From Podarcis pityusensis (lineage: Eukaryota), in NCBI GenBank assembly GCA_964106645.2, contig OZ067038.1: 64,000 nt of DNA; one strand, written 5' to 3'. How positions within the stretch are numbered: position 1 is the first letter of the stretch; every line of letters starts with the position of its first letter. The position numbers and the translations under genes are program-made. The notes under the pieces are model-generated. The model did not search any database, was not told the DNA's origin, and was given only the letters and a program-made list of their open reading frames with translations. Of the stretch, positions 1 through 64,000 are shown one piece after another.

Positions 1-2005
1 GCGTTTGCACTGTCAATAAAATAACTCTATTGCTATAAGGTTAAAATAATTTTGGTTACACCAAAACTTCCATGCTCTGCTGCCACCACTCATAACAGAT
101 TTGACACTTAACGCCCATGAAACTCTCACAGCTGTCTCAGACTCACAGTATAAATCAACATGAAATCTCTTAACTCTCATGGCTCATAGGAATATATATT
201 AATATCTTTTCATTTCCTTCATTACCTTGATGGTGCTCTTTGAGTGGAAAGAAATATATTGTTTGTATAACATATATTTCCTTTGTATAATTGAACAGCA
301 CATGTGCAAAGTTATTTTTATAGGGGCTTTTTTGTTTGTTTGTTTTTTTGCATCAAAGCCTCCAAACTGCTGTTTAAAGTTCAAGAGAACAGTTATTTTG
401 AAGTTTCCATAATTTCTCTATCTGCTGACATCCTTTTAGAGATTACTCCCTTTAGCTTTTTAATGGTACACCATTTGATAAAAGTTTCTTTTGTGCTGGT
501 TTATAAAAAGGGACCCAGTTAACTGTCTACCTCATAAAGCTGATGGGAAGTTTAATTCAGTTCTGAAAAGCACTTTAAGGCCTTTACCTATATTGTAAAC
601 ACTCTTGATTCTATCATTCCAGCGAGCCACTAGGATAGTTGCCCTCATTGAAACTATGAATGAAACCCCTCAAAGGTGGCAATGTTTGTATTACCTCACT
701 CAACTTTTTTACATATAAGTTGGGGTCAGATGTACCCACACATAAACTTCACAAGAATAGGTATATTTTCCCTTGGATTCTTAATTCATGATACTGTTAG
801 AACCCAGTTTCTGACCAATCCAAAAAGGTGTGTGCATTTACAAAGATTATATACAGTAGTTCCTTTATTAATTCACTCATCCTAAAGAGGCCAGCTGTTC
901 ATAGAACTATGTATATGCATCATTCTTGGACACAGCAGAACACTGGGCTTCGGTTAGCAGTTTCAGCCTGTTGCATCATAGAGCTACATGTGTTAGAAAA
1001 GCTGCTCTTGACGAAATTTACTTTTACTTTTCTGCATAAGCACTAAAGGCACAAAGGCTGTGCTTCATTGGACAGCTATGTATTCTACAAAAACTATTTT
1101 GTTTCATACCCCTTGTGCCTTCTTTCCAATCAAGTATCTAATAATACACAGAGATAAAGCACAATTTTAAAAAATCCTGATACAAAAAATGTTAAGGCTT
1201 CAGGGTGTTCTTAGATGTAAGTTCAAATGACTTGTGTCCCCTCACCTTTTATTATATGGATTAGGTAGAACCGCTGAATTAATGTTGATATTCATATGTA
1301 ACTTATCAATTTGACATTTGGATTCTCTTTTGTTCTTGTTTGCAAATGTTACATCTTACATGTATTGTTAAGTTACTTGTACTGGAACTAAATCATAGCA
1401 CTGAGAATGTAAAGATGTAACATGCTAAAGGGCACTTCTATCCTGTTTTTAACCTCAGCAAAATCCTTTGTGGATATCAATGATTGCAGTTATGCTCTCT
1501 TGCTCCTGAAGTCGTTTTTGCAATTTGTACTTTTGACTGAAAAGATCACGTAAAGTTTAAATTCCTATTATGTACCTAATACCTATATTTTTCCTTTCCC
1601 CCCCCTTTCTCTGACAAATTCTAAATTTAATTGCAAGTTAAGCTTCAGCAGCAATCACATGTTCATTCCTTGAAAGCCAATGGGACTTGGATTCTAGCTG
1701 AAACATATCTGTTTGAGAATCTCTATAATGCTGTAATTCTGGAAGCATCTTGCTCAGGGAAGTGCCTTTAAAATTGCGCCTTATAGCAATATGAAGCTTT
1801 GGCTCTAGATTACTTTAACACAAATCCTTACATAATGAATTAGGGAACTTAATTCAATTTGTAATTCCTTAGGCTTTCTGTTCTTGTGTCATCCTGTTTA
1901 AAGTTGTACTTTTAAAGAAAACACAGTTACTCTGAAATACTGTGCAATGTGTAATTTTTATCAAATGACATTTTATACAATAAACTTTTTAAAACTTTTA
2001 AACAT
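1..2005 (+). other. Probable 3' UTR end of an unidentified upstream gene, polyA signal AATAAA at 1979-1984
   Basis: Repeat-free AU-rich sequence with many TGTA motifs ending at AATAAA, followed by a T-rich element. No coding exon seen. Confidence 0.45.
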
Positions 2006-2337
2006 AAAGATTGGACTGGCTTTATTTTAGTTTGGACAGAGTAGTCAGAAATCTTATGTTTAAAGAGAGACCTATCTTCTGAGGTTTTGTATCAAAGGGT
2101 GCTGGGTATAGCTCTGGTATAAAAAAACCCATGTGCAATGTGGGTCATAAGTGGAGTTGAAAATAAACCAAAAATGAGGACACCCTCTAACTGATGTAAG
2201 ATAACTTTCTTAAACATGTAACTAACCAGGGTAATCTTGCACTCCACATGGAAACCTTAGGAACAATGTGTTTCAAAAACAGAATCCTGGATAGGCCACT
2301 AATGCAACATGCAATAGTTGGTCTCCACTGCTGCCTT

Positions 2338-2516
2338 ACATAAGAACATAGCAAGCTGCCTTATATTGAGTCAGACAATTGGTCCATGTAGCTCAGTACT
2401 GTCTACACTGACTGGCAACAGCTCTCCAGGATTTCACACATGGAGTTTTTCCCAGCCCTAAATGAAGATTGAACCTGGGACCTTCTGTATGCAAGACAGA
2501 TGCTCTCCCACTGAGT
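2338..2516 (-). mobile_element. tRNA-derived SINE (Squam3-like)
   Basis: Reverse complement of the copy at 55222-55415; tRNA-like head with box B (GGTTCAATC). Confidence 0.75.
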
Positions 2517-2865
2517 CCTGAAAGTGGAGCCAACTACAACTGATCTCTTATTTTTGCAAAATGTGTGTGATGTTTTTGTTAAGTTGTACTGAGTTCTGAA
2601 AAATAAAATAAAAAGAATATTAAAAAACATAATTCTTCAGCGATTATAGGCAGTGCTAATATGAAGTGGGACACTACAACTTGAAAGTCCCCTCGTTACA
2701 TTATTGTTTTTATTTTTCTAAGAGCATGCATGTATAGACTACAGCTTTCCCATAAACTCCTATTTTGCTCTTTCTTTCCTTCACCACCCTGGCACCGATG
2801 TATTAATTTTGAAAACTTCAATTTGGCAAGGTGCCTTCTGAATGACAAAAAACTAGAGTCTACAT

Positions 2866-3118
2866 CAGGGGTAAGCAACCTAAGCCCGGGGGTCCAGATG
2901 TGGCCCAATCGCCTTCTCAATCCGGCCCGTGGATGGTCTGGGAATCAGCGTGTTTTTACATGAGTAGAATGTGTCCTTTTATTTAAAATGCATCTCTGGG
3001 TTATTTGTGGGGCATAGGAATTTGTTCTTTTTTTTTCTTTTCAAAATATGGTCCGGCCTACCACATGGTCTGAGGGACGGTGGACCGGCCCACAGCTGGA
3101 AAAGACTGCTGACCCCTG
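2866..3118. mobile_element. hAT-type non-autonomous DNA transposon (MITE)
   Basis: TIRs CAGGGGT...ACCCCTG; 8-bp TSD gtctacat/gtctagat; homologous copies at 16167 and 61438. Confidence 0.9.
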
Positions 3119-5688
3119 GTCTAGATATTACTTTTAATATCTATTTTGGTGCACTCCAGAGTTTAGAGACACTACTTTTATGGACAGTCCCCACAATGAT
3201 GTGTTAGAGAAGCGCAACAATACAATATAGACATCCTCCTCCTTACCTGCACATGGGATTTGATGCTATAATGCATTGTTATATATGACTATGTTGTTTA
3301 GATGTGTTTATGAATATGTGTTGTGATGCTATTTGTTTCTTATAATAATAGATTTTAAAAGTAAAATCTGTCTAGGCAAAAGGAAACCTTTCATTCTCAA
3401 TACTACAAATCTATGAATTTTCCTATATTCTCTATAATGTTGGTTGTATTCCAGAATATAATGCATACTGCTACTTTTCTAATATCAATCCTGCTGATTT
3501 TTATCCTTCCTTAACCCTATATTAGTGTTCCAGATTTGAACATATTCACATCTTGTGTTCATTATTTGAGGTCCTTCTCCAGGTCCTTCCTCTCTAAGAA
3601 AATTTCTGAAGCTGGCAAAAAGGGGGAGATCCTTTCCAGCTGTGGCCCGAGGTTCACCTGATGCTGACATCAACATCTTTTGGACACCAGGTTAAGCTTA
3701 CTGCTGCTTCAGTGATATATTCTGGGAGGCACAGGTGTAGGCTTGGGAAGTCACCTGGCATGCATTACCTGTAACTAAAGGAGTGCTGAACCCGTTGTTA
3801 ACATCTCTGTTGAGTCACTAAACTTTAGTGGACCACCTCAATATTATTGAACACTTGGTGCTAATGCTTTGTTTTATCACTATAGAAGGGTAAACCATTA
3901 TTACTGGATACGTTAGCTACCTAGCAACTTGTGATTGGGTATTGTGACACAGGAACATTTAAAGCAGTGGTGGCTAGCCTGTGGTCCTCCGGCCTACACA
4001 CATCATCTATGCTGGGTGGGGCTGATGAGAGGTGGAGTCCACCACTTCGTGCAGAACTACAGGTTAGCCACCCCTATTTTAACAGGTTAACCATCATGCT
4101 TGTCTGCATATGTGATAATGCTAATTTCAGAGATGTAAGGAACATGCATCTGCTCTGAATTTCCAGTAGCAGCATCTGTGGATAGGGACAGTGATAAGAA
4201 ATGTACCTAGAAGAATTGCAGCAATGCTTCTTGGTTGAACTTTTTGAAAGGAAAGGAAAGCCCTTATTGTACAAGCAGCTGGTAGTGGAACTAAGCTAAT
4301 AAACATTGCTAGATCTTATTGCTGTCCTTTTTAAAAGATATAATTTCCTATATTTTATTGGCACAAATATTTTAAAATATTTGGAAATACATAATGAGAT
4401 GTCAGTTCTATTACTGAGAATAAAACTTCATCAACTGGAGTAAATTACACAAAAGTCAAAATGTTTCAAACTGGAAAGTGTTATTATTCATACTCACATT
4501 CCAGGAGCTGAGGTGCTTCCTTAAAAAAGAAAAAAGTTAAGAATTATAGCAAATTATGTCAAAAGTGTTTTCTTTTCTGTCCTGATATAATAGATCTCAG
4601 GGTGTTTTGCCTTTACATCATTTGCTTTCCAATTTGAATTAAAGCTATTATGCCAAGTGGGTGAGACCCTGGCATTAAACAGTGTGCTGTTTAATATTCA
4701 GAGTTTACATCCAGTCTGTGTGGAATGAATGGAGCGGAGGTTTGTCCTAATCACGTCCGGGTTAGTATGGCAATTCCTATTAAAGGATCCATCTACTACA
4801 GACAGAATTTTATTATAGCACGTTCAGCAGAAGGAACATCCTGGCACCTGCATCTGAATTGCCATGGAGAGACACTCACTACTTTGTGCCTCTTAATGCT
4901 CTTTATAGTACTGGAAGCTTACATGATAAAAAGGGGTTTATTTTAGAAGACAAGGCTTTTAGTGTTGCAGTAAATTCTCATACACAGGATTAGTCTGATG
5001 GGCTCATTATTGTAACTTACAGTCATTTATTTATGCTCAGGAGTGAAGAAGCAGGAAAGTGAAATTACACACATCATTAATACTTTCCAAAGCTTGTCTA
5101 ATGTCTGCTATTACTTCCTTTTCTACTTTAATGCTGCTCAATGTTTTCTCTCTCAAGACAGCCAGAGAGCACTAATAATCCCATTAAGTAGGTTACCTTT
5201 CCGTCATTAGCTATATGGGGTCTCTTCTTCCCAAATATGAAGTGATCTGCATATTGTCCTCAGTCTCAATTTGCCTAATACACAGTTCAGAATCTTTAAC
5301 ATAAATCTGCACAATCTGCATATGTTTATATTATTTTTCATCTTTCCTTCAAGGAACTGAAGGTGGCAAAAATACCCCCCTCCTTTAACCTCACAAAAAT
5401 CCTGTGACATACACAACACTAATGACTAGCCCAAGATCACCTAGTGAGGTTCTTGGCTGGCAGAATTTGAAAATGGGTCTCCCCAGTGCTAATCTGACAC
5501 TCTAGTTAATGTGGTCACTATTAGTGATGTAGTAACAGGGGGACTGAATTGCTATGATCAATATTTATAGCCTGCAGCCATAGGCCATTGCCAGTACAAT
5601 GAGATACACAAACATAAAAGATAAGGAAATGAAATTTCTACTTAAAATTAAAATTACCTTAAAGCTTATTTGTGTTGCTCTTAATTGT

Positions 5689-5929
5689 AAAGGTAAAGGT
5701 AAAGGGATCCCTGACCATTAGGTCCAGTCATGGCCGACTCTGGGGTTGCGGTGCTCATCTCGCTTTATTGGCCAAGGGAGCCGGCGTACAGGTCATGTGG
5801 CCAGCATGACTAAGCCGCTTCTGGCAAACCAGAGCAGCGCACGGAAATGCCGTTTACCTTCCCGCCGGAGCGGTTCCTATTTATCTACTTGCACTCTGAC
5901 AGGCTTTCGAACTGCTAGGTTGGCAGGAG
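5689..5929 (-). mobile_element. Sauria SINE (partial)
   Basis: (AAAGGT)n tail on the + strand and the characteristic body; related copies at 19385 and 21878. Confidence 0.85.
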
Positions 5930-7399
5930 GCTCTTAATTGTACTTTGCTCAAATTAACAAGTCACTGTTGCAAACCACTGACATTTGGTTCAAAATTATT
6001 GCCATCACTCATGTTCTTGCTTCCACTGCTTCACATGACCGGGTGCAGGGGCACTAGATGGGTATTTGAGGTCTCTGACACTGTTTTGCTCATGTGGACT
6101 GTGTACACACTTCCATGCTTGGAATAAAGCTCCCTTCACTCACCCACATGCATCACAGTAGCTTGGACTAGATGACACTCGAGGTCACTTCCTACTCTAC
6201 AATTCTGTGACTCTATGCCTTGTGTATATTGGTATGGTTTCTTGGCATGAATGCTGTGGAAGTGCTGGCTGCAAGTATGCAGGCTGGAGAAGGGGCTGCA
6301 ATGTGTGCATGCGTTTGTTTACAGTGTCGTGTTTTGGCACGCTCATTTGTGTGTGTGTGTCTGTGACTGGCCATGCATGGGGTGGCAGAAAATGTGCCAG
6401 GATTGGGTGGTGGTGTTGCTATGGATGCAATGAGTGTCCATTATCTTCACTGAGCTTGGGCAGTTTCTGTAGTCCCTCCTAGCCACCACTGTGTGGGATA
6501 TGGATCAAGAGTTTTTATGCCAGCAGATTGCAGCAGCCATGCAACATGGCAGATTCCTATAATTTAGTTTGCTCTACTGGGCTGATAATATTTACTCCTG
6601 TTCACTTCCTGGATAAAGGTTTTTTTTGTTTAAGTTGTTCACAAACAGGTATAGAAATAGCTGGACACGTGCCCAGAACAAAAAAAAAGTCCTGGAAACT
6701 GAGGAAAGGGACAGAAAAACAGCCCAAATACCTTCAAATTCATTAATAAGGAAAACAGATAGACAAGGCAGCGTAACGGAAACATACCAACTCATTCTAC
6801 AAAGCTCAGCTAGCAGCAGAACAGCAATGAATAAAGGAAATGTGTAGAGGCTAACATGCCAAAAATGCACACAGGAAAAATTGGACTTGATGACCTGTTT
6901 GCAATATAAGGTCCCTGTCTGGAAATCCACTATGTTCCTTAAATGTACCCTGAAACGGGGAATATTATTTTTAGCGAACTACATACACTTTGTTTCATGG
7001 GGCTTCATGTAAACCACACTGAGGATTCAAAGCACAGTCTTCATAAGATTATATAAGAGAAAAGGTTGAAGGAAAGCCTTCCAACTCCCTGCACATCTCT
7101 TGGAAAAGGAAGAGAACCAGCAGCATCCAAACCTAGCCCAAGCAGCATCTTAGTTAGGAGAAAAAAGGCTGAAAATTCTGTAACAGCAGGGGGAAGCTGA
7201 TGCCGGTCCTTTTCTCCATTCTCCTCTGTATATATCGTTAAAAACAAGAAGTTGAGAGTAGCAGGTATATATTAACCAGCTGTATCTCCGTTTCTTGTTT
7301 GCGGCACAGTTTACATCAGTATCTCTCTAGATCGATAGTTTTAATGGACCTATGAAAGGAAGTCGCCAACAACATTACCAATATGCAGGCCTGATACAC

Positions 7400-8140
7400 A
7401 AAACTTACTTAAGCAAGACATTTTGTCCGCATTCCTGGGACTCCAAGCTGGCGCCTAATGGACTGCGAAAAGGAACAGCCGCAAAGCGACCCATTCCGCC
7501 CTAGTACAACCGCTTGAAGTGCTGGCTCTGAACAACAACTTTTTCCAAGCCTGCTGACTAAGCAAAAAGTTAGCATGTTGAAGTTATATATTTTCCAAGC
7601 CACCTATCTACCCTCTTGCTTCGATCCGTCTACGCTGAAGAGTGTAAACAACTTGCCTGCACAGGTGTGTGGGGCCTAAGGCCGAGGCAGCCAGTTGCAT
7701 GCTGGGAGACGTAGTATTTTCTCACGAAAGGAACTCAGCAGCGAGGAAGCTGCCGCACTACACTACCCAGAATTCCTCTGCGAAGAGAGGTGTGAGGCAC
7801 CGCCCTTTGCCTACCTGAGCGCAGGTTGTGGGTTCCCATGGCAACAGGGAAGAGGGTTAGTTATGAAGACGCTTCCTTGTCCCCTCAGCTGCTAAAATTG
7901 TTATCTTCGCTCAAGAGGGTTTTTTGGGGGTGCAACTGGGCCATGACTTCTTGAGTTAGAGGTTGGTGTTGCTTCTTTTATTCATTGGAGTCTCGCGTGC
8001 TGGGTCTTCTCTGTACTAGGCCAGGAAGAGAGAAACACGCACGTGTCATGATGGTGATAAAAAAAAAAGGCTTTCTTCTTCTTAAGGCCTCCAAGAGTGG
8101 AGCTTAGGCAACGTGAGACTATTACTGTGGGAGAGGTAAC
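7400..8140 (+). promoter_or_regulatory. CpG-enriched promoter region, probable SIGIRR TSS/first non-coding exon
   Basis: Local CpG excess. Two ZNF143/Staf-type motifs (7697-7715 on -, 7757-7776 on +), RFX X-box GTTCCCATGGCAAC at 7832-7845, CACGTG at ~8040, possible donor GAG|GTAAC at ~8136. Confidence 0.6.
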
Positions 8141-11100
8141 AGCTTCTGGCTGTGCCTTCGTTCAGTACAAAAGCCGTATGTTGGGACATACAGTGAAAAT
8201 GGGATTGCTGCCTTTAGTAAAGATTAATCGTTCTTCCTTTTTGTAACACAATTTTAGCGTTATTTTGCAGGTATTCCTCAGCAGTGATTATGATTGCCCA
8301 TGTTAGGAATTGAGGTTGAAGTTAAATTTGCAGCTTGAAATTGGTGTAGAAGTAGTCCCCACAGTAGGACCTTGGGGCAAAGTGTGTGGTTTGGAGGTTT
8401 GCCTAGCGTTGTGTTGAGATAATAATCCATATTTTTAATTGAAAAAGGCTTGGGACACCTAAACAAAACATGAACTCCCCTAACTAAAAGACCTATAGCT
8501 TGATCCTGTTTCAGGATCCTGTTTCAGGAAGTCATTAGTGCAAAGTTGAATGGGGCTTACTCCTAAGGAAGTCAACATAGGAATACAGGCTTTGGATTAA
8601 ATTGTATGCATACAATTTGTGCATACAATGCATACAAACAGTAGGACTTGCTGCTTTTGAGTAAACAGGCATAAGATCTACTGAGGTGGGGTGGGGAACA
8701 GGAACTTAACATTTCCGTCTTAAAACCATTTAAGCAAGTCAAATTGATTTTAGTGATCCAGGCAACAGTATTTACGACTACACCACATATTCAGTTTTCT
8801 TATTTTAATTTGTGTTCATTAAAAAAGTGTAGGCGCACAATCTAGCCAATGTTTGAGACGTTTTTAACAACACAAACTTACACATATACTCAGAAGCAAG
8901 TAACTTTGCTCAGTGGGGCTTAATTCCTGGTAAGTGCACAGATGATTGCAGCTAGGACCTCCTTATACTTGGTGGGACAGTGCTGAGTATACACTTAGGC
9001 TTGCCACATGAACCCTTTGTTCCTTATTGAAACTAATGGGACTCAGAAGTGCTTAACTTTGGCTGGGTGTGATTAGTTATTTGTTAGATGACTATACTGT
9101 TGCTTCTGAGCTTTAAAAAAATCCTAAAATAGAATATGATCACTAGATCATATTGGATATCTTGGACATTTTATACAGAAGCTGTTGTTGTAAAACTGAA
9201 TTTTAATTTATTAGCTACAAAATGAATAATTGGAAGGAAGTGGACATGTTTGGAAGATGATTGATTGCTGGGGATACTGTGGAGCTGAAATTGTACGGCT
9301 TGGTTTCTAGGGCAACAGGTTTCTCTGCAGCTGTTCAAAAAAGAATGAAGCCATGCGTAAGGGAGAAGTCTATAATCTGTTGGTAAGATTCTACCCTAAT
9401 TTCATGAGTGCTTTGGACTGTCCAGGCAAATTAAAGCAACATTTGTTAAGAATTCAAAATACATTATAACTAATAAGCTATGCAACCCTATGCTCCAGCT
9501 TGTAAGGCTTGTACTCTACCATCAAGCTGCTTTTCAGATGTGGTTAGTTAGACTGAATATTGCTCTTCCCATTGCACTAAATGAGAAACAGTATTAAGAA
9601 CAAAAACCTGATCTTGTTGTCTCCCGTGGAAGGCAAATAGGAATCACAAGGAGTACCATGCCGGGTCATAATTGTGCAGCAATTATAGCATCAGTGCAGT
9701 GCAGCAAAATACTCAGGATATACCAACACAACACACTGCAGTTGCTCTGTGTGAGGTCTTGCAAAAGTCAGATATGTGGAGTGTGGAGGAGTGTGATGCC
9801 ACTCTGCAAAATCCTTGAATCGGGAGACCTCCCGCCGTAGTACTGTTACCAGTGTTGTGACCACAAACCATATAAATTAGCCAAATGTGACCATTACTGT
9901 AAAGCGCTTTGCATGTTGAAAGTACTATGTAAATTATAAATAAATAATTTAAAAATGAATATTGGATGCCAGAGCCTGTAATTCAGAGCCTTCCTAGGGC
10001 ATAGGCAAAGACACCAGTTGTGCAGTGATAAAACTGGAAACTGCCACATGCTCCATCTCATACTAGTACCCATGCCCATGGGCAACACAGAGCAGATGGG
10101 ACAGAGGAAAGCGAACAGGAAATGCAGTGGATGGAACCCCAAACAGTGGGTGTCTGCTTTGTAAATGTTGCCCTACTTGGAGCACAGCAATTCTGTTCAA
10201 GGCCTGTTCAAGAGCTGGTGTGCCTCAGGTGATAGTGCCTGTGGTATCTGAGAGGATGGTGAAAGAAATGTGTGCATGAGTAGAATTTTGTAGTAAAAGC
10301 CACGTGTCTGCAAGACAAGAGTTGTGTGGTAATACTTGATATACAGTATTTCCTGTTTGTGAGCATTCTCGCCCTGTGTGTGAAGGGTGATATGCAAATG
10401 CCATAAACAAAGGGCTGTAATGTGTCAGCTATTTAGTTTAGTATTATATTGTTACCACCATTGTATGGCTTTGTCATTTGCATTTTCTGTTCTTGGAAAA
10501 TGTATTAAGCCATTTTTGTCTCTTTTGGAAGTTACTTGACATAGATCAGGTACCTCTTACTGTTACATACTAAAAACTTGCCTGCCATTCATATAGTCAT
10601 TGTGCTTAAGGATTACTTGCTTATATGAGATAGCAGCTTTGATCAGGTAATGATTCTGAATACAACTTTGGGGAGCCTATTGGTTATTCCATGTTTCATG
10701 TTTAGGTTTCTGAAAGCTTCTCTGTGATTGGAGAGTTGTTCCTCTTTTATGTATTTTCTTTCACAACTGAACTGTATATCCGCTGCACTTCATGATCAGA
10801 ATTATGAGTAGCCCTGAGTGTGTATTTTATCCTACATTAAAAAAGAAAACAGCAGCACATCTTTTACAGATTAAAAAAGAGAATTCAGCTCTACTAGTAT
10901 TGTTTTTCAGTTCTGTAACAGAACTTACACACATGGTGTAGCTGTCAGGTTTGGTCTTGTCTTGAGATCTAACATTTTCCCTTTGCATGAAAGCAGGCCT
11001 CCTTGGTGTATTTTCCTTGTTTACTCCTTAGGGGGGTTCTTGTTTACTCCTTGGGGCATTTTCTTGTTTATAGTCCACAGCAGTCTTTGCCAGGATCCAG

Positions 11101-13419
11101 GATAACCGGCTGGCTTAGTGCCACAGAGCGGCAATCCTCACAGCTGCAGAGCTTTTGAGCAACCTGCCTCCTGGCTCTTTACTGAGCAAACTCTTGGTCG
11201 GCTGTTTTGCTGCCAACACGCTGGGTGGGTTTGTTGATTTTAAGAGTCCAGGTTTCATTTTCTCCTTGTATGCAGGTGGAAAGGTGGGTGGAGCAATGAT
11301 AGCAGGTGGGAGGAACTGGCTGTCCCGAGTGCAGGCCTGGAAGATTGTGATTGGGGGTGGAGAATAGAACAAGTCATTTAAGGAGGACATGGAATGAACA
11401 GCAACAAAAAAGCAGAGGGAGATACTTAACTGGCAAAGCCAGTCTGTTGGCCAGTCATGTGATTAACATGGCTACGATCAGGGAGTGTACAGCAAGGACA
11501 CACAAGGAGTCTCAGGATTTGAAGGTGGCTGCCTGAATCTCAAAGAGGGAAGTCCATAAAGGTAATTATTTCCCCTGTGCTTTTCCATTTTGTAGGATGC
11601 TGCTTGTGAATAAGCTAAAATGACTGTGAAATTGCTCTCTCTTCTGCCTGTGCCATCTGTGCTCTTGGCTTTCTGCCTTGCCACAAGGAGTGAGCAGGAA
11701 AGGACAGCAGCTTTACAAGGTGAGACGAAAAGAAAAAGTTGTCCTGGTGTTGGTCTGTGTCTTTTATGAATATATGTAGGCTTGTGGTGCTTAGCAATTA
11801 AGGCAGTCTGACCCACTGTTTTTTCTTCCCTGTGCCCTTCTTGCTTGACCTGATTAGGCCTCCTGCCTTTGCAGTCACTTGTGCTTCAACCACTAAGCTC
11901 TCTTCTGTGTTTGGATCTCTCTTTTTGGAAGAGACACACTTTATTTATGAGACAATATGAGTGTTTTGAGGGAAGATTTGAAACTTCTTACATGGCAGGC
12001 CTATTTCCATTATTGTTTCTGTTTGGCACAGTGGGCTTTCCTAGGCCTTGCTTCCCAATTTGAGATTATTTTTCCATTGTTGTTTTATGGTCAGTGAGAT
12101 TTGTGTGCGTACGTTTGTATTTAACACTTGCTATCTGATCATAGGGGTGTCCTATGTTTTCCATTTGTTCTTGAGACCTCATTGAATTCCATTTTCCCAT
12201 GACACACATTGCCAGGTTCCTGTAGGCTTCACATCAGCTCACTGATGCTTGATATGGCTGGCTTCTGTCCTGTGAGGGCTTTTCAGTAGTCAACATTTGT
12301 CTATCCATCATTCTCTTTGCCTTCTGCTTAACATTTGCTGTAGGGGTGCATGGAGCTTTAGGAGAGAATGAATAGTGCATACACTGTTAATCTGACCTAT
12401 ACAATCCAGTCTTACTCTGGCCTCTGCCCATGCTGGCCCTGCAGCCAGTGGCAAAGCATACAGGAACTTGGGAGAAAAAAATGGGCTATTCTTCTCTGGG
12501 AACAGAGGATGCTGCCTAGTCAGTTGCATTCTAAGGGGTGGCTTAGTACAGCAACATAGTCATCCTATTGGCTGATCAAATCCTAAGTTTATTTGCTGAC
12601 CAGCTATATGGTGTTTATTTGTTTTCTGTTTTTCATTTGCATTACTGTTGGCTGCCTTGGACATATGTAGAAGGAAGTGGAATACAGTTTTTTAAAAAGA
12701 AATTAATTAGTAGTGGCCAACTTGTAGGGATCTTCAAAATATGTGAGTGTGCTACTCTATATTGCATTACAGTACCTGTGCAAACCTGTGTGTGTTAGGC
12801 TACTAGTGGCTTTCTCTCTAGTCTTCTAATCTCAGGAGTAGGTGTCATTGCAGTGCTGAAGAGACAGGCAAGAATATACATTTGATTTTGCCTTAGTCGG
12901 GCCTATAAATCCTCAGCTTCTAGTCCAGAAGTGCCATAGACTCATTCTGCCTTTGCCACTGTGATGTTTGTGCCACAGCTGGATACTATGGGGTTAAATT
13001 TAGTATGTGGTGGGGCAATGAAACACTAGGTTAGCCATACATGGAACTGACACATTTATTCCCATTATTAGTGCTTTCAAATGACCATATAAATAAATAG
13101 TTGAACTGTCGTTCTAGGAAGTGAGCAGATTTATCTCTGGAGTGTCGCAGATATCTGCATACAAGATTTTTACTTCCTTATGATTTATTTTTGATGTGGC
13201 TCACAAAATGATCAGGCAGTGCACGATGAAGAAACTCTACTGTGCTCCTTCTAGATTTAACTTGCTATCCCTATGTATTGGTAAAATAGCTTTGTTAGTA
13301 CAGAGATGAAGTACTCTTTCATAACACATCCTACTACAAAGGTAAGGATGCTAACATTTCCATTTCCATCGAGTGACAATGGGGACACAACCTGCATCTC
13401 TTAAGTCGTATGCTTAAAT

Positions 13420-13765
13420 AGGGTTGTGTTGGTATCCGTCTGTCTTGGGAGACAATAGATGAGTGTGCCTTTTGGAGTGAAGTCAAGCTGTTGGAGAGTT
13501 ACAGTGGTTCCAGAGACATATACAGGAGACATATGTTTTCTTGCAGGTGGAGCAGAAGAAGGCATCTGGTTTTGTTGCTAAAGTTACACCATGGTGTTTC
13601 TTCTCTCTTTGCTCATACCAGTGGTCATTCCTCTCGTTACTGACTGACTGTCTCCAGACACTGTGATTGCCTGCAAAGAGTTCCCACATGGTGGGGTTAA
13701 TGTTGCCAGCCTTCATATCACACTTGCAGACATCTTTGTAACACAGTCTGCCAACAGACCTAGTT
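13420..13765 (-). mobile_element. RTE-clade LINE 3' fragment
   Basis: Degenerate KDVCK.DMKAGNI...WE...WR and a C-terminal CxxC zinc-finger-like motif (FFCSTCKK). Confidence 0.7.
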
Positions 13766-16072
13766 TACTATTATTTTTAAAATTTATATACTACTCTTCA
13801 TCCAAAGACAATAGGCCAGCTTACAACATAAAAACACAAAATACACAGCATAATAATAATAATAATACCCCCTTCTGTTATTCATTCATTTATCCCATAC
13901 TTCCAGTGCGTTTCCCCATGACTTTCCAAACCGCAGAAAGCCTGATTCTTTTTTAAAGTGGATTTGTTGAGCTAGTGCAACAGAGCCTTTCAGTTCAATT
14001 TAACGGCTCAGACATAAGTTTCCGATGTGCTCTTGAATCCCACTTGCAAAATAGTGACTGTCTGGAGGCACCCTTAGGCGATTTATGCTTGCCTAATTGA
14101 AACAGCAACATAAGATGATGTGGGGTGCAACATTTTGATGTTTCTTAGATGCATTTTTCTTCTTCTGCAATATGATTTGTCTCTTAAATTCCCTCTGAGT
14201 ATCCATGATGAGTAGTGCAGAAATCTTTATACATGTTGCCCAAGAGGATAAAAGATACAATATTGCCTTGGTCTAACCTCTTAAAACAATGGCTATTTTA
14301 ATTTTCTGTCTCATAGAAGGAGTCTTAAAGCTATAAGTTGGTTAGAAATTGAGATAACCCTTATCTTTCTCTGCCCCTCCCAGTTATATGGGTTTGTGTA
14401 TGCCTGCTGTGATCCTGGGAAAAGCACTGGCAAAGTCAATACGATAACATTCCTGTCTGTAGGACCAATAAATAAGCCATAATCTTTGAGTTTTACATAG
14501 AGGTGCCTTTTCAGTTATTGCTGTTGCAACAGACCAACCTAATCTGCTTTTATTGATAATGCTTTTGTATAAATTGACCTCACCTTGCAAAGAAGCAAAC
14601 TGGCTAGAAAGTTTGTGTGTCATGGTGGGGGGAGTGAGAGAGTGATCTTGGGAGCTAGTTTGCTCAGCCAGTAATAGGTGTCAGTATCTTCAAAGTATGC
14701 TGTTTGTTGTGACATTTCTTTGTGTCTTCTCTGTATACTGGGAGAACCCTTGAGTGCCTCCCAGACCATTTACAGACACATTTACACAGTTTTCTTTTCA
14801 TTTAGCGCTGTATTTGTGTTAGCCTTTGCAAAGGGATAGCCATGCTGACATTCACTTATAGAAACAGGACTGAATGTGTACTCCAGTGCAAGCCTGGTTT
14901 GGACAAAATGCCAAATTGTGGTTTGTTTAAAATAAAGAAAGGAGGAAGAAAATGGATCTATGTGGCTCATACTTCTGCTGCCAACCCATGCTTGGGCATT
15001 ATGTCTGAACCAGTCCTAGGGGTGTGACCACAAATGAAAATTCTTTGAGGCCACTTACACTGCACCTTAGTTTTGCTTTAACCACGTTATTCTGTGCAGT
15101 TTTGCAGGGAAGCATTTTGCACAGCAGTTACTGGTTTTAAGTTTATTGTGGCAATTACATAATGAAGTAGATAATTGATTCTCCCTTCCAGACTCTTTTT
15201 ATGATGATGTGAAACCAGTTTACCATCTTGCAGGGATGTACGCTTTGTTGTTTGTAAGTTGAAGCCTGCCATATTTGTTAATGAAATAGGTGATGTTTAG
15301 GGTTGGTATAACTGCCCTGAGGCATTTTGCTGCCTGAGAGGGAAAGCATGACTTCCCCACTCCCCTTCCATGTACAGAAGCTGACTCTGGCAACGAGACA
15401 GCATCCTTCACCTCACCTGAAGGCATCAGCAAGCCCAGGACAGGCCATATGGCACACAGAGTTCTGTCTTTCAACACTTCGCTACTCCTCGCCCTAATTG
15501 GGTCATTGCCAACACGGATAGATGCTGCTGTGTAGCAGCATGTGTTGCATGGGCATGTGCTAAAGTTTCTGGACTGTATGGCTTATGCTGGTTGCCTCTT
15601 TGCAATGCATACTTCTTCAGTCTGGGGCTTTCCTGTACTGTGACGTGTTGAAAAAAAGTGACTGGGTGAGACATATAGCCATACTAGGCACAACAAGCAG
15701 GCTCACTGGCACAGGAGGGTAGGAATGGCCAGGAGACTTAGGGGGAACATACAGGGTGGCATTGTTACCACCTGAGACAATTACCTCATTCTGTAATGAT
15801 AGGGTTGCCCCTGCAAAAAGCAAAGGCTCTCCCTATCATTATTTGTTTAGTTAGCTGCCTGTGGCTTGGATCCTAAGCACAGTTTCTTGGAGGCACGTTT
15901 CAAAATTGGTAGGATTTGCTTCCAAGTAATAAGATGCATAAAAGTGAGGTGCCAGATTACTACAGTTCTAGCAGATGAGTTTCCTTACCCCTTAAATTAA
16001 ATATATCTACTACAGTGCAGTAGGGTATTGATTATCTGATTAAGCCCTTTAACTCATCAGAAATGTGAGGAG

Positions 16073-16465
16073 ATAGTCAATAGAGCAGAAGACTCTTTAA
16101 TCTCAGTGTCATAGATTCAAGCCCCACACTGGGCAAAAAGATTCCTGCATTGCAGTGGGTTAGAGTCAGGGGTCAGCAAACTTTTTCAGCAGGGGACCGG
16201 TCCTCTATCCCTCAGACCTTGTGGAGGGCTGGACTATATTTTTTTTTGGGGGGGGAGAATGAATTCCTATGCCCCACAAATAATCCAGAGATGCATTTTA
16301 AATAAAAGGACACATTCTACTCATGTAAAAACACGCTGATTTCCAGACTGTCCGCGGGCTGGATTTAGAAGGTGATTGGGCCGGATCTGGCCCCTGGGCC
16401 TTAGTTTGTCTACCCTTGGAGTAGATTGTCCTTGTGCTGTCTTCCAACTCTATTGTTCTGTTCTC
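16073..16465 (+). mobile_element. tRNA-head / CR1-tail SINE interrupted by a hAT MITE
   Basis: tRNA-like head (ttcaagccccacactgggcaaaaagattcctgcattgcag); CR1-type 3' end (cttccaactcta...ttct) resumes after 16418. Confidence 0.65.
16167..16418. mobile_element. hAT MITE, same family as 2866-3118, opposite orientation
   Basis: Reverse-complement match to the 2866 copy; CAGGGGTC...TACCCTTG termini; TSD not clean. Confidence 0.85.
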
Positions 16466-17057
16466 TACTACTGTCTAAAGTGTACAATACTTTGGACTGA
16501 TCCCAGGATTTGGGATGGTTGGTGTTGAAGGAGTGCTATATTTACATATGAAAGGGATGAAACAATTACATTTTGTTTTGAAATGTAGAATTATGTAGTC
16601 AATATTGATTTGTGCAAAATACAAGGAATAGTAAATGCCAAAAAAGAAATGGAAATCTGTGTATTGGCTGAAATAGGCAAAATATAAGAGCAGAGGAATA
16701 AATATGGGTTTAAGGGCCCCTACCTGTTAGCTGTGCTGAAGTCTTTTTAAAATGGGGCACAAGAGCTTATGTGTGTAGTGGATAGTGGTCATGATCTTTG
16801 ATATACTTTGGGACCATAATAGCATTATGAATAATGGAATCTTGCTTCCTGTACATTGTCTAATATACCAAATTGATATCTGAGAATCATTTACAAAATA
16901 AAAGGGACAGGTTTTTAATCTCATAGTTGCATACTAGAAGATAAAAGGAACTGCCTTTGTATTTTTAAGTCTAATATCCCAGTCTTGGGATGCAGAACAT
17001 ACAATGCTCTATTATACATGTATATGCATGGACAGGTAGTCTCAATTTAAAGGAATA

Positions 17058-17299
17058 CAGTGGTACCTCGGGTTACATATGCTTCGGGTTACATACGCTT
17101 CAGGTTACAGTCTCCGCTAACCCAGAAATACTACCTTGGGTTAAGAACTTTGCTTCAGGATGAGAACAGAAATTGTGCTCCAGCGGCGCGGCAGCAGCGG
17201 GAGGCCCTATTAGCTAAAGTGGTGCTTCAGGTTAAGAACAGTTTCAGGTTAAGAACGGACCTCCAGAACGAATTAAGTACGTAACCAGAGATACCAGTG
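17058..17299. mobile_element. Tc1/mariner (pogo/Tigger-like) MITE, family A
   Basis: TA|CAGTGGTACCTC...CAGTG|TA; copies at 39087, 54809, 55502. Confidence 0.9.
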
Positions 17300-17989
17300 T
17301 ATATGTGCATTTTGAGCACACAGCGTGAAATGGATGCTTTCATGGTGTAGTGAGGACTGAAGTATACATTTCTCTACAACAGATCCCTTCTCACAGGCCA
17401 AGCATGCCAGGACTAAGTTCTGACTAGTGGTAGTAGTAGTGGCAGTAGTAACAGGAGTAAGAATAAAGGGCTGACTTCACAGCAAGGAATGAGTGAAAGC
17501 AGATACCATACAGGCCCCAGCATGAGCTCCTCTTCCTGCTCTGCCCTCTGAATGAAACAGAAGTAAAAAAGAGACTTCAGATAATTTAAACTGGAAACGC
17601 TAATAATTTTTGAAGAGAGTTGAAATTAGCTTTCCTTATGTGTGTGCTTCTTCTGTTTTGCTGGTCAGACATGTTTGGCAGGTTTTTTAGTCAATACAGA
17701 AACCTGTTTACCAGAGGTCAAAATGGAATGAGTAGTTGTCTTACTTCCAAACCAATTTTTGCTCTCCAGTCCCAGTGAATTCCATCCATTTCCTCTAGAC
17801 TTCCTGCAAACACAATGAAGATTGTAGGATGTTTGAGTGAAGGGAACACACAAACATTGCTTGAAAAATAATGCACCATAAAACCATGAGCTGAAGAAGG
17901 AGATACTGTGCAGCAAACTGCAGCCACAAAGTGCCCCTGACACAAATGATTCAATCTCTTTTGCATTTATAAATACATTGTGGAGTCAG

Positions 17990-18348
17990 AAATCTTTGGC
18001 GATCACTCGTAGCTGAGTAAGATCGTCTTCCATAAACACGGTTTTAACAGTGAGTCCATAAGTGACTGTCGAGGCCAATTCTGGATCCACACATCCTTCC
18101 ACAGTGGGGACATTGGTTTCCAAGCGGGAGTTGATCACGGTGTGGATTTGCCAAGCATGCCTTCCTCTTAGCATGTTTCTCCCTTGCGTCCTGAGTTTGA
18201 GTGTCTTCAAAGCCTATGACACCTTCGGTAAAGGCTGTTCTCCAACTGGAGCGCTCGCAGGCCAGTGTTTCCCAGTTGTCAGTGTTTATACTACATTTTT
18301 TTAGATTTACCTCGAGACAGTCTTTAAACCTCTTTTGTTGACCAGGAG
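17990..18348 (-). mobile_element. RTE-clade LINE 3' fragment (second family)
   Basis: Minus-strand GQQKRFKDCL...NWETLACERSSWR and QCPHCGRMCGSRIGLDSHLWTHC*. Confidence 0.8.
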
Positions 18349-19384
18349 TCAGAAATATGCTCTATTTGACCAGTACAACACTGCACTGGCTTGAGTAACT
18401 TCTCTGAAAATGTGATATTCTTGTACCAAAAGCACTACCTGTGCAAAAAGCATGAGGGATGATAGTGGAAACGGCCCTGAATTAAGCTGCATGGTAAGTG
18501 TATCCTGCTGTGACACAATCCATTTATAAATCAGCATTCAGTACATGAAATATTTGTGAAAGGACCCTATGAGAATTGGCACCCTCTGAGATAAGTCTTT
18601 GGTTGCTTCTTAATGCTGAGATCCATACCTGCCGTTTACTCCCTCCCACTATCTGATGGTTGGGTGTGTACTTAACAGCTCCTGTGTGTAAGCAAAAAGA
18701 GCAGCATTTCTTCAGTTTCTTCCTGATCAGGTATGGGAATGTTTGTCTAGCAGACAAAGGCAACATATTATGCATACTTGAAGGGACCCAGCCCAGTCAC
18801 AGTAGGGTGTTGTTGTTTTATTCATAGTTTATGGATAGAAGGATGAAATAATGAAATGAAATTTTGTGGCAGTACTACTCTGGCAGTTCTTTGTAGAATA
18901 ATTATGGTCATGATAGAACAGACAAGAGCAATTGTGTAGGATTAGGCTACATGTATTCAGATGCTGAGCAGTGGGCTTTACTCCCTTGTAAGGTATAGAA
19001 CTGCAATCCTATGTAACTTTTGTGTTAGCAAAAAAAGAAGCCATTCATATACGAAGCAATTCAGTTTCCACCTGGGAAATTTCATTCATATAACTTTAAC
19101 AACAACTGCAACAATGATGATAATGCAGTAATGCTTATTTGGAGTGTTTTCAGGACAAAGCATCACAGTAGTCAGTGGCACTTTAACAACTGTGTTTGCA
19201 TCTACTAAAGTTATTGCCATTTCTGCCAGAACATCATAGTTGTGAACAATTCATTGTATATATAGGACTGCTGTCCCACCAACAGTGAAAACCTTTGATA
19301 ATGGAAGTGCTCACTTGAATATGAGTTCTCACTTGACGTTCTGCCAGCAGTGGCATTAACTTTAGTAGAGTTGCGTATTTAGGC

Positions 19385-19758
19385 AAGGTAAAGGTTAAGG
19401 ACCCCTGGATGGTTAAGTTCAGTCAAAGGCAACTTTGGGGTGTGGCGCTCATCTTGCTTCAGGCCTAGGGAACCAGCGTTTGTCCACAGACAGCTTTCCG
19501 AGTCATGAGGCCAGCATGACTAAACCGCTTGTGGCACAATGGGACACCGTGACGAGTGCACAGGGAACCGCCATTTACCTTCCTGCCACAGCAGTACCTA
19601 ATTGTCTACTTGCACTGGTATACTTCTGAACTGCTAGGTTGTCAGGAGCTGGAACAGAGCAATGGGAGCTCACCCCATCGCGTGGACTCAAACTGCTGAC
19701 CTTCCAATTGGCAAGCCCAAGGGGCTCAGTGGTTTAGACCACAGCGCCACCTGTTCCC
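19385..19758 (-). mobile_element. Sauria SINE (near full length)
   Basis: AAGGTAAAGG tail, body similar to the 5689 copy, tRNA-like head near 19690-19758. Confidence 0.85.
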
Positions 19759-20904
19759 TATAGTTGCATATTTATGCCTACTGTTACACCAGCAGTGGTA
19801 GTTAAGAACCATTGGGTGCCTCCAGAATAGTCCATCAACAGGCAACCAGAGCCCTTGAAGTTGGGTTTGAATCTCTGGTTGCTTATAGCATACAAACAAC
19901 ACATAAAAAGGTCTCAAATACATAAGTTACTCTTAATTGAGAACTGCATGAGAAAATTATGTTCCATGTGCTACATCACTTGGCAAGTAGAGCGCAATGT
20001 GGAATAAATTCCCATTTAAATTTATCTGCTAACATGAGGGAGACTATTTTAGAACTGGTACATAGATGGTACTTAGGTCATTTAACTATCATATGTGATG
20101 GCCATGTGTGCAAAATGAATTTTACTTGGAAGTCACCCCACACCAAAATAGTATTGATCAGTCAGACATGATTTATGCTTTGTACTTCTGGACATTTCTG
20201 AAAATGATTATTATTCTTACAAAGACTTATCAACTTTTGTTTATAGCAGCTAAACTGGATATGTCTGAGCACTGGAAAAGATACAGAACCTCTATCTATT
20301 TCTCAATGGTATCAAATAAGGTGGAGGTTCACTGTCATGGACAAACAAGTGCATCCATTTCATGTACTTCATTGTTCCAGTTCCAGTTCATATCAAATAC
20401 TAACAAGTATACAGACATGCAACTTTTTGCTCAGCAAAATGTACTGTGTTGTACAGGTTTTTTTGAAGGTTGATTGCTTTTCCTTTGAACTTGTAGCTCT
20501 GAAGCACTTATTATAATTATAGTATCTTTTAAAAAAAAGTTTCCAGGTGTGCAAATGACCAGTGAATACCACCAATGCTTTTTTTTATACATTAGCAGTA
20601 TTTGGTTGGCTAGGTTTCCCCCCCTGTTCTTTCCTTTTTCTATAGTGCTTGCTTCAGTGCATTGCCTCTGGTGCATTGTGTGTGGTGTGTGTGTTATGAG
20701 GAGGGTTGTTGAATGTGATCATTGTGTTAATGCCCTTATTATCAATTTGTTCTCTGTTCATTATAAATAAGGAATCTATGGCATAGATAGAGTTATAGTT
20801 AGAATCACATAGTTAGCTGATCTTGTTATCAGGATGATAAATATTTATCTCTCTTCTCTATAGTAAATTCACTTTAAACAGTCTTTCAGGAGACATCACA
20901 TGGT

Positions 20905-20917
20905 ATGCATATTAAAA
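20905..20917 (+). CDS. SIGIRR: Candidate SIGIRR start exon (exon 20864-20917; coding MHIK + 1 nt)
   Basis: Pyrimidine-rich acceptor ctcttctctatag ending 20863 and consensus donor AAA|GTAAGT at 20918. ATG 20905 leaves phase 1, in frame with the exon at 21071. In-frame TAA upstream at 20875. Would give a 529-aa two-Ig protein. Confidence 0.5.
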
Positions 20918-21070
20918 GTAAGTTCAGCCAGGGGGGCAGTGTCTATGACCTGGTTGGGCATGAATGACTTTGTTGCTGTTGGAGTTGCGTATTCTGTGCT
21001 TGCTGTAGAAATGTAGGTTGGATTAGGCATCACAGAAGTAGTTGCAATTTAACTGCTTTGCTTTATTTAG

Positions 21071-21418
21071 AATTCTTTTCGCTGACGGTTTCATCTAATT
21101 TATCGTGTGTGGACCCAGATCACTTCTATGATCACACCATTTGGACCCAGCAAGAACAGGTTAATCATTTGTTCTGCCCTTTGGATAACCAGAGCCTCCA
21201 GCTTCTTCAGTCTACCTCAAACTTTAGCATCCAGTGGAGCAAAAACTGTCATCTGCTTAACTTCACCGCGTTAAGCCACCTGCACAGCACACTGCAGAAC
21301 ACAACAACATACCTCACCTTTGAGCACGCAAATGCCAGCGATGCAGGCAACTATACCTGCACGCTCTACTTGAACGATCAGAGAAACAGCTCCTTCACTG
21401 TCCGGCTGGTCATGGCAG
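21071..21418 (+). CDS. SIGIRR: SIGIRR extra Ig-like domain exon (IL-1R family D2 type)
   Basis: 348-nt open phase 1-1 exon, tttag|...G|GTGAGT. Encodes C...LFCP...IQWSKNC...DAGNYTC...FTVRLVMA with 8 N-glycosylation sequons. Confidence 0.85.
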
Positions 21419-24400
21419 GTGAGTGAAAGAAGTGGGAATTTGCAAACATGACTTTGGATCCCTAACCTAACACTGACGTCTCCTCTTGGGCCCATCCCAG
21501 GAGAAGCAGTACTGCTACTGTTTCAAGATGGGCCACTTGTCTGCCTAAGTCTGGATCCTATGTTGCTCATTAGACACATAGTAGCTGTGAAGTATCTAAC
21601 TATGTAGGGCATGATTTTGTCCGTTTTCTCCTAAACATAAGGTACTGATCATACTCAAATAAGTTATGGCATTAGATAAGCCCTGGGGATGTGAGCCAAT
21701 TTATCAAGTGCTATGATCCAAATTATGCATTGTCAACCAGAAGTTGGCGGGTTGATGTCTGTGACTGTATGTGTGGCTGTTGCTGAAGAGGGCTTCCCTT
21801 TACCTGGGAGAAAAAGGCAGACACGGAGCTCTTTCTGAGCCCTCTCTGCATTTTATGTTATATCTAAGATGACATATAAAGGTAAAGGGACCCCTGACTG
21901 TTTGGTCCAGTCACGGATGACTCTGAGGTTTCGGCGCTCATCTCGCTTTACTGGCTGATAGAACTGTGTAAACAGATAAACCTGGCGAAGGCTTCACTGT
22001 GGTGGAGACATAGTTTAGGAGAGAGAGAAAAGATTTAATGTTTCTAAAGCTGTGATAACAAGTGATAGTACCTAAAATGTGGTGAGAGGTACCTGAAGCT
22101 ACCAAGATAAGCTCACTCCGTCCCCCATTTGCTAGTTGCATTGTCAGAGTTGAAATGGGGAAAGACAGGTTTAAAAAAATATATATGTTGAGATTTTAAA
22201 AATTAGCAGACTTGTTGGCACAGATAAGTGTGTTTTTGTCTCTGCTTAATCTTTTATAGTGCACTTAAACTAGGATGGATCACCATTTTGGAGCACTTCA
22301 TTATGCTATTAGAAACATAAATTAGCTAAAGATGGTCAGAGGGAGATCATACATCATTTGAGCTGAAATCCTGCACACACATCCTGAGACCTGGAAGTCA
22401 GGCTTGCTAGGCACTGTAGGTCTTATTTCTGAGAAGATTTGTATAGGATTGTACTCTTCAATTTTTTTTATTAATTAAGATAAGGATGGTAGTTGCTGGT
22501 TTCTCAGGAAGTTCTCCTGAATTGGCTAAGGACTGGATATGGGCTCTAAAAAGAATATTTTTTGTATTGTTCTCCCTTTTAAATAAAGGTAAAGTTTGGA
22601 AATGAGTCCAATACACACAGAGGTACCTACAGAAGGGAGAGCCTTTACATTTTAAAAAATGATGACCATGATGGCCTAGTTCTCCTTTTCAGAATTTAAG
22701 GGAATGTAAGGGAAAGGAAAATTAGGGACAAGTACCTGTGACATATTCTAGTTTTTAATGCAATGTGACATTTGCACCTTAAACACCCTATTTTCCGCAA
22801 TAGGATTCAGAAAGTTCTTCATTAAAAAACGCACGCTCACATATGCTGAAAATGTGTCACATATGCTGAAAATATTTAGCATGGATGAATGAGTTGACAG
22901 TATGGAAGACAGAGGGGGAAGAACAGCACTGTGCTGGACTCTGAACAGGCAGTGAGAATAATTAAAGTACTGGCACTAGGACTTCAAAAGTTAATAATTA
23001 ATACCATATCTCATATTCAGCACTTCTGTGATGTGCATACCCCTTTATCCTGGGCATTTCTCTATTATGGGACATGACATGCTTTCCAGATAACCTGAAC
23101 ATTCTGTCTTTCCCACTATAGTCCTTACTGAATTTCTCATTGTTTTCTCAAGTCAAATCAGAACTGCAGAACCAGCCTTGAGAGAGAGGTTATACTCAGC
23201 AATTTGTCTAGTTAAGTCGGCGAACCCACTGTGCAAGGGAGATTGTGCTTAGGTGCAGGGTCACAGGGACAAGAGTAGCTTGACTTTCTTTGTTATGTTA
23301 GCCAGACCTAAATAGCCAATATAAGATTTGCAGTATTCAGTCTGGAAGTTCAGTGCTCTCATTGAAAAGCTCTCTTACGATGTACTGTTATTGTTTCCCC
23401 AACAGATATTTGCAGTGTCCTTCCTCGTTTCCTTTACCCCTCCAGCAATCTGACTTTGCAACGTGATTTGGGAAGCCAGTTTACACTGAACTGCACTGTG
23501 CAGCTGCCCTACACGAAAAGCTGTGATTTTGGCCTCCACTGGATGAAAGATGACCAGTTGCTAGACAACGAGACCTTTGCTGCTTCTACTCATTGGTAAG
23601 AAGGCTTTTATGTATAATGGAAAATAAAGCTAAATTGACTGTATAAACTAGAAACAAATTAAAATAGTGTCTCCCAGACTCTGAAGATAATGGTGGATCT
23701 TTAAGGGCTTATGTATACTATTAGCCTTATAGGTTTGTAGAATAGGGGCAGTAGTGTAATATATATACTTCAATGGGAGGAAATATCTTTGCTATAGTAG
23801 GGTGAGATTGAGTGAGAGTGGGAGATTGTGTTTCTGTTAAAAAGCAAATTGTACACTTAAGCCCTGGAGAAGAGCTTAAGAGAATGCTCTATGTATCAGT
23901 CTTCAATGGGGAGGCAGAGGGAGAGGGAGAGGGAGAGGGAGAGGAAGAAGACCCTTTCAGATGTTTGTGGCTTCAGAACAAATCTGGTTTCATGAACACC
24001 CCCTTTATTTTAGTGTTCCCACTGCAGGGGACTTGTGTTGTACGTTATCAGTGGGGTCATAGATATGTTCTACTAGGTTACTGTGAACTCATGTAATATT
24101 TTGTACATTACTCAATAATGGCATGGAGGCTGTAGCTGGGAGAAGAAAAATTGACATTTCACTAGTAAGAAAAAAATGCACTTTAAGCAATAGGACATTG
24201 CTACTATAGTTCCACAAAATAAGTACTTTTATGTAAGACAATGGGATCCCATACAACAACTAAGCAACCACAATTAATCCTTTGCTTTAAAAGAACAAGG
24301 AAAAAGATGATTTTGAAAGTCCCCAAATTTCTACTAGTTTTTTTTAAAATATAATTTTTATTAACAAACCAATCAAATCACATTAATTCCAAATTACACA

Positions 24401-26060
24401 GCCAAATTTTTAAATTTTTGTTGGGGCTACCCATGCTTTGAGCTCAGAAAGGGATCCAAACATCTCTCTTGCTGCTGCTTTAATGTTCACAGTTCTGTCC
24501 AAACAGTATTCACAGTTCTGTTCAATCTTCTCTTTATTATTTTCCTCATCTTCTTGTTGTTGTCATATATTCCTTTCTTTGTGACCTCTGATAGTCTCCA
24601 CAAGCGGGTTGAAAACAAACGTTGTTATATCCTGTGTGGATTTTCATTCCTCCAAGAGCCATATTCAAACAGACAGACGCCATTTCCGCACTTCCGTACA
24701 AAACATTCTTAAAGTCTGTCCATTAATCCTCGCAGGCCTGTCAGTCTCTTAGGGGGTTCTGCCAGGTCAAACTCACAGTCCGATATAATAACAAGCCATG
24801 GTCTCCTCCCCCTCGATCATAAATCCTGTAGCCAGGCCTGCCCTAACAAGTCTATTTTTATAACTGCATCACAAAGACCTTTCATTCCTTCCCAGACATT
24901 CCACAAACCATGTCTTTGATTAGTAATTTATTTCCACACAGTTCTTAATCATCCTGCTTGTAATCAGTAATTGCAACGATTCTTCTTGGGGGGGGGAGGT
25001 TATTAGGTACTCACATAAGATAAAAAAAGAAAAGTCCCCCCCCTTTCAGTCCCGTTTCGACATACCGACCCTTTGATGTATCTTCTTCTTGATATATTGT
25101 TAATCGCTCGTCGCTCCACTTCACAGAGGTCACTTCAATTAGCAGTCTTTACTCCCGATCTTCACTCGAAATATGTGCATTTGCTTCTCTCTAATTGTTT
25201 ATTATGAGCTCCTGCAACCAGGCAGTGTTCCCCATTCCCTTGGGGTAACAAGGGAGGCTGCATACTTCCATATCAGCTTCTTAATTACCTCGTGTGAGAC
25301 GGAGAGATGTTATTGTCGGCCATCTTCCAATGCGCCCCTAGCGGCCCCCCAAATGTCTACTAGTTTTTGTGGAAGAAAAGGTTTTCAAAGGCCAACGTGA
25401 TAAAATAGTGACAGTATTTCCAGATCATAGATACTCAAATGGACACTCTTGTTACCAACTCACAGTTCATTCCTTGTCCAAATTTAATGTTTGGTATAAT
25501 CCAAGATTGATAGGGTGGAGACCTCTGAGTTTCCTTCCGGTCCGGTTCTGACTGAAATTTCCTAGTGTTTGTTTTCAATCAGTGCTAACGTAAATCATCT
25601 TCTATTTGCACCCCAGGTTCAATGACAATAAATCAGAGATATTCATCTCCAGCACTTTGGATATGAATGTAACAACAGATGAAAATTATGGAGCATTTGC
25701 CTGCTGGGTTAGAAACAGTACAGCAGTTTTCACACTGCAAAAATCAGGTAGCATTTCTTTGTACTTCATACCATGTGCATTTGGTGTGGGCCGGTACTCT
25801 ATTTGAAGGTTGTTATCTTTATTAAGTTGTTCAAAAAAGATTCTGCTACTCACTAACTGTATTCCATAGTAGAATTCCCATGAGTATTTCTGAAATGAGA
25901 GTTGGAGATACTTTTTTTTTTTTTAAGAGTTGACAGACTACTCTGAAAACACACTTATGGCATTCAATCCAAATGTAAATTTCCCTTTCAGAAGTGACCT
26001 CTGAAAACCAATAGATAAGAATATGGCTGTGTACAGCATTGATTGGCTGATGCCTTTGAA

Positions 26061-26114
<54 letters not shown>

Positions 26115-26527
26115 AATCTTTGACCCCACCCCAGAGCAGTTCTGCACTTTGGTTAACAAGATGACAAATAAACATGAATGCAATACTTTAAACTCTTTTT
26201 AATTTAATTATCTTTAGAAGGGCTTCTTATCTGAAGCATGATGGGAGGGGCAAGTGTGATAACTGAGCTTGCATTTGCTTTGTACATTTGTCATTAAAAT
26301 GGCAGAACTAGATAAATCTGAGATTGTGCAGCAGCTGAGGAATTGAATGTGATTTACATTCTGTCTGCCTCCTCTTGAGACTCAAGTAGCCTAAGTGTTT
26401 TGGATTACATTTTCTAATTACAGTCTAGAAATGATCCATGGCTCAGCATCATTATTTCATTTCTCCATTGGTGTATGTAAGATGCTAAGGGCCATATCAC
26501 ACATTATGTGTGTGTCTTGGAATGGAA

Positions 26528-26571
<44 letters not shown>

Positions 26572-29500
26572 AACTACATCCTTAGGTCCAATGTACAGGA
26601 TTCAGTATGGTCTATTGAGGATGTGGGTAGCATGGAATCTGGCCAGAGTTTGACCCACAGTGAGTTTATAGAGGTGTGACAGCTTCACTATACATTCAGT
26701 TTATAATTCAGTCCACATTTTTCACTTTGTAGTGCCACTGTTCAGATCACTCTTGGCATGTGTGCAAAGGCAAATGTGTTATGGGGGGGAAGAAACATAG
26801 TTTTGAACTAAGATGGCTTCAAAATTCTGAAGTATTGTATGACCCTCTGAGAATTTATGAACTGGGTATCTCAGCTTGGCTTTCCTTCTTTAAGGAAGAA
26901 GCAAGACTTAATTTTCTATATAGAAACTAACTGTTCTCATTTAAAAAATAGAGTAATTTACTTTAGCCCATGCATGGCCATCTGATAGACTGAAGTCTAG
27001 CTGGGGTGATAAGAGTATTTGCTTTTATGCAGTATCTAGATGCCTTCCTTTTCTTTTGAATAAGTTTCTCCTGTTTAACTTGGAATTCAAGAATCTCGGC
27101 TGAGCCTACCTGATCCTCTTCTTAGACTTTAGAAGATGTTTTTGCTCTAACTGGTAGTAGGGTTGCTAAAAAGGGCTTTGAACCAGACTTACCATGTCTC
27201 TAGAGGAGTTTAATATAAAGACAGCCTTTAGTGCCCTCAGTATTGCTCCATGCTGGCTTTAGGGCTCAGTTTAAAAGAGCAATTTTATGATGGCGTCATC
27301 AGTGAATCTGATGGCAGAAAATTGCCACATGATGGCACCAGCAGACAATAGAAACTTTTCTGAGGTTTTCAATCAGTCACAGCCTCAAATGGTTCTGCAC
27401 ACCAAAGCAAACGTGCTATTAGGCTGCCCCCAAGCAACTCAGCTGTTTTGGCATGCTTGAACACTTTCAAATTCCTCCATCTGGAAGTTTCCATAGGCTG
27501 ATGGAGCAATTCTGAGATTAGAGCCTCAGTGTATTTTAAAGCAACATTCAGCAAATGGCTCAGTTAACAGTGTATTCCAGAGTGTTTTACAAAAAGTCTA
27601 AATGAACATGCCCGCGCACTTGCAGGAAGAAATTGAATTGGTACTGGAGAATGTGAATAATTTAGTTCATGCACATCTTTACTCTGAAAACCTTTGATTT
27701 ACTTCTGCATGTGCATCTTGTGAAAGGAGATACTTGCAAAATCTGGAGGATGATCTAACAATGTGGTACCAGAATAAATCTGTCTTTTAGCTTCTGCTCA
27801 TCTCTTCCTCATCATGGTTGCACATTCTGATAGTCAGAACAGTCATCAAGATACTAAAAATTGTTCAAGAATGACATAACCCCTCATTTTCTTTATAATT
27901 TGGTATATATGGAGACCATAGAACCCAACTCTTCTCTTCCTCTTTTCTCTACCATGCTATCAATTACAAGGCTGTTTTCTAATTTAATGCTATTTAAAAT
28001 ATGTCTTTCTATTACAGCAGAGACTGCTGGGCACTTGGGCGCTGTGCTAGCTGCACTTGTCACTGTGGCACTGCTGTTACTAATGGCTGTGATGTATGTG
28101 AAGTGCCGTCTGAATGTGCTCCTCTGGTACAGAAACCGTCATGGAGAGGTGGAGATCAATGGTAAATATTGGGCTGGAGAGTTGGCCGTCACTTTTCCCC
28201 TTGTGAGATTCGAGTTTCACTGACAGTCCAACCCAAAGTGTGAACTTCTACAAGAATTATCCTCTCAGTGTTATAGCTAGTCAGCACAGGTTTTTTAAAA
28301 AAAAAAAAAAATTATAATAAATTTCTCCCCTTGGTACTTTTCCACAGATGGAAAGCTGTATGATGCCTATGTGTCTTATTCTAACTCAACGGATGATAGA
28401 AAGTTTGTCAACTTCATAGTGAAGCCACAGCTGGAGAATCGTCACGGCTACAAGATTTTCCTGGATGATAAAGACATCCTGCCCAATTCAGGTATAGAAC
28501 CTTGTCCAACACCTCATTTAATATGTACCTGGGCACTCAGACTTGCTGTTGAGTTCAGGCTGCAAATAACTTATCTGAAATGGATTAGTTGGCTAAATGA
28601 AGAGAAACCTTCAGTTTAATTTGCCCATTTGGCATCCTGTGTTTAATATGATAGCTTTATTAAGTGTTAAAATATCCAATTGAAATCGGTACACACACTA
28701 AGTCTGAATATCAGGTTAACTCTTGCATCCATTTTCAAACAAGAGGAGGAGAATGCAAAAAAACACTATTTCTATTAGACACTGAGACAGCAGGGTGAAA
28801 GTTGGTATGCAACTTCAGGGCAACATTCTGTATTTCAAGTACAGCTTAATCCATGTCCCTATTTCCAAGGTAGATTGGAAAGATGTAAAACATAGTGCAG
28901 TGCTATATCTGACTGAGATATTAGAATACAGGCAGGTGTGTACATTCAGGACATCATTGTGCATTTCATATATGATCCCAGCTTGACATCTGTATCCTTT
29001 TTCAGAGTGAAGAAAAGGGCCACAAACATTGCAATGCAGTATCTGAAATGAAGCCTGTTGAACGCTGCACTTTGCTACTTAATAGATGCAAAAGTATGGC
29101 TCTGAAAAATTACTTTGTCCTCTGGCACACTATTTTGTGCATCTGAAGCAACCTAAAATAGCTTTAATTCTAAACACCAATAATGGCAAAGCTGTGCAAA
29201 GTAGGAACTGAATATTTTATAGACAGGCTCTCTGTTGTACGAAGAAAAATGTATTCTCCTTAACCACCCAGTTGTTCACAGTTAGGTTCCATTTGCATAT
29301 TAAGTAGGATGTATTCACAGTCTGCCCAGTATATGCTCAGCACAACTGGTGGGCTTTCTACACCTGTTCAAAGTCTGTGGCATGATGCATTGCTTAACTT
29401 GCATGACCTTGCAGATATGCATTTCATTGTGCTGGCCCGCTGCCTCTCCCTGTGCCTCCACGTTTCCAGGCTGTTATTGCATATGTTTGACAATGTGTTG

Positions 29501-32500
29501 TTTCTTTATTTTGGGCACAACTTGTTTAATCTTCCTCCAAAGAGCATGAAGTGTAGTTCCTATCCAGGCAGTTTACAGGGCCACCACTGTTCTGGCTTCA
29601 GCAATATCACTGTAATCAGGTGCCTTCAGACCATTTGTTCTTATCTTCAACTGTTTTGTTTAATAAAACCTCTATAAAAAGTATGCAGCATCCCTTTGCA
29701 TGGGGATGCAAAACAAGCTGTGTACAAAATGCAGCTCCTCCATATTCTGTAATGCTGTCCACAGTGGACAGTTCTGGTTAAACAAGAATACACCACAAAA
29801 CAGCATTTGTGCTCTTTGTGGTGTGTCTAATAATAAAAAAATGCAATGTTTGAGTATACTCTTCATTTATTTATTTTTTAATGTCTTGAGTGTTCCACCA
29901 GAGGCACTCACATCCAGAACCAATGGTGCTGTCTGAAGGACAGGGAAGTTCTAAACAGGCTGGTTAGTTTTTATTCCATTGCCCGGGGCTTCTCCTTTCT
30001 GTAGAGCAGAGCGGATATGCATTTGGATGCTAGGGTACTTCTTTCTTGTACAGGTGAAGGATGAATGCTGAAACAACAATGGATTGGTTCTGGACCTTCT
30101 CAGAAGAGATTTAGTTTTTCTTCTCTCTTTCAGAACCTTCTGCAGATCTGATTATGAATGTTAGCCGGTGCCGCCGCCTCATTGTGGTTCTCTCTAATGC
30201 ATATCTGGAACAGGAATGGTGCAACAATAATTTCAGGTAATTAGAGTCAGCGATAGAGACAAGTTCTCTGATCCTCCTTTCATTTTTGGAGGATCAGGAA
30301 TGACTCAAGTGTGCACTCCCTCCTATTGCCCACCTTGTTTAATAGAAAGTTGACCAAGTTGACCAAACAGGCAAATAGTATGTGCAATTCTGATTTGGAG
30401 GGATCACTAAAATCACAGTTTGCTTATTTGGTTGTCCTGGTAAACTATGGCTTGTCAAACCAGTCAAGTGTTCCAATAAGTTGTACTCATAAGAGGAAGA
30501 GGGAAGGTAGAAGGGAGTAGGAAGGCAGGAGGGAGTATGTTCCTGGCTCTCCTATCTATGGTTAGAAGGGCCTCTGAATTTATCCAATTTCTGTATACAC
30601 CTCCAATCACAACACCCAGAATCTCTCTCATATATCTGGATATGAAGCACGGCAGTTTAGTGTTAATGCCTCTGAAACCAGTTCCTGAAGTTTTCATTGA
30701 ACTGAAACTAGTGGTGCTTAGAATTAAAATTGTGGGTGACTAGATTGGGTTCAAAGCTTTGTCAATAGTTTGGTTGTGGATTTGCTTAGGACTCTAACCA
30801 ATTGTCTGGTTTTGCAGGGAAGGTCTTTGGAGGCTGCTGGAACTATCCCGGAGGCCAATCTTCATTGTCTTTGAGAGCCAGTACCGAGAAATAGCACATC
30901 CAGCCATAAACTTGCTGAAGCAGCAGAAGAGCACAGTGACCCTTCTGATGTGGCGCGCTGGGTCCATGGTAAGTTGTGGGCTGCAAGGCCATAACTTCAT
31001 CACTGTGGTTATGTTTCTCAGTGGCAAGGCAGTACTTGAAGCTATTCAAGAAGCATAGAAGTGTGGAGTAGCTTCTCTTCCAAGAAGGGTTGAGATCCAG
31101 TCCTCCATTACTTGACCTTGCTGTGATGTATACCAGAGTAATAACTGTTACCTGCTTTTCTTGGCACTAAAGAGTAGCACCTTCATGAAAGTAGGCTGAA
31201 TATATTTTTGTCTGTCCGTTATTTTGATATCTCCTGTTATTTACTTTTTATTTTAGCTATTTACCTGTTGACTAGGAAATCATCAGCTCCAGAGATTTGC
31301 CAAATGATACCTTTTTAGATGAACATGGCTTGACTGCTCCATGACTCATGCGTGGAGGCCATGAGCAGTGTTGTAAGCATTGCAGAAAACATAGATAAGT
31401 TATATTTTAACTCCAACATTAAAGAAGCAAACAGAGCCACAGGGAGGCACCAGAACCTGAGAAATAAGAATTGGAAACATATACTTGCTTCACCCAGAGT
31501 ACTCTCAGTGCAAAGAGAAATGAAAAGAGAGGAGGAAGCTACAGACTGGGGAAGGAAAAAAGCACAAACCCTTCCCTAAAATGAGCATTTGCAGGGGAGC
31601 ATTCTAGCAGGATAGAGACTTCTGGTTTACAGTTATTGCTGTTTCTTTATCTGTGCTAAATGAACAATAGCATGCTTGTGACTCACAATACTCCTTGCAG
31701 TTGCACATCAGGATATTTAGTTATTTTATTATGCTTTTCACCCACCCTTCACCTCACGGTCCCAGGGCAGGTTACAACAATTAGAAAAACTACTGACATG
31801 ACACATGTGTGTGTATTTTTAAAGAACTGGACCCATCGTTTTTTGTAAGCTGGTATAATGCAAAACTTGTAGCTCATATAAATATTTAAATACATAAGTA
31901 GGATGCACACACAGGTAAACAAATAACTGCAAGCATGCTTGCAGTAGACCTTAGGTTTCCAGAACTTAGGGAGTGCAAGGAATGGAGGGGAGGGGACAAC
32001 AGCACACAGTGCAAAGACACCCCATCAAGCACCTCCCACTCTTGGGGGACAGGAAGCACTGCAGTAGAGTTCATTTGAAGGTGGTCCTGTGGACAGATGT
32101 GCACAAAAATCCACATGGAAAAATCAGAGCTGTGCAACTCACTTGTGCAATTAACACTCTGCTGTGCACACAACCTATGCCTCAAGACATAAGAAAGGGG
32201 CTTTTTGATTTTACTTACAATGTAAAGAATCCTAAGCAGCTTTGTTAAACAGGCCTTTTAGACACAGCAGTCAAGGAACTACCTACTCCCCTCCCCAGCT
32301 AATAAGAAGTTACGACAGCCAAAATATTTCAAAGCAGCTTTAACAGTGCCTGGAAAATGCCATTAGGTGCAAGGATACTGCTTCCTTCTGGCAGTGAGTG
32401 GATCAAAGCCACCATATGTCCGCTATTTTTTTGTTTACTCCTATCTCTAAGACAAAATGGGAACAGCACATTAACATTTTTAATAAGACTGTTGCTGTAC

Positions 32501-35500
32501 ATGAGCAACAGGCTGCCAGTCTTGAGCTCTGTAGGTGCGATCTTTGGCTTCTTGTTTCTTAGTCAGATTAAAAATCTGACTCTTTCCAAAATAAGGCATT
32601 AGGAGAGGAATTAATATCAAGAGAGGTTTTAAAGTAACATCCAGTGGAGTGGTCCTGTCATGGCTAAATTATTTGGTTCAAAAAAACCCAATTGGCTGTA
32701 TTCCATCAGGGTGGAATCTGAGCACAGCGATCCCAGTTTTCAAGAAAGGCGACACACAAATTATATACCAATCAGTCTTATAGATAGCATTAAAAATTAC
32801 ATGTAAAATACCTCCTGTTTTGAATCTGAAGAATGGCCGATGTTGCACAATGTAATTGCTGAATAACAAGCTGACTTTAAAGCTGGCTGGTTACTGCTTG
32901 ACAACCATTCTGTGCTTGCTCATCTAATTCCTGTGTTAACAGAAAAAATAAGCTCTTTGCAGTTTTTGTTGATTTTAAAACTGCCTTTGATTACATCAGT
33001 AGAAATACATTCTTGGAGAACCTCGAACACCAGCATTGCTTGCTATGTGTTAATTTGGTAGTAGCATTACCCTTAAAAACTAAGCTAAATTATCTCATAA
33101 GTGGATTGTGTCCAACTATATTCCTATATTTAGGGTGGATTGCAGATTGTTCATCCTGATTGGTTTGCAAGGAGGTTCTACAGTAGGAGTGGGCAACCTC
33201 TGGCCCATAAGCCAGTACAGTGGTGCCCTGCAAGACGAATGCCTTGCAAGACGGAAAACTCGCTAGACGAAAGGGTTTTCCGTTTTTTGAGCTGCTTCGC
33301 AAGACGAATTTCCCTATGGGCTTGCTTCGCAAGACGAAAACGTCTTGCAAGTTTGTTTCCTTTTTCTTAACACCGTTAATACAGTTGCGACTTGACTTCG
33401 AGGAGCAACTCATAGAACGCAGTGTACATAGTAGCCTTTTTTGAGGTTTTTAAAGACTTTGGTGATTTTTGAAGCTTTTCCAAAACTTCTTTTGCAGCCT
33501 TTTGGTAAGTTAAGCTTTTAAAACTTTTTTGGGGGGGTTTGGATTTTGGGTTGGGGTGTTTGGAATTCAAGGACTTGGTGTTGGGGAGGGGTTTGCAAGA
33601 ATCTGGAAGCTTGTGTGGTTTTTTTTCTGCATTTTTATGATTTTCTGTGACCATTGGGCCACTCTGCTGTTTTTTTAAAAAAATTATGGATTTGAATTTC
33701 TGTGTGCTGGGTGGCTGGGGGAACAGTTGGGGAGGGGTTTGCAAGAATCTGGAAGCTTGTGTGTTTTTTTCTGCATTTTTATGATTTTCTGTGACCATTG
33801 GGCCACTCTGCTGTGTTTTTTAAAAAAATCTGGATTTGAATTTTGAAATGCTCTTTACAGTATGTGTGACTTTAAAGAGCACTTAATAAACTCTTGTTGT
33901 ACCAAATTTGGCTTTGTTTGGACTTTTTTTTGACCATAGGAACGCATTAATTGATTTTCAATGCATTCCTATGGGATTTTGTGCTTCGCAAGACGAAAAA
34001 TTCGCTAGACGAAAAAATTCGTGGAACGAATTAATTTCGTCTTGTGAAGCACCACTGTATTCATTCTGGCAAAGCAAACCCCTTCAGCTGGCAAGATTAT
34101 ACTCTCTGCTCTCCACTCACCAGCTGATGAGCAGGGTGTTTGATAGTGCTCTGTTTGGCTGTACATACCTGCTGCCCTGCTGGAAACAGGCACACACGGC
34201 GAAAGAGCTCTGTATATTCCATCTCTGGTGGTTCGCAGCTCCCCTGAAATTCCATAAAACTAAAAGCTGAATGACAGCTGAATAGTACCGCGAAATATTG
34301 GCATGCCTATTGCCAATTCTAAAATGGGTTCAAATTAACTATGCAGTTGCTCTTTGCATTTGAGATCTTGGTGTTCAGGGTGTGTGTGTCTGCTTCTCCT
34401 CCGACTTGATTGGGTTCAGAACACCATCAAATACGCTAACAGCATTTCTCCAATAAAAAATGGGCCATTTTAGCTCTAAAAGTAAAAGTGAATGCTAGCC
34501 TGCTTTAACTATTGGAATTAACTCCTGCAATTCTTTTGAATCAATATAACCAAACGTTTGTTGTAATTAATAGTCAGGGGATAGTTTATTCAACTCTGAT
34601 GCTTGGTAACCAAAAATTTTTTTCCATTGAATATTTTTCCAGCAGGAATTCTACGGTTGCAAAACTTGATTTAAAGAATAGTGTTTGTGACCTCTTTATT
34701 CAGAAATACCTACATTTTGTTTTCAACTCTAAAATCACACCATGGCAGTTAAGTTTAAATATAAACATATTGAATTGTATCTGATGGATCTATCAAATTT
34801 CACCAGCATAAGACTTTCTCTGTGCTCACAATGCAGTGTATGCAACTTCCTGTCATGGGAGATGCAAAAATATTTCTTTTGCTTCCCAAATCTGCTTATG
34901 TGGGGAGCATTCTGTGAAAGATATAACCCATTACTCACTGGATGCTCAATTTCTGAGAAAGCTTGTAATTTTTTCATCAGTTTCTGGGGGAACGTTGCCA
35001 TTGATCAGGCTTTCAAATAATTTATTTTTTACTGGCAAGTTCAAAAAAGGGTATTATCAACACAGTGACCAACTTTTCTTTAGCTGTGGCTGAATGCTGT
35101 TAAAAGTTTGTGGATGCTTCTGCAATAGGACTCCAGGCTGAATGTTTGTGGTGGCTGTTAATTTCCTGCCAATGTTTTTGGTTTAATGATGTTTTCATTT
35201 TTGAATTCTTGCTGTTTTATTTACAGTGGTGGTCCTATGTAGCTGTACATTTTGACTTGATATGGCCAATGGTCAATATAAATAATTCTCTATTTAATTT
35301 GTATATCTACCCACCTTGCTGTTCCCCAGAGAGGCACACTATCAGATCAGTTAGGCTGAAGTAGCAACAAGGACGCAGAATGGATTACGTGGAAATATTG
35401 TGGTTTCTTGTGCCTGAAAAGGCTGTAAAGCATTGCTGGAGGTTCCTGTCAGCTATGCCCCTTTACCTCAAGGGTGCAGGCAGCTCCCAGTATCTGTCTC

Positions 35501-37303
35501 AAATTCTTGTAACCTCTATAGGTCACTTTCTCCTCTAGGGCTATGGCTTACTGCAGGCTTCCTCAAACTCAGCCCTCCAGATGTTTTTGGCCTACAACTC
35601 CCATGATCCCTAGCTAGCAGTGGTCAGGGATCATGGGAATTGTAGTCTCAAAACACCTGGAGGGCCAAGTTTGAGGAAACTTGGCTTACTGCATGCAGTT
35701 GTAGCTTGCAGCTATGGTTTACTGTGATGTACAGACTGGGCCACTAAGGTGAGATGAAGTTAGGAAATAGCAAGCTTGGGAAAGCTATCTGTGCGAGGCA
35801 TTGAAGCATTGCAGTCTGTTTCTGAGTTTTTGCTGGATACCAGCCACATGTTCTCTTGCCTTTTATCCATGAGGACAAAGCCAAAAGCCTTACTTTAAAA
35901 AAAAGAAGGGGAAAAAAAGAATTCACTCAATTTAAAATTGCACTGAAATCCTAGGTTAATGGAAAGGCGAAATCTGTTGCTTTATCTGGTCACGAAAGCC
36001 TTCCATCAGAAGTAATGCCACTTAATACCTCTTAGATTTTGCAGTGTGTTTCATCTCAAAGATGAAACAAAGCTGAATGGGAAAACTGTTGGGGGAGCTG
36101 TAGATCCCTCTGTTGTAGTGAACATTTATCTCCCTCTGTTCAATCCTTTGGGAGCCAGACAGGGTGCCTGTGCTTCATAGACGAGGAGCTCCTGTGAGAA
36201 CGCTGCCCTCAAGGCAGGGCTGCTGGGACTTGCCTACAGATATATCGCACAAGGGTTTGTGTGTAACTGATGAGCATGTGACAAGATGCTGCCTCTTTGC
36301 TGCTTCTAGGCGCCTTCATCTGATTTTTGGAAGGAACTGTGCCTCGCCCTGCCACGAAAAGTGTCCTATCAAGGCCTTAGGGGAGACCCCCAGACCAGTT
36401 TCCAGGAAGACAAGGACCCTATGCTGATCCTCAACAGCAATTACTTGGATTTCCGGGGGGATTCGCACCCTGAAGGAGACTCTGGTAACAGCACTGTTTA
36501 ATCTTCACTCTGTCACCATAGCATGCCAACAGGAGAACACACAGTTGCTCTTGATCCTGCTCTGTGGTTTTTTGTTTTTTTGAGTGTTAGTCCACAGTTA
36601 GCCAGAAAGATTCTCAAGTGAGGCTCACAATTAAGTTTGAAAGAAAAAACCCCATTAAAAAATCACTTGATAGAAGAACACTGCACTTGCTAAAATTAGC
36701 AAAAGTATAGCCCAGCAGCTTTATTAATCAGTCAGCCAGGTGCCTTTCTACACACTGCCATGAGCTAACTGTGTGCTTCCTGCCTGTATTATTACAGCTA
36801 TTTTAGTATGGTATGCCAAAACCCTATGTACACTTACTTTAACGTAAGTTCCATTGAACTCAATCCTTTAGAGTGGATATGTGTAGGATCAGGCCTCACT
36901 TTTGATTACAAAAGCTAAGGCTAGTCAGATGGTAACCGCCCCCGCCCCCCCGAATTAAAGATGCTTTGGAATATGTGATCAAATTGTGCTATGTATTCTC
37001 ATCTTAGTTTCACCTCTAGGAAATAGGTTTCTTCTTTATTTCAGAATTATCAAAATCTGTTCAGCCAAAGGTGACAGTGGAGACCAATGGAAGTGAAGCC
37101 TCTGCACCCACTTTCAGATTCCTTAAAATTTATTTTCTCCACTTTAAGCCTGTGTAGTGTAGTCAGATCACAAGCAGTAGTATTTATTTAAGGCCTTTAT
37201 ATACCATCTGACTTGGCAGAATGTGTCTACTTTGGTTGATCACCAGGCTTGGTCACCATTGTATGCTGTGTCTGTGGCTTCCAAATGGCATAACAGGTCT
37301 TCC

Positions 37304-37335
<32 letters not shown>

Positions 37336-38374
37336 TCCTTCCTTCCTTCCTTCCTTCCTTCCTTCCTTCCTTCCTTCCTTTCAATGGCCATTCCAGAGTT
37401 ACACCTAATTAGCTGATCCTTCATCAGTCAAACAACCATTGCCTCAATCCAAATGAAATTATCTTCCCTGTCATGCAGCAGTCCACAGATACATACTGTG
37501 GCACATTTTGTAGCAGAAGAATTAATTCATCTGTTTTTCCCATTCACTGCTAACATTGGATAGGGAGCAGGGCAGCATGTTTTCATAGAGAACATGTTAT
37601 TTTGGCTGTGAATCCATTTGTGTGTTTGTAGAGGAAGAAAGGAAATAATGGTGTCATTATTGCTACATGCTTCCTTAGAGTAGCAATACCAAGGAGTGGA
37701 AATTTACGTAATTTACCACCTCCATCTATCATTTATGTGCAAACATACCCAAGAGTTCATAAAAGAAATGGGTTTTATATCCACCAAAGGGCAGTTTTCC
37801 ATTCTCTGAGCCTGAGACTACAGAGAGCTTGGTGGTTTAGTCCTGACATCCTTTTTCCTAGGCCTGTGGGACTATGGCTGTACAATGGATCAATGAGTAG
37901 GAAGCGCACCTGAGGCATCGGTTCCAGAGGTTGTGAAGAACAAGCTCTGGCCCTAGGGATTTGTTAACACAGGCTGAGCACTTGCAAAGCAATACATTTT
38001 AATTTTAGTAACAGGAGCAAAATAAGTTCAGTGGTCATAAAAGATTTACGAGCGACTGGCAAGAGCAAGCCCAGCTCACTTGTACACGGTGATTTTATTG
38101 TCAAGAGAAGAACAGAGAAAATAATGGGTTTGGCTGGGCTTTTCTTTTAGTTGAGACAGCAGCGTTGGGCTTATTTTGCTGAGGGTGTTGCGTTCACTGT
38201 CATTAATAGGCCTTGTTTCTTGTGTGGCGCGGCTGTGCACCTTGTTGGAAGCTTTCCTCATTAGTCTAGTTGCTCCATACAACAGCATGCCAGGATGCTT
38301 GAGGCTCCTCATTCTCTTGCTTGCAAAGGGAATAGTTGCTTGGAAGACATTTCATTCTCACTAGGAGCGCCTGA

Positions 38375-38413
<39 letters not shown>

Positions 38414-39620
38414 CTGCTTGAGAGAAAGTGATGCACATTAAATGTATTTCATGAGGCTTACAAAGGTGTTACCGGTTTCTCTTCCCAGCTCCCCTCCTGA
38501 GGTCTTTGAAATGCTGCCTGTTAGTGCTAAGGGGAAGAGCAGCTTCTCTCAGACCCTGGGCATTGGCAAAAGGCAGGACTGAAGCCTCCTCCTCGATTCC
38601 CTAGGTGTTGAAATATTCAGGCCCCTTACTCTTGTCTGACATGTCAAGGCATGCTCTAAAATAAAACATTTAAATTAAGTTTAAAACTGCCAACTGACTC
38701 CCAAGCTGCATGAGATACAGGAGGTCTATAATTAGATCTCCTGACATTTCTGCTTTTAGTTAAAAGTAGCCAGAGGCTCCAGCTTTGATTAGAGCAGTGA
38801 CCCTGAGCCTCAGACCTGAGGAAAAAATTTTTTGAACTCTTTTCACTGTGCCATTACCCCAATCTGTACTGTCTCCTAGTTATAGATCTCCTGCATCTCA
38901 CGCAACTTGATACTTAAATTGGTTTAATAGTTCTTCCTTCTCTCCGGCTAGCCTTAGCAACTAGTTCTTTGAGGAAGGATAGCAATCTCACTGAAGTACT
39001 ATTCGCAGAAATGTTGGTGGGAAGCAATGATACTTAAACTGGTGTTTAAACGAGCTTGAACTGTATATATGTCCTGCTTGTGAATACAGTGGTACCTCGG
39101 GTTAAGTACTTAATTCGTTCCGGAGGTCCGTTCTTAACTTGAAACTGTTCTTAACCTGAAGCACCACTTTAGCTAATGGGGCCTCCTGCTGCTGCCGCGC
39201 CACCGGAGCACGATTTCTGTTCTCATCCTGAAGCAATGTTCTTAACCCGAGGTAATATTTCTGGGTTAGCGGAGTCTGTAACCTGAAGCGTCTGTAACCC
39301 GAGGTACCACTGTACTTACAGAAAGTATAGTGGCACTGGTCATTTTAAAGCACTGCAACTTGTCTCATTCTGCCTTGCCATCCCTTCCTCTCTGCTAACT
39401 GCTACCTTCTCCTTCCCATCCTACAGGTGGCAGGGGGTCCATTTTCAAAGGCGCACCGCCTCCTCCCATGAGTGGCCCTGATGGTCCTCCACTTGGTGCT
39501 TTGGAAGAAATACAGCTTGGGGAAAACCAAAGGAGTGAGATTGACATCTCTGATTTGGGATCTCGGAACTATGGAGCAAGGACAGATTTCTACTGCCTGG
39601 TGACAGAGGATGATATCTAA
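21071..39620 (+). CDS. SIGIRR: SIGIRR / IL-1R8 (TIR8), multi-exon gene; join(21071-21418, 23406-23595, 25617-25747, 28021-28161, 28348-28491, 30134-30236, 30818-30968, 36310-36484, 39427-39620); probable additional start exon 20864-20917
   Basis: Nine GT-AG exons with consistent phases. From ATG 21412 they give 411 aa: Ig domain, TM ...[27 protein letters not shown]...[14 protein letters not shown]-tail [17 protein letters not shown]. This closely matches recalled human SIGIRR (410 aa). Adjacent to PKP3 as in human. Confidence 0.97.
21878..21958 (-). mobile_element. Sauria SINE 3' fragment
   Basis: aaaggtaaagggacccctgac...gcgctcatctcgcttta matches the other copies. Confidence 0.75.
23406..23595 (+). 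CDS. SIGIRR: SIGIRR exon, membrane-proximal Ig domain N-half
   Basis: aacag|...TG|GTAAG; [13 protein letters not shown]...[11 protein letters not shown]...HWMKD; homologous to human GVCDRAPDFLSPS...LNCT...WLKD. Confidence 0.95.
24338..25346 (-). mobile_element. ~1-kb non-LTR retroposed element with L1-like 5' end
   Basis: 17-bp TSD ccccaaat(t/g)tctactag at 24321-24337 and 25347-25363; minus-strand AATAAA plus A-tail at the left end; 5' end GGGGCGCATTGGAAGATGGCCGAC. Confidence 0.8.
25617..25747 (+). CDS. SIGIRR: SIGIRR exon, Ig domain C-half
   Basis: cccag|...G|GTAGC; [43 protein letters not shown]. Confidence 0.95.
26064..26113. repeat. (CT)n(CA)n compound microsatellite
   Basis: Directly visible. 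Confidence 0.95.
26530..26567. repeat. (GT)n microsatellite
   Basis: Directly visible. Confidence 0.95.
28021..28161 (+). CDS. SIGIRR: SIGIRR transmembrane exon (alternative NAGNAG start at 28018)
   Basis: [46 protein letters not shown]; donor G|GTAAAT. Confidence 0.96.
28348..28491 (+). CDS. SIGIRR: SIGIRR TIR exon (box 1/box 2)
   Basis: [48 protein letters not shown]; cacag|...G|GTATAG. Confidence 0.97.
30134..30236 (+). CDS. SIGIRR: SIGIRR TIR exon
   Basis: [35 protein letters not shown]; ttcag|...AG|GTAAT. Confidence 0.97.
30818..30968 (+). CDS. SIGIRR: SIGIRR TIR exon
   Basis: [50 protein letters not shown]; tgcag|...ATG|GTAAGT. Confidence 0.97.
33218..34057. mobile_element. Tc1/mariner-type non-autonomous element, family B (long form)
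   Basis: TA|CAGTGGTGC...GCACCACTG|TA; repeated GCAAGACGAA subterminal motifs; internal tandem duplication. Confidence 0.9.
35554..35683. mobile_element. 130-bp palindromic hAT MITE
   Basis: Perfect 8-bp TSD gcttactg; the element is almost entirely an inverted repeat. Confidence 0.9.
36310..36484 (+). CDS. SIGIRR: SIGIRR TIR box 3 / tail exon
   Basis: [41 protein letters not shown]...PEGDS; tctag|...G|GTAAC. Confidence 0.97.
37305..37381. repeat. (CTTT)n(CCTT)n microsatellite
   Basis: Directly visible. Confidence 0.95.
38380..38411. repeat. (CA)n microsatellite
   Basis: Directly visible. Confidence 0.95.
39087..39312. mobile_element. Tc1/mariner MITE family A
   Basis: TA|CAGTGGTACCTCGGG...CCCGAGGTACCACTG|TA; inverted relative to the 17058 copy. 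Confidence 0.9.
39427..39620 (+). CDS. SIGIRR: SIGIRR last coding exon
   Basis: GGRGSIFKG...[28 protein letters not shown], stop TAA at 39618-39620. Confidence 0.97.
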
Positions 39621-39699
39621 GAGATGCTGCAATTTTCCTTGGTGAAACTGATTATGACGATGTGCCTTGACAATGACAATCAGCTTGGGTAGTTTCTTT

Positions 39700-40130
39700 G
39701 ATCCATAACAACCAAATTGAGTGCTGTAGGGCTCTGTCCTGGGCCCCACACTCTTCATAATATTAATCAATTACTTAGCAGAAGGGGTGGAGGGGAATCC
39801 TTAGCACATCTATGGAGGACGTGGAAATGGGAGGGATCACTAACACCTCAGAAGACAGGAATAAAATTCAACACGATCTCAGTGGGTTGGAAACTAGGCT
39901 GATTAACACATGAAGTTCAACAGAGACCAATGCAAAATTCAAATGCAAAGGTTTGGGTGGTGGGAATACCTAGGTTGGCATGGCAATAGTATACATGAGA
40001 AGGATTTTAGCATTGTGTTTGATCACAAGCTGACTATGTATGAGTCAGTGGTGTTAGATGACTGCAAAAACAGACTAATAAGATTTTTTTGCAGCATTAA
40101 TAGAACCATGGTTTCCAAGTCACCAGAAGT
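39700..40130 (+). mobile_element. Degenerate CR1 LINE RT fragment in the SIGIRR 3' UTR
   Basis: Remnants such as (S)VLGP.LF.I.IN, MKFNRDQCK, EKD..IVFDHKL, SINR..VSKS. Confidence 0.7.
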
Positions 40131-42893
40131 GGAACTGTGGCAGTGGACCCGGTTACCTAGAGGGCAGGTGGTTTCCTGCTCTGGAAGTCTACATGAAGAG
40201 GCTGGACCTGAATTGATATAGTCCACAATATGGGTATCTAACCTGAGTTCATGTGGGCCCCCACCTAACTTTGTCTCATCCCCAACACCTCAGCACTTTG
40301 GTGGCAGCAGCAAGAAGAAACAAAATCAAAATTGACAGTGTTTGAACACAACCAGCTGCATACCTGTGCATGCAGGTGTGTGTGTGCGCGCGCATGCATG
40401 TGCATACATGCAGGAGTTAAGGTTAGTCAAGAGTAAATGCAGCCTTTGGGCCCAAAATGTTAGCCACTCCTTGTCTACAGTATCCCTTCCAACTCTGGTT
40501 TTATATCACTTCAGCACTGTAATTGTTGTGGGGGGGAGAGAGTTCTGTTAATCCTGAAATGTGCAAGACTTTGTTAGTGCCTTATACTTTGATTATCTTT
40601 AGTTTGTATAACTACTCAGGATCAAGGGAAGTTGTTAGGAACGAATGACCCTATTGTATGTTCTTGGGTGAGGATCTTGCACTAGGTCACTATGCTGAGA
40701 CCCCAACAACGTCTGTCAGACTCCTTTGTTTTTGCTAACATCTCTGGATAGCCCTTTCTATTTCAGAAATGGGCACTGATGACTGGCCAACATTAAGGTA
40801 ATAGAACAAAGGAAAATAACAGCAATTTGGTCTGGCATTGCTGAGACCCTGTTGTGGCTGGAAACGTATCAGTCAGAAGCAGTATAATGGAGGCAATGTC
40901 TTGGACAAAACAGATTAGATTAGCCATTTAGTTTCCGAATGAAAATCACATTGACAGCTGCAGCCCTTGGGTAAGTAGCACCTTCTAAGAGCTTTACAGC
41001 CGATCCTAGTCACATTTACTTGGAAAATTTGCCTTAAGTTAGTTACGGTAGTTTGTGAGTACAGCCTTAGCAATACATTGTTGCCACTAAGTGCAGATCA
41101 ATGCCTAGGATGGAAAGAGAAGGGCTATAATGTTGATGGAACATCTGCCTGAACTTCAAGAAAAGCATAGCTTTTGAGGGAGGGAGGATTTGAAAAGTAA
41201 CGACACTGAAAGTTCAGAATGAAAAGGTCAAGTTTTACTTACGTTCCAGCTAACAAAATTGTCACAGCAAGTCTTAGAAAAGGTTGGCACATGGTCCTTT
41301 GTCCTCTGCTTCTTTGTTTTCTTCTGGCAAGGCTCTGAGTAAGTAGCCCACCAAAAGGCCTAATTGCAATAATGGCACCTCAAAAAGTGTTTCTTAGGCT
41401 GTGTTTAGCTACTAATGTTGTTTGCTGCCTAAACAGTTCACTGGGCAGGTGTTCTTGCTTTAAAAACATTGTATGCACACCAGAAAGTGGCTAAATAAAT
41501 AAATATTTTAAGCTAGCTGTTTTGTGGCATAAGTAGTCACTGGGCTGTCAACTTCAGCCTCTAGAAAGCCGATGTCTTCACGTTAACTGGCATCTAAAGG
41601 GTTAAGCCTTGACTTGGGGAAAAACTGGAGCTTCTGCATATCAGGGTTGAGTTGTGTCAGGACTAAATGGGCACTACTAACTTGGTCCAGCAGCTAAAAA
41701 CAATGAAAATGGAATTGACATTCTCATGGTCTTTATATGCACTAAAATTTCTTCCCAACCATGAACGCTAGCACTGTCTAGTCCATTGGTGCTTAATCTT
41801 GAGGCCAAACTGGAAATATCACTTTATCTGGATACAATTCCTCTGAATATGCTAATGACTTTTGCCCCTCGCTTTCCTCCAGCCACAAAGAGGTCTAGTT
41901 TAGTGAATGTCTGCATGGGGACTCCTCTTGCTTCCAGTTCAGCTCTTTAGGTCACAGTGAAAGTGGTAGTTGTGTCCTGAGAAAAGAAATACAATGCACT
42001 GTAAGGCTGCTGATAACACTTTATGTTTGCACTGTTTACACAGATGAGCAGGACTGCCCCACATAGGTTGAAGGCTCATAAGCATATCTACTGAAAGCAT
42101 TAGATATATTTATGAATGTGTTTCGTCACGGAAGAAAGGCATATGCACTAGTCATCTTTAATAATGGGGATAGTAACTAGGAGACAGGAGGCAGCCTTAT
42201 TCCTTTCAAAATCATTAGCTAGCAGGAGAGGAAACCTCTTCAGTTACACTCTAATCAGCATACTTCTGAAATACTGCTTTCATTTTTAAGGGCTTTTCTG
42301 AGGTTAGTTTTTTAAAGGTTTTTTCATTTTGCTATATTTGTGCTAGTCCCAATTTAGTGCCAGAAGCATGATATTTTGTTTGCATGCAAAAAATAAAATA
42401 AAATGGTATTTTTGAGGGCTGGGGATTTTGGTGTACGTTGCCTAATAATAATAATAATAATGCATTAGATAACTTAATGCTGTTAAAAGCATTAGTTACC
42501 AATGTGAAAGCTGGCAAAGAAGCGGCGCTATTTCATAGTGTTTTTATAGTTATAAGTTGACAACAAAGCAAGTGTCAAAAGAATTTGAAGAGCGTTTTAC
42601 TAAGAACATTTTAAAATTCTAAAACTTAAATACATAAGAAGCAGGAAACCAGCCAATGAGGCAGTTGTATCTGTAGACAACTATGGAGTGGTAAGATTGC
42701 TAAAGAGGGGGAGAGAGAAATTGTAGAAAAGTATAATCCTTTGCATTGAACTAAACTACTTTTTTAGTTCATGCGGCGTAAGGTATGAGGGCTAAAATTA
42801 ACAATCCCTCATATACAGTTGAAATGCACCCAAGATGCATTAAATAATAAAAATATGCAATCTATCACTATAACTGGGCTAAAGGATAGCCAG

Positions 42894-42896
<3 letters not shown>

Positions 42897-42925
<29 letters not shown>
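42897..42925. repeat. (GT)n microsatellite
   Basis: Directly visible. Confidence 0.95.
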
Positions 42926-42927
<2 letters not shown>

Positions 42928-43409
42928 GGTGTAGGGAAGCCCTTTTAAAAGATATCTTCCAGTAAAATCATGAAAAGGATGTTAAATAGAGAATTGTTAC
43001 AGCTACTGAAGACAAGCCTTTTTGAGGAATAGTCAACATGGTTTCTGAATGCAAAAAAGTCCTGTATCATAAGTCATTTGTAGTTCTTTGAGCATGCCAG
43101 CTGCCATTTTCTATGTGGATACAGGTAATCCTCTGGGCATTTTCAGTTTTTCAAGGTGTTACATATTCTCTCCATGATAGATATTCATTACAGTTGTGCC
43201 TTCCCTCAAAGAATCCTGGGAATTGTATTTTGGCGATGGTGTTGAGGATTCTGTTCTAGAGCCTTTCTCCAGTTCATGGAATCACAGTTCCCAGAGTTCT
43301 CTGGAGACAGAATGGTAAGCCCGAGTGGTAAACTCAAAGTATACATGCCACTGACACATGTAGAATATAGCATAACAAGAAAAAGTAACAGCAATAAATG
43401 GTCAAAGCC

Positions 43410-44423
43410 TTTATTTATTTAGCAACATCAGTGAGTCTGCTCAGAATTAGAGAGCATGCACTGAGCATGCTCAAAAGTGTGCAAAAGATTGTCAGATTCA
43501 GAGGAAGACCAGGTTCTTAATAGTTGTACAGGAAAGAGAATTTTTGCAGGTGCAACATGTATGTCATACAGGGGTGAGAAACGCTGTACTGGATGGAATT
43601 CCTTCTATACTGCACCACTGAGGCTGATCACCTGATGGGTCAGTAAGCTGTCTTGCCAGTTGTGGTATATTTTTCTCTAGCAGAAGCACTGAAGAAGACC
43701 TAGTCCTTTCACCCACATGTTCTTTGATGTAGCATTTAACATGCCTATCTTTCAGTGCTTCAGGTTCTCATAAAACAAACAGAAATATATAATATTGAAA
43801 GATTTTTATTTCAGAAGTTAGAGAAGAGCCTAAGAGCTCATTTAGTTCCTAAGAGATAATCCGAGGGTATAGTTATTACTTGCCATGTTCATTACAATTT
43901 AAACTTTAACCAGGTGTATTTTACCAGCAAATGGGCCAAAGGCTGTGGCCATCTTCACAAAATGACTTGTCTTCCCACTTTTCTCCTTGTGTTCATGGCT
44001 AAGGTTTTCAATCCTGCATCCAGGCTTCTCATTTGACAAACAAAATAGGGATGATTGTGCCTCTTTGTGGAGAGCAGAGGCAGGTCTTTGGTGAACAACA
44101 TTAGTAGAAGCAGCAGACTGGCAAATTAGCAAGTTTTAATTACCTGCTTAACTTGCTGAGCTATGTGCATTTGTTGATACTTTTGGCTCCTCCCGTCTCC
44201 CATGCAGTTGTTAAGAGATAACAGCTCTACTTCTATGCTTGAGTGTACGTGTTCCAAAGGGATAGTTCTACAATAACATCCATCCTTACTTGGAAATTAG
44301 GGGAGCTGTTTCCTCAATTTTTATATACAGATGATCACCTCTGAAAATAGGAAGAGTGTCAGATGTTGGAGGAACTGGTGAGTGGTGCATCACTATGCAC
44401 CGTGCAAAGGTAGCTATTTTATT
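43410..44423 (-). terminator. PKP3 candidate polyadenylation signals (minus-strand AATAAA at 44418-44423, 43805-43810, 43410-43419)
   Basis: TTTATT on the + strand. The 43805 and 43410 sites are followed on the minus strand by U/GU-rich tracts. Confidence 0.5.
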
Positions 44424-46460
44424 AAAACAAAATGCCAGCTGCTTAATTCACTTTCTTAAGGTGACTTCAGCTTTTCAGTTGCACAGTTGTGATTTCCAAG
44501 GAAGCATACATAATGCTGTCAAAGTTAATGAGTTGTTAAAAGCAGCAATTTTACAAGATAATAGCCTATCCACTATACTGAGTAAAAACAAAAGCATTTA
44601 TACAGTATGTACAGGAGAAACTTATTCCCTCTTATTGCCCCTCGAGTCCATCTTGGCATCCCGTTGTGGCTGAGCTGGGTCTGGTCTCATATCTATGCCG
44701 GGTACAAATTTTAACAATTACAGCAAGAATGTCAGAGAGATGATGCTGGGGTAGTTACTTTCCCCCCAAATACTGAAATCAGCTGCCATTCCAACAGCAG
44801 CTTGTCTCTTAAAGTAAATGAACATGACTAAATTAGGCCAAGTATTTTAATAGGTCTACTCTTGAGTAAAAATTTGTTGAATACCACCCATAGTATTTGC
44901 ATGACTCACTTTGATAATGACAGCTATCGAGAGCTGCTGCTGGTTTATGTGAAAGGTAGTGCAGTTAACAGCACAACTACTCCAATAAGAGAAACCTTCT
45001 CAATCAATGGCTTTCAGTTAGGCAGTGAAAAAAACCTGTCAGATTGGTGGACATAGCATGTAGTGGGACTAGTACTAGATCCTACAGCCTCCAGCTTCCC
45101 CATTGGCCTAAACAGGTACCAGATGACAGCCATAACCAATGTTTGTCTGCCATCACAGCCTCTGTAGTAACTTCCCCTTTAGCCAACATTCTGATAGGAC
45201 ATTCCAGTAATCTGCCATTTGACTGCAGGAAGGATGTACCCCTGAGTGAAAGCTACTGTGAATTAGTTGTTATGTAACCTCCTTCATATAGAATACTGGC
45301 ACACAAAAGACAGCTTAATTTTACTAAAACTTTAATCCGGTCATCTTGTGCCTTAACATATTCTATCCCAGCCAGTGTTGGCTTATTTGACAGGGTCCTG
45401 GCACTTTAAATCAAGGCTGTTGGTTTTACCCTATAATCAAATACAGTTCAGTGGGCCAGTACCTGGCACTTATAGCCACCAAGGCATTCCTGCCAGCATA
45501 GAGCCAAAGTAACATTTTGCACAAACCACAGCAAAGCTGGCCAAAGACCAGCCCAAGGACCTCTTTTCCCCCAGCAGGTTCTAAGCCAGCCAGCACCCTT
45601 TTTGCATAATCCCACCCACCTCTTACTTTACCAGCGCTATCACCCAAACAGAAACGGTACACATATACGGTGTGTGTAGCTTCAGAAAATCCTGTCTTCA
45701 GGATTCCTGCTATTGACCATACAAACTAATTAAAATGAAAGGATCCGCCACCCAATTCCACCATAAAACTATATGCCAAAGCATTCTTGCCCTACTTTTT
45801 GGCTAGTGCTAACTTTAAACATTGCATTTATCCCTCAAAATTCCATTAACAGGTTCAATACCACCAGAAACAAGTGGTTTTCTGGTGTCATATGTGTAGA
45901 GCTTATAGTTCTCATTAAAATTGATCCATGCCTCAAGAAAAGAAGATCTCCTAGATCTTTAAAAGTGAAAAGGAAGCCCATCATTTTAGGGGTTCAGAGA
46001 AGATGGTGGGGAGTGACCTACAAACAGCAAGACTTTTAGGAGGGAGAAGGAAGGCCCCTCAGCATCCTTCCCAAGACTGGAGGTCCTGCTATGACATGAG
46101 TATTTGTGAATTTCAAATAATGACTGGGGATCCAAGGGCATCCAGTACAAGATGTGAAGGAGAAGGAGAGTCCTGAGAATTTGCCTGGATGCTGACTCAC
46201 GTCTTTACAGTTAAGATTTGTTTTTATGGAGATAAGATGGCCAGCAGAAGATGATGAGTTTCCAGCAGGCTTGAAAAAGAAACACTAATGAATAATTAAA
46301 AAATAAGGCACACCAGCCAAATTGGCCTGAGATCTATAAAAAGGAGGGAAGCTGCAGAGGGCAAGCTTCATGCAGCGGCGCCACAGTCCAAGATGGTGAT
46401 TCACGTACAAATTTCATGAAGAGTTAGGGCTGGACAGTCCATTTCTGCATTCCCTTTTCT

Positions 46461-46496
46461 TTACAGGCCAACAAAGTCTTCTTTTCGATAGCCCTT
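46461..46496 (-). CDS. PKP3: PKP3 last coding exon
   Basis: KGYRKEDFVGL*, human KGYRKEDFLGP; stop at 46461-46463. Confidence 0.95.
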   Translation of the reverse strand, partial: KGYRKEDFVGL

Positions 46497-49400
46497 CTGT
46501 AAAACACAGAAGAAGAAAAATATCACAAGGGCACATCATTCGACCCACCCAGTGCCCTATTGATATAAGACCCAATATGGCACAGATTCTCAAAAGAACT
46601 GCAAATCTAGAATTCATATCTGTGATACTGCAGAAGAGAATGACCTGCAGCAGGGGGTGCCCCTTCCTCCCTCATAAGAGAAGTTTGTACCTGATGGCTG
46701 AAATGGAAGCCCCCCACCATGGGAAATAAGGGTGATGTGCTATGTTCTATTAGTGTGCTAAAATGTTCAAACATTTAAAATAAGGGGGAGCCCTAAAAAC
46801 AAGTGGCACTTACCAAGCCCTTGGAGGACACACATTCCCGACACCTTAGATAAGTGCCATGAATCCTGGACTAAAACTATAGGTTATTGATCTATTTGGG
46901 GCAATATCCTCAGCTAAGGCCAAAATGGCAGCTGAACAAACAGCACATCTCTGTCACTTTCCTATTCAGTACTATAGGGCTAAACCCAAAGCACAGCAGG
47001 TACCCGCTAAGCATCCCTTGTTAAAGTTAGATGCAAAAGGGTATAGGGTGGGCTCCCATACTGTTAATAGTGGTTCAAAATAGGGGCGTAGAGCAGGTAC
47101 AGTGGTGCCTCGCAAGACGAAAAGAATCCGTTCCGCGAGTCTCTTCGTCTTGCGGGTTTTTTCGTCTTGCGAAGCAAGCCCATTAGCGGTTTAGCGGATT
47201 AGTGCTACAGTATTAGCGGCTTAGCGGGCTTAGCGGATCAGCTGATAAGCGGCTTAGCGATCAGCTGTTAAGCGGCTTAGCGATCAGCTGATAAGCGGCT
47301 TAGCCATCAGCTGATAAGCGGTTTAGCGGCTTGGGAAAAAGGGGGGGGGGGAGGAAAAAACCCCCGCAGGAAATCGCAAGACATTTTCGTCTTGCGAAGC
47401 AAGCACATAGGAAATTCATTTTGCGAAGCACCTCCAAAACGGAAAACCCTTTCGTCTAGCGGGTTTTCCGTCTTGCGAGGCATTCGTCTTGCGGGGCACC
47501 ACTGTATATGTTTTCTTATGCCTCCATGACAAACTATACTTACTGAAATTCATTCTTCCAGAAAACTACTAATAATACAGGCGTGCTGGCCTTTGTAGCT
47601 GATCATATCTAGAAGATACCTCTTCTCCCTCTTCTAGAATCAGAAATCTATTCATGCATATTGCAGCACAGGCACCCTATGAAGTCATTTCTCTTGTGAT
47701 GTGGATGTCCAGGAGTGCAAGCTTTCACACTGCAGGACTTGAAGGAGCAACCATACTTCCCCCTCTAGACTGGGCAGGAAGTCAGTTCTTCACTCACTGA
47801 GTAGTGGAGAGAGAGCAATTGGGAGGAAGGAACATACCGTCTTATAGTCCCGATGAAGCTTGCTGTACTGCCACATGTTGGTCAGGAGGCTGGAAGCAGC
47901 TCTCGACGACTTCTCACTGTCTGAGCTGGAGAATAAAGACAGACACAACACATTGCAAGTGCACTTTAAGACACAGACTCTCTTCCTTCATAAACTATTG
48001 GTGGATTTTATACTAGGTTACATCATGTCTATTAGTGAACCACTGAGAATTAAGGTAGCAAGCCTTAGACACATAGTGAGGAGTTCCACATAACGCTAAG
48101 TGGGGTATGGACACAAGGAACAAGGTCTGCTTGTGCAGTGGGATTTAGCTACTCCCCCCCCCTTGTGCCCCCCTGAACCTGTTCTGGGGGCTCCCCCCAT
48201 CTTCCAGAACAAATTTAAGGGCATAGAGGAAGAGAGGGGGGACAGCTCAGCTGAATTCCTCCCACGTACTTATGACTAAGCCCTACTAAATTCAGTGATA
48301 CATCCAATAGGCTTGGGCTACATTTCTGAGTTGGTCACAACTGGACCTAATGGTCAGGGGTCCCTTTATGTTTACCTTTACACTTCTGGAAGAAAATGGG
48401 TCTGTCTTAACAAATGGGCATGGTCTGTAGGAACAGACTCACAGCTTTGCAAATCCACAAACACTCCCCTTAATAGAAATTTAGACAGGAGGACGTACTG
48501 TTTAGCAGTAGGTGGACTAATTTCACACCTTTGCATGCAATTGGTATAAAGCAGCCAGATGGCCTAAAATGTGACTGAATATGGAGTTCTTGGAATTCAA
48601 CTGGTGGTTTCAGCATATGGAATTGGAGGAGGAATCCCCAGGTCTTCCCCACCTGTCCCTTTTCTTCTTGATGTAGAATAGCTTCCGCAGGCCATCGAAG
48701 TAGACAATGTCACGTGCAGCAACAGGGCTTTCCACAACCAAATTGTTCAGCACAGCAATAATGTTGACAACCACGTCTGTTGGAGGCCACTTCTCTCCAG
48801 AGCTGCCTGGGAGCTTCTCGATCAAATGACTCACCACCTTGGTTGCTGCAAATCAAAAACAAAACTGATCAGTGATGCAGGTGACTACAGGTGAAGCCCC
48901 AAGGAATGGGACACGCCCCAGAAACACTGTGTGGATGGAGTAGGCAAGGTTATTCTGCATGGAGGACAGCGCCTCCCAGCTTTCTTCCAGGTCCTGGGAT
49001 GGTGACCTTTGCTATATTTTCCAATTGGAATGACACTCACACATCTCATCCTTATTGCGCGCATTCCGGGAGAGATTCCGAATAAGTCCCGTCAGTGAAC
49101 GGAGTTGGTGATGGTCAGCTGTGCGGACTCTGTCCAGCACTGGGTTCAGGATCCTCTCTTGTTCCAAAGCCACTCTGCTGAGGACACCAGCCCACTACAA
49201 TGAAACAGGAGCCAGCAAGAGGATGAGTTGTCAGCCAAGTCAATAAAGCATCTGAGCTCAAGTTGCAGATGTGGGGAGAGAGATTCCCACATCCCCTCTG
49301 CTTATTGCTGTAACATTGTTTATCAAAAACCCTTGTGTTTAAGATGACTCCATGGCAGGTTTGCACAGCAATTTAGTGCTACAGCACAGAAAGCATCAGG

Positions 49401-52400
49401 TTATTCTTCAGGGGTAAGGGGGAAAGAGAACAGGAAGCTTTCTTCTCAACTGTGAATTGGGGAGAGCTGGTTATGACAAATGACAGAACTGGCACTGATA
49501 TTTGGCTATTCCTTCTCCTTCAAAGTACACTTCCAAAACTATTTAAATATTTTCACTGGCCTACATTAGGGATTCTTAACCAAAGGTCCATGGATGGGCT
49601 TCAGGAAGTCTGTGAACAAAGGGAGGGGGGGAACCTTCCATTGCAACAAACGTTTGTGTGCATGTGTGTGTGTTTATGTGCATTTTTCTGGGAAGGAAGT
49701 CTATAGCTTTCATCAAATCCTCAAAAGGGTCTGTGGGCCAAAACAGGTTAAGAACTATTGACCTATATACCTACAACAAGTATTGGGACACTGCAAACAG
49801 AGAAGTCCGTCTGGCCTTCCCCTTCATCTACTCCTAGTGCTGTACGATCTATTGGTTCTTAGTCTTTTCTGTCCTAGCCATGTTTGGATTCAAGCAGGTA
49901 AGGGAGGCCTTGTCATCTCTTTTCAAATTTTGCACAAGCCACCTATGAATGCCTTTCTTCTCATCATCTGTGACATGGAGGGTGAATTCTCACTGCAGTG
50001 CCTGTTCAGGTCTAAGGAAGGTTAGGCAGGCACATCCTGCAAGGGAAGTTCCTTCACAGGCACCTTCTCTTCATGTTTGCAATCTTAAAAAAACAACCCT
50101 CTAAGTGATAGACTGAGAACACATTGTGAGCCGCATTCACCCTGCTTAATTTCACACCATTTTATCCCAGTGTACCCAACAAGACTCTTGGTGGGATGTT
50201 TCAAGCTGTTAACCTTACCCTCCGGTCTCCTGCTGTGATGTTCTGAAGAGCCCCAGAGGCTGCCTCCGTGGTGTGCTTGTTTAGCTCACATCTCTGTAGC
50301 AGCCTGTTGTACACTCCTATAATTTGAGGGTTCCACAGCCACTCCATCCCTTTGGGATCCTTAGAGACCTCTGTGAAAGTCACAATGTCTGAGTTCATGT
50401 GGAGCTTGGGAGGGAAAGAAAGAGAATGTTCAATGACCATTCTATGGGGGTCTAGAGAACCGTTTTCTACCATATCATCCCCTTCATACCTTGCCCAGAC
50501 CTCAGCTCATGCACTGTTTCCATCATGGCGGTCATCCATTTCTATGGACAAAGCTTCTCACGCCTTAAATCCACTTCAATCTCTTTTGGGATCTTACTCG
50601 CTTCTTAATTGCTTCTCATGTGTTCACTTCACTGTATCATTAATTCCCAGCATTCAATGTGAAAGTACTGGGAGGAGCTTACACCTCCACTGATAACGCT
50701 CTGGATCTCCTTGGGGATGTCACCCTCACACCCTGAAAAGCAACTTCTATTCTAGTGCTTAGATCAAGCAACAGGCATGATGAGGATCAAGGCAACAACC
50801 ACTGATCTGAAAGTTCTTCCCACTCATCTCTGAAATTGGGGGTTTCATTGTAGTTACTCAGAACCAAGCAAAATGTCTTCACATTTTCAGGGATACTTTA
50901 ACAAACTCTTACTTCATATTCTGAGGATGGGGGATGAACGCCAACAATAAAAACACATGTTTGGGCAGAGCCCTGGCACAAATTAAGCTATGCAGACTTC
51001 AGATGCACAGACCCCTTCATAGGCTCACTTCACCATCTCTTAACATAATAACAATAACAATTTATTATTTATACCCCGCCCATCTGGCTGGGTTTCCTCA
51101 GCCACTCTGAGCAGCTCCCAACCGAATATTAAAAAGACAATGCAGCAATTCCTTACCTTATGCAACATTTGCTGCCAGGCCCTTCTTTCTATCCCCCATA
51201 ATAACACCATTTGCCCTCTCACCTCTCGAGCTCTCCTGCCCTGTGGGCTGAAGCATCCAACCAGCTCGCTAGTCATGGTTGGCCCCTCGCCCCTCCTTTG
51301 GCCTTCCAGTCTCTGGAGTGCAGAAGGAGGCATCTCATCATAGAGACGGTAGGAGAGGTTGCGCAGTACACAGACGGCATTCTCTACACTCTGTAGGGAC
51401 AACAAAAGCGGGGTGTGCTCTTAAACGAACCATTTACAGCAAATTTTCCAATGCAAAGTATTTCTTTTTCTTTCTTTTGGCAAGCCCTTAAGGAATTATG
51501 TTTTTAAGTGGTTGCTGTGGATTGTATTATAAGATGCTGTTCTGTGTAGATTTCAGTATTTTATGTATTTTTGTTTGTGTTTGATTCTTCTCGTCAGCTG
51601 CCTCAGGCAAAAATTTGGAGAAGCCCCAAATGTAAAATATTATGCATACACACACACATAATTTATATTTTGCCTTTCCAGTTTTTTACTGGAAGCAGCT
51701 TACAAGAAGACTCCTCCCTGGCTTTGGAGTCAGGATAAGGGATATGGGCTACATCTGTGCTTGGAGACATCTGCACTCCACTTCTGCCAAGAATGAGAAA
51801 GGCTAGGAATGGAGATTCCCAGGCAGCTCTGACCCAAGGAGCAACCAAGCATATTTGATTGTATTGAACCCGTGCAGCCCAGGCACAGAAAAATGCATTA
51901 TTTCACGGTCTACAGAAAACTTAGATTATTTTACTTAGATGTATAGAAACAGTCAAATTCAAGTCTTTTTAAACCCACAAATCACATTTTAGCTGACTTG
52001 TTTGCTGCAGATACCCTGAATTTTAATGGAAGAATTCAATATACTCTTATCTGACCACTTACAAGCTAATACGACTTTTATTCTTTCTTGTATTTTATGT
52101 TGCCCTTCCTCCAAGGTGCTCATTATAGCATACATGGTCTTCTGTGATGTAGGTTAGCCAAGTATCAGTGCTTGGCTGAAGATCATCCTGCGAGTTTCAT
52201 TGCTAAGGGCAGATCTGAACCAAGGACATTCGAGCCCTAGTCTGATGCTCTGTTCACTACACTACATGAATAAGGGTTGCTTTACACTTTCCATTTTTGG
52301 GTGTACACCAAAAATTCCATATGTCTGTCTAAACTGAAAAGTGTAAAAAACACATTTCTCTCTCTCTCACACACACACACACGCCTTGTGATTGGCTGTA

Positions 52401-55400
52401 GCACCAATCTGAGTGTACACTTGTTGGCAGACCTTGCTTTGTCTACGTGTAATGTGTGAAGTGGCTTGCCGTGTCTTTGGACTGCTTCCCAAAGTCTGTC
52501 TGAAAAGCTCATGTCAGGAAAAGTAACAAAGGAAGTTTTGACTTATGGCAAGGGTGGAGAACCTTGGGTCCTCCAGAAGTTGCTGAACTACAACTCCCAC
52601 CAGCCCTAGCAAGCAAGGCCAGTGGGCCAGTGATGATGACGGCTGTTATACAGTAATATATGGGGGGAGGGGGCAAAGGTTCTCCCCACCGACTTAGGGG
52701 GAGGTCTCCTACTTGAGGCAGACTATCAACCTACTCTTGGCTCTCTCAGAGAAAACATGCATGAGGCAGTCATACCAGAGAATAATACTCTGAAAGCCAG
52801 CAGCATCCATAGATAATTGATGTATGTTTTGCCCTTCCTGTATTATGATTAAGATGGCTTAAGAAACAGATGACTTCTGCATGCTCTCTTTAAAAACAGA
52901 GTAATTTCCAAAACAGAATTACTCTTGACTAGAACATGAGCCGGGATCTAGAAGTCTGCTGCTTCTCTGCCACCACCTGACAAGAACAGATCTGGTGGAT
53001 GTAAGGAACAAAAGCATCGCCCAGCTTGGTACAGAAGAATGAAACTACAACCTCGGCTTAAGAAGATGGCCCTCAGTGATTTAGGGAGAAATCATTCCAC
53101 ATCACAATTGTTTACATGTACAAGAATAACCACAGAGAACTTGGCCTTGGAATAAAGATCTCTTGGCCTTGTGTAGATAATGGTTCAGCCACAGCCGCAG
53201 CACATTACAAGGCAACCAGCTAACAAGGGGAGGACTCACCTTGTCCTCTGACTTCCCTACTTCTAGTGAGCTATTAATGTAATTGACCATGGAGTCTACC
53301 AGCCCATGGCATTCACGCATTTTCTGACGAGTTTGCTGGCTGGCAGAGCTAAGATTCCTAGAAGGGAAACACAAAAGCATGTCATCACAAGGAATAATAT
53401 TCCTGTCACCTGAGACCTGCCATCACACCTTAAAAGGTCAAACTAATTAATATACTAAATACAGAAAGCAGGAGATTCTGCCAGGTACATATCAGAGGGA
53501 AGCAGCATCTCTCGGGTAAATTATTCTGCTTGACCTGGCAGCTGCATATATATAAGGCAGAGAAAGAACATGATCTTGACAATGGAACCCCTAAAGTAGA
53601 CTGCAGACCTAACCCTACTTACCTGAGAGCAAGGCCTGTTGAATTCAATAGAAATTGTCTCTGAGTAAACATAGTTAGGGCTGCACTTTGAGTCTCACTG
53701 TCAGGGGCAGCCAAATGAGATCCATGCAAAGAGAAATGGGCAGGGCTGCATTGTCAGTCAAACTGGCCCATTTTACAATCCACGACAGAGCCCCATAAGC
53801 TATTCATAGACACCGCTAATAAGTGTGACGTTCTTGGCTTTAAAAATCAAAAGTGCCGTTTCATTGTGTGCATTGTTTAACAGTTAAACATTGCTTAACT
53901 GAAGTGCATTGTTTAACAGTCCCCTCCCAACCCCTTGCTTCTGTCCTGGATGGTGCACCAATTGATTGTTCATGCCATCTTAGTCAGCAGCAATGTACTA
54001 AGAGAAGGGCAGAGTGCAAATGACAACATTGGTGCCAGCTTACACTATGGACCACTTTGACCTGCCATGGAAGCTTTTACAGTGTAAAAGCAGCGCTGCC
54101 TCTGTTTCTTTAATATTGCTTCACCAAGGATATTGAAATATTGCTACATCATGCATAGCTTTCCCAAGTTGGTCTTATAAGGATCCAATAGCCATGGAAT
54201 ATGACTTTCCTTTAGTAAGGAGAAATACCTGAGGAAGCCAGTAGCATTGTAGAAGATTTCTGCCTCTGAGGCATTTTGCTGGATAAGAGCAGCATTGCCT
54301 GTCCCAGACAGGGGAATCAAGACCAGGTCTGTGAGCTTCTCCAGGGTGTCACGGGCCAGGCGGTCCTTGAGGTTATCGCTGGAAGACAGATTCCAGAGGA
54401 TTCCTGCAGAGCAATGAGACAAGCATGTGTAAGGAAACTTCACTACAGAAACCACTGCTCCACAAGATGGGGAAACTCACAGCTTCCTGAGGAACTAAGC
54501 AGGAAGTAGTGTGTTTTTTTCATGCCTAGGTGGCTCCCATGTCCTATTAAATCATCATCACTGTGCAAAATGCTTCACAGTCTTTACACACTTGTCGTCA
54601 GGATAAACCTGCACGTTAGGCCACTCATACTTTAGATTCACAGATAAGCAACTGAGGCCCAGTTTACAGGAACATTTCCTGACATGTGCCAGCAAAACAG
54701 CAGGTTGCGGAGATCAGTCCTATGAAGGCCCTGACATCCCTTGACTTGGCCTGCTATTTCCTAGGACAACCCAGACCTAAAAGGTGTTTCAAAGCATTCC
54801 CACAAATACAGTGGTACCTTGGCTTAAGTACTTAATTCGTTCTGGAGGTCCGTTCCTAACCTGAAACTGTTCTTAATCTGAAGCACCACTTTAGCTAATG
54901 GGGCCTCCTGCTGCCGCCGTGCCACCGGAGCACAATTTCTGTTCTCATCCTGAAGCAAAGTTCTTAACCTGAAGCACTATTTCTGGGTTAGCGGAGTCTG
55001 TAACCTGAAGTGTATGTAACCTGAAGCATATGTAACCCGAGGTACCACTGTACTTGTCATGTGGAAACATGGCAGTCTGCCACAGTGGCTTCCCCTTGTC
55101 ACCAGCCTGGCACAGGGCAACTTTCTCAAGGTCACCCAGTACACCTATTCTCTGAACAGGGCTGTGAAACAAGGTACCTCAAGCCCCAGGCCCTTATTTT
55201 CTTCAGTTCTTCATAAAGGGAAGAACTGTAGCTCAGTGGCAGAGCATCTGCTTTGCATGCAGAAAGGTCCAGGGTTCAATCCCCAGCATCTCCAGGTAGG
55301 GCTGGAAATCTCCCCCATATGAAACCCTTGGGAGCTGCTGCCAGTCAGTGAAGACAACACTGAGTTATACAGACCAGTGTTCTGACTTGATATAAGGCAG

Positions 55401-57432
55401 CTTGCTATATGTTCCTTTCCTATAAATAGCACATGGCTTGCTATCTGCTGAATGGTTTTACTGGAACTCATCATACTTCATTTGATTTGGGGTTCTATGT
55501 ACAGTGCTACCTCAGGTTACATACACTTCAGGTTACATACACTTCAGGTTACATACGCTTCAGGTTACATACTCCACTAACCCAGAAATAGTACTTTGTT
55601 TCAGGATGCGAACAGAAATCATGCTTTGGCGGCGCGGCAGCAGCAGCAGGCCCCATTAGCTAAAGTGGTACCTCAGGTTAACAACAATTTCAGGTTAAGA
55701 ACGGACCTCCGGAACGAATTAAGTACTTAACCCGAGGTACCACTGTATAGGGTGTTTCCTTGAAGTTGGTCATGACATCTCCAGACAGCTATCCCTTTAA
55801 ACATTAAGAGTAGCTAGGAAGCAGCCTCCCACACTATGCTATTTAAAGTACAGTTGAAGTGAATTGGAAAATCAATGTAAAAAAGCAAATATCAATCAAC
55901 CATGTTCAAAACCTTCTTATAAACCCTGCAAAGCAATTAACCAGTTCCAAAGGGATAAAATAACAAAGCACTGAAAATCCAAGTATCTGCTCTGCAAATT
56001 TTGCAAGAAGCAATTTCAAAAGAATAGCTATATTTGCCACTCAGTTGTATGCTTTTGTTCAATGGGCAAGGTGGCCTCAGGATTCCAATATACAAACACG
56101 AAACTCTTTGGACTGATATCCTGGAATAAGTAAGAAGACATTACTTTCCTACTTATCAAATGAAACTAAGAAAATTTTCTATCTACATTAGTATTGTGAA
56201 AATGATGTACCACATGATGCTGTGGTTGTTTAAATATATAAAATGATGGGTGGGTTTTGTTTTTTTTAAGAGAGTAGATCTATTTGCTCCAGCACATTTT
56301 CAAAGCTCAAATCCACAACTACAGAAATTTCAAAATGAACAAAAATGTACCGTTCAAAAAGGGGGACATATTCTGATCTCCTTGTGGTGGCAGCACTTCC
56401 TTCTATTCATATGGTTTCCAAGGGTATACCTAATTATTTTGGAACGGGTGCTTGAAGTGTTGATTCCTTGTGGCAAATGGATCATTTGAAGGTTCCATCC
56501 CAGTACAAATATCAACATGTGTGTGTGTGTGTAAGATAACTGCTAATTTTAGTGGGGCCGCTATAGATGAAAATATTAGAATGTTGAGCTATTATCTGCT
56601 AACCACGCAAATCAGCCTGAGTCACAGGATGAGACCAAACAGCAGCCCCAGCAACTCCTCCAAGAAATGACAGCAAGAGAAAGATGCAGACAGACGCCAT
56701 GTAGAAACTTGTATGGATCCAAGCCCTGTAAGACTGTCAACATTACTGGGATGCTTTACTACAAAGACAAGAATGGTTGAGTCACACAAACTTGTTGGAG
56801 CAAGACAGCCCTGCAGGCTCTGCCATGTGTCAATCGTGTTCTTCCAGGAACTCATCTAACCTCTTCCCTGTTACAGTTCCTCAAACCTGAGATCTTTCCT
56901 GCAGTACTGACAGGATAATGTTTGACTTGCTCAGCTTTGTCCAGACCAGCTTGCTCTTTTTTCTTTACCTCTACTGGGACGCTCTACATCAACAAACAGA
57001 CCAGATCCTCAGCCAGGCCCAGCACCATCTTTTGGAGGGGAGTGCTGGGCCATCTGCCCTCAGTGCCCCCAGCACAAACCAGCCCCCCAATACCCACCAT
57101 CACTTAGTTCCTTGGGCTGCAACCACTGGGCTCCCTCTTCCCCTAGCTCTGACATGGGCTCATCAGCCACTGCTCCGATTGGGTAAGCTGAATGGCAAAT
57201 GCAACCATGAGCTCCCCCCTTGAATTCACAGGTGAGTAGGGTTACTCTATGCCAACACTGGCAGGAGGACTGTAAAGGGCTGAATCAGAGCAGCCACCAG
57301 GCTCCCAGCACATTAAAGTGCTGCTAAGATAAGGGGCAGGGCAAGAAAAGTGTCAGTGCTGGTGTGCATGGACCCCTGGTTCCACTATGTTAGTAGGATC
57401 AACAGATATTCTGGATACAATTTTCAAGGAAG

Positions 57433-57488
<56 letters not shown>

Positions 57489-58349
57489 CTATTAAAATAT
57501 GCCCCAGAGAAAAAATGCATAGTCATTTTGAGAAACAGAGTAACACAATAGGCAATGGGGAGTAATCAAAATTTTACTGGGGAAGCTCTATTTAATGGAG
57601 AAACGAGATAAATCAGGATAAGTGAGAGCTTGGTTCTCACAGAGTTTGCATTGCTGTGGAAGCAGAGTAGGAATGAGAGTTCAGCCCACAAGAGTGCTTC
57701 CAAGAGCCAATATTCATTCACACATGAAACAAAGCTAACTGTATACGCCTCATGTTGGGATTGGATTGGGAGCACTAAGACATAAACCAGGGGAAAAGAT
57801 GTTGCAGTTCTGGAGGAAGAAATCTGTATTTATACAGATTTTAGTATGAAAGGGCTAGGTAAGTAATTGGGTGAGAGAAGATAAAGAAGATGAGGAAGGA
57901 AATTCCCATAAAAGAGTGAGTGGCAGGCATGATAAAAGGAGTGAGTTTTAACCTGCTTCAGGAGAAAACTAAAGGCATGGTGCAGATTTGGATGGGATTT
58001 ATCCAGCCTGAGATTGTGCACTGGTGATGATGAAGGATTTGGATTATAGGGAAGGGAACTATTACATAAAAGCTAGCAAAGTGGACAAGTTTGTCTGATT
58101 TAGAAAGTGAGCCTTGCACAGCACAGCAATTCACCCTGTCCGACTGGGACAAGTGGAACAACAAATCAATAAATGCATCAGTGCTATGTTTGCTTTAAAT
58201 GTTTTCAGATTGCTGATTTGCCTACGACATGTCTCAGTAGGATACCCTGTATACAGGAAAGGTAAGGAAACATGCCCACAAAACATATTATAAATTTTGT
58301 CATGTGGGTTGCAAAAAGTGGGAGATCAGCATGTGTGTGCACGCGCGCG

Positions 58350-58394
<45 letters not shown>

Positions 58395-60716
58395 CTACAG
58401 GCAGGCAAGAATGCAGTTGTCTTGTCTCCTCCCCACCCCCAATCCATATATACCAGCAGCAAAAGGCTAATCTCATGCACAGAACGAGGTATGCCCTGGG
58501 CTGTGATATCTGGGGATTACTCTTTCCATCCTCTGATTGTATTCAGCTAAAGCCACTTTCACAGACTCCACCATGCTTGTAATAAGCGTTAAAGCTCATT
58601 GCATCATAGCTCCTAGACCTAACTTTCCCATTAGCCTGGTATTAGATTAGACAATCAGAGCCTGTTGGGCAGGATTAGGAAAGCCCTTTTGTAAGAGAAG
58701 CAAATGTAATCTCTCCTGTTGGCTGGACCTCTATATTCAGTGCCCTTGCTCTCTCCCAGCGCAAAAGACAGTTTCAGACAGGCTGGAGTCAGGTCCCAAC
58801 CCACACCCTGGCCCTCCCTACCACCTATATTTATCACCTTCCTTTGCACACCATGACATACAGAGCAACTAGAGTGCGTAATCTGAGGATTTGGAACTCC
58901 CTCCCCCAGCCCACGAAGCGCTCCGGATTCTGCCAGGTTTTATGTTTTCCTCTATGAGGATTTGCTGGTGCTTATCCCAGTTCTCTTTGTGAATGGGCAC
59001 GGGTGCCAATCTGAGCTCAGAGAGTGTTTCAATAAACTGGGAGTTGCTAGTGTCCTGCTGATTTCTTCTGTTCACAGATTAGTGTGCCTTCAAGCTTTTT
59101 GTGAATTGAGAAATGAGACACCTGGAAAATTTGAGCTGAGTTGCAGGGGGTGGGGGTGGGGGGAGGAGGTGTGGCTAGTTCTGAAGGGGACCTGGGACAA
59201 AAGGGAGGGGAGCAGCATAGAGAAAAAAGCTCTGGATGCGAATGTATTGTGTGCAGTGCAAAAGATGATGCAGGTGCAGGCAAGGTGATTCATGGGCCAA
59301 ATGCAATTAGATTATGGGCCAAATGCAATTAAGGTGCATGGAAAAAGACCAAAGTTGGTCTTCATATACAAATTCAAATACATGCAGGTGTGGGCTAATC
59401 TAGTCTTATTTGAAGGCGGAGTGGGGTGTGGATTTAATAACAGCAAAATACTGCTCAAATGTAGGCAAGCCCTTACTTTGCATGCAGAAGGTCCCGGGTT
59501 CAATTCCTGGCACCTCCAGGAGAGCTGGAAAATTTGTATTGTATTGTCTCAGGGCAGTTCACAGTATTTCCATGTTCATGCAGTTTTTGGCCCTGGTTCA
59601 TAGTCAGTTGCATGTGTTAGTAATGCCAACCTTTTTGGACACAGGAGTTAAGAGCCCGGTTCTATAGTCCACTTGCTTGGGGATGCCACCAAAAATAGTT
59701 TCCCCAAGACATGTTGTCTCCCTCCTGCTGGAATATCTGACCACTACCACAAGGATCAGGGCCATCATGTTTCTGCTCTCCTAACAGTGGTAGCCAAACC
59801 CATGGAGTACAGGCAGGCAGAATCCAAGCTGCAGCAAGCACTCCTAGGAGTGACAGTAGGGCAGGGGCTACTCATGGGGAGACTATTTGGGGCAGCAGCT
59901 CTGTGGCAAATATAATGCGCAGCTCTAAGCACTGGAGAGCTTGCCTCATCATAACTTGCCCGATGCAAACTTCTCTCACCTGTGACATTCTTGCGCAACT
60001 CATCATCTTGCTCGCATAAAGTGCGCATCAGCTCATAGATCCCGTTTTCTTCCACCAGGGCCAGCTTGTTTTCAGCATTGTCATAGATGAGGTTGCGCAT
60101 GGCTCCAGTGGCATGGCGCTGCACCTCATGGTTGGAGTTGTTGAAGAGCTTCACTAGTTTGGGCACGGCTTGGAGGCTGCGAGCCTGTTGAGGCAGAGAG
60201 ACAGGGACAGAAAGAGTAGTACACTTGTCAGAGAGAAACAAGAAAGCAGGTCTCTGCGTGGAACTTTTCAGTATGCCATGCCACCTAAGGCTGCCTGCTC
60301 TGTTCTCATTCCAGATAACTTACTCATCCCCACAGGCAAGAGCCCAATGCATCAGAATGAGTGCTGTTGCAGGCTTTTCAATGAGATGTATCAGTGACTA
60401 AACCTGCAGTCCACATTGGTCCCCCTGGGAAACAAGCTCAGGCCCTTGACATGGCACGTTCCCAGTATCACCTTGGGATATGCCTCTGCTGCCTCACCTG
60501 TTTCTTGGCATCATTGTCACTATAGCATTTGTGCTGGATGTAGGCAGCTCCAAGCACCTGTAGGTTGGGGTCACTGGCCATCAGGTATTTCACCGCAGAA
60601 GGGAGATCAATGTCATCAAACCTGAAAACCAAGGCCTAGTTAGAGGGAATAGTGTGCATTTTCCCATCTTCACCTCATTCACATAGAGCTCTAATAAATG
60701 TCCCCTGAATACTGTG

Positions 60717-60760
<44 letters not shown>

Positions 60761-62893
60761 CAAATGTATATTAAGCAAATCTTAATGTCTTTATTTTATC
60801 ATGTTTGCAGATTGGAGGTATACAAAGGGTTTTTCTTTTCTTTTCTTTTTTGCAAAACCAAAAGTATTTTGTAAAAAAGAGCGAGGGATAGAGGGGTTTG
60901 GAATTGAGAATTAGATGGCAAAGGAGAAGACTGCAAACAGGCATGAAGGACAGTAGGGTCCAGCACAGCAGAAAAGCACACTGAGTAACAACTGCAACCT
61001 TTGGTCAGGCTTACTCTGTTTTCTGAACCCTTACTATTTGGTTCTCGCAGTTCTGTGCCTTTCTTCCTAACTGCAATGGCTAGATGCATTCTTTGTTCTT
61101 CAAAACTATGAGACTGGAGAGTCTCAGAATGAAAGATACCAGAATGGATTCCAGGTTCTGTGCTTCCACAATGGATATGCTGAAAACAGAAAGCTAAGTA
61201 TAGTATTCCACCCCACACCCACCAAGGAAATTACAGAATGGGTTTCTGGGTTTCCCCCCCCCTGCTGTTATTCTGTCTCTCACAGCTACAAAAAACCTAT
61301 CATTAAAATTATGGACTGGTCAGAGGGCAAACAGGCAAACTTGGCAAGGGGTCAAATACTTCCCCCCCCTCACTGTAAGTCAACACCCTACTAGCCATAA
61401 ACAAGTGGATTGACAGAGGCTGTCACATCGCCTTGGCCAGGGGTAGGCAACCTAAGGACGGATGCGTCTCAATTGCCTTCTCAATCTGGCCCGCGGACAG
61501 TCCGGAAATCAGCGTGTTTTTACATGAGTAGAATGTGTGCTTTTATTTAAAATGCATCTTTGGGTTATTTGTGGGGCCTGCCTGGTGTTTTTACATGAGT
61601 AGAATGTGTGCTTTTATTTAAAATGCATCTCTGGGTTATTTGTGGGGCCTGCCTGGTGTTTTGACATGAGTAGAATGTGTGCTTTTATTTAAAATGCATC
61701 TCTGGGTTATTTGTGGGGCATAGAAATTCATTCATTTTTTTTTTTTCAAAATATAGTCTGGCCTACCACATGGTCTGAGGGACGGTAGACTGGCCCACGA
61801 CTGAAAAAGGTTGCTGACCCCTGGCCTTGGCTTTGGCTTCAGGATGTTACATTCAAAGCACCCTAACATGAAGTTTTGGAATTATGGGGGAAAGAAGAGT
61901 AGAAGTCCTATCATCTTCTTTGAAGCACCATCAGTTGTACTTTGCTGCTAGAGTAAAGGCATACTTCCAGAGAGGGACAACATTCATATGACTCACTGAG
62001 CAGCATTAAACAAGTGATGATCAACTACTTCAATAAAAAAATATCACCAAGGGAGGAAGAACACTATGCTCTGTGTCCCTGATTGTTCCTCTTTTTTTAG
62101 ACCACCTCCACTGGGAACAGAGTGCCCCACACCCTGCAAGTAAACCGCAGGACACTCACCCTCCAGAGAAGGACTGCTGAGACATCAGTGTGTTGTGACC
62201 GTCGTACATGTCAATGGCACGCAGGTCTTGCAAATGGTGGTTGGAGTCAGCCAAGCTGCGCACAGAGGGGGCACGGGAACTGCGTTCCATCATTCCTGCA
62301 TAGGAGTTCCCAGCCTGAGAAGCCTGGACCGTGCCATAGGTGCCCGTGCTAAGGCGGGAGCGGTTGTTGCTCTGGAAGCGCTGCAAGGTGCGCATGGCTG
62401 GCGCACGGATGACAGGCCTGTTCTGCGGTGCCTCCACACCATCCATCCAGTCGATGGGCCCCTTCATGCCAGCGTTGGAGCCAGCGCTCATCTGCCTTTC
62501 AAAGGTGTAGGATCTGCTGAAGCCGCCACCTGCCCGGTTTTTGTAGAGCGCTGCCTGGGCCAGTGGATCCAGCTGCTCAGACACAATGCTGTAGTGGTCA
62601 TCCACACCCCCAGGACTGCCTGGCCCATCCGCCAGGCGCAGGGAGCGCAGGGACATGGTGTCATAGTTCTGATGCCCCCGGTAGTTCCGCTCGTGAAAAG
62701 ACCTGGGGCGGGGGGCAGTGCCGGCAGACTGAGACATTGTGTAATTTGGGCTATAAGCCAGGCCCTTCGGCCCAACGCCATTGCTGATGGAGGCCATTCT
62801 CTTGTTGGGTCTGAGGTCCACCGCTGAGCGAGAGGACCAGCTAGTAGTTTTCATGGTGCTGTAACCTTTCTTTCCAGCTGGTGGTTGGTACAG
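46461..62893 (-). CDS. PKP3: Plakophilin-3 (armadillo-repeat desmosomal protein), partial: 11 C-terminal coding exons; N-terminal exons beyond the window end
   Basis: Exons 62160-62893, 60498-60621, 59980-60184, 54229-54403, 53240-53357, 51223-51390, 50219-50404, 49041-49194, 48653-48845, 47838-47925, 46461-46496. All are GT-AG with matching phases, and the peptides match recalled human PKP3. Confidence 0.97.
47100..47504. mobile_element. Tc1/mariner element family B (short form, internal minisatellite)
   Basis: TA|CAGTGGTGCCTCGCAAGACG...CGTCTTGCGGGGCACCACTG|TA; ends shared with the 33218 element. Confidence 0.9.
47838..47925 (-). CDS. PKP3: PKP3 penultimate exon
   Basis: SDSEKSSRAASSLLTNMWQYSKLHRDYKT. 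Confidence 0.96.
48653..48845 (-). CDS. PKP3: PKP3 ARM exon
   Basis: TKVVSHLIEKLPGS...VVNIIAVLNNLVV...YFDGLRKLFYIKKKRD. Confidence 0.97.
49041..49194 (-). CDS. PKP3: PKP3 ARM exon
   Basis: WAGVLSRVALEQERILNPVLDRVRTADHHQLRSLTGLIRNLSRNARNKDEM. Confidence 0.97.
50219..50404 (-). CDS. PKP3: PKP3 ARM exon
   Basis: LHMNSDIVTFTEVSKDPKGMEWLWNPQI...GALQNITAGDRR; uncommon AAG acceptor. Confidence 0.95.
51223..51390 (-). CDS. PKP3: PKP3 ARM exon
   Basis: SVENAVCVLRNLSYRLYDEMPPSALQRLEG...VGCFSPQGRRARE. Confidence 0.97.
53240..53357 (-). CDS. PKP3: PKP3 ARM exon
   Basis: NLSSASQQTRQKMRECHGLVDSMVNYINSSLEVGKSEDK. Confidence 0.97.
54229..54403 (-). CDS. PKP3: PKP3 ARM exon
   Basis: GILWNLSSSDNLKDRLARDTLEKLTDLVL...EAEIFYNATGFLR. 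Confidence 0.97.
54809..55050. mobile_element. Tc1/mariner MITE family A
   Basis: TA-flanked, CAGTGGTACC TIRs; same orientation as the 39087 copy. Confidence 0.9.
55222..55415 (+). mobile_element. tRNA-derived SINE (Squam3-like)
   Basis: Box A TAGCTCAGTGG and box B GGTTCAATCCC; a partial copy lies at ~59452-59530. Confidence 0.8.
55502..55745. mobile_element. Tc1/mariner MITE family A
   Basis: TA-flanked; inverted relative to the 54809 copy; carries an extra cttcaggttacatac unit. Confidence 0.9.
57439..57486. repeat. (CA)n microsatellite
   Basis: Directly visible. Confidence 0.95.
58331..58393. repeat. (GT)n(GC)n(CA)n alternating purine-pyrimidine tract
   Basis: Directly visible. Confidence 0.95.
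59980..60184 (-). CDS. PKP3: PKP3 ARM exon
   Basis: ARSLQAVPKLVKLFNNSNHEVQRHATGAMRNLIYDN...LRKNVT. Confidence 0.97.
60498..60621 (-). CDS. PKP3: PKP3 exon (ARM start)
   Basis: FDDIDLPSAVKYLMASDPNLQVLGAAYIQHKCYSDNDAKKQ. Confidence 0.97.
60719..60757. repeat. (TA)n microsatellite
   Basis: Directly visible. Confidence 0.95.
61438..61823. mobile_element. hAT MITE (2866 family) with internal triplication
   Basis: Perfect 8-bp TSD gccttggc; a ~70-bp internal unit is present three times. Confidence 0.92.
62160..62893 (-). CDS. PKP3: PKP3 large head-domain exon
   Basis: SWSSRSAVDL...SFHER...YDTMSLRSLRL...IRAPAMRTLQRFQS...RAPSVRSL; acceptor tgtag, donor GG|GTGAGT. Confidence 0.96.
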
Positions 62894-64000
62894 CTACAAT
62901 GGCAGGAAAGAAGGGAGTGCAATGTTTATTTTCAAAAGGAGATAGACTCTTCTATCAAATGAAATAATGCACAGTATTTGGTTTGTCCTGCAAATGCCAC
63001 ACCCCAGCTGCAAGGTCAAGTGGGGTCTTTCCATACCACCCATTTATTTCCCCTTGATGGGCACCATCCTCAGTGAACTGGCAGGCCACATTCTGCTCTT
63101 AGTTAACGGCCATGCTGCTCTGCACAGAATCTTAAAAGCTGGCAGAGCTGGCTCTGACACCGTCACTGGGATATTTTACTGAAACAATCGCTGCAAGATT
63201 GCATAGTACCATGGGGACCAGTTTTACAAAAACAGGGAGGGCAAAAGTGGGAATTAGATTCCTTTAACGCTGGTGGTAATCATCATGACAGTCATCATCA
63301 CCCACAATTGAAGTTCATTAGCAATCAATAGGCAGCAGAAAGAGCTGGGTTTTTGAACTTACAGAGCTTTTGGGGGCTGTGCCATTTGTCTGGGATCTGG
63401 AGCTGTAGTGCTGCTGCTGAGTGCTGCATTGGCCATTGGTGGAGTTTCCGCCTGCAGGACAAGAATACATTGAGCTCACTTAGCAAGGACAGTATTGCTT
63501 TGTTTGGCAAACAGTCCAACAGTTGGGGCAGCAGGACAGCAACTGGTTGGAGTTGACAAAACTTGGAAGGAGAAATACAATATGCATAAAAATATCAAAC
63601 TTTACCCTTCAAATTCTAGAGGTCTGGATTATGGGTCCATGGCAGACCTCAGTTTCTATGTTAATCAAAACAAGTGTCTTGGCTTCAATTACTCCCATGT
63701 TATGTTTCCCAGTTAATCCTGGAAACTAGTTTATACTGTTACATGGTTGGTTGTTCTAGCCTAATATTGTTCCCTCAGACTGGAAACAGTTCTCCAGGGT
63801 CCCAGGCACTGGTCCTTCTCAGCCCTGCAATGAGAGATCCTGTTAACTGGAGATGCCACAGGCCAACCCTAGGTGTCATGATTCCAGAGTGACCAGGACA
63901 CCAAAATAGAGACTATAGCATCACCGACCTATGAGCTACATCAGGTTCCTGACTCTGTCTCCAATGCTGGTTCAGGGAACCACTGAAGCCCATCTCATAC

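What the first reader, a model, noticed from the sequence alone, without database searches (positions are those of the whole stretch)
21071..21418. Lizard SIGIRR carries an intact second Ig domain: a double-Ig (DIGIRR-like) IL-1R8 in an amniote
Seen: a 348-nt stop-free exon with good splice sites, phase 1-1 and in frame with the SIGIRR Ig exon at 23406. It encodes C-x(20)-LFCP...IQWSKNC...DAGNYTC and 8 N-x-S/T sequons. Known: mammalian SIGIRR has one Ig domain. IL-1R1 domain D2 has the same four-cysteine pattern (C...LVCP...QWYKDC...GNYTC). A two-Ig relative, DIGIRR, is described from teleost fish. Inference: this syntenic SIGIRR ortholog keeps a D2-D3 ectodomain, so the single-Ig state may be a later loss. 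The extra domain could change ligand or co-receptor binding (IL-1RAcP, IL-18R, ST2).
Basis: partly seen in the sequence, partly recalled or inferred. Interest (0 to 1): 0.9.

Follow-up and report, generated by a model that had tools for sequence, protein, structure and literature searches.

The report
Lizard SIGIRR keeps second Ig domain
The exon is a real, spliced, conserved coding exon that gives this wall-lizard SIGIRR (IL-1R8) a second, IL-1R-D2-like Ig domain; public gene models already contain it, but the papers searchable here do not describe it, and it shows that the single-Ig form of mammals, birds and turtles is a repeated secondary loss.

Summary
Observation confirmed. Window 21071-21418 (+) is a stop-free, phase 1-1 exon with AG/GT sites. 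It encodes 115 aa with four cysteines and 8 sequons, and scores above the Pfam Ig_2 cut-off.

Transcript contigs from four runs in four studies join 21418 to 23406 and 23595 to 25617. One contig also carries the ATG/signal-peptide exon (11620-11719).

The ten exons read as a 559-aa protein. It differs by one residue from the deposited Podarcis lilfordi "single Ig IL-1-related receptor isoform X1".

The domain is 53% identical to Ig1 of sturgeon DIGIRR. All four Cys are invariant from lizard to teleost. dN/dS is 0.21, like the canonical SIGIRR Ig domain at 0.24. Profile and fold comparisons place Ig1-Ig2 colinear with D2-D3 of IL-1R family receptors.

Two-Ig models of 546-561 aa are already annotated in lacertids, other squamates, crocodilians and salamanders. 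Birds and turtles start at the Met that ends this exon. Turtles keep a dead copy of the exon, with ATG changed to GTG plus stops or a frameshift.

The gene model itself is not new; only the biology is undescribed in the searched literature. Function as a negative regulator is inferred, not tested.

The scan holds no earlier finding of this on other DNA.

The parts
11404..11561 (+). 5' non-coding part of the first exon, with a proximal donor at 11561/11562. The start coordinate is approximate.
   Evidence: The X1 contig carries 158 nt before the Ig1 exon, ending ...CTCAAAGAGGGAAGTCTATAA. This matches window 11532-11561 with 1 mismatch. An in-frame TGA lies at 11534-36.
11620..11719 (+). Coding exon 1: ATG plus a hydrophobic signal-peptide-like leader (MTVKLLSLLPVPSVLLAFCLA...), with a phase-1 GT donor.
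   Evidence: tblastn of Lacerta agilis P0124 residues 1-33 is 100% identical. Sequence. The X10 contig's loose end equals 11690-11719 joined to 21071.
21071..21418 (+). The finding: the Ig1 exon (D2-like Ig domain, 4 Cys, 8 sequons), phase 1-1. Its last Met (21409-21411) is the start codon of single-Ig forms in other taxa.
23406..23595 (+). First half of the canonical SIGIRR Ig domain (Ig2, D3-like; contains the DLGSQ...LNCT motif).
   Evidence: (joint, GT..AG).
25617..25747 (+). Second half of Ig2.
28018..28161 (+). Transmembrane exon.
28348..28491 (+). TIR exon.
30134..30236 (+). TIR exon with the SIGIRR-type Cys ([11 protein letters not shown]).
30818..30968 (+). TIR exon.
36310..36484 (+). 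End of TIR ([10 protein letters not shown]) and start of the C-terminal tail.
39427..39620 (+). Last coding exon: C-terminal tail ending ...[12 protein letters not shown] plus the stop codon.

Best explanation
Window 21071-21418 is the second coding exon of the SIGIRR (IL-1R8) orthologue of a Podarcis wall lizard.

Shown:
- It is spliced between a signal-peptide exon (ATG at 11620) and the canonical SIGIRR Ig exons.
- The product is a 559-aa type I membrane protein: leader, Ig1, Ig2, TM, TIR, long tail.
- Ig1 is orthologous to the first Ig domain of fish DIGIRR.
- Together with Ig2 it is colinear with domains D2-D3 of IL-1 receptors.
- It is under purifying selection as strong as Ig2.
- It is ancestral to bony vertebrates. 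It is retained in squamates, crocodilians, salamanders and sturgeons, and absent from the annotated proteins of birds and turtles. Turtles keep a dead copy of the exon.

Inferred, not shown here:
- Mammals lost it as well. This rests on the literature's single-Ig description, not on a test made here.
- In every loss, translation falls back on the conserved Met at the 3' end of this exon.
- The protein acts like mammalian SIGIRR and fish DIGIRR, as a TIR-bearing negative regulator of IL-1R/TLR signalling.
- The extra D2-like domain enlarges the ectodomain surface available for contacts with IL-1 family ligands or receptor chains.
For: Exon anatomy.

Pfam: Ig_2, I-set and ig are above cut-off.

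Splicing: one long contig in each of 4 runs (4 studies, 3 closely related organisms) joins 21418->23406 and 23595->25617 across GT..AG. X10 continues upstream into exon 1.

Gene model: 10 AG/GT exons give 559 aa, with 1 mismatch to P. lilfordi CAI5763121.1. Exons 1-4 are identical.

Orthology:
- 53% identity over the full length to the Huso/Acipenser DIGIRR cluster, which holds UAB59905.1 'DIGIRR' (E 6e-28).
- Two-Ig RefSeq models exist in lacertids, Elgaria, Anolis, Sceloporus, Pogona, Python, Varanus, geckos, Rhineura, 4 crocodilians and 2 salamanders.

Conservation:
- C12, C35, C59, C96, W55 and D90-G92-Y94 are invariant in 18 sequences.
- NG86 dN/dS is 0.21 for Ig1, 0.24 for Ig2 and 0.09 for TM+TIR.
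- Lacertid variants in the exon are 6 synonymous to 1 non-synonymous.

D2-D3 homology:
- The ectodomain profile matches IL1RAPL1, IL-1R2, IL-1RAcP, IL-1R1, IL-36R and ST2 as one colinear stretch over their residues of about 135-320 (E 5e-15 to 1e-7).
- For the Ig1 model, 10 of the top 11 VIA-align rows are D2 of IL-1R family chains, Z 11.0-11.7.
- For the two-domain model, the top 8 rows are IL-1R family D2-D3.

Loss in other amniotes:
- Bird and turtle proteins start M[AE]DLCSV, which is the Met closing this exon.
- The Chelonia relic has 2 stops and the emydid mRNA has a 4-nt deletion.
- Both turtles have GTG where lizards, snake and gharial have the leader ATG.
Against: - There is no protein-level evidence. 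The signal peptide is judged by eye only.
- One run (X1) shows a transcript using a proximal donor at 11561. It skips the ATG exon and has an in-frame stop upstream, so it could only yield a single-Ig product from the Met at 21409. 412-aa isoforms are also annotated. The proportion of the two forms is unknown, because contigs give no quantities.
- The runs are labelled 'RNA?' by guess, although the spliced joints show an RNA origin.
- The structural preference for D2 over generic I-set domains is only about 1 Z unit, which the tool calls tied.
- Function is extrapolated from fish and mammals (PMC9448908, PMC3482685).
Confidence: 0.9

Rival explanations
1. The exon is transcribed but acts mainly as 5' UTR in lizards, as in turtles. 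The principal protein would then be the leaderless 412-aa single-Ig form, started at the Met at 21409.
For: The X1 contig joins 11561 directly to 21071 and skips the ATG exon. 412-aa 'MADICSV...' isoforms are annotated in P. lilfordi, Python, Pseudonaja and geckos. Turtle mRNA carries the dead exon upstream of its ORF.
Against: The ORF is intact from ATG 11620 through the exon. dN/dS is 0.21 and the cysteines are invariant. Lacertid changes are 6:1 synonymous. The X10 contig and the agamid full-length cDNA L006 contain leader, Ig1 and Ig2 in one ORF. In the leaderless transcript an out-of-frame ATG at 21129 precedes the Met (read from the sequence).
Confidence: 0.06
2. The extra domain is a squamate-specific gain, by exon capture from another IL-1R gene, and not an ancestral retention.
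For: Mammalian, bird and turtle SIGIRR are single-Ig. The domain resembles IL-1R D2.
Against: Orthologous Ig1 sits at the same position and in the same phase in crocodilians, salamanders, sturgeons, paddlefish and a teleost, at 31-58% identity. Turtles hold decayed copies at the syntenic place. It is far closer to DIGIRR Ig1 (53%) than to any IL-1R D2 (about 20%).
Confidence: 0.02
3. It is a chance open frame or a mis-annotated intronic pseudo-exon.
For: None beyond the exon's short length.
Confidence: 0.01

Closest known systems
DIGIRR (double Ig IL-1R related molecule) of teleosts and sturgeon (Gu et al. 2011, cited in PMC9020223; PMC9448908; Acipenser sinensis UAB59905.1)
   Same: Leader, two Ig domains, TM, TIR and tail. 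Ig1 is orthologous (53% identity, all 4 Cys). Per PMC9020223, DIGIRR sits at the same chromosomal place as SIGIRR and is an alternative to it.
   Different: The lizard TIR has the SIGIRR-type Cys (SRCRRL) where sturgeon DIGIRR has Ser (SHSRRL). The host is an amniote. The Golgi/cytoplasmic localisation reported for fish DIGIRR is untested.
Mammalian and avian SIGIRR / IL-1R8 / TIR8
   Same: Orthologous gene. Ig2, TM, TIR (Cys and Ala-Leu substitutions) and tail are conserved. A PKP3-like neighbour lies downstream. The Met used as the start in birds and turtles is the Met closing the lizard Ig1 exon.
   Different: Those proteins have one Ig domain and no leader exon. The lizard form has a leader and a second, D2-like Ig domain (559 aa against about 410-418 aa).
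IL-1 receptor family ectodomains (IL-1R1, IL-1R2, IL-1RAcP, IL1RAPL1, ST2, IL-36R, IL-18Rbeta), domains D2-D3
   Same: Colinear profile match of Ig1-Ig2 to D2-D3. Ig1 has the C...CP...W-x-K-x-C...NYTC cysteine pattern, which from my own knowledge of IL-1R1 is the D2 pattern. These chains are the best structural matches.
   Different: No D1 domain. Sequence identity is only about 16-26%. Ligand binding is unknown.
Existing public models: P. lilfordi CAI5763121.1, P. muralis XP_028592102.1, Lacerta agilis XP_033012288.1, Anolis, Python, Alligator and others, all named 'single Ig IL-1-related receptor'
   Same: They contain exactly this exon with the same boundaries. The window model differs from the P. 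lilfordi protein by 1 residue.
   Different: None in sequence. The name hides the second Ig domain, and I found no paper that describes it.

Membership tests
Immunoglobulin superfamily domain (Pfam Ig_2 / I-set) | Profile score above the curated cut-off | tested here: met
   Ig_2 29.7 bits (cut-off 27), I-set 24.1 (23.7), ig 22.2 (21.8).
Immunoglobulin superfamily domain (Pfam Ig_2 / I-set) | Beta-sandwich fold with a B-F disulfide and a core Trp | tested here: met
   AF2 model pLDDT 81 with 7 strands. Foldseek and VIA-align hits are all Ig domains. C35, C96 and W55 are invariant.
SIGIRR / IL-1R8 orthologue | TIR domain with Cys and Ala-Leu at the two positions that are Ser and Arg-Tyr in IL-1R1 (as listed in PMC9448908) | tested here: met
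   Window exon 7 reads [11 protein letters not shown] and exon 9 reads [10 protein letters not shown].
SIGIRR / IL-1R8 orthologue | Long C-terminal tail after the TIR domain, and high identity to named SIGIRR proteins | tested here: met
   Tail exons end ...[15 protein letters not shown]. The model has 1 mismatch in 559 aa to P. lilfordi SIGIRR, and lacertid SIGIRR (P0124) is 71% identical to turtle SIGIRR.
SIGIRR / IL-1R8 orthologue | Conserved synteny (PKP3 and ANO9 neighbours) | tested here: inconclusive
   Exons like the Arm-repeat gene downstream of Chelonia SIGIRR lie at window 47824-48844. The upstream anoctamin gene was not found within the window.
SIGIRR / IL-1R8 orthologue | A single extracellular Ig domain (the name-giving feature) | tested here: not met
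   There are two Ig domains. Orthology is kept, but the architecture differs.
DIGIRR | Two extracellular Ig domains, a leader, TM and TIR | tested here: met
DIGIRR | Ig1 homologous to the Ig1 of described DIGIRR | tested here: met
   53% identity to the sturgeon DIGIRR cluster, E 6e-28.
DIGIRR | Ser retained at the IL-1R1 Ser447-equivalent position of the TIR domain (PMC9448908) | tested here: not met
   Lizard, newt and crocodilian have Cys; sturgeon has Ser.
DIGIRR | Golgi or cytoplasmic localisation, and inhibition of IL-1beta- or LPS-driven NF-kB | not testable with these tools
   Needs cell biology.
IL-1R family D2-D3 module | Colinear homology of the two Ig domains to D2 and D3 | tested here: met
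   Single-stretch profile hits to seven IL-1R family members over chain residues of about 135-320. Ig1 alone hits D2 ranges. The two-domain model gives the same result.
IL-1R family D2-D3 module | Cytokine or co-receptor binding | not testable with these tools
   No binding data.

The most novel reading that the evidence does not exclude
One gene makes two receptors in squamates. Choice between two donors in the first exon (11561 or 11719) would give either a leader-bearing two-Ig receptor or a leaderless transcript that can only yield a mammal-like single-Ig SIGIRR from the Met at 21409. Mammals, birds and turtles would then each have fixed the short form independently. The D2-like domain would give the long form a ligand or co-receptor contact that mammalian IL-1R8 lacks.
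Probability: 0.2. Interest if true: 0.6.

Novelty: new member of a known kind. Interest (0 to 1): 0.4.

Why it matters
SIGIRR/IL-1R8 is treated in reviews as defined by a single Ig domain. It has even been argued to lack evidence of IL-1R ancestry (PMC5861070).

A conserved D2-like domain in lizards, snakes, crocodilians and salamanders is orthologous to fish DIGIRR Ig1. This has three consequences:
- DIGIRR and SIGIRR are one orthologous gene.
- The ancestral tetrapod receptor had a D2-D3 ectodomain.
- The single-Ig state arose independently in birds and in turtles, and by inference in mammals, through the same route: loss of the leader and Ig1, with the start at a pre-existing Met.

The turtle pseudo-exon catches this process in the act.

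Practically, reptile and amphibian SIGIRR cannot be assumed to behave like the mammalian protein at the cell surface. It offers a natural system for asking what the ectodomain of IL-1R8 does.

The gene models already exist, so this is a matter of interpretation rather than of discovering a new gene.

Tried and rejected
- Foldseek against PDB with the Ig1 model gave only generic I-set hits, with IL-1RAcP and IL1RAPL1 at ranks 20-24. It was not discriminating, so I used VIA-align and profile searches instead.
- The single-sequence and Ig1-profile PDB searches are dominated by multi-Ig titin, through summed domains.
- The third homologue search (newt Ig1 region) returned only 2 proteins. It says nothing about frogs, caecilians, lungfish, coelacanth or mammals.
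- Chicken mRNA contigs show no recognisable Ig1 relic upstream of the ATG. I do not claim that none exists in bird genomes.
- A broad paper search combining SIGIRR with taxon words was swamped by unrelated hits. The targeted ones found no description of a two-Ig tetrapod SIGIRR.
Exons were searched by reference, and the stored proteins P0246 and P0124 served as full-length proxies. The only joining was an in-script frame check that printed coordinates.
- No phylogeny with teleost or mammalian SIGIRR was built, because those sequences were not retrieved.

Full report
**1. The observation**

Window 21071-21418 on the + strand reads without a stop only in the frame that starts at 21073. The exon is bounded by AG at 21069-70 and GTGAGT at 21419. 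It is 348 nt long and phase 1-1.

The 115-aa peptide has four cysteines: C12, C35 in LFCP, C59 in WSKNC and C96 in NYTC.

Pfam places it in Ig_2 (29.7 bits, cut-off 27). I-set and ig also score above their cut-offs.

**2. The gene around it**

tblastn of Lacerta agilis SIGIRR (P0124) on the window finds ten coding pieces between 11620 and 39620. Resolving the splice sites gives ten AG/GT exons:

| Exon | Coordinates |
|---|---|
| 1 | 11620-11719 |
| 2 | 21071-21418 |
| 3 | 23406-23595 |
| 4 | 25617-25747 |
| 5 | 28018-28161 |
| 6 | 28348-28491 |
| 7 | 30134-30236 |
| 8 | 30818-30968 |
| 9 | 36310-36484 |
| 10 | 39427-39620 |

- Their reading is 559 aa. It differs at one residue from the deposited Podarcis lilfordi 'single Ig IL-1-related receptor isoform X1' (CAI5763121.1).
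- Exons 1-4 are identical to that protein, so the window comes from a Podarcis wall lizard or a very close relative.
- Exon 1 holds the ATG, a hydrophobic leader and a phase-1 donor.
- Joining was done only inside a script, to check frames, and only coordinates were printed. Exons were searched by reference, and the stored proteins P0246 and P0124 served as full-length proxies.
- Exons resembling the Arm-repeat gene downstream of turtle SIGIRR lie at 47.8-48.8 kb.

**3. Is it spliced?**

Eighteen small runs hold 8-14% of the words of 20900-25900. The three exons make up 13.4% of that stretch.

I laid four of these runs, from four studies and three closely related organisms. In each, a single contig of 2.3-4.1 kb covers 21069/21088-21418, jumps to 23406-23595 and then to 25617-25747, across GT..AG.

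- In X10 the contig continues upstream with the last 30 nt of exon 1, so leader, Ig1 and Ig2 are on one molecule.
- In X1 the upstream part instead ends with window 11532-11561. This is a proximal donor that lies before the ATG.
- That transcript has an in-frame TGA at 11534 and no in-frame ATG before the Met at 21409. It could encode only a 412-aa single-Ig protein, such as is also annotated in P. lilfordi, Python and geckos.
- Contigs cannot give the proportions of the two forms.
- An agamid cDNA contig (L006) carries the whole two-Ig ORF of 552 aa.

**4. What the domain is**

A full HMMER scan of 1.84 billion representatives finds the sturgeon protein P0005 at E 6e-28. It is 53% identical over the whole exon. 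Its 90% cluster contains 'DIGIRR [Acipenser sinensis]'.

An alignment of 18 Ig1 domains runs from lacertids to a teleost. It has C12, C35, C59, C96, W55 and the D-x-G-x-Y-x-C motif invariant.

Sequence profiles:
- A profile of Ig1 hits IL-1RAcP, ST2, IL-1R2, IL-1R1, IL-36R and IL1RAPL1 within their second domains.
- A profile of the whole ectodomain matches these receptors as one colinear stretch, over chain residues of about 135-320, that is D2-D3. E-values run from 5e-15 to 1e-7, and only multi-Ig titin scores higher.

Predicted structures:
- The AlphaFold model of Ig1 has pLDDT 81.
- Ten of its top eleven VIA-align rows are D2 of IL-1R family chains (Z 11.0-11.7, 92-101 residues aligned).
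- The two-domain model (pLDDT 79) gives IL-1R family D2-D3 as its top eight rows (Z 12.2-12.9).
- The margin over generic tandem Ig domains is about one Z unit. Structure alone would therefore not decide the question, but it agrees with the sequence profiles and the cysteine pattern.

**5. Selection**

Codon alignments anchored on the window used Python, Anolis, Sphaerodactylus, the agamid cDNA and Gavialis. Mean Nei-Gojobori dN/dS by region:

| Region | Mean dN/dS |
|---|---|
| Ig1 | 0.21 (15 pairs, range 0.10-0.35) |
| Ig2 | 0.24 |
| TM + TIR | 0.09 |
| Tail | 0.14 |
| Leader | about 1 |

Among the lacertid transcripts, the exon shows 6 synonymous changes and 1 non-synonymous change.

**6. 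Distribution**

- Two-Ig models of 528-561 aa, all named 'single Ig IL-1-related receptor', are annotated in many taxa:
  - lacertids: Lacerta, Zootoca and three Podarcis species;
  - other squamates: Elgaria, Hemicordylus, Varanus, Anolis, Sceloporus, Phrynosoma, Pogona, Phrynocephalus, Python, Rhineura and geckos;
  - four crocodilians;
  - two salamanders.
- Birds (about 410-415 aa) and turtles (417-434 aa) start at M[AE]DLCSV. That is the Met which closes the Ig1 exon in lizards (...RLVMADICSV).
- Turtles keep the exon as a relic:
  - An emydid mRNA, 97% identical to Terrapene SIGIRR, still splices leader-like and Ig1-like sequence upstream of its 417-aa ORF. It has a 4-nt deletion.
  - The Chelonia genomic copy has two in-frame stops and internal deletions.
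  - Both turtles read GTG where lizards, snake and gharial read the leader ATG.
- Crocodilians retain the domain, so the bird and turtle losses are separate events.
- Mammalian SIGIRR is described as single-Ig in the literature (PMC9020223, PMC3482685). I did not examine mammalian sequence.
- Frogs, caecilians, lungfish, coelacanth and tuatara remain open (one search was uninformative).

**7. Comparison with what is known**

- DIGIRR is described from teleosts and sturgeon. It is seen as an alternative to SIGIRR at the same locus and as a 'transitional' form (PMC9020223, PMC9448908, PMC3482685).
- The lizard protein has the DIGIRR architecture and an orthologous Ig1. Its TIR, however, carries the SIGIRR-type Cys (SRCRRL) and Ala-Leu, whereas sturgeon DIGIRR has Ser.
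- It is best called a SIGIRR orthologue that retains the ancestral two-Ig ectodomain.
- Searches of the held literature found no paper that notes a two-Ig SIGIRR in any tetrapod.
- A 2025 survey describes SIGIRR-like proteins as mostly single-Ig (PMC12108812). A 2018 study states that SIGIRR lacks evidence of IL-1R ancestry (PMC5861070). The D2-D3 colinearity found here bears on that statement.

**8. Mechanism**

Shown: a leader-bearing, two-Ig, TM and TIR protein is encoded, spliced and conserved.

Inferred: it dampens IL-1R/TLR signalling, like its fish and mammalian orthologues. The D2-like domain would extend the ectodomain surface for contacts with IL-1 family ligands or receptor chains. 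Nothing here tests binding, localisation or signalling.

**9. Verdict**

Novelty is limited, because the exact exon is already in public gene models. The undescribed part is the evolutionary reading: an ancestral two-Ig state with repeated loss through the same Met. Interest is moderate.

Noticed in passing
window 11404-11719: The first exon has two donors. The proximal one (11561) lies before the ATG, and the distal one (11719) lies after the leader. Transcript contigs of different runs use one or the other. The proximal form has an in-frame TGA at 11534 and a short upstream ORF from the ATG at 11468.
   Followed up: partly
L001 266-690, L002, L013 9689-10003 and about 1290-1400: Turtles (an emydid mRNA and the Chelonia mydas genome) keep a transcribed but dead Ig1 exon. 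The emydid has a 4-nt deletion; Chelonia has two stops plus deletions. Both share ATG>GTG at the leader start codon.
   Followed up: yes
window 21409-21411: The Met closing the Ig1 exon is the annotated start codon of bird and turtle SIGIRR and of the squamate short isoforms. This fits the scan's separate note about the mammalian start codon. Mammals were not tested here.
   Followed up: partly
window 21735-22068 (intron 2): In all four runs, 22-27 contigs per run lie here with summed depths in the thousands, and many loose ends fall at 21877, 21912 and 21955. This looks like an interspersed repeat that is present in many transcripts.
   Followed up: no
window 24240-25408 (intron 3): Many short, diverged contig pieces with irregular joints lie here. 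These are probably further dispersed repeats, not SIGIRR exons.
   Followed up: no
window 21071-21090: The lacertid exon starts 18 nt (6 codons, EFFSLT) further upstream than the exon of Anolis, Python and geckos (ALQ|AS...SC). Lacerta agilis isoform X3 uses the downstream start (ALQ|VSSNLSC).
   Followed up: partly
window 47824-47950 and 48626-48844: Exons similar to the Arm-repeat (plakophilin-like) gene that lies downstream of SIGIRR in Chelonia. This is consistent with conserved synteny.
   Followed up: partly
L011 and L012 (chicken mRNA contigs), about 1.2 kb upstream of the ATG: A long 5' region precedes MAEFCSV. tblastn finds no recognisable Ig1 relic in it.
   Followed up: partly

Follow-up and report, generated by a model that had tools for sequence, protein, structure and literature searches.

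The window analysed here, a 64-kb stretch of Podarcis pityusensis DNA (64,000 nt), carries on its plus strand a lacertid SIGIRR (IL-1R8) orthologue that retains the ancestral organization with two Ig domains. SIGIRR, which has been studied intensively, restrains IL-1 and Toll-like receptor signalling and acts as an immune checkpoint in NK cells. SIGIRR of Lacerta agilis matched the window exon by exon in tblastn, at 87–100%. PKP3-like Arm repeats were detected downstream in a minus-strand ORF at 59768–60319 (E 3.8e-10), which places PKP3 next to SIGIRR, and a convergent Arm-repeat gene was also found 3' of SIGIRR in wood mouse, elephant, two turtles (including the green turtle) and ostrich. 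The order ANO9–SIGIRR–PKP3 is the conserved locus order of the SIGIRR group.

All coding exons were placed on the plus strand. Exon 1 consists of an upstream part at 11427–11561, ending at an alternative donor (AAAG/gtaatt at 11561/11562), and a part coding for the signal peptide (MTVKLLSLLPVPSVLLAFCLATRSEQERTAALQ, 11620–11719), which ends at the phase-1 donor CAAG/gtgaga and was located by tblastn and by RNA contig X8. The exon for the extra Ig domain, hereafter the Ig1 exon, spans 348 nt at 21071–21418 (phase 1-1; Pfam, AlphaFold2 and RNA contigs) and is separated from the first half of Ig2 (23406–23595) by a phase-1 GT..AG intron of 1987 nt (21419–23405). This first Ig2 exon is homologous to the mammalian exon encoding GVCDxAPxFLSPS. 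TIR exon 1 (28348–28491) was recognized by Pfam TIR in the exon alone (E 0.0028) and by tblastn with L. agilis. Tblastn with L. agilis and the splice model together placed the second half of Ig2 (25617–25747), the transmembrane exon (28018–28161), TIR exons 2 and 3 (30134–30236 and 30818–30968), the exon that opens the C-terminal tail (36310–36484) and the final coding exon, which includes the stop codon (39427–39620). A SINE-like repeat lies at 21877–21958 inside the intron 21419–23405, and the pile of intronic reads at the same positions matched no Rfam family.

The joined splice model served as a check of frame and length, searches and folds having been run on single exons or orthologues. 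It yields a two-Ig product of 559 aa, composed of signal peptide, Ig1, Ig2, transmembrane segment, TIR domain and tail, and an ORF of 412 aa when read from the methionine at 21412. An earlier sequence-only reading of this DNA had estimated these products at about 529 and 411 aa; both figures are corrected by the model, the longer product including the signal-peptide exon at 11620–11719. The length of 559 aa equals that of L. agilis isoform X1 (P0120), with which the signal-peptide exon shares 33/33 residues in tblastn. The N-terminus of the long form, MTVKLLSLLPVPSVLLAFCLATRSEQ, was judged by eye to be a typical hydrophobic leader. A TIR domain is present, the near-identical P0120 scoring E 5.7e-17 for TIR and E 6.1e-11 for TIR_2, and a long post-TIR C-terminal tail with a conserved end motif was found in the last exon of the window as well as in Apodemus. 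The lizard gene thus shows the DIGIRR-type combination of signal peptide, two Ig domains, transmembrane segment and TIR. The SIGIRR-group trait of one extracellular Ig domain is absent from its main ORF, which has two, and occurs only in the predicted 412-aa ORF. Likewise, the long form carries a leader, and the predicted short ORF is leaderless like the mammalian protein.

The Ig1 exon comprises 115 full codons without a stop, and the Pfam families Ig_2 (7.9e-7), I-set and ig all scored above their gathering thresholds. An AlphaFold2 model showed an Ig-like beta sandwich (mean pLDDT 81.8). Comparison of Ig1 with PDB sequences returned generic Ig matches plus weak ones to ST2/IL1RL2, too weak to assign an IL-1R domain. 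The exon has tttatttag/ as its acceptor and closes at 21418, where the intron begins with GTGAGT. Positions 21409–21424 read GTCATGGCAGGTGAGT, so that the exon end GTC ATG GCA G/GTGAGT described in the sequence-only reading, with G at both -3 and +4 of the ATG at 21412–21414, was found as given. In the AlphaFold2 model, the Met occupies residue 115 of the folded segment, inside the final strand (104–116). The ATG, 7 nt before the phase-1 donor, encodes a hydrophobic position of the terminal Ig1 beta-strand, the penultimate residue of strand G. Its position is that of the start codon of one-Ig SIGIRR in mammals, birds, turtles and amphibians.

RNA contigs covered the Ig1 exon at 21069–21415, and contig X8 joined the end of the signal exon, ...GCTTTACA(AG), to it. 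The joint 21418/23406 was read directly in two contigs and four raw RNA-seq reads, which skip 1987 nt with GT..AG borders; the reads were mapped to 3301 nt of the window. Splicing at this joint gives M-A-D-I-C-S-V-L-P, the N-terminus that had been proposed for initiation at the internal Met.

Two-Ig proteins named SIGIRR were found in sharks, sturgeon, about 90 teleosts, newt, gharial and many squamates. The lizard Ig1 is homologous to the Ig1 of teleosts: in an alignment including P0131, P0133, P0140 and P0168, mean column identity was 52%, and the Cys, the Trp and the D-G-N-Y-T-C stretch (DxGxYxC) were invariant. These comparisons show that two Ig domains are the ancestral state and that the single-Ig state is derived and evolved repeatedly. 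The reverse polarity, in which one Ig is ancestral, the lizard Ig1 is a derived gain and the shared Met is an ancestral start absorbed into a longer ORF, could appeal to the one-Ig models of coelacanth, bichir, gar and many amphibians. We regard it as scarcely conceivable, given the clearly homologous Ig1 in sharks, sturgeon, teleosts, newt, gharial and squamates, the strand-G remnant (..NTTFAVGLAMA..) retained in caecilian models, and the turtle Ig1 described below, which is decaying and not nascent.

At the alignment column of the lizard Met, M was found in 11/11 squamates, gharial, newt and the sturgeon Huso, V or I in 86 teleosts, and L or I in four sharks. The expected conservation of the Met in other two-Ig orthologues therefore held for all tetrapod ones examined and for the sturgeon, but not for teleosts and sharks. 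Its absence from the latter two groups indicates that various hydrophobic residues are tolerated at this site, Met among them, and that the Met is not a conserved initiation signal. One-Ig proteins start at the same position in birds (MADLC), turtles (MEDLC/MADLC), axolotl (MAADSC), frogs (MAGSAC) and placentals (MAGVCD/MADVCS), and short isoforms of squamates begin at the same Met (Python X2, Pseudonaja X2 and Paroedura X2); many of these one-Ig start sites reflect automatic annotation picking the first in-frame ATG.

At the genomic level, an ATG followed by four nucleotides and GT was observed at the corresponding exon, the first coding one in one-Ig genes, in seven of seven loci: this lizard, gharial, two turtles (Chelonia and Emydura), ostrich, wood mouse and elephant. 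The same junction between ATG+4 and the next exon was seen in cDNA of a third turtle, mouse and chicken. Since the pattern recurs in all seven loci and three cDNA species, it is not due to chance. The wood mouse (Apodemus) reads ATGGCAG/gtaggc ... ctgcag/GTGTCTGTGAC, the elephant (Elephas) ATGGCAG/gtaggc with a phase-1 intron, and the ostrich coding sequence starts with ATGGCAG/gt, likewise before a phase-1 intron. The predicted phase-1 intron 7 nt after the mammalian ATG was thus found in Apodemus and Elephas, and the proposal that mammalian SIGIRR starts at the position of the last Met of Ig1 agrees with the ATGGCAG/gt of both.

Mouse cDNAs placed on the Apodemus locus showed that the ATG exon is internal, about 160 nt long and otherwise non-coding, and that alternative non-coding first exons precede it. 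This 5' architecture matches the order exon 1, Ig1 exon, Ig2 exon of the lizard. With the same internal-exon architecture, the upstream mammalian sequence shows no clearly different origin, but no robust remnant of Ig codons was recovered. Searches with tblastn and 14 Ig1 queries in the Apodemus, Elephas and ostrich loci and in chicken cDNA yielded noise and the gene's own Ig2, and an nhmmer profile made from the DNA of the Ig1 exons of lizard, gharial and two turtles gave nothing with E < 0.2 upstream of the placental or bird ATG. These searches accordingly detected no statistically robust Ig1 remnant upstream of the ATG in wood mouse, mouse, elephant, chicken and ostrich. The sole hint was that the start of murid exon 2 matched the start of the turtle Ig1 exon at 18/19 nt in the same position (p ~0.003, uncorrected), a match absent in elephant. 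Local and global alignments scored against shuffles gave z ~4 for murid and Emydura, 0.2–2 for the other turtles and nothing for elephant. Because these scores are uneven, no placental Ig1 remnant is claimed. An in-frame PNASD upstream of the chicken ATG, which resembles the lizard Ig1, is absent in ostrich and was judged a chance match. The mammals sampled were placentals (wood mouse, mouse and elephant), among which no intermediate state was seen; for platypus SIGIRR, one article (PMC12108812) holds a hint of a distinct Pfam 'ig' match.

From these data we infer that the placental ATG exon is the Ig1 exon in a fully decayed state. That placental exon 2 robustly resembles no Ig1 exon except in the last 7 nt would also be expected if the mammalian first coding exon were new and unrelated to Ig1, its ATG GCA G/gt being alike by chance or by Kozak-like convergence. 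Such a coincidence is very unlikely: the distance from ATG to donor and the intron phase are equal, the downstream exon is the same, as are the first residues (M-A-D/G-V/L-C), and the pattern extends over seven genomic loci and three cDNA species in four amniote groups. An internal exon with only 7 coding nucleotides is hard to explain otherwise, and in turtles the passage of a coding Ig1 exon into a leader can be followed without a gap.

Turtle SIGIRR (Chelonia mydas, Emydura macquarii and the third turtle transcriptome) resembles the lizard gene in the intron phase, in the sequence ATG NNN G/gt and in using the same Met, here as the annotated start (MEDLC/MADLC). It differs in that the Ig1 exon is dead, the ATG of the signal exon is GTG (three of three turtles), and both exons are spliced as a 5' leader. 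Immediately before the start ATG, tblastn detected an Ig1 pseudo-exon (E 1e-24 to 1e-30), with two stops and an eight-codon deletion in Chelonia, one stop and one frameshift in Emydura, and one frameshift in the third turtle. The turtle mRNA contigs L014 and L015 contain the signal exon, the Ig1 pseudo-exon and ATGGAAG/ATCTGTGC, followed by an ORF of 417 aa. An upstream frame of 128 codons precedes the MEDLC Met. Turtles thus show an intermediate between the lizard and the mammalian state. The earlier suggestion that the Ig exon decayed into 5' UTR while its Met became the start is directly visible in turtles, where the dead Ig1 lies in the leader; in placentals no robust remnant was found.

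Taken together, the start codon of SIGIRR in one-Ig tetrapods very probably represents a fallback onto the last Met of Ig1 after loss of this domain. On position, the data support the proposed move of initiation to the internal Met of Ig1, with ATG and intron matched in lizard, crocodilian, turtles, birds and placentals, and none of the three checks that the sequence-only reading had set as refuting overturned it. The strand-G residue 7 nt before a phase-1 donor is, as it happens, Met in tetrapods. With the signal-peptide ATG lost, translation in any tetrapod lineage that ceased to produce Ig1 would fall back on this Met; the remaining Ig1 exon would become a non-coding leader and then decay, its 3' end (ATG NNN G/gt) and its splicing into the Ig2 exon being retained. 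The fallback would have taken place in mammals, birds, turtles, frogs and caecilians, amniotes alone accounting for three or more independent losses. The one-Ig product begins four residues ahead of the first Cys of Ig2, without a signal peptide, and the leaderless N-terminus of mammalian SIGIRR would be explained by a start that falls on the last Met of Ig1.

A second lizard transcript bears on how this state was reached. Contig X1 joins 11561/21071 and 21418/23406; 135 nt precede its Ig1 exon, and the final 30 nt plus AG of its leader are exactly window 11530–11561. Use of donor 11561 removes the signal-peptide ATG from the mRNA and leaves Met 21412 as the only in-frame AUG, with an in-frame TGA nine codons before the 11561/21071 junction. 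Production of both one-Ig and two-Ig forms by the lizard is thereby supported, the support being at the RNA level only.

The tetrapod ancestor might accordingly have made a secreted-type two-Ig form alongside a leaderless one-Ig form, the long form having been lost in mammals, birds, turtles and frogs, so that initiation itself never shifted. Besides contig X1, the upstream exon shared by isoform X2 of Elgaria (P0113) fits this account and indicates that the donor is old within squamates. Gnomon predicts MADLC... isoforms of 408–412 aa in pythons, elapids and geckos, and every one of the three or more independent losses among amniotes ended on this Met. However, the signal-less leader of 476 nt holds five upstream AUGs ahead of Met 21412, which favours poor translation or nonsense-mediated decay, and the model of the Elgaria counterpart shows a protein with two Ig domains and no leader, not a one-Ig protein. 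The GTG shared by turtles looks like a founding lesion, and a forced fallback fits equally well. Isoform loss in this strict form is a serious possibility, though on balance a doubtful one, and it refines the fallback explanation without contradicting it.

Since lizards still make a signal-less transcript, we infer that one using this Met was already present in the tetrapod ancestor. We lean slightly towards a combined account, in which all one-Ig tetrapod starts are the co-opted strand-G Met, amniotes lost Ig1 three times or more (mammals, turtles and birds), amphibians lost it again, and turtles represent a stage in the course of the decay. Each loss would have ended on the same codon because the pre-existing signal-less transcript, which lizards retain, left this Met as the first usable AUG.

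Mammalian SIGIRR (TIR8/IL-1R8) and the lizard gene are orthologues that share the PKP3 neighbour, the TIR domain, the end of the C-terminal tail, the exon structure from Ig2 onward and the ATG 7 nt before a phase-1 intron. They differ in that the main lizard product (559 aa) carries a signal peptide as well as an additional, membrane-distal Ig domain, whereas the placental counterpart exon is untranslated, about 160 nt long and without recognisable Ig codons. The closest described organization is that of teleost DIGIRR, a double-Ig IL-1R-related molecule (Gu et al. 2011, cited in PMC3482685, PMC9020223 and PMC9448908), which likewise combines signal peptide, two Ig domains, transmembrane segment and TIR. 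The pompano protein, trDIGIRR, has 523 aa, the length of the T. ovatus homologue P0168. Fish DIGIRR is reported in PMC3482685 and PMC9448908 to be intracellular (Golgi or cytoplasmic) and an inhibitor of IL-1/LPS signalling. Unlike the lizard gene, teleost DIGIRR has V or I at the critical column and therefore no latent start codon there.

One-Ig isoforms of sharks (Heterodontus X3, Mustelus X2 and Stegostoma) are also one-Ig products of a two-Ig gene. In the annotated models, however, the signal-peptide segment is joined to Ig2 (..SKPD/SRCNLPPKF..), and the critical column has no Met. These models are consistent with skipping of the symmetrical phase 1-1 Ig1 exon, by which the signal peptide is kept.

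Reviews remark on the one Ig domain and the missing signal peptide of SIGIRR without explaining them, and no published account of the origin of its start codon or of the missing leader was found in the searchable literature. That literature proposes only that Ig domains were lost step by step, fish DIGIRR being a transitional form towards SIGIRR. The present data supply a concrete molecular path for such a loss, with living intermediates, and a general case in which a buried structural residue becomes a start codon after loss of a domain. They also indicate that the name SIGIRR mislabels the proteins of reptiles, crocodilians, newts and fish, "single Ig" being the mammalian state, and that studies of ligands and co-receptors on the mammalian protein overlook a whole domain retained by most vertebrate lineages. 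If the proposed path is true, it would provide a mechanistic reason why IL-1R8 alone in the IL-1R family enters the membrane without a signal peptide, and reptiles would be predicted to make both two-Ig and one-Ig IL-1R8.

The gene in the window was modelled by tblastn with the 559-aa Lacerta agilis protein P0120 ('single Ig IL-1-related receptor isoform X1'), and exon bounds were set by canonical splice sites. Ten exons were matched on the + strand at 87–100% identity: 11620–11719, 21071–21418, 23406–23595, 25617–25747, 28018–28161, 28348–28491, 30134–30236, 30818–30968, 36310–36484, and 39427–39620. This splice model yielded a full ORF of 559 aa, an ORF of 412 aa beginning at the ATG at 21412, and, when the second exon was skipped, an ORF of 443 aa with the frame kept. 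Downstream, a PKP3-like (plakophilin) armadillo-repeat gene lies convergently on the minus strand (about 51000–62900), with a Pfam Arm repeat match in its minus-strand ORF at 59768–60319 (E = 3.8e-10). A PKP3-like gene adjoins SIGIRR likewise in wood mouse, elephant, two turtles, and ostrich, with gene order unchanged. From the ten-exon match to L. agilis and the convergent PKP3-like neighbour, the gene is the SIGIRR orthologue, and the DNA is that of a lacertid closely related to L. agilis. Long (CA)n/(GT)n microsatellites at 57380–57480 and 58330–58400, visible as HTHTHT/CVCVCV repeats in the translated frames, lie between or inside the PKP3 introns.

The second exon (21071–21418, + strand, 348 nt), encoding the extra Ig domain (Ig1), is bounded by the acceptor tttatttag and the donor G/gtgagt (slashes mark junctions throughout), is in phase 1 on both sides, and contains 115 full codons with no stop. 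Its translation scored above the Pfam gathering scores for Ig_2 (7.9e-7), I-set, and ig. The orthologous Ig1 segment, modelled by AlphaFold2 with a 14-sequence alignment as input, formed an Ig-type beta sandwich with a mean pLDDT of 81.8. At the 3' end of the exon, positions 21409–21424 read GTCATGGCAGGTGAGT, which confirmed the sequence-only observation of an ATG (21412–21414) just ahead of the donor. The description of this codon as the last Met of the Ig domain was also borne out: it is the only Met of the exon and corresponds to residue 115 of the modelled segment, within the final strand (104–116).

When the Ig1 exon was searched against 1.8 billion representatives, a sturgeon protein of 547 aa was obtained that is 53% identical across the exon. 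Two-Ig proteins of sharks, sturgeons, about 90 teleosts, a newt, a gharial, and many squamates, all of them bearing the name SIGIRR, were then retrieved by word searches; the teleost set includes a 523-aa Trachinotus protein published as DIGIRR, the fish double-Ig IL-1R-related molecule. Ig1 could be aligned throughout these groups, with the Cys, the Trp, and D-G-N-Y-T-C invariant, and the ancestral SIGIRR state is two Ig domains. Across 106 aligned two-Ig proteins, the residue at the terminal Met position was M in 11 of 11 squamates, the gharial, the newt, and the Huso sturgeon; it was V or I in 86 teleosts and L or I in four sharks. The strand position is thus a hydrophobic one, and in tetrapods its residue happens to be Met.

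Judged from their N-termini, one-Ig SIGIRR proteins begin exactly at this Met. The N-termini were MADLCSVPPE... in birds, MEDLC... or MADLC... in turtles, MAADSC in axolotl, MAGSAC or MTDAGC in frogs, MAGVCD or MADVCS in placentals, and MADLCSVLPKF... in squamate short isoforms (Python X2, Pseudonaja X2, Paroedura X2, Heteronotia, and Lerista); the mouse sequence compared with the lizard was M-A-G-V-C-D-M-A-P-N-F-L-S-P-S. Caecilian models keep a strand-G remnant ahead of the Met (..ENTTFAVGLAMAANPC). Sharks, in contrast, lack the Met, and their one-Ig isoform models join the signal-peptide segment directly to Ig2 (..SKPD/SRCNLPPKF..), consistent with Ig1-exon skipping and a retained signal peptide.

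The ATG-to-intron position and the intron phase at the other loci were identical to those of the lizard. The statement in the sequence-only reading that few coding bases precede the mammalian intron proved correct: the CDS starts as ...gggcc/ATGGCAG/gtaggc in wood mouse, followed by the next exon at ...ctttctgcag/GTGTCTGTGACATG, and as ATGGCAG/gtaggc in elephant. The corresponding sequences were ATGGCAG/gtaaga at the CDS start in ostrich, ATGATAG/gtaggt in gharial, and ATGGAAG/gtaggg in turtles. Among six mouse cDNA contigs mapped on the wood-mouse locus, the ATG exon was internal in four and unspliced in two; where internal, it begins at an acceptor ~160 nt before the ATG and follows one or the other of two non-coding first exons, the same layout as exon 1, Ig1 exon, and Ig2 exon in the lizard. 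An internal exon with just 7 coding nucleotides has the form expected of a decayed coding exon.

The decay itself was visible in turtles. In Chelonia mydas, a clear Ig1 exon (tblastn E down to 6.5e-30) takes up the ~320 nt that immediately precede the annotated start ATG; it has two in-frame stops and an 8-codon deletion, and the Emydura macquarii pseudo-exon carries one stop and a frameshift. The signal-peptide exon is recognisable in both, with GTG replacing ATG at its start. For a third turtle, the transcript contigs L014 and L015 are spliced mRNA containing the signal exon (GTG start) and the Ig1 exon with one frameshift, continuing ..ATCAGGCTGACC ATGGAAG/ATCTGTGC into a 417-aa SIGIRR ORF. 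As these pseudo-exons and spliced contigs show, the turtle 5' leader is literally the former signal and Ig1 exons, with the Ig1-terminal Met as the start. GTG occupied the signal-ATG site in all three turtles (L011 1310–1312, L010 3427–3429, L014 266–268), whereas crocodilians and lizards have ATG. The shared GTG and the differing Ig1 lesions suggest that the upstream start codon was lost first, as the founding event in the turtle ancestor, and that Ig1 decay followed separately in each lineage.

The sequence-only reading had proposed that the mammalian start codon is the last Met of a lost Ig domain whose exon decayed into leader. The same position and phase across loci, together with the turtle pseudo-exons, support this, and it is highly probable that the start codon is positionally homologous to the Ig1 Met and that Ig1 decayed into leader. 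No robust Ig1 remnant was found in placentals and birds. The one hint was that the initial 20 nt of murid exon 2 (TCTGACCT-CCAGGACCTC) show a position-matched similarity to the initial 27 nt of the Ig1 exon in turtles (TCTGTCCTGCCAGGACCTC), with p of about 0.003 before multiple-test correction; it was absent in elephant, and as an Ig1 remnant it is unproven. The chicken cDNA 5'UTR (L003 1203–1223) encodes an in-frame P-N-A-S-D-H-A-M just ahead of the start, recalling a lizard segment that precedes the Met by 25 codons; ostrich lacks it, and the likeness is probably due to chance.

RNA was aligned over window positions 20400–23700. The Ig1 exon was covered, and two spliced contigs, as well as raw stranded RNA-seq from a close relative, contained the junction of 21418 to 23406. 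In contig X8, from a related species, the signal-peptide exon (..GCTTTACAAG) is spliced into the Ig1 exon; in X1, from a near-identical lacertid, ..GTCCATAAAG is spliced there instead, from a donor at 11561, 58 nt upstream of the signal-peptide ATG. Exon 1 has two alternative donors (11561 and 11719), whose choice excludes or includes the signal peptide. Since the X1-type transcript lacks the signal ATG and carries an in-frame TGA nine codons ahead of the junction, Met 21412 is the sole AUG it has in the SIGIRR frame. However, five upstream AUGs, every frame of which closes before 21412, lie in its leader of at least 476 nt. A one-Ig product is possible in the lizard.

Such a product is predicted by Gnomon in several squamates. 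The upstream donor is old within squamates, because the homologous exon segment is also part of Elgaria isoform X2, where it is coding (..VSGFEGVCLNLEVQK/APNLSC); in the window it is closed by a stop. It is somewhat less likely than not that a one-Ig isoform was already in existence and that lizards translate it. The Pogona vitticeps isoform X4 (P0434, 442 aa), annotated as two-Ig, begins from yet another alternative first exon and stops early, within the TIR domain (..WRAGSMVNGGLKDAFV), which adds to the signs that squamate SIGIRR isoforms are highly diverse at both the 5' and the 3' end. Within the Ig1–Ig2 intron, an ~80-nt element at 21877–21958 (..GGTAAAGGGACCCCTGAC..GGTCCAGTC..CGGCGCTCATCTCGCTTTACTGGC..) reached RNA depths in the thousands on both strands in four of four runs, with many reads continuing into unlike sequence. 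In its behaviour the element resembles a piece of an abundant squamate SINE, and it had no Rfam match.

According to reviews, SIGIRR probably arose via gradual Ig-domain loss, and fish DIGIRR, at the same locus, may be transitional (PMC3482685, PMC9020223, PMC9448908); mammalian SIGIRR has no signal peptide (PMC9448908). Public databases already contain reptile two-Ig 'SIGIRR' models. Full-text literature searches found no published account of the origin of the one-Ig start codon or of the turtle Ig1 pseudo-exon. The gene itself is ordinary, and the mechanism is a well-supported new reading of it.
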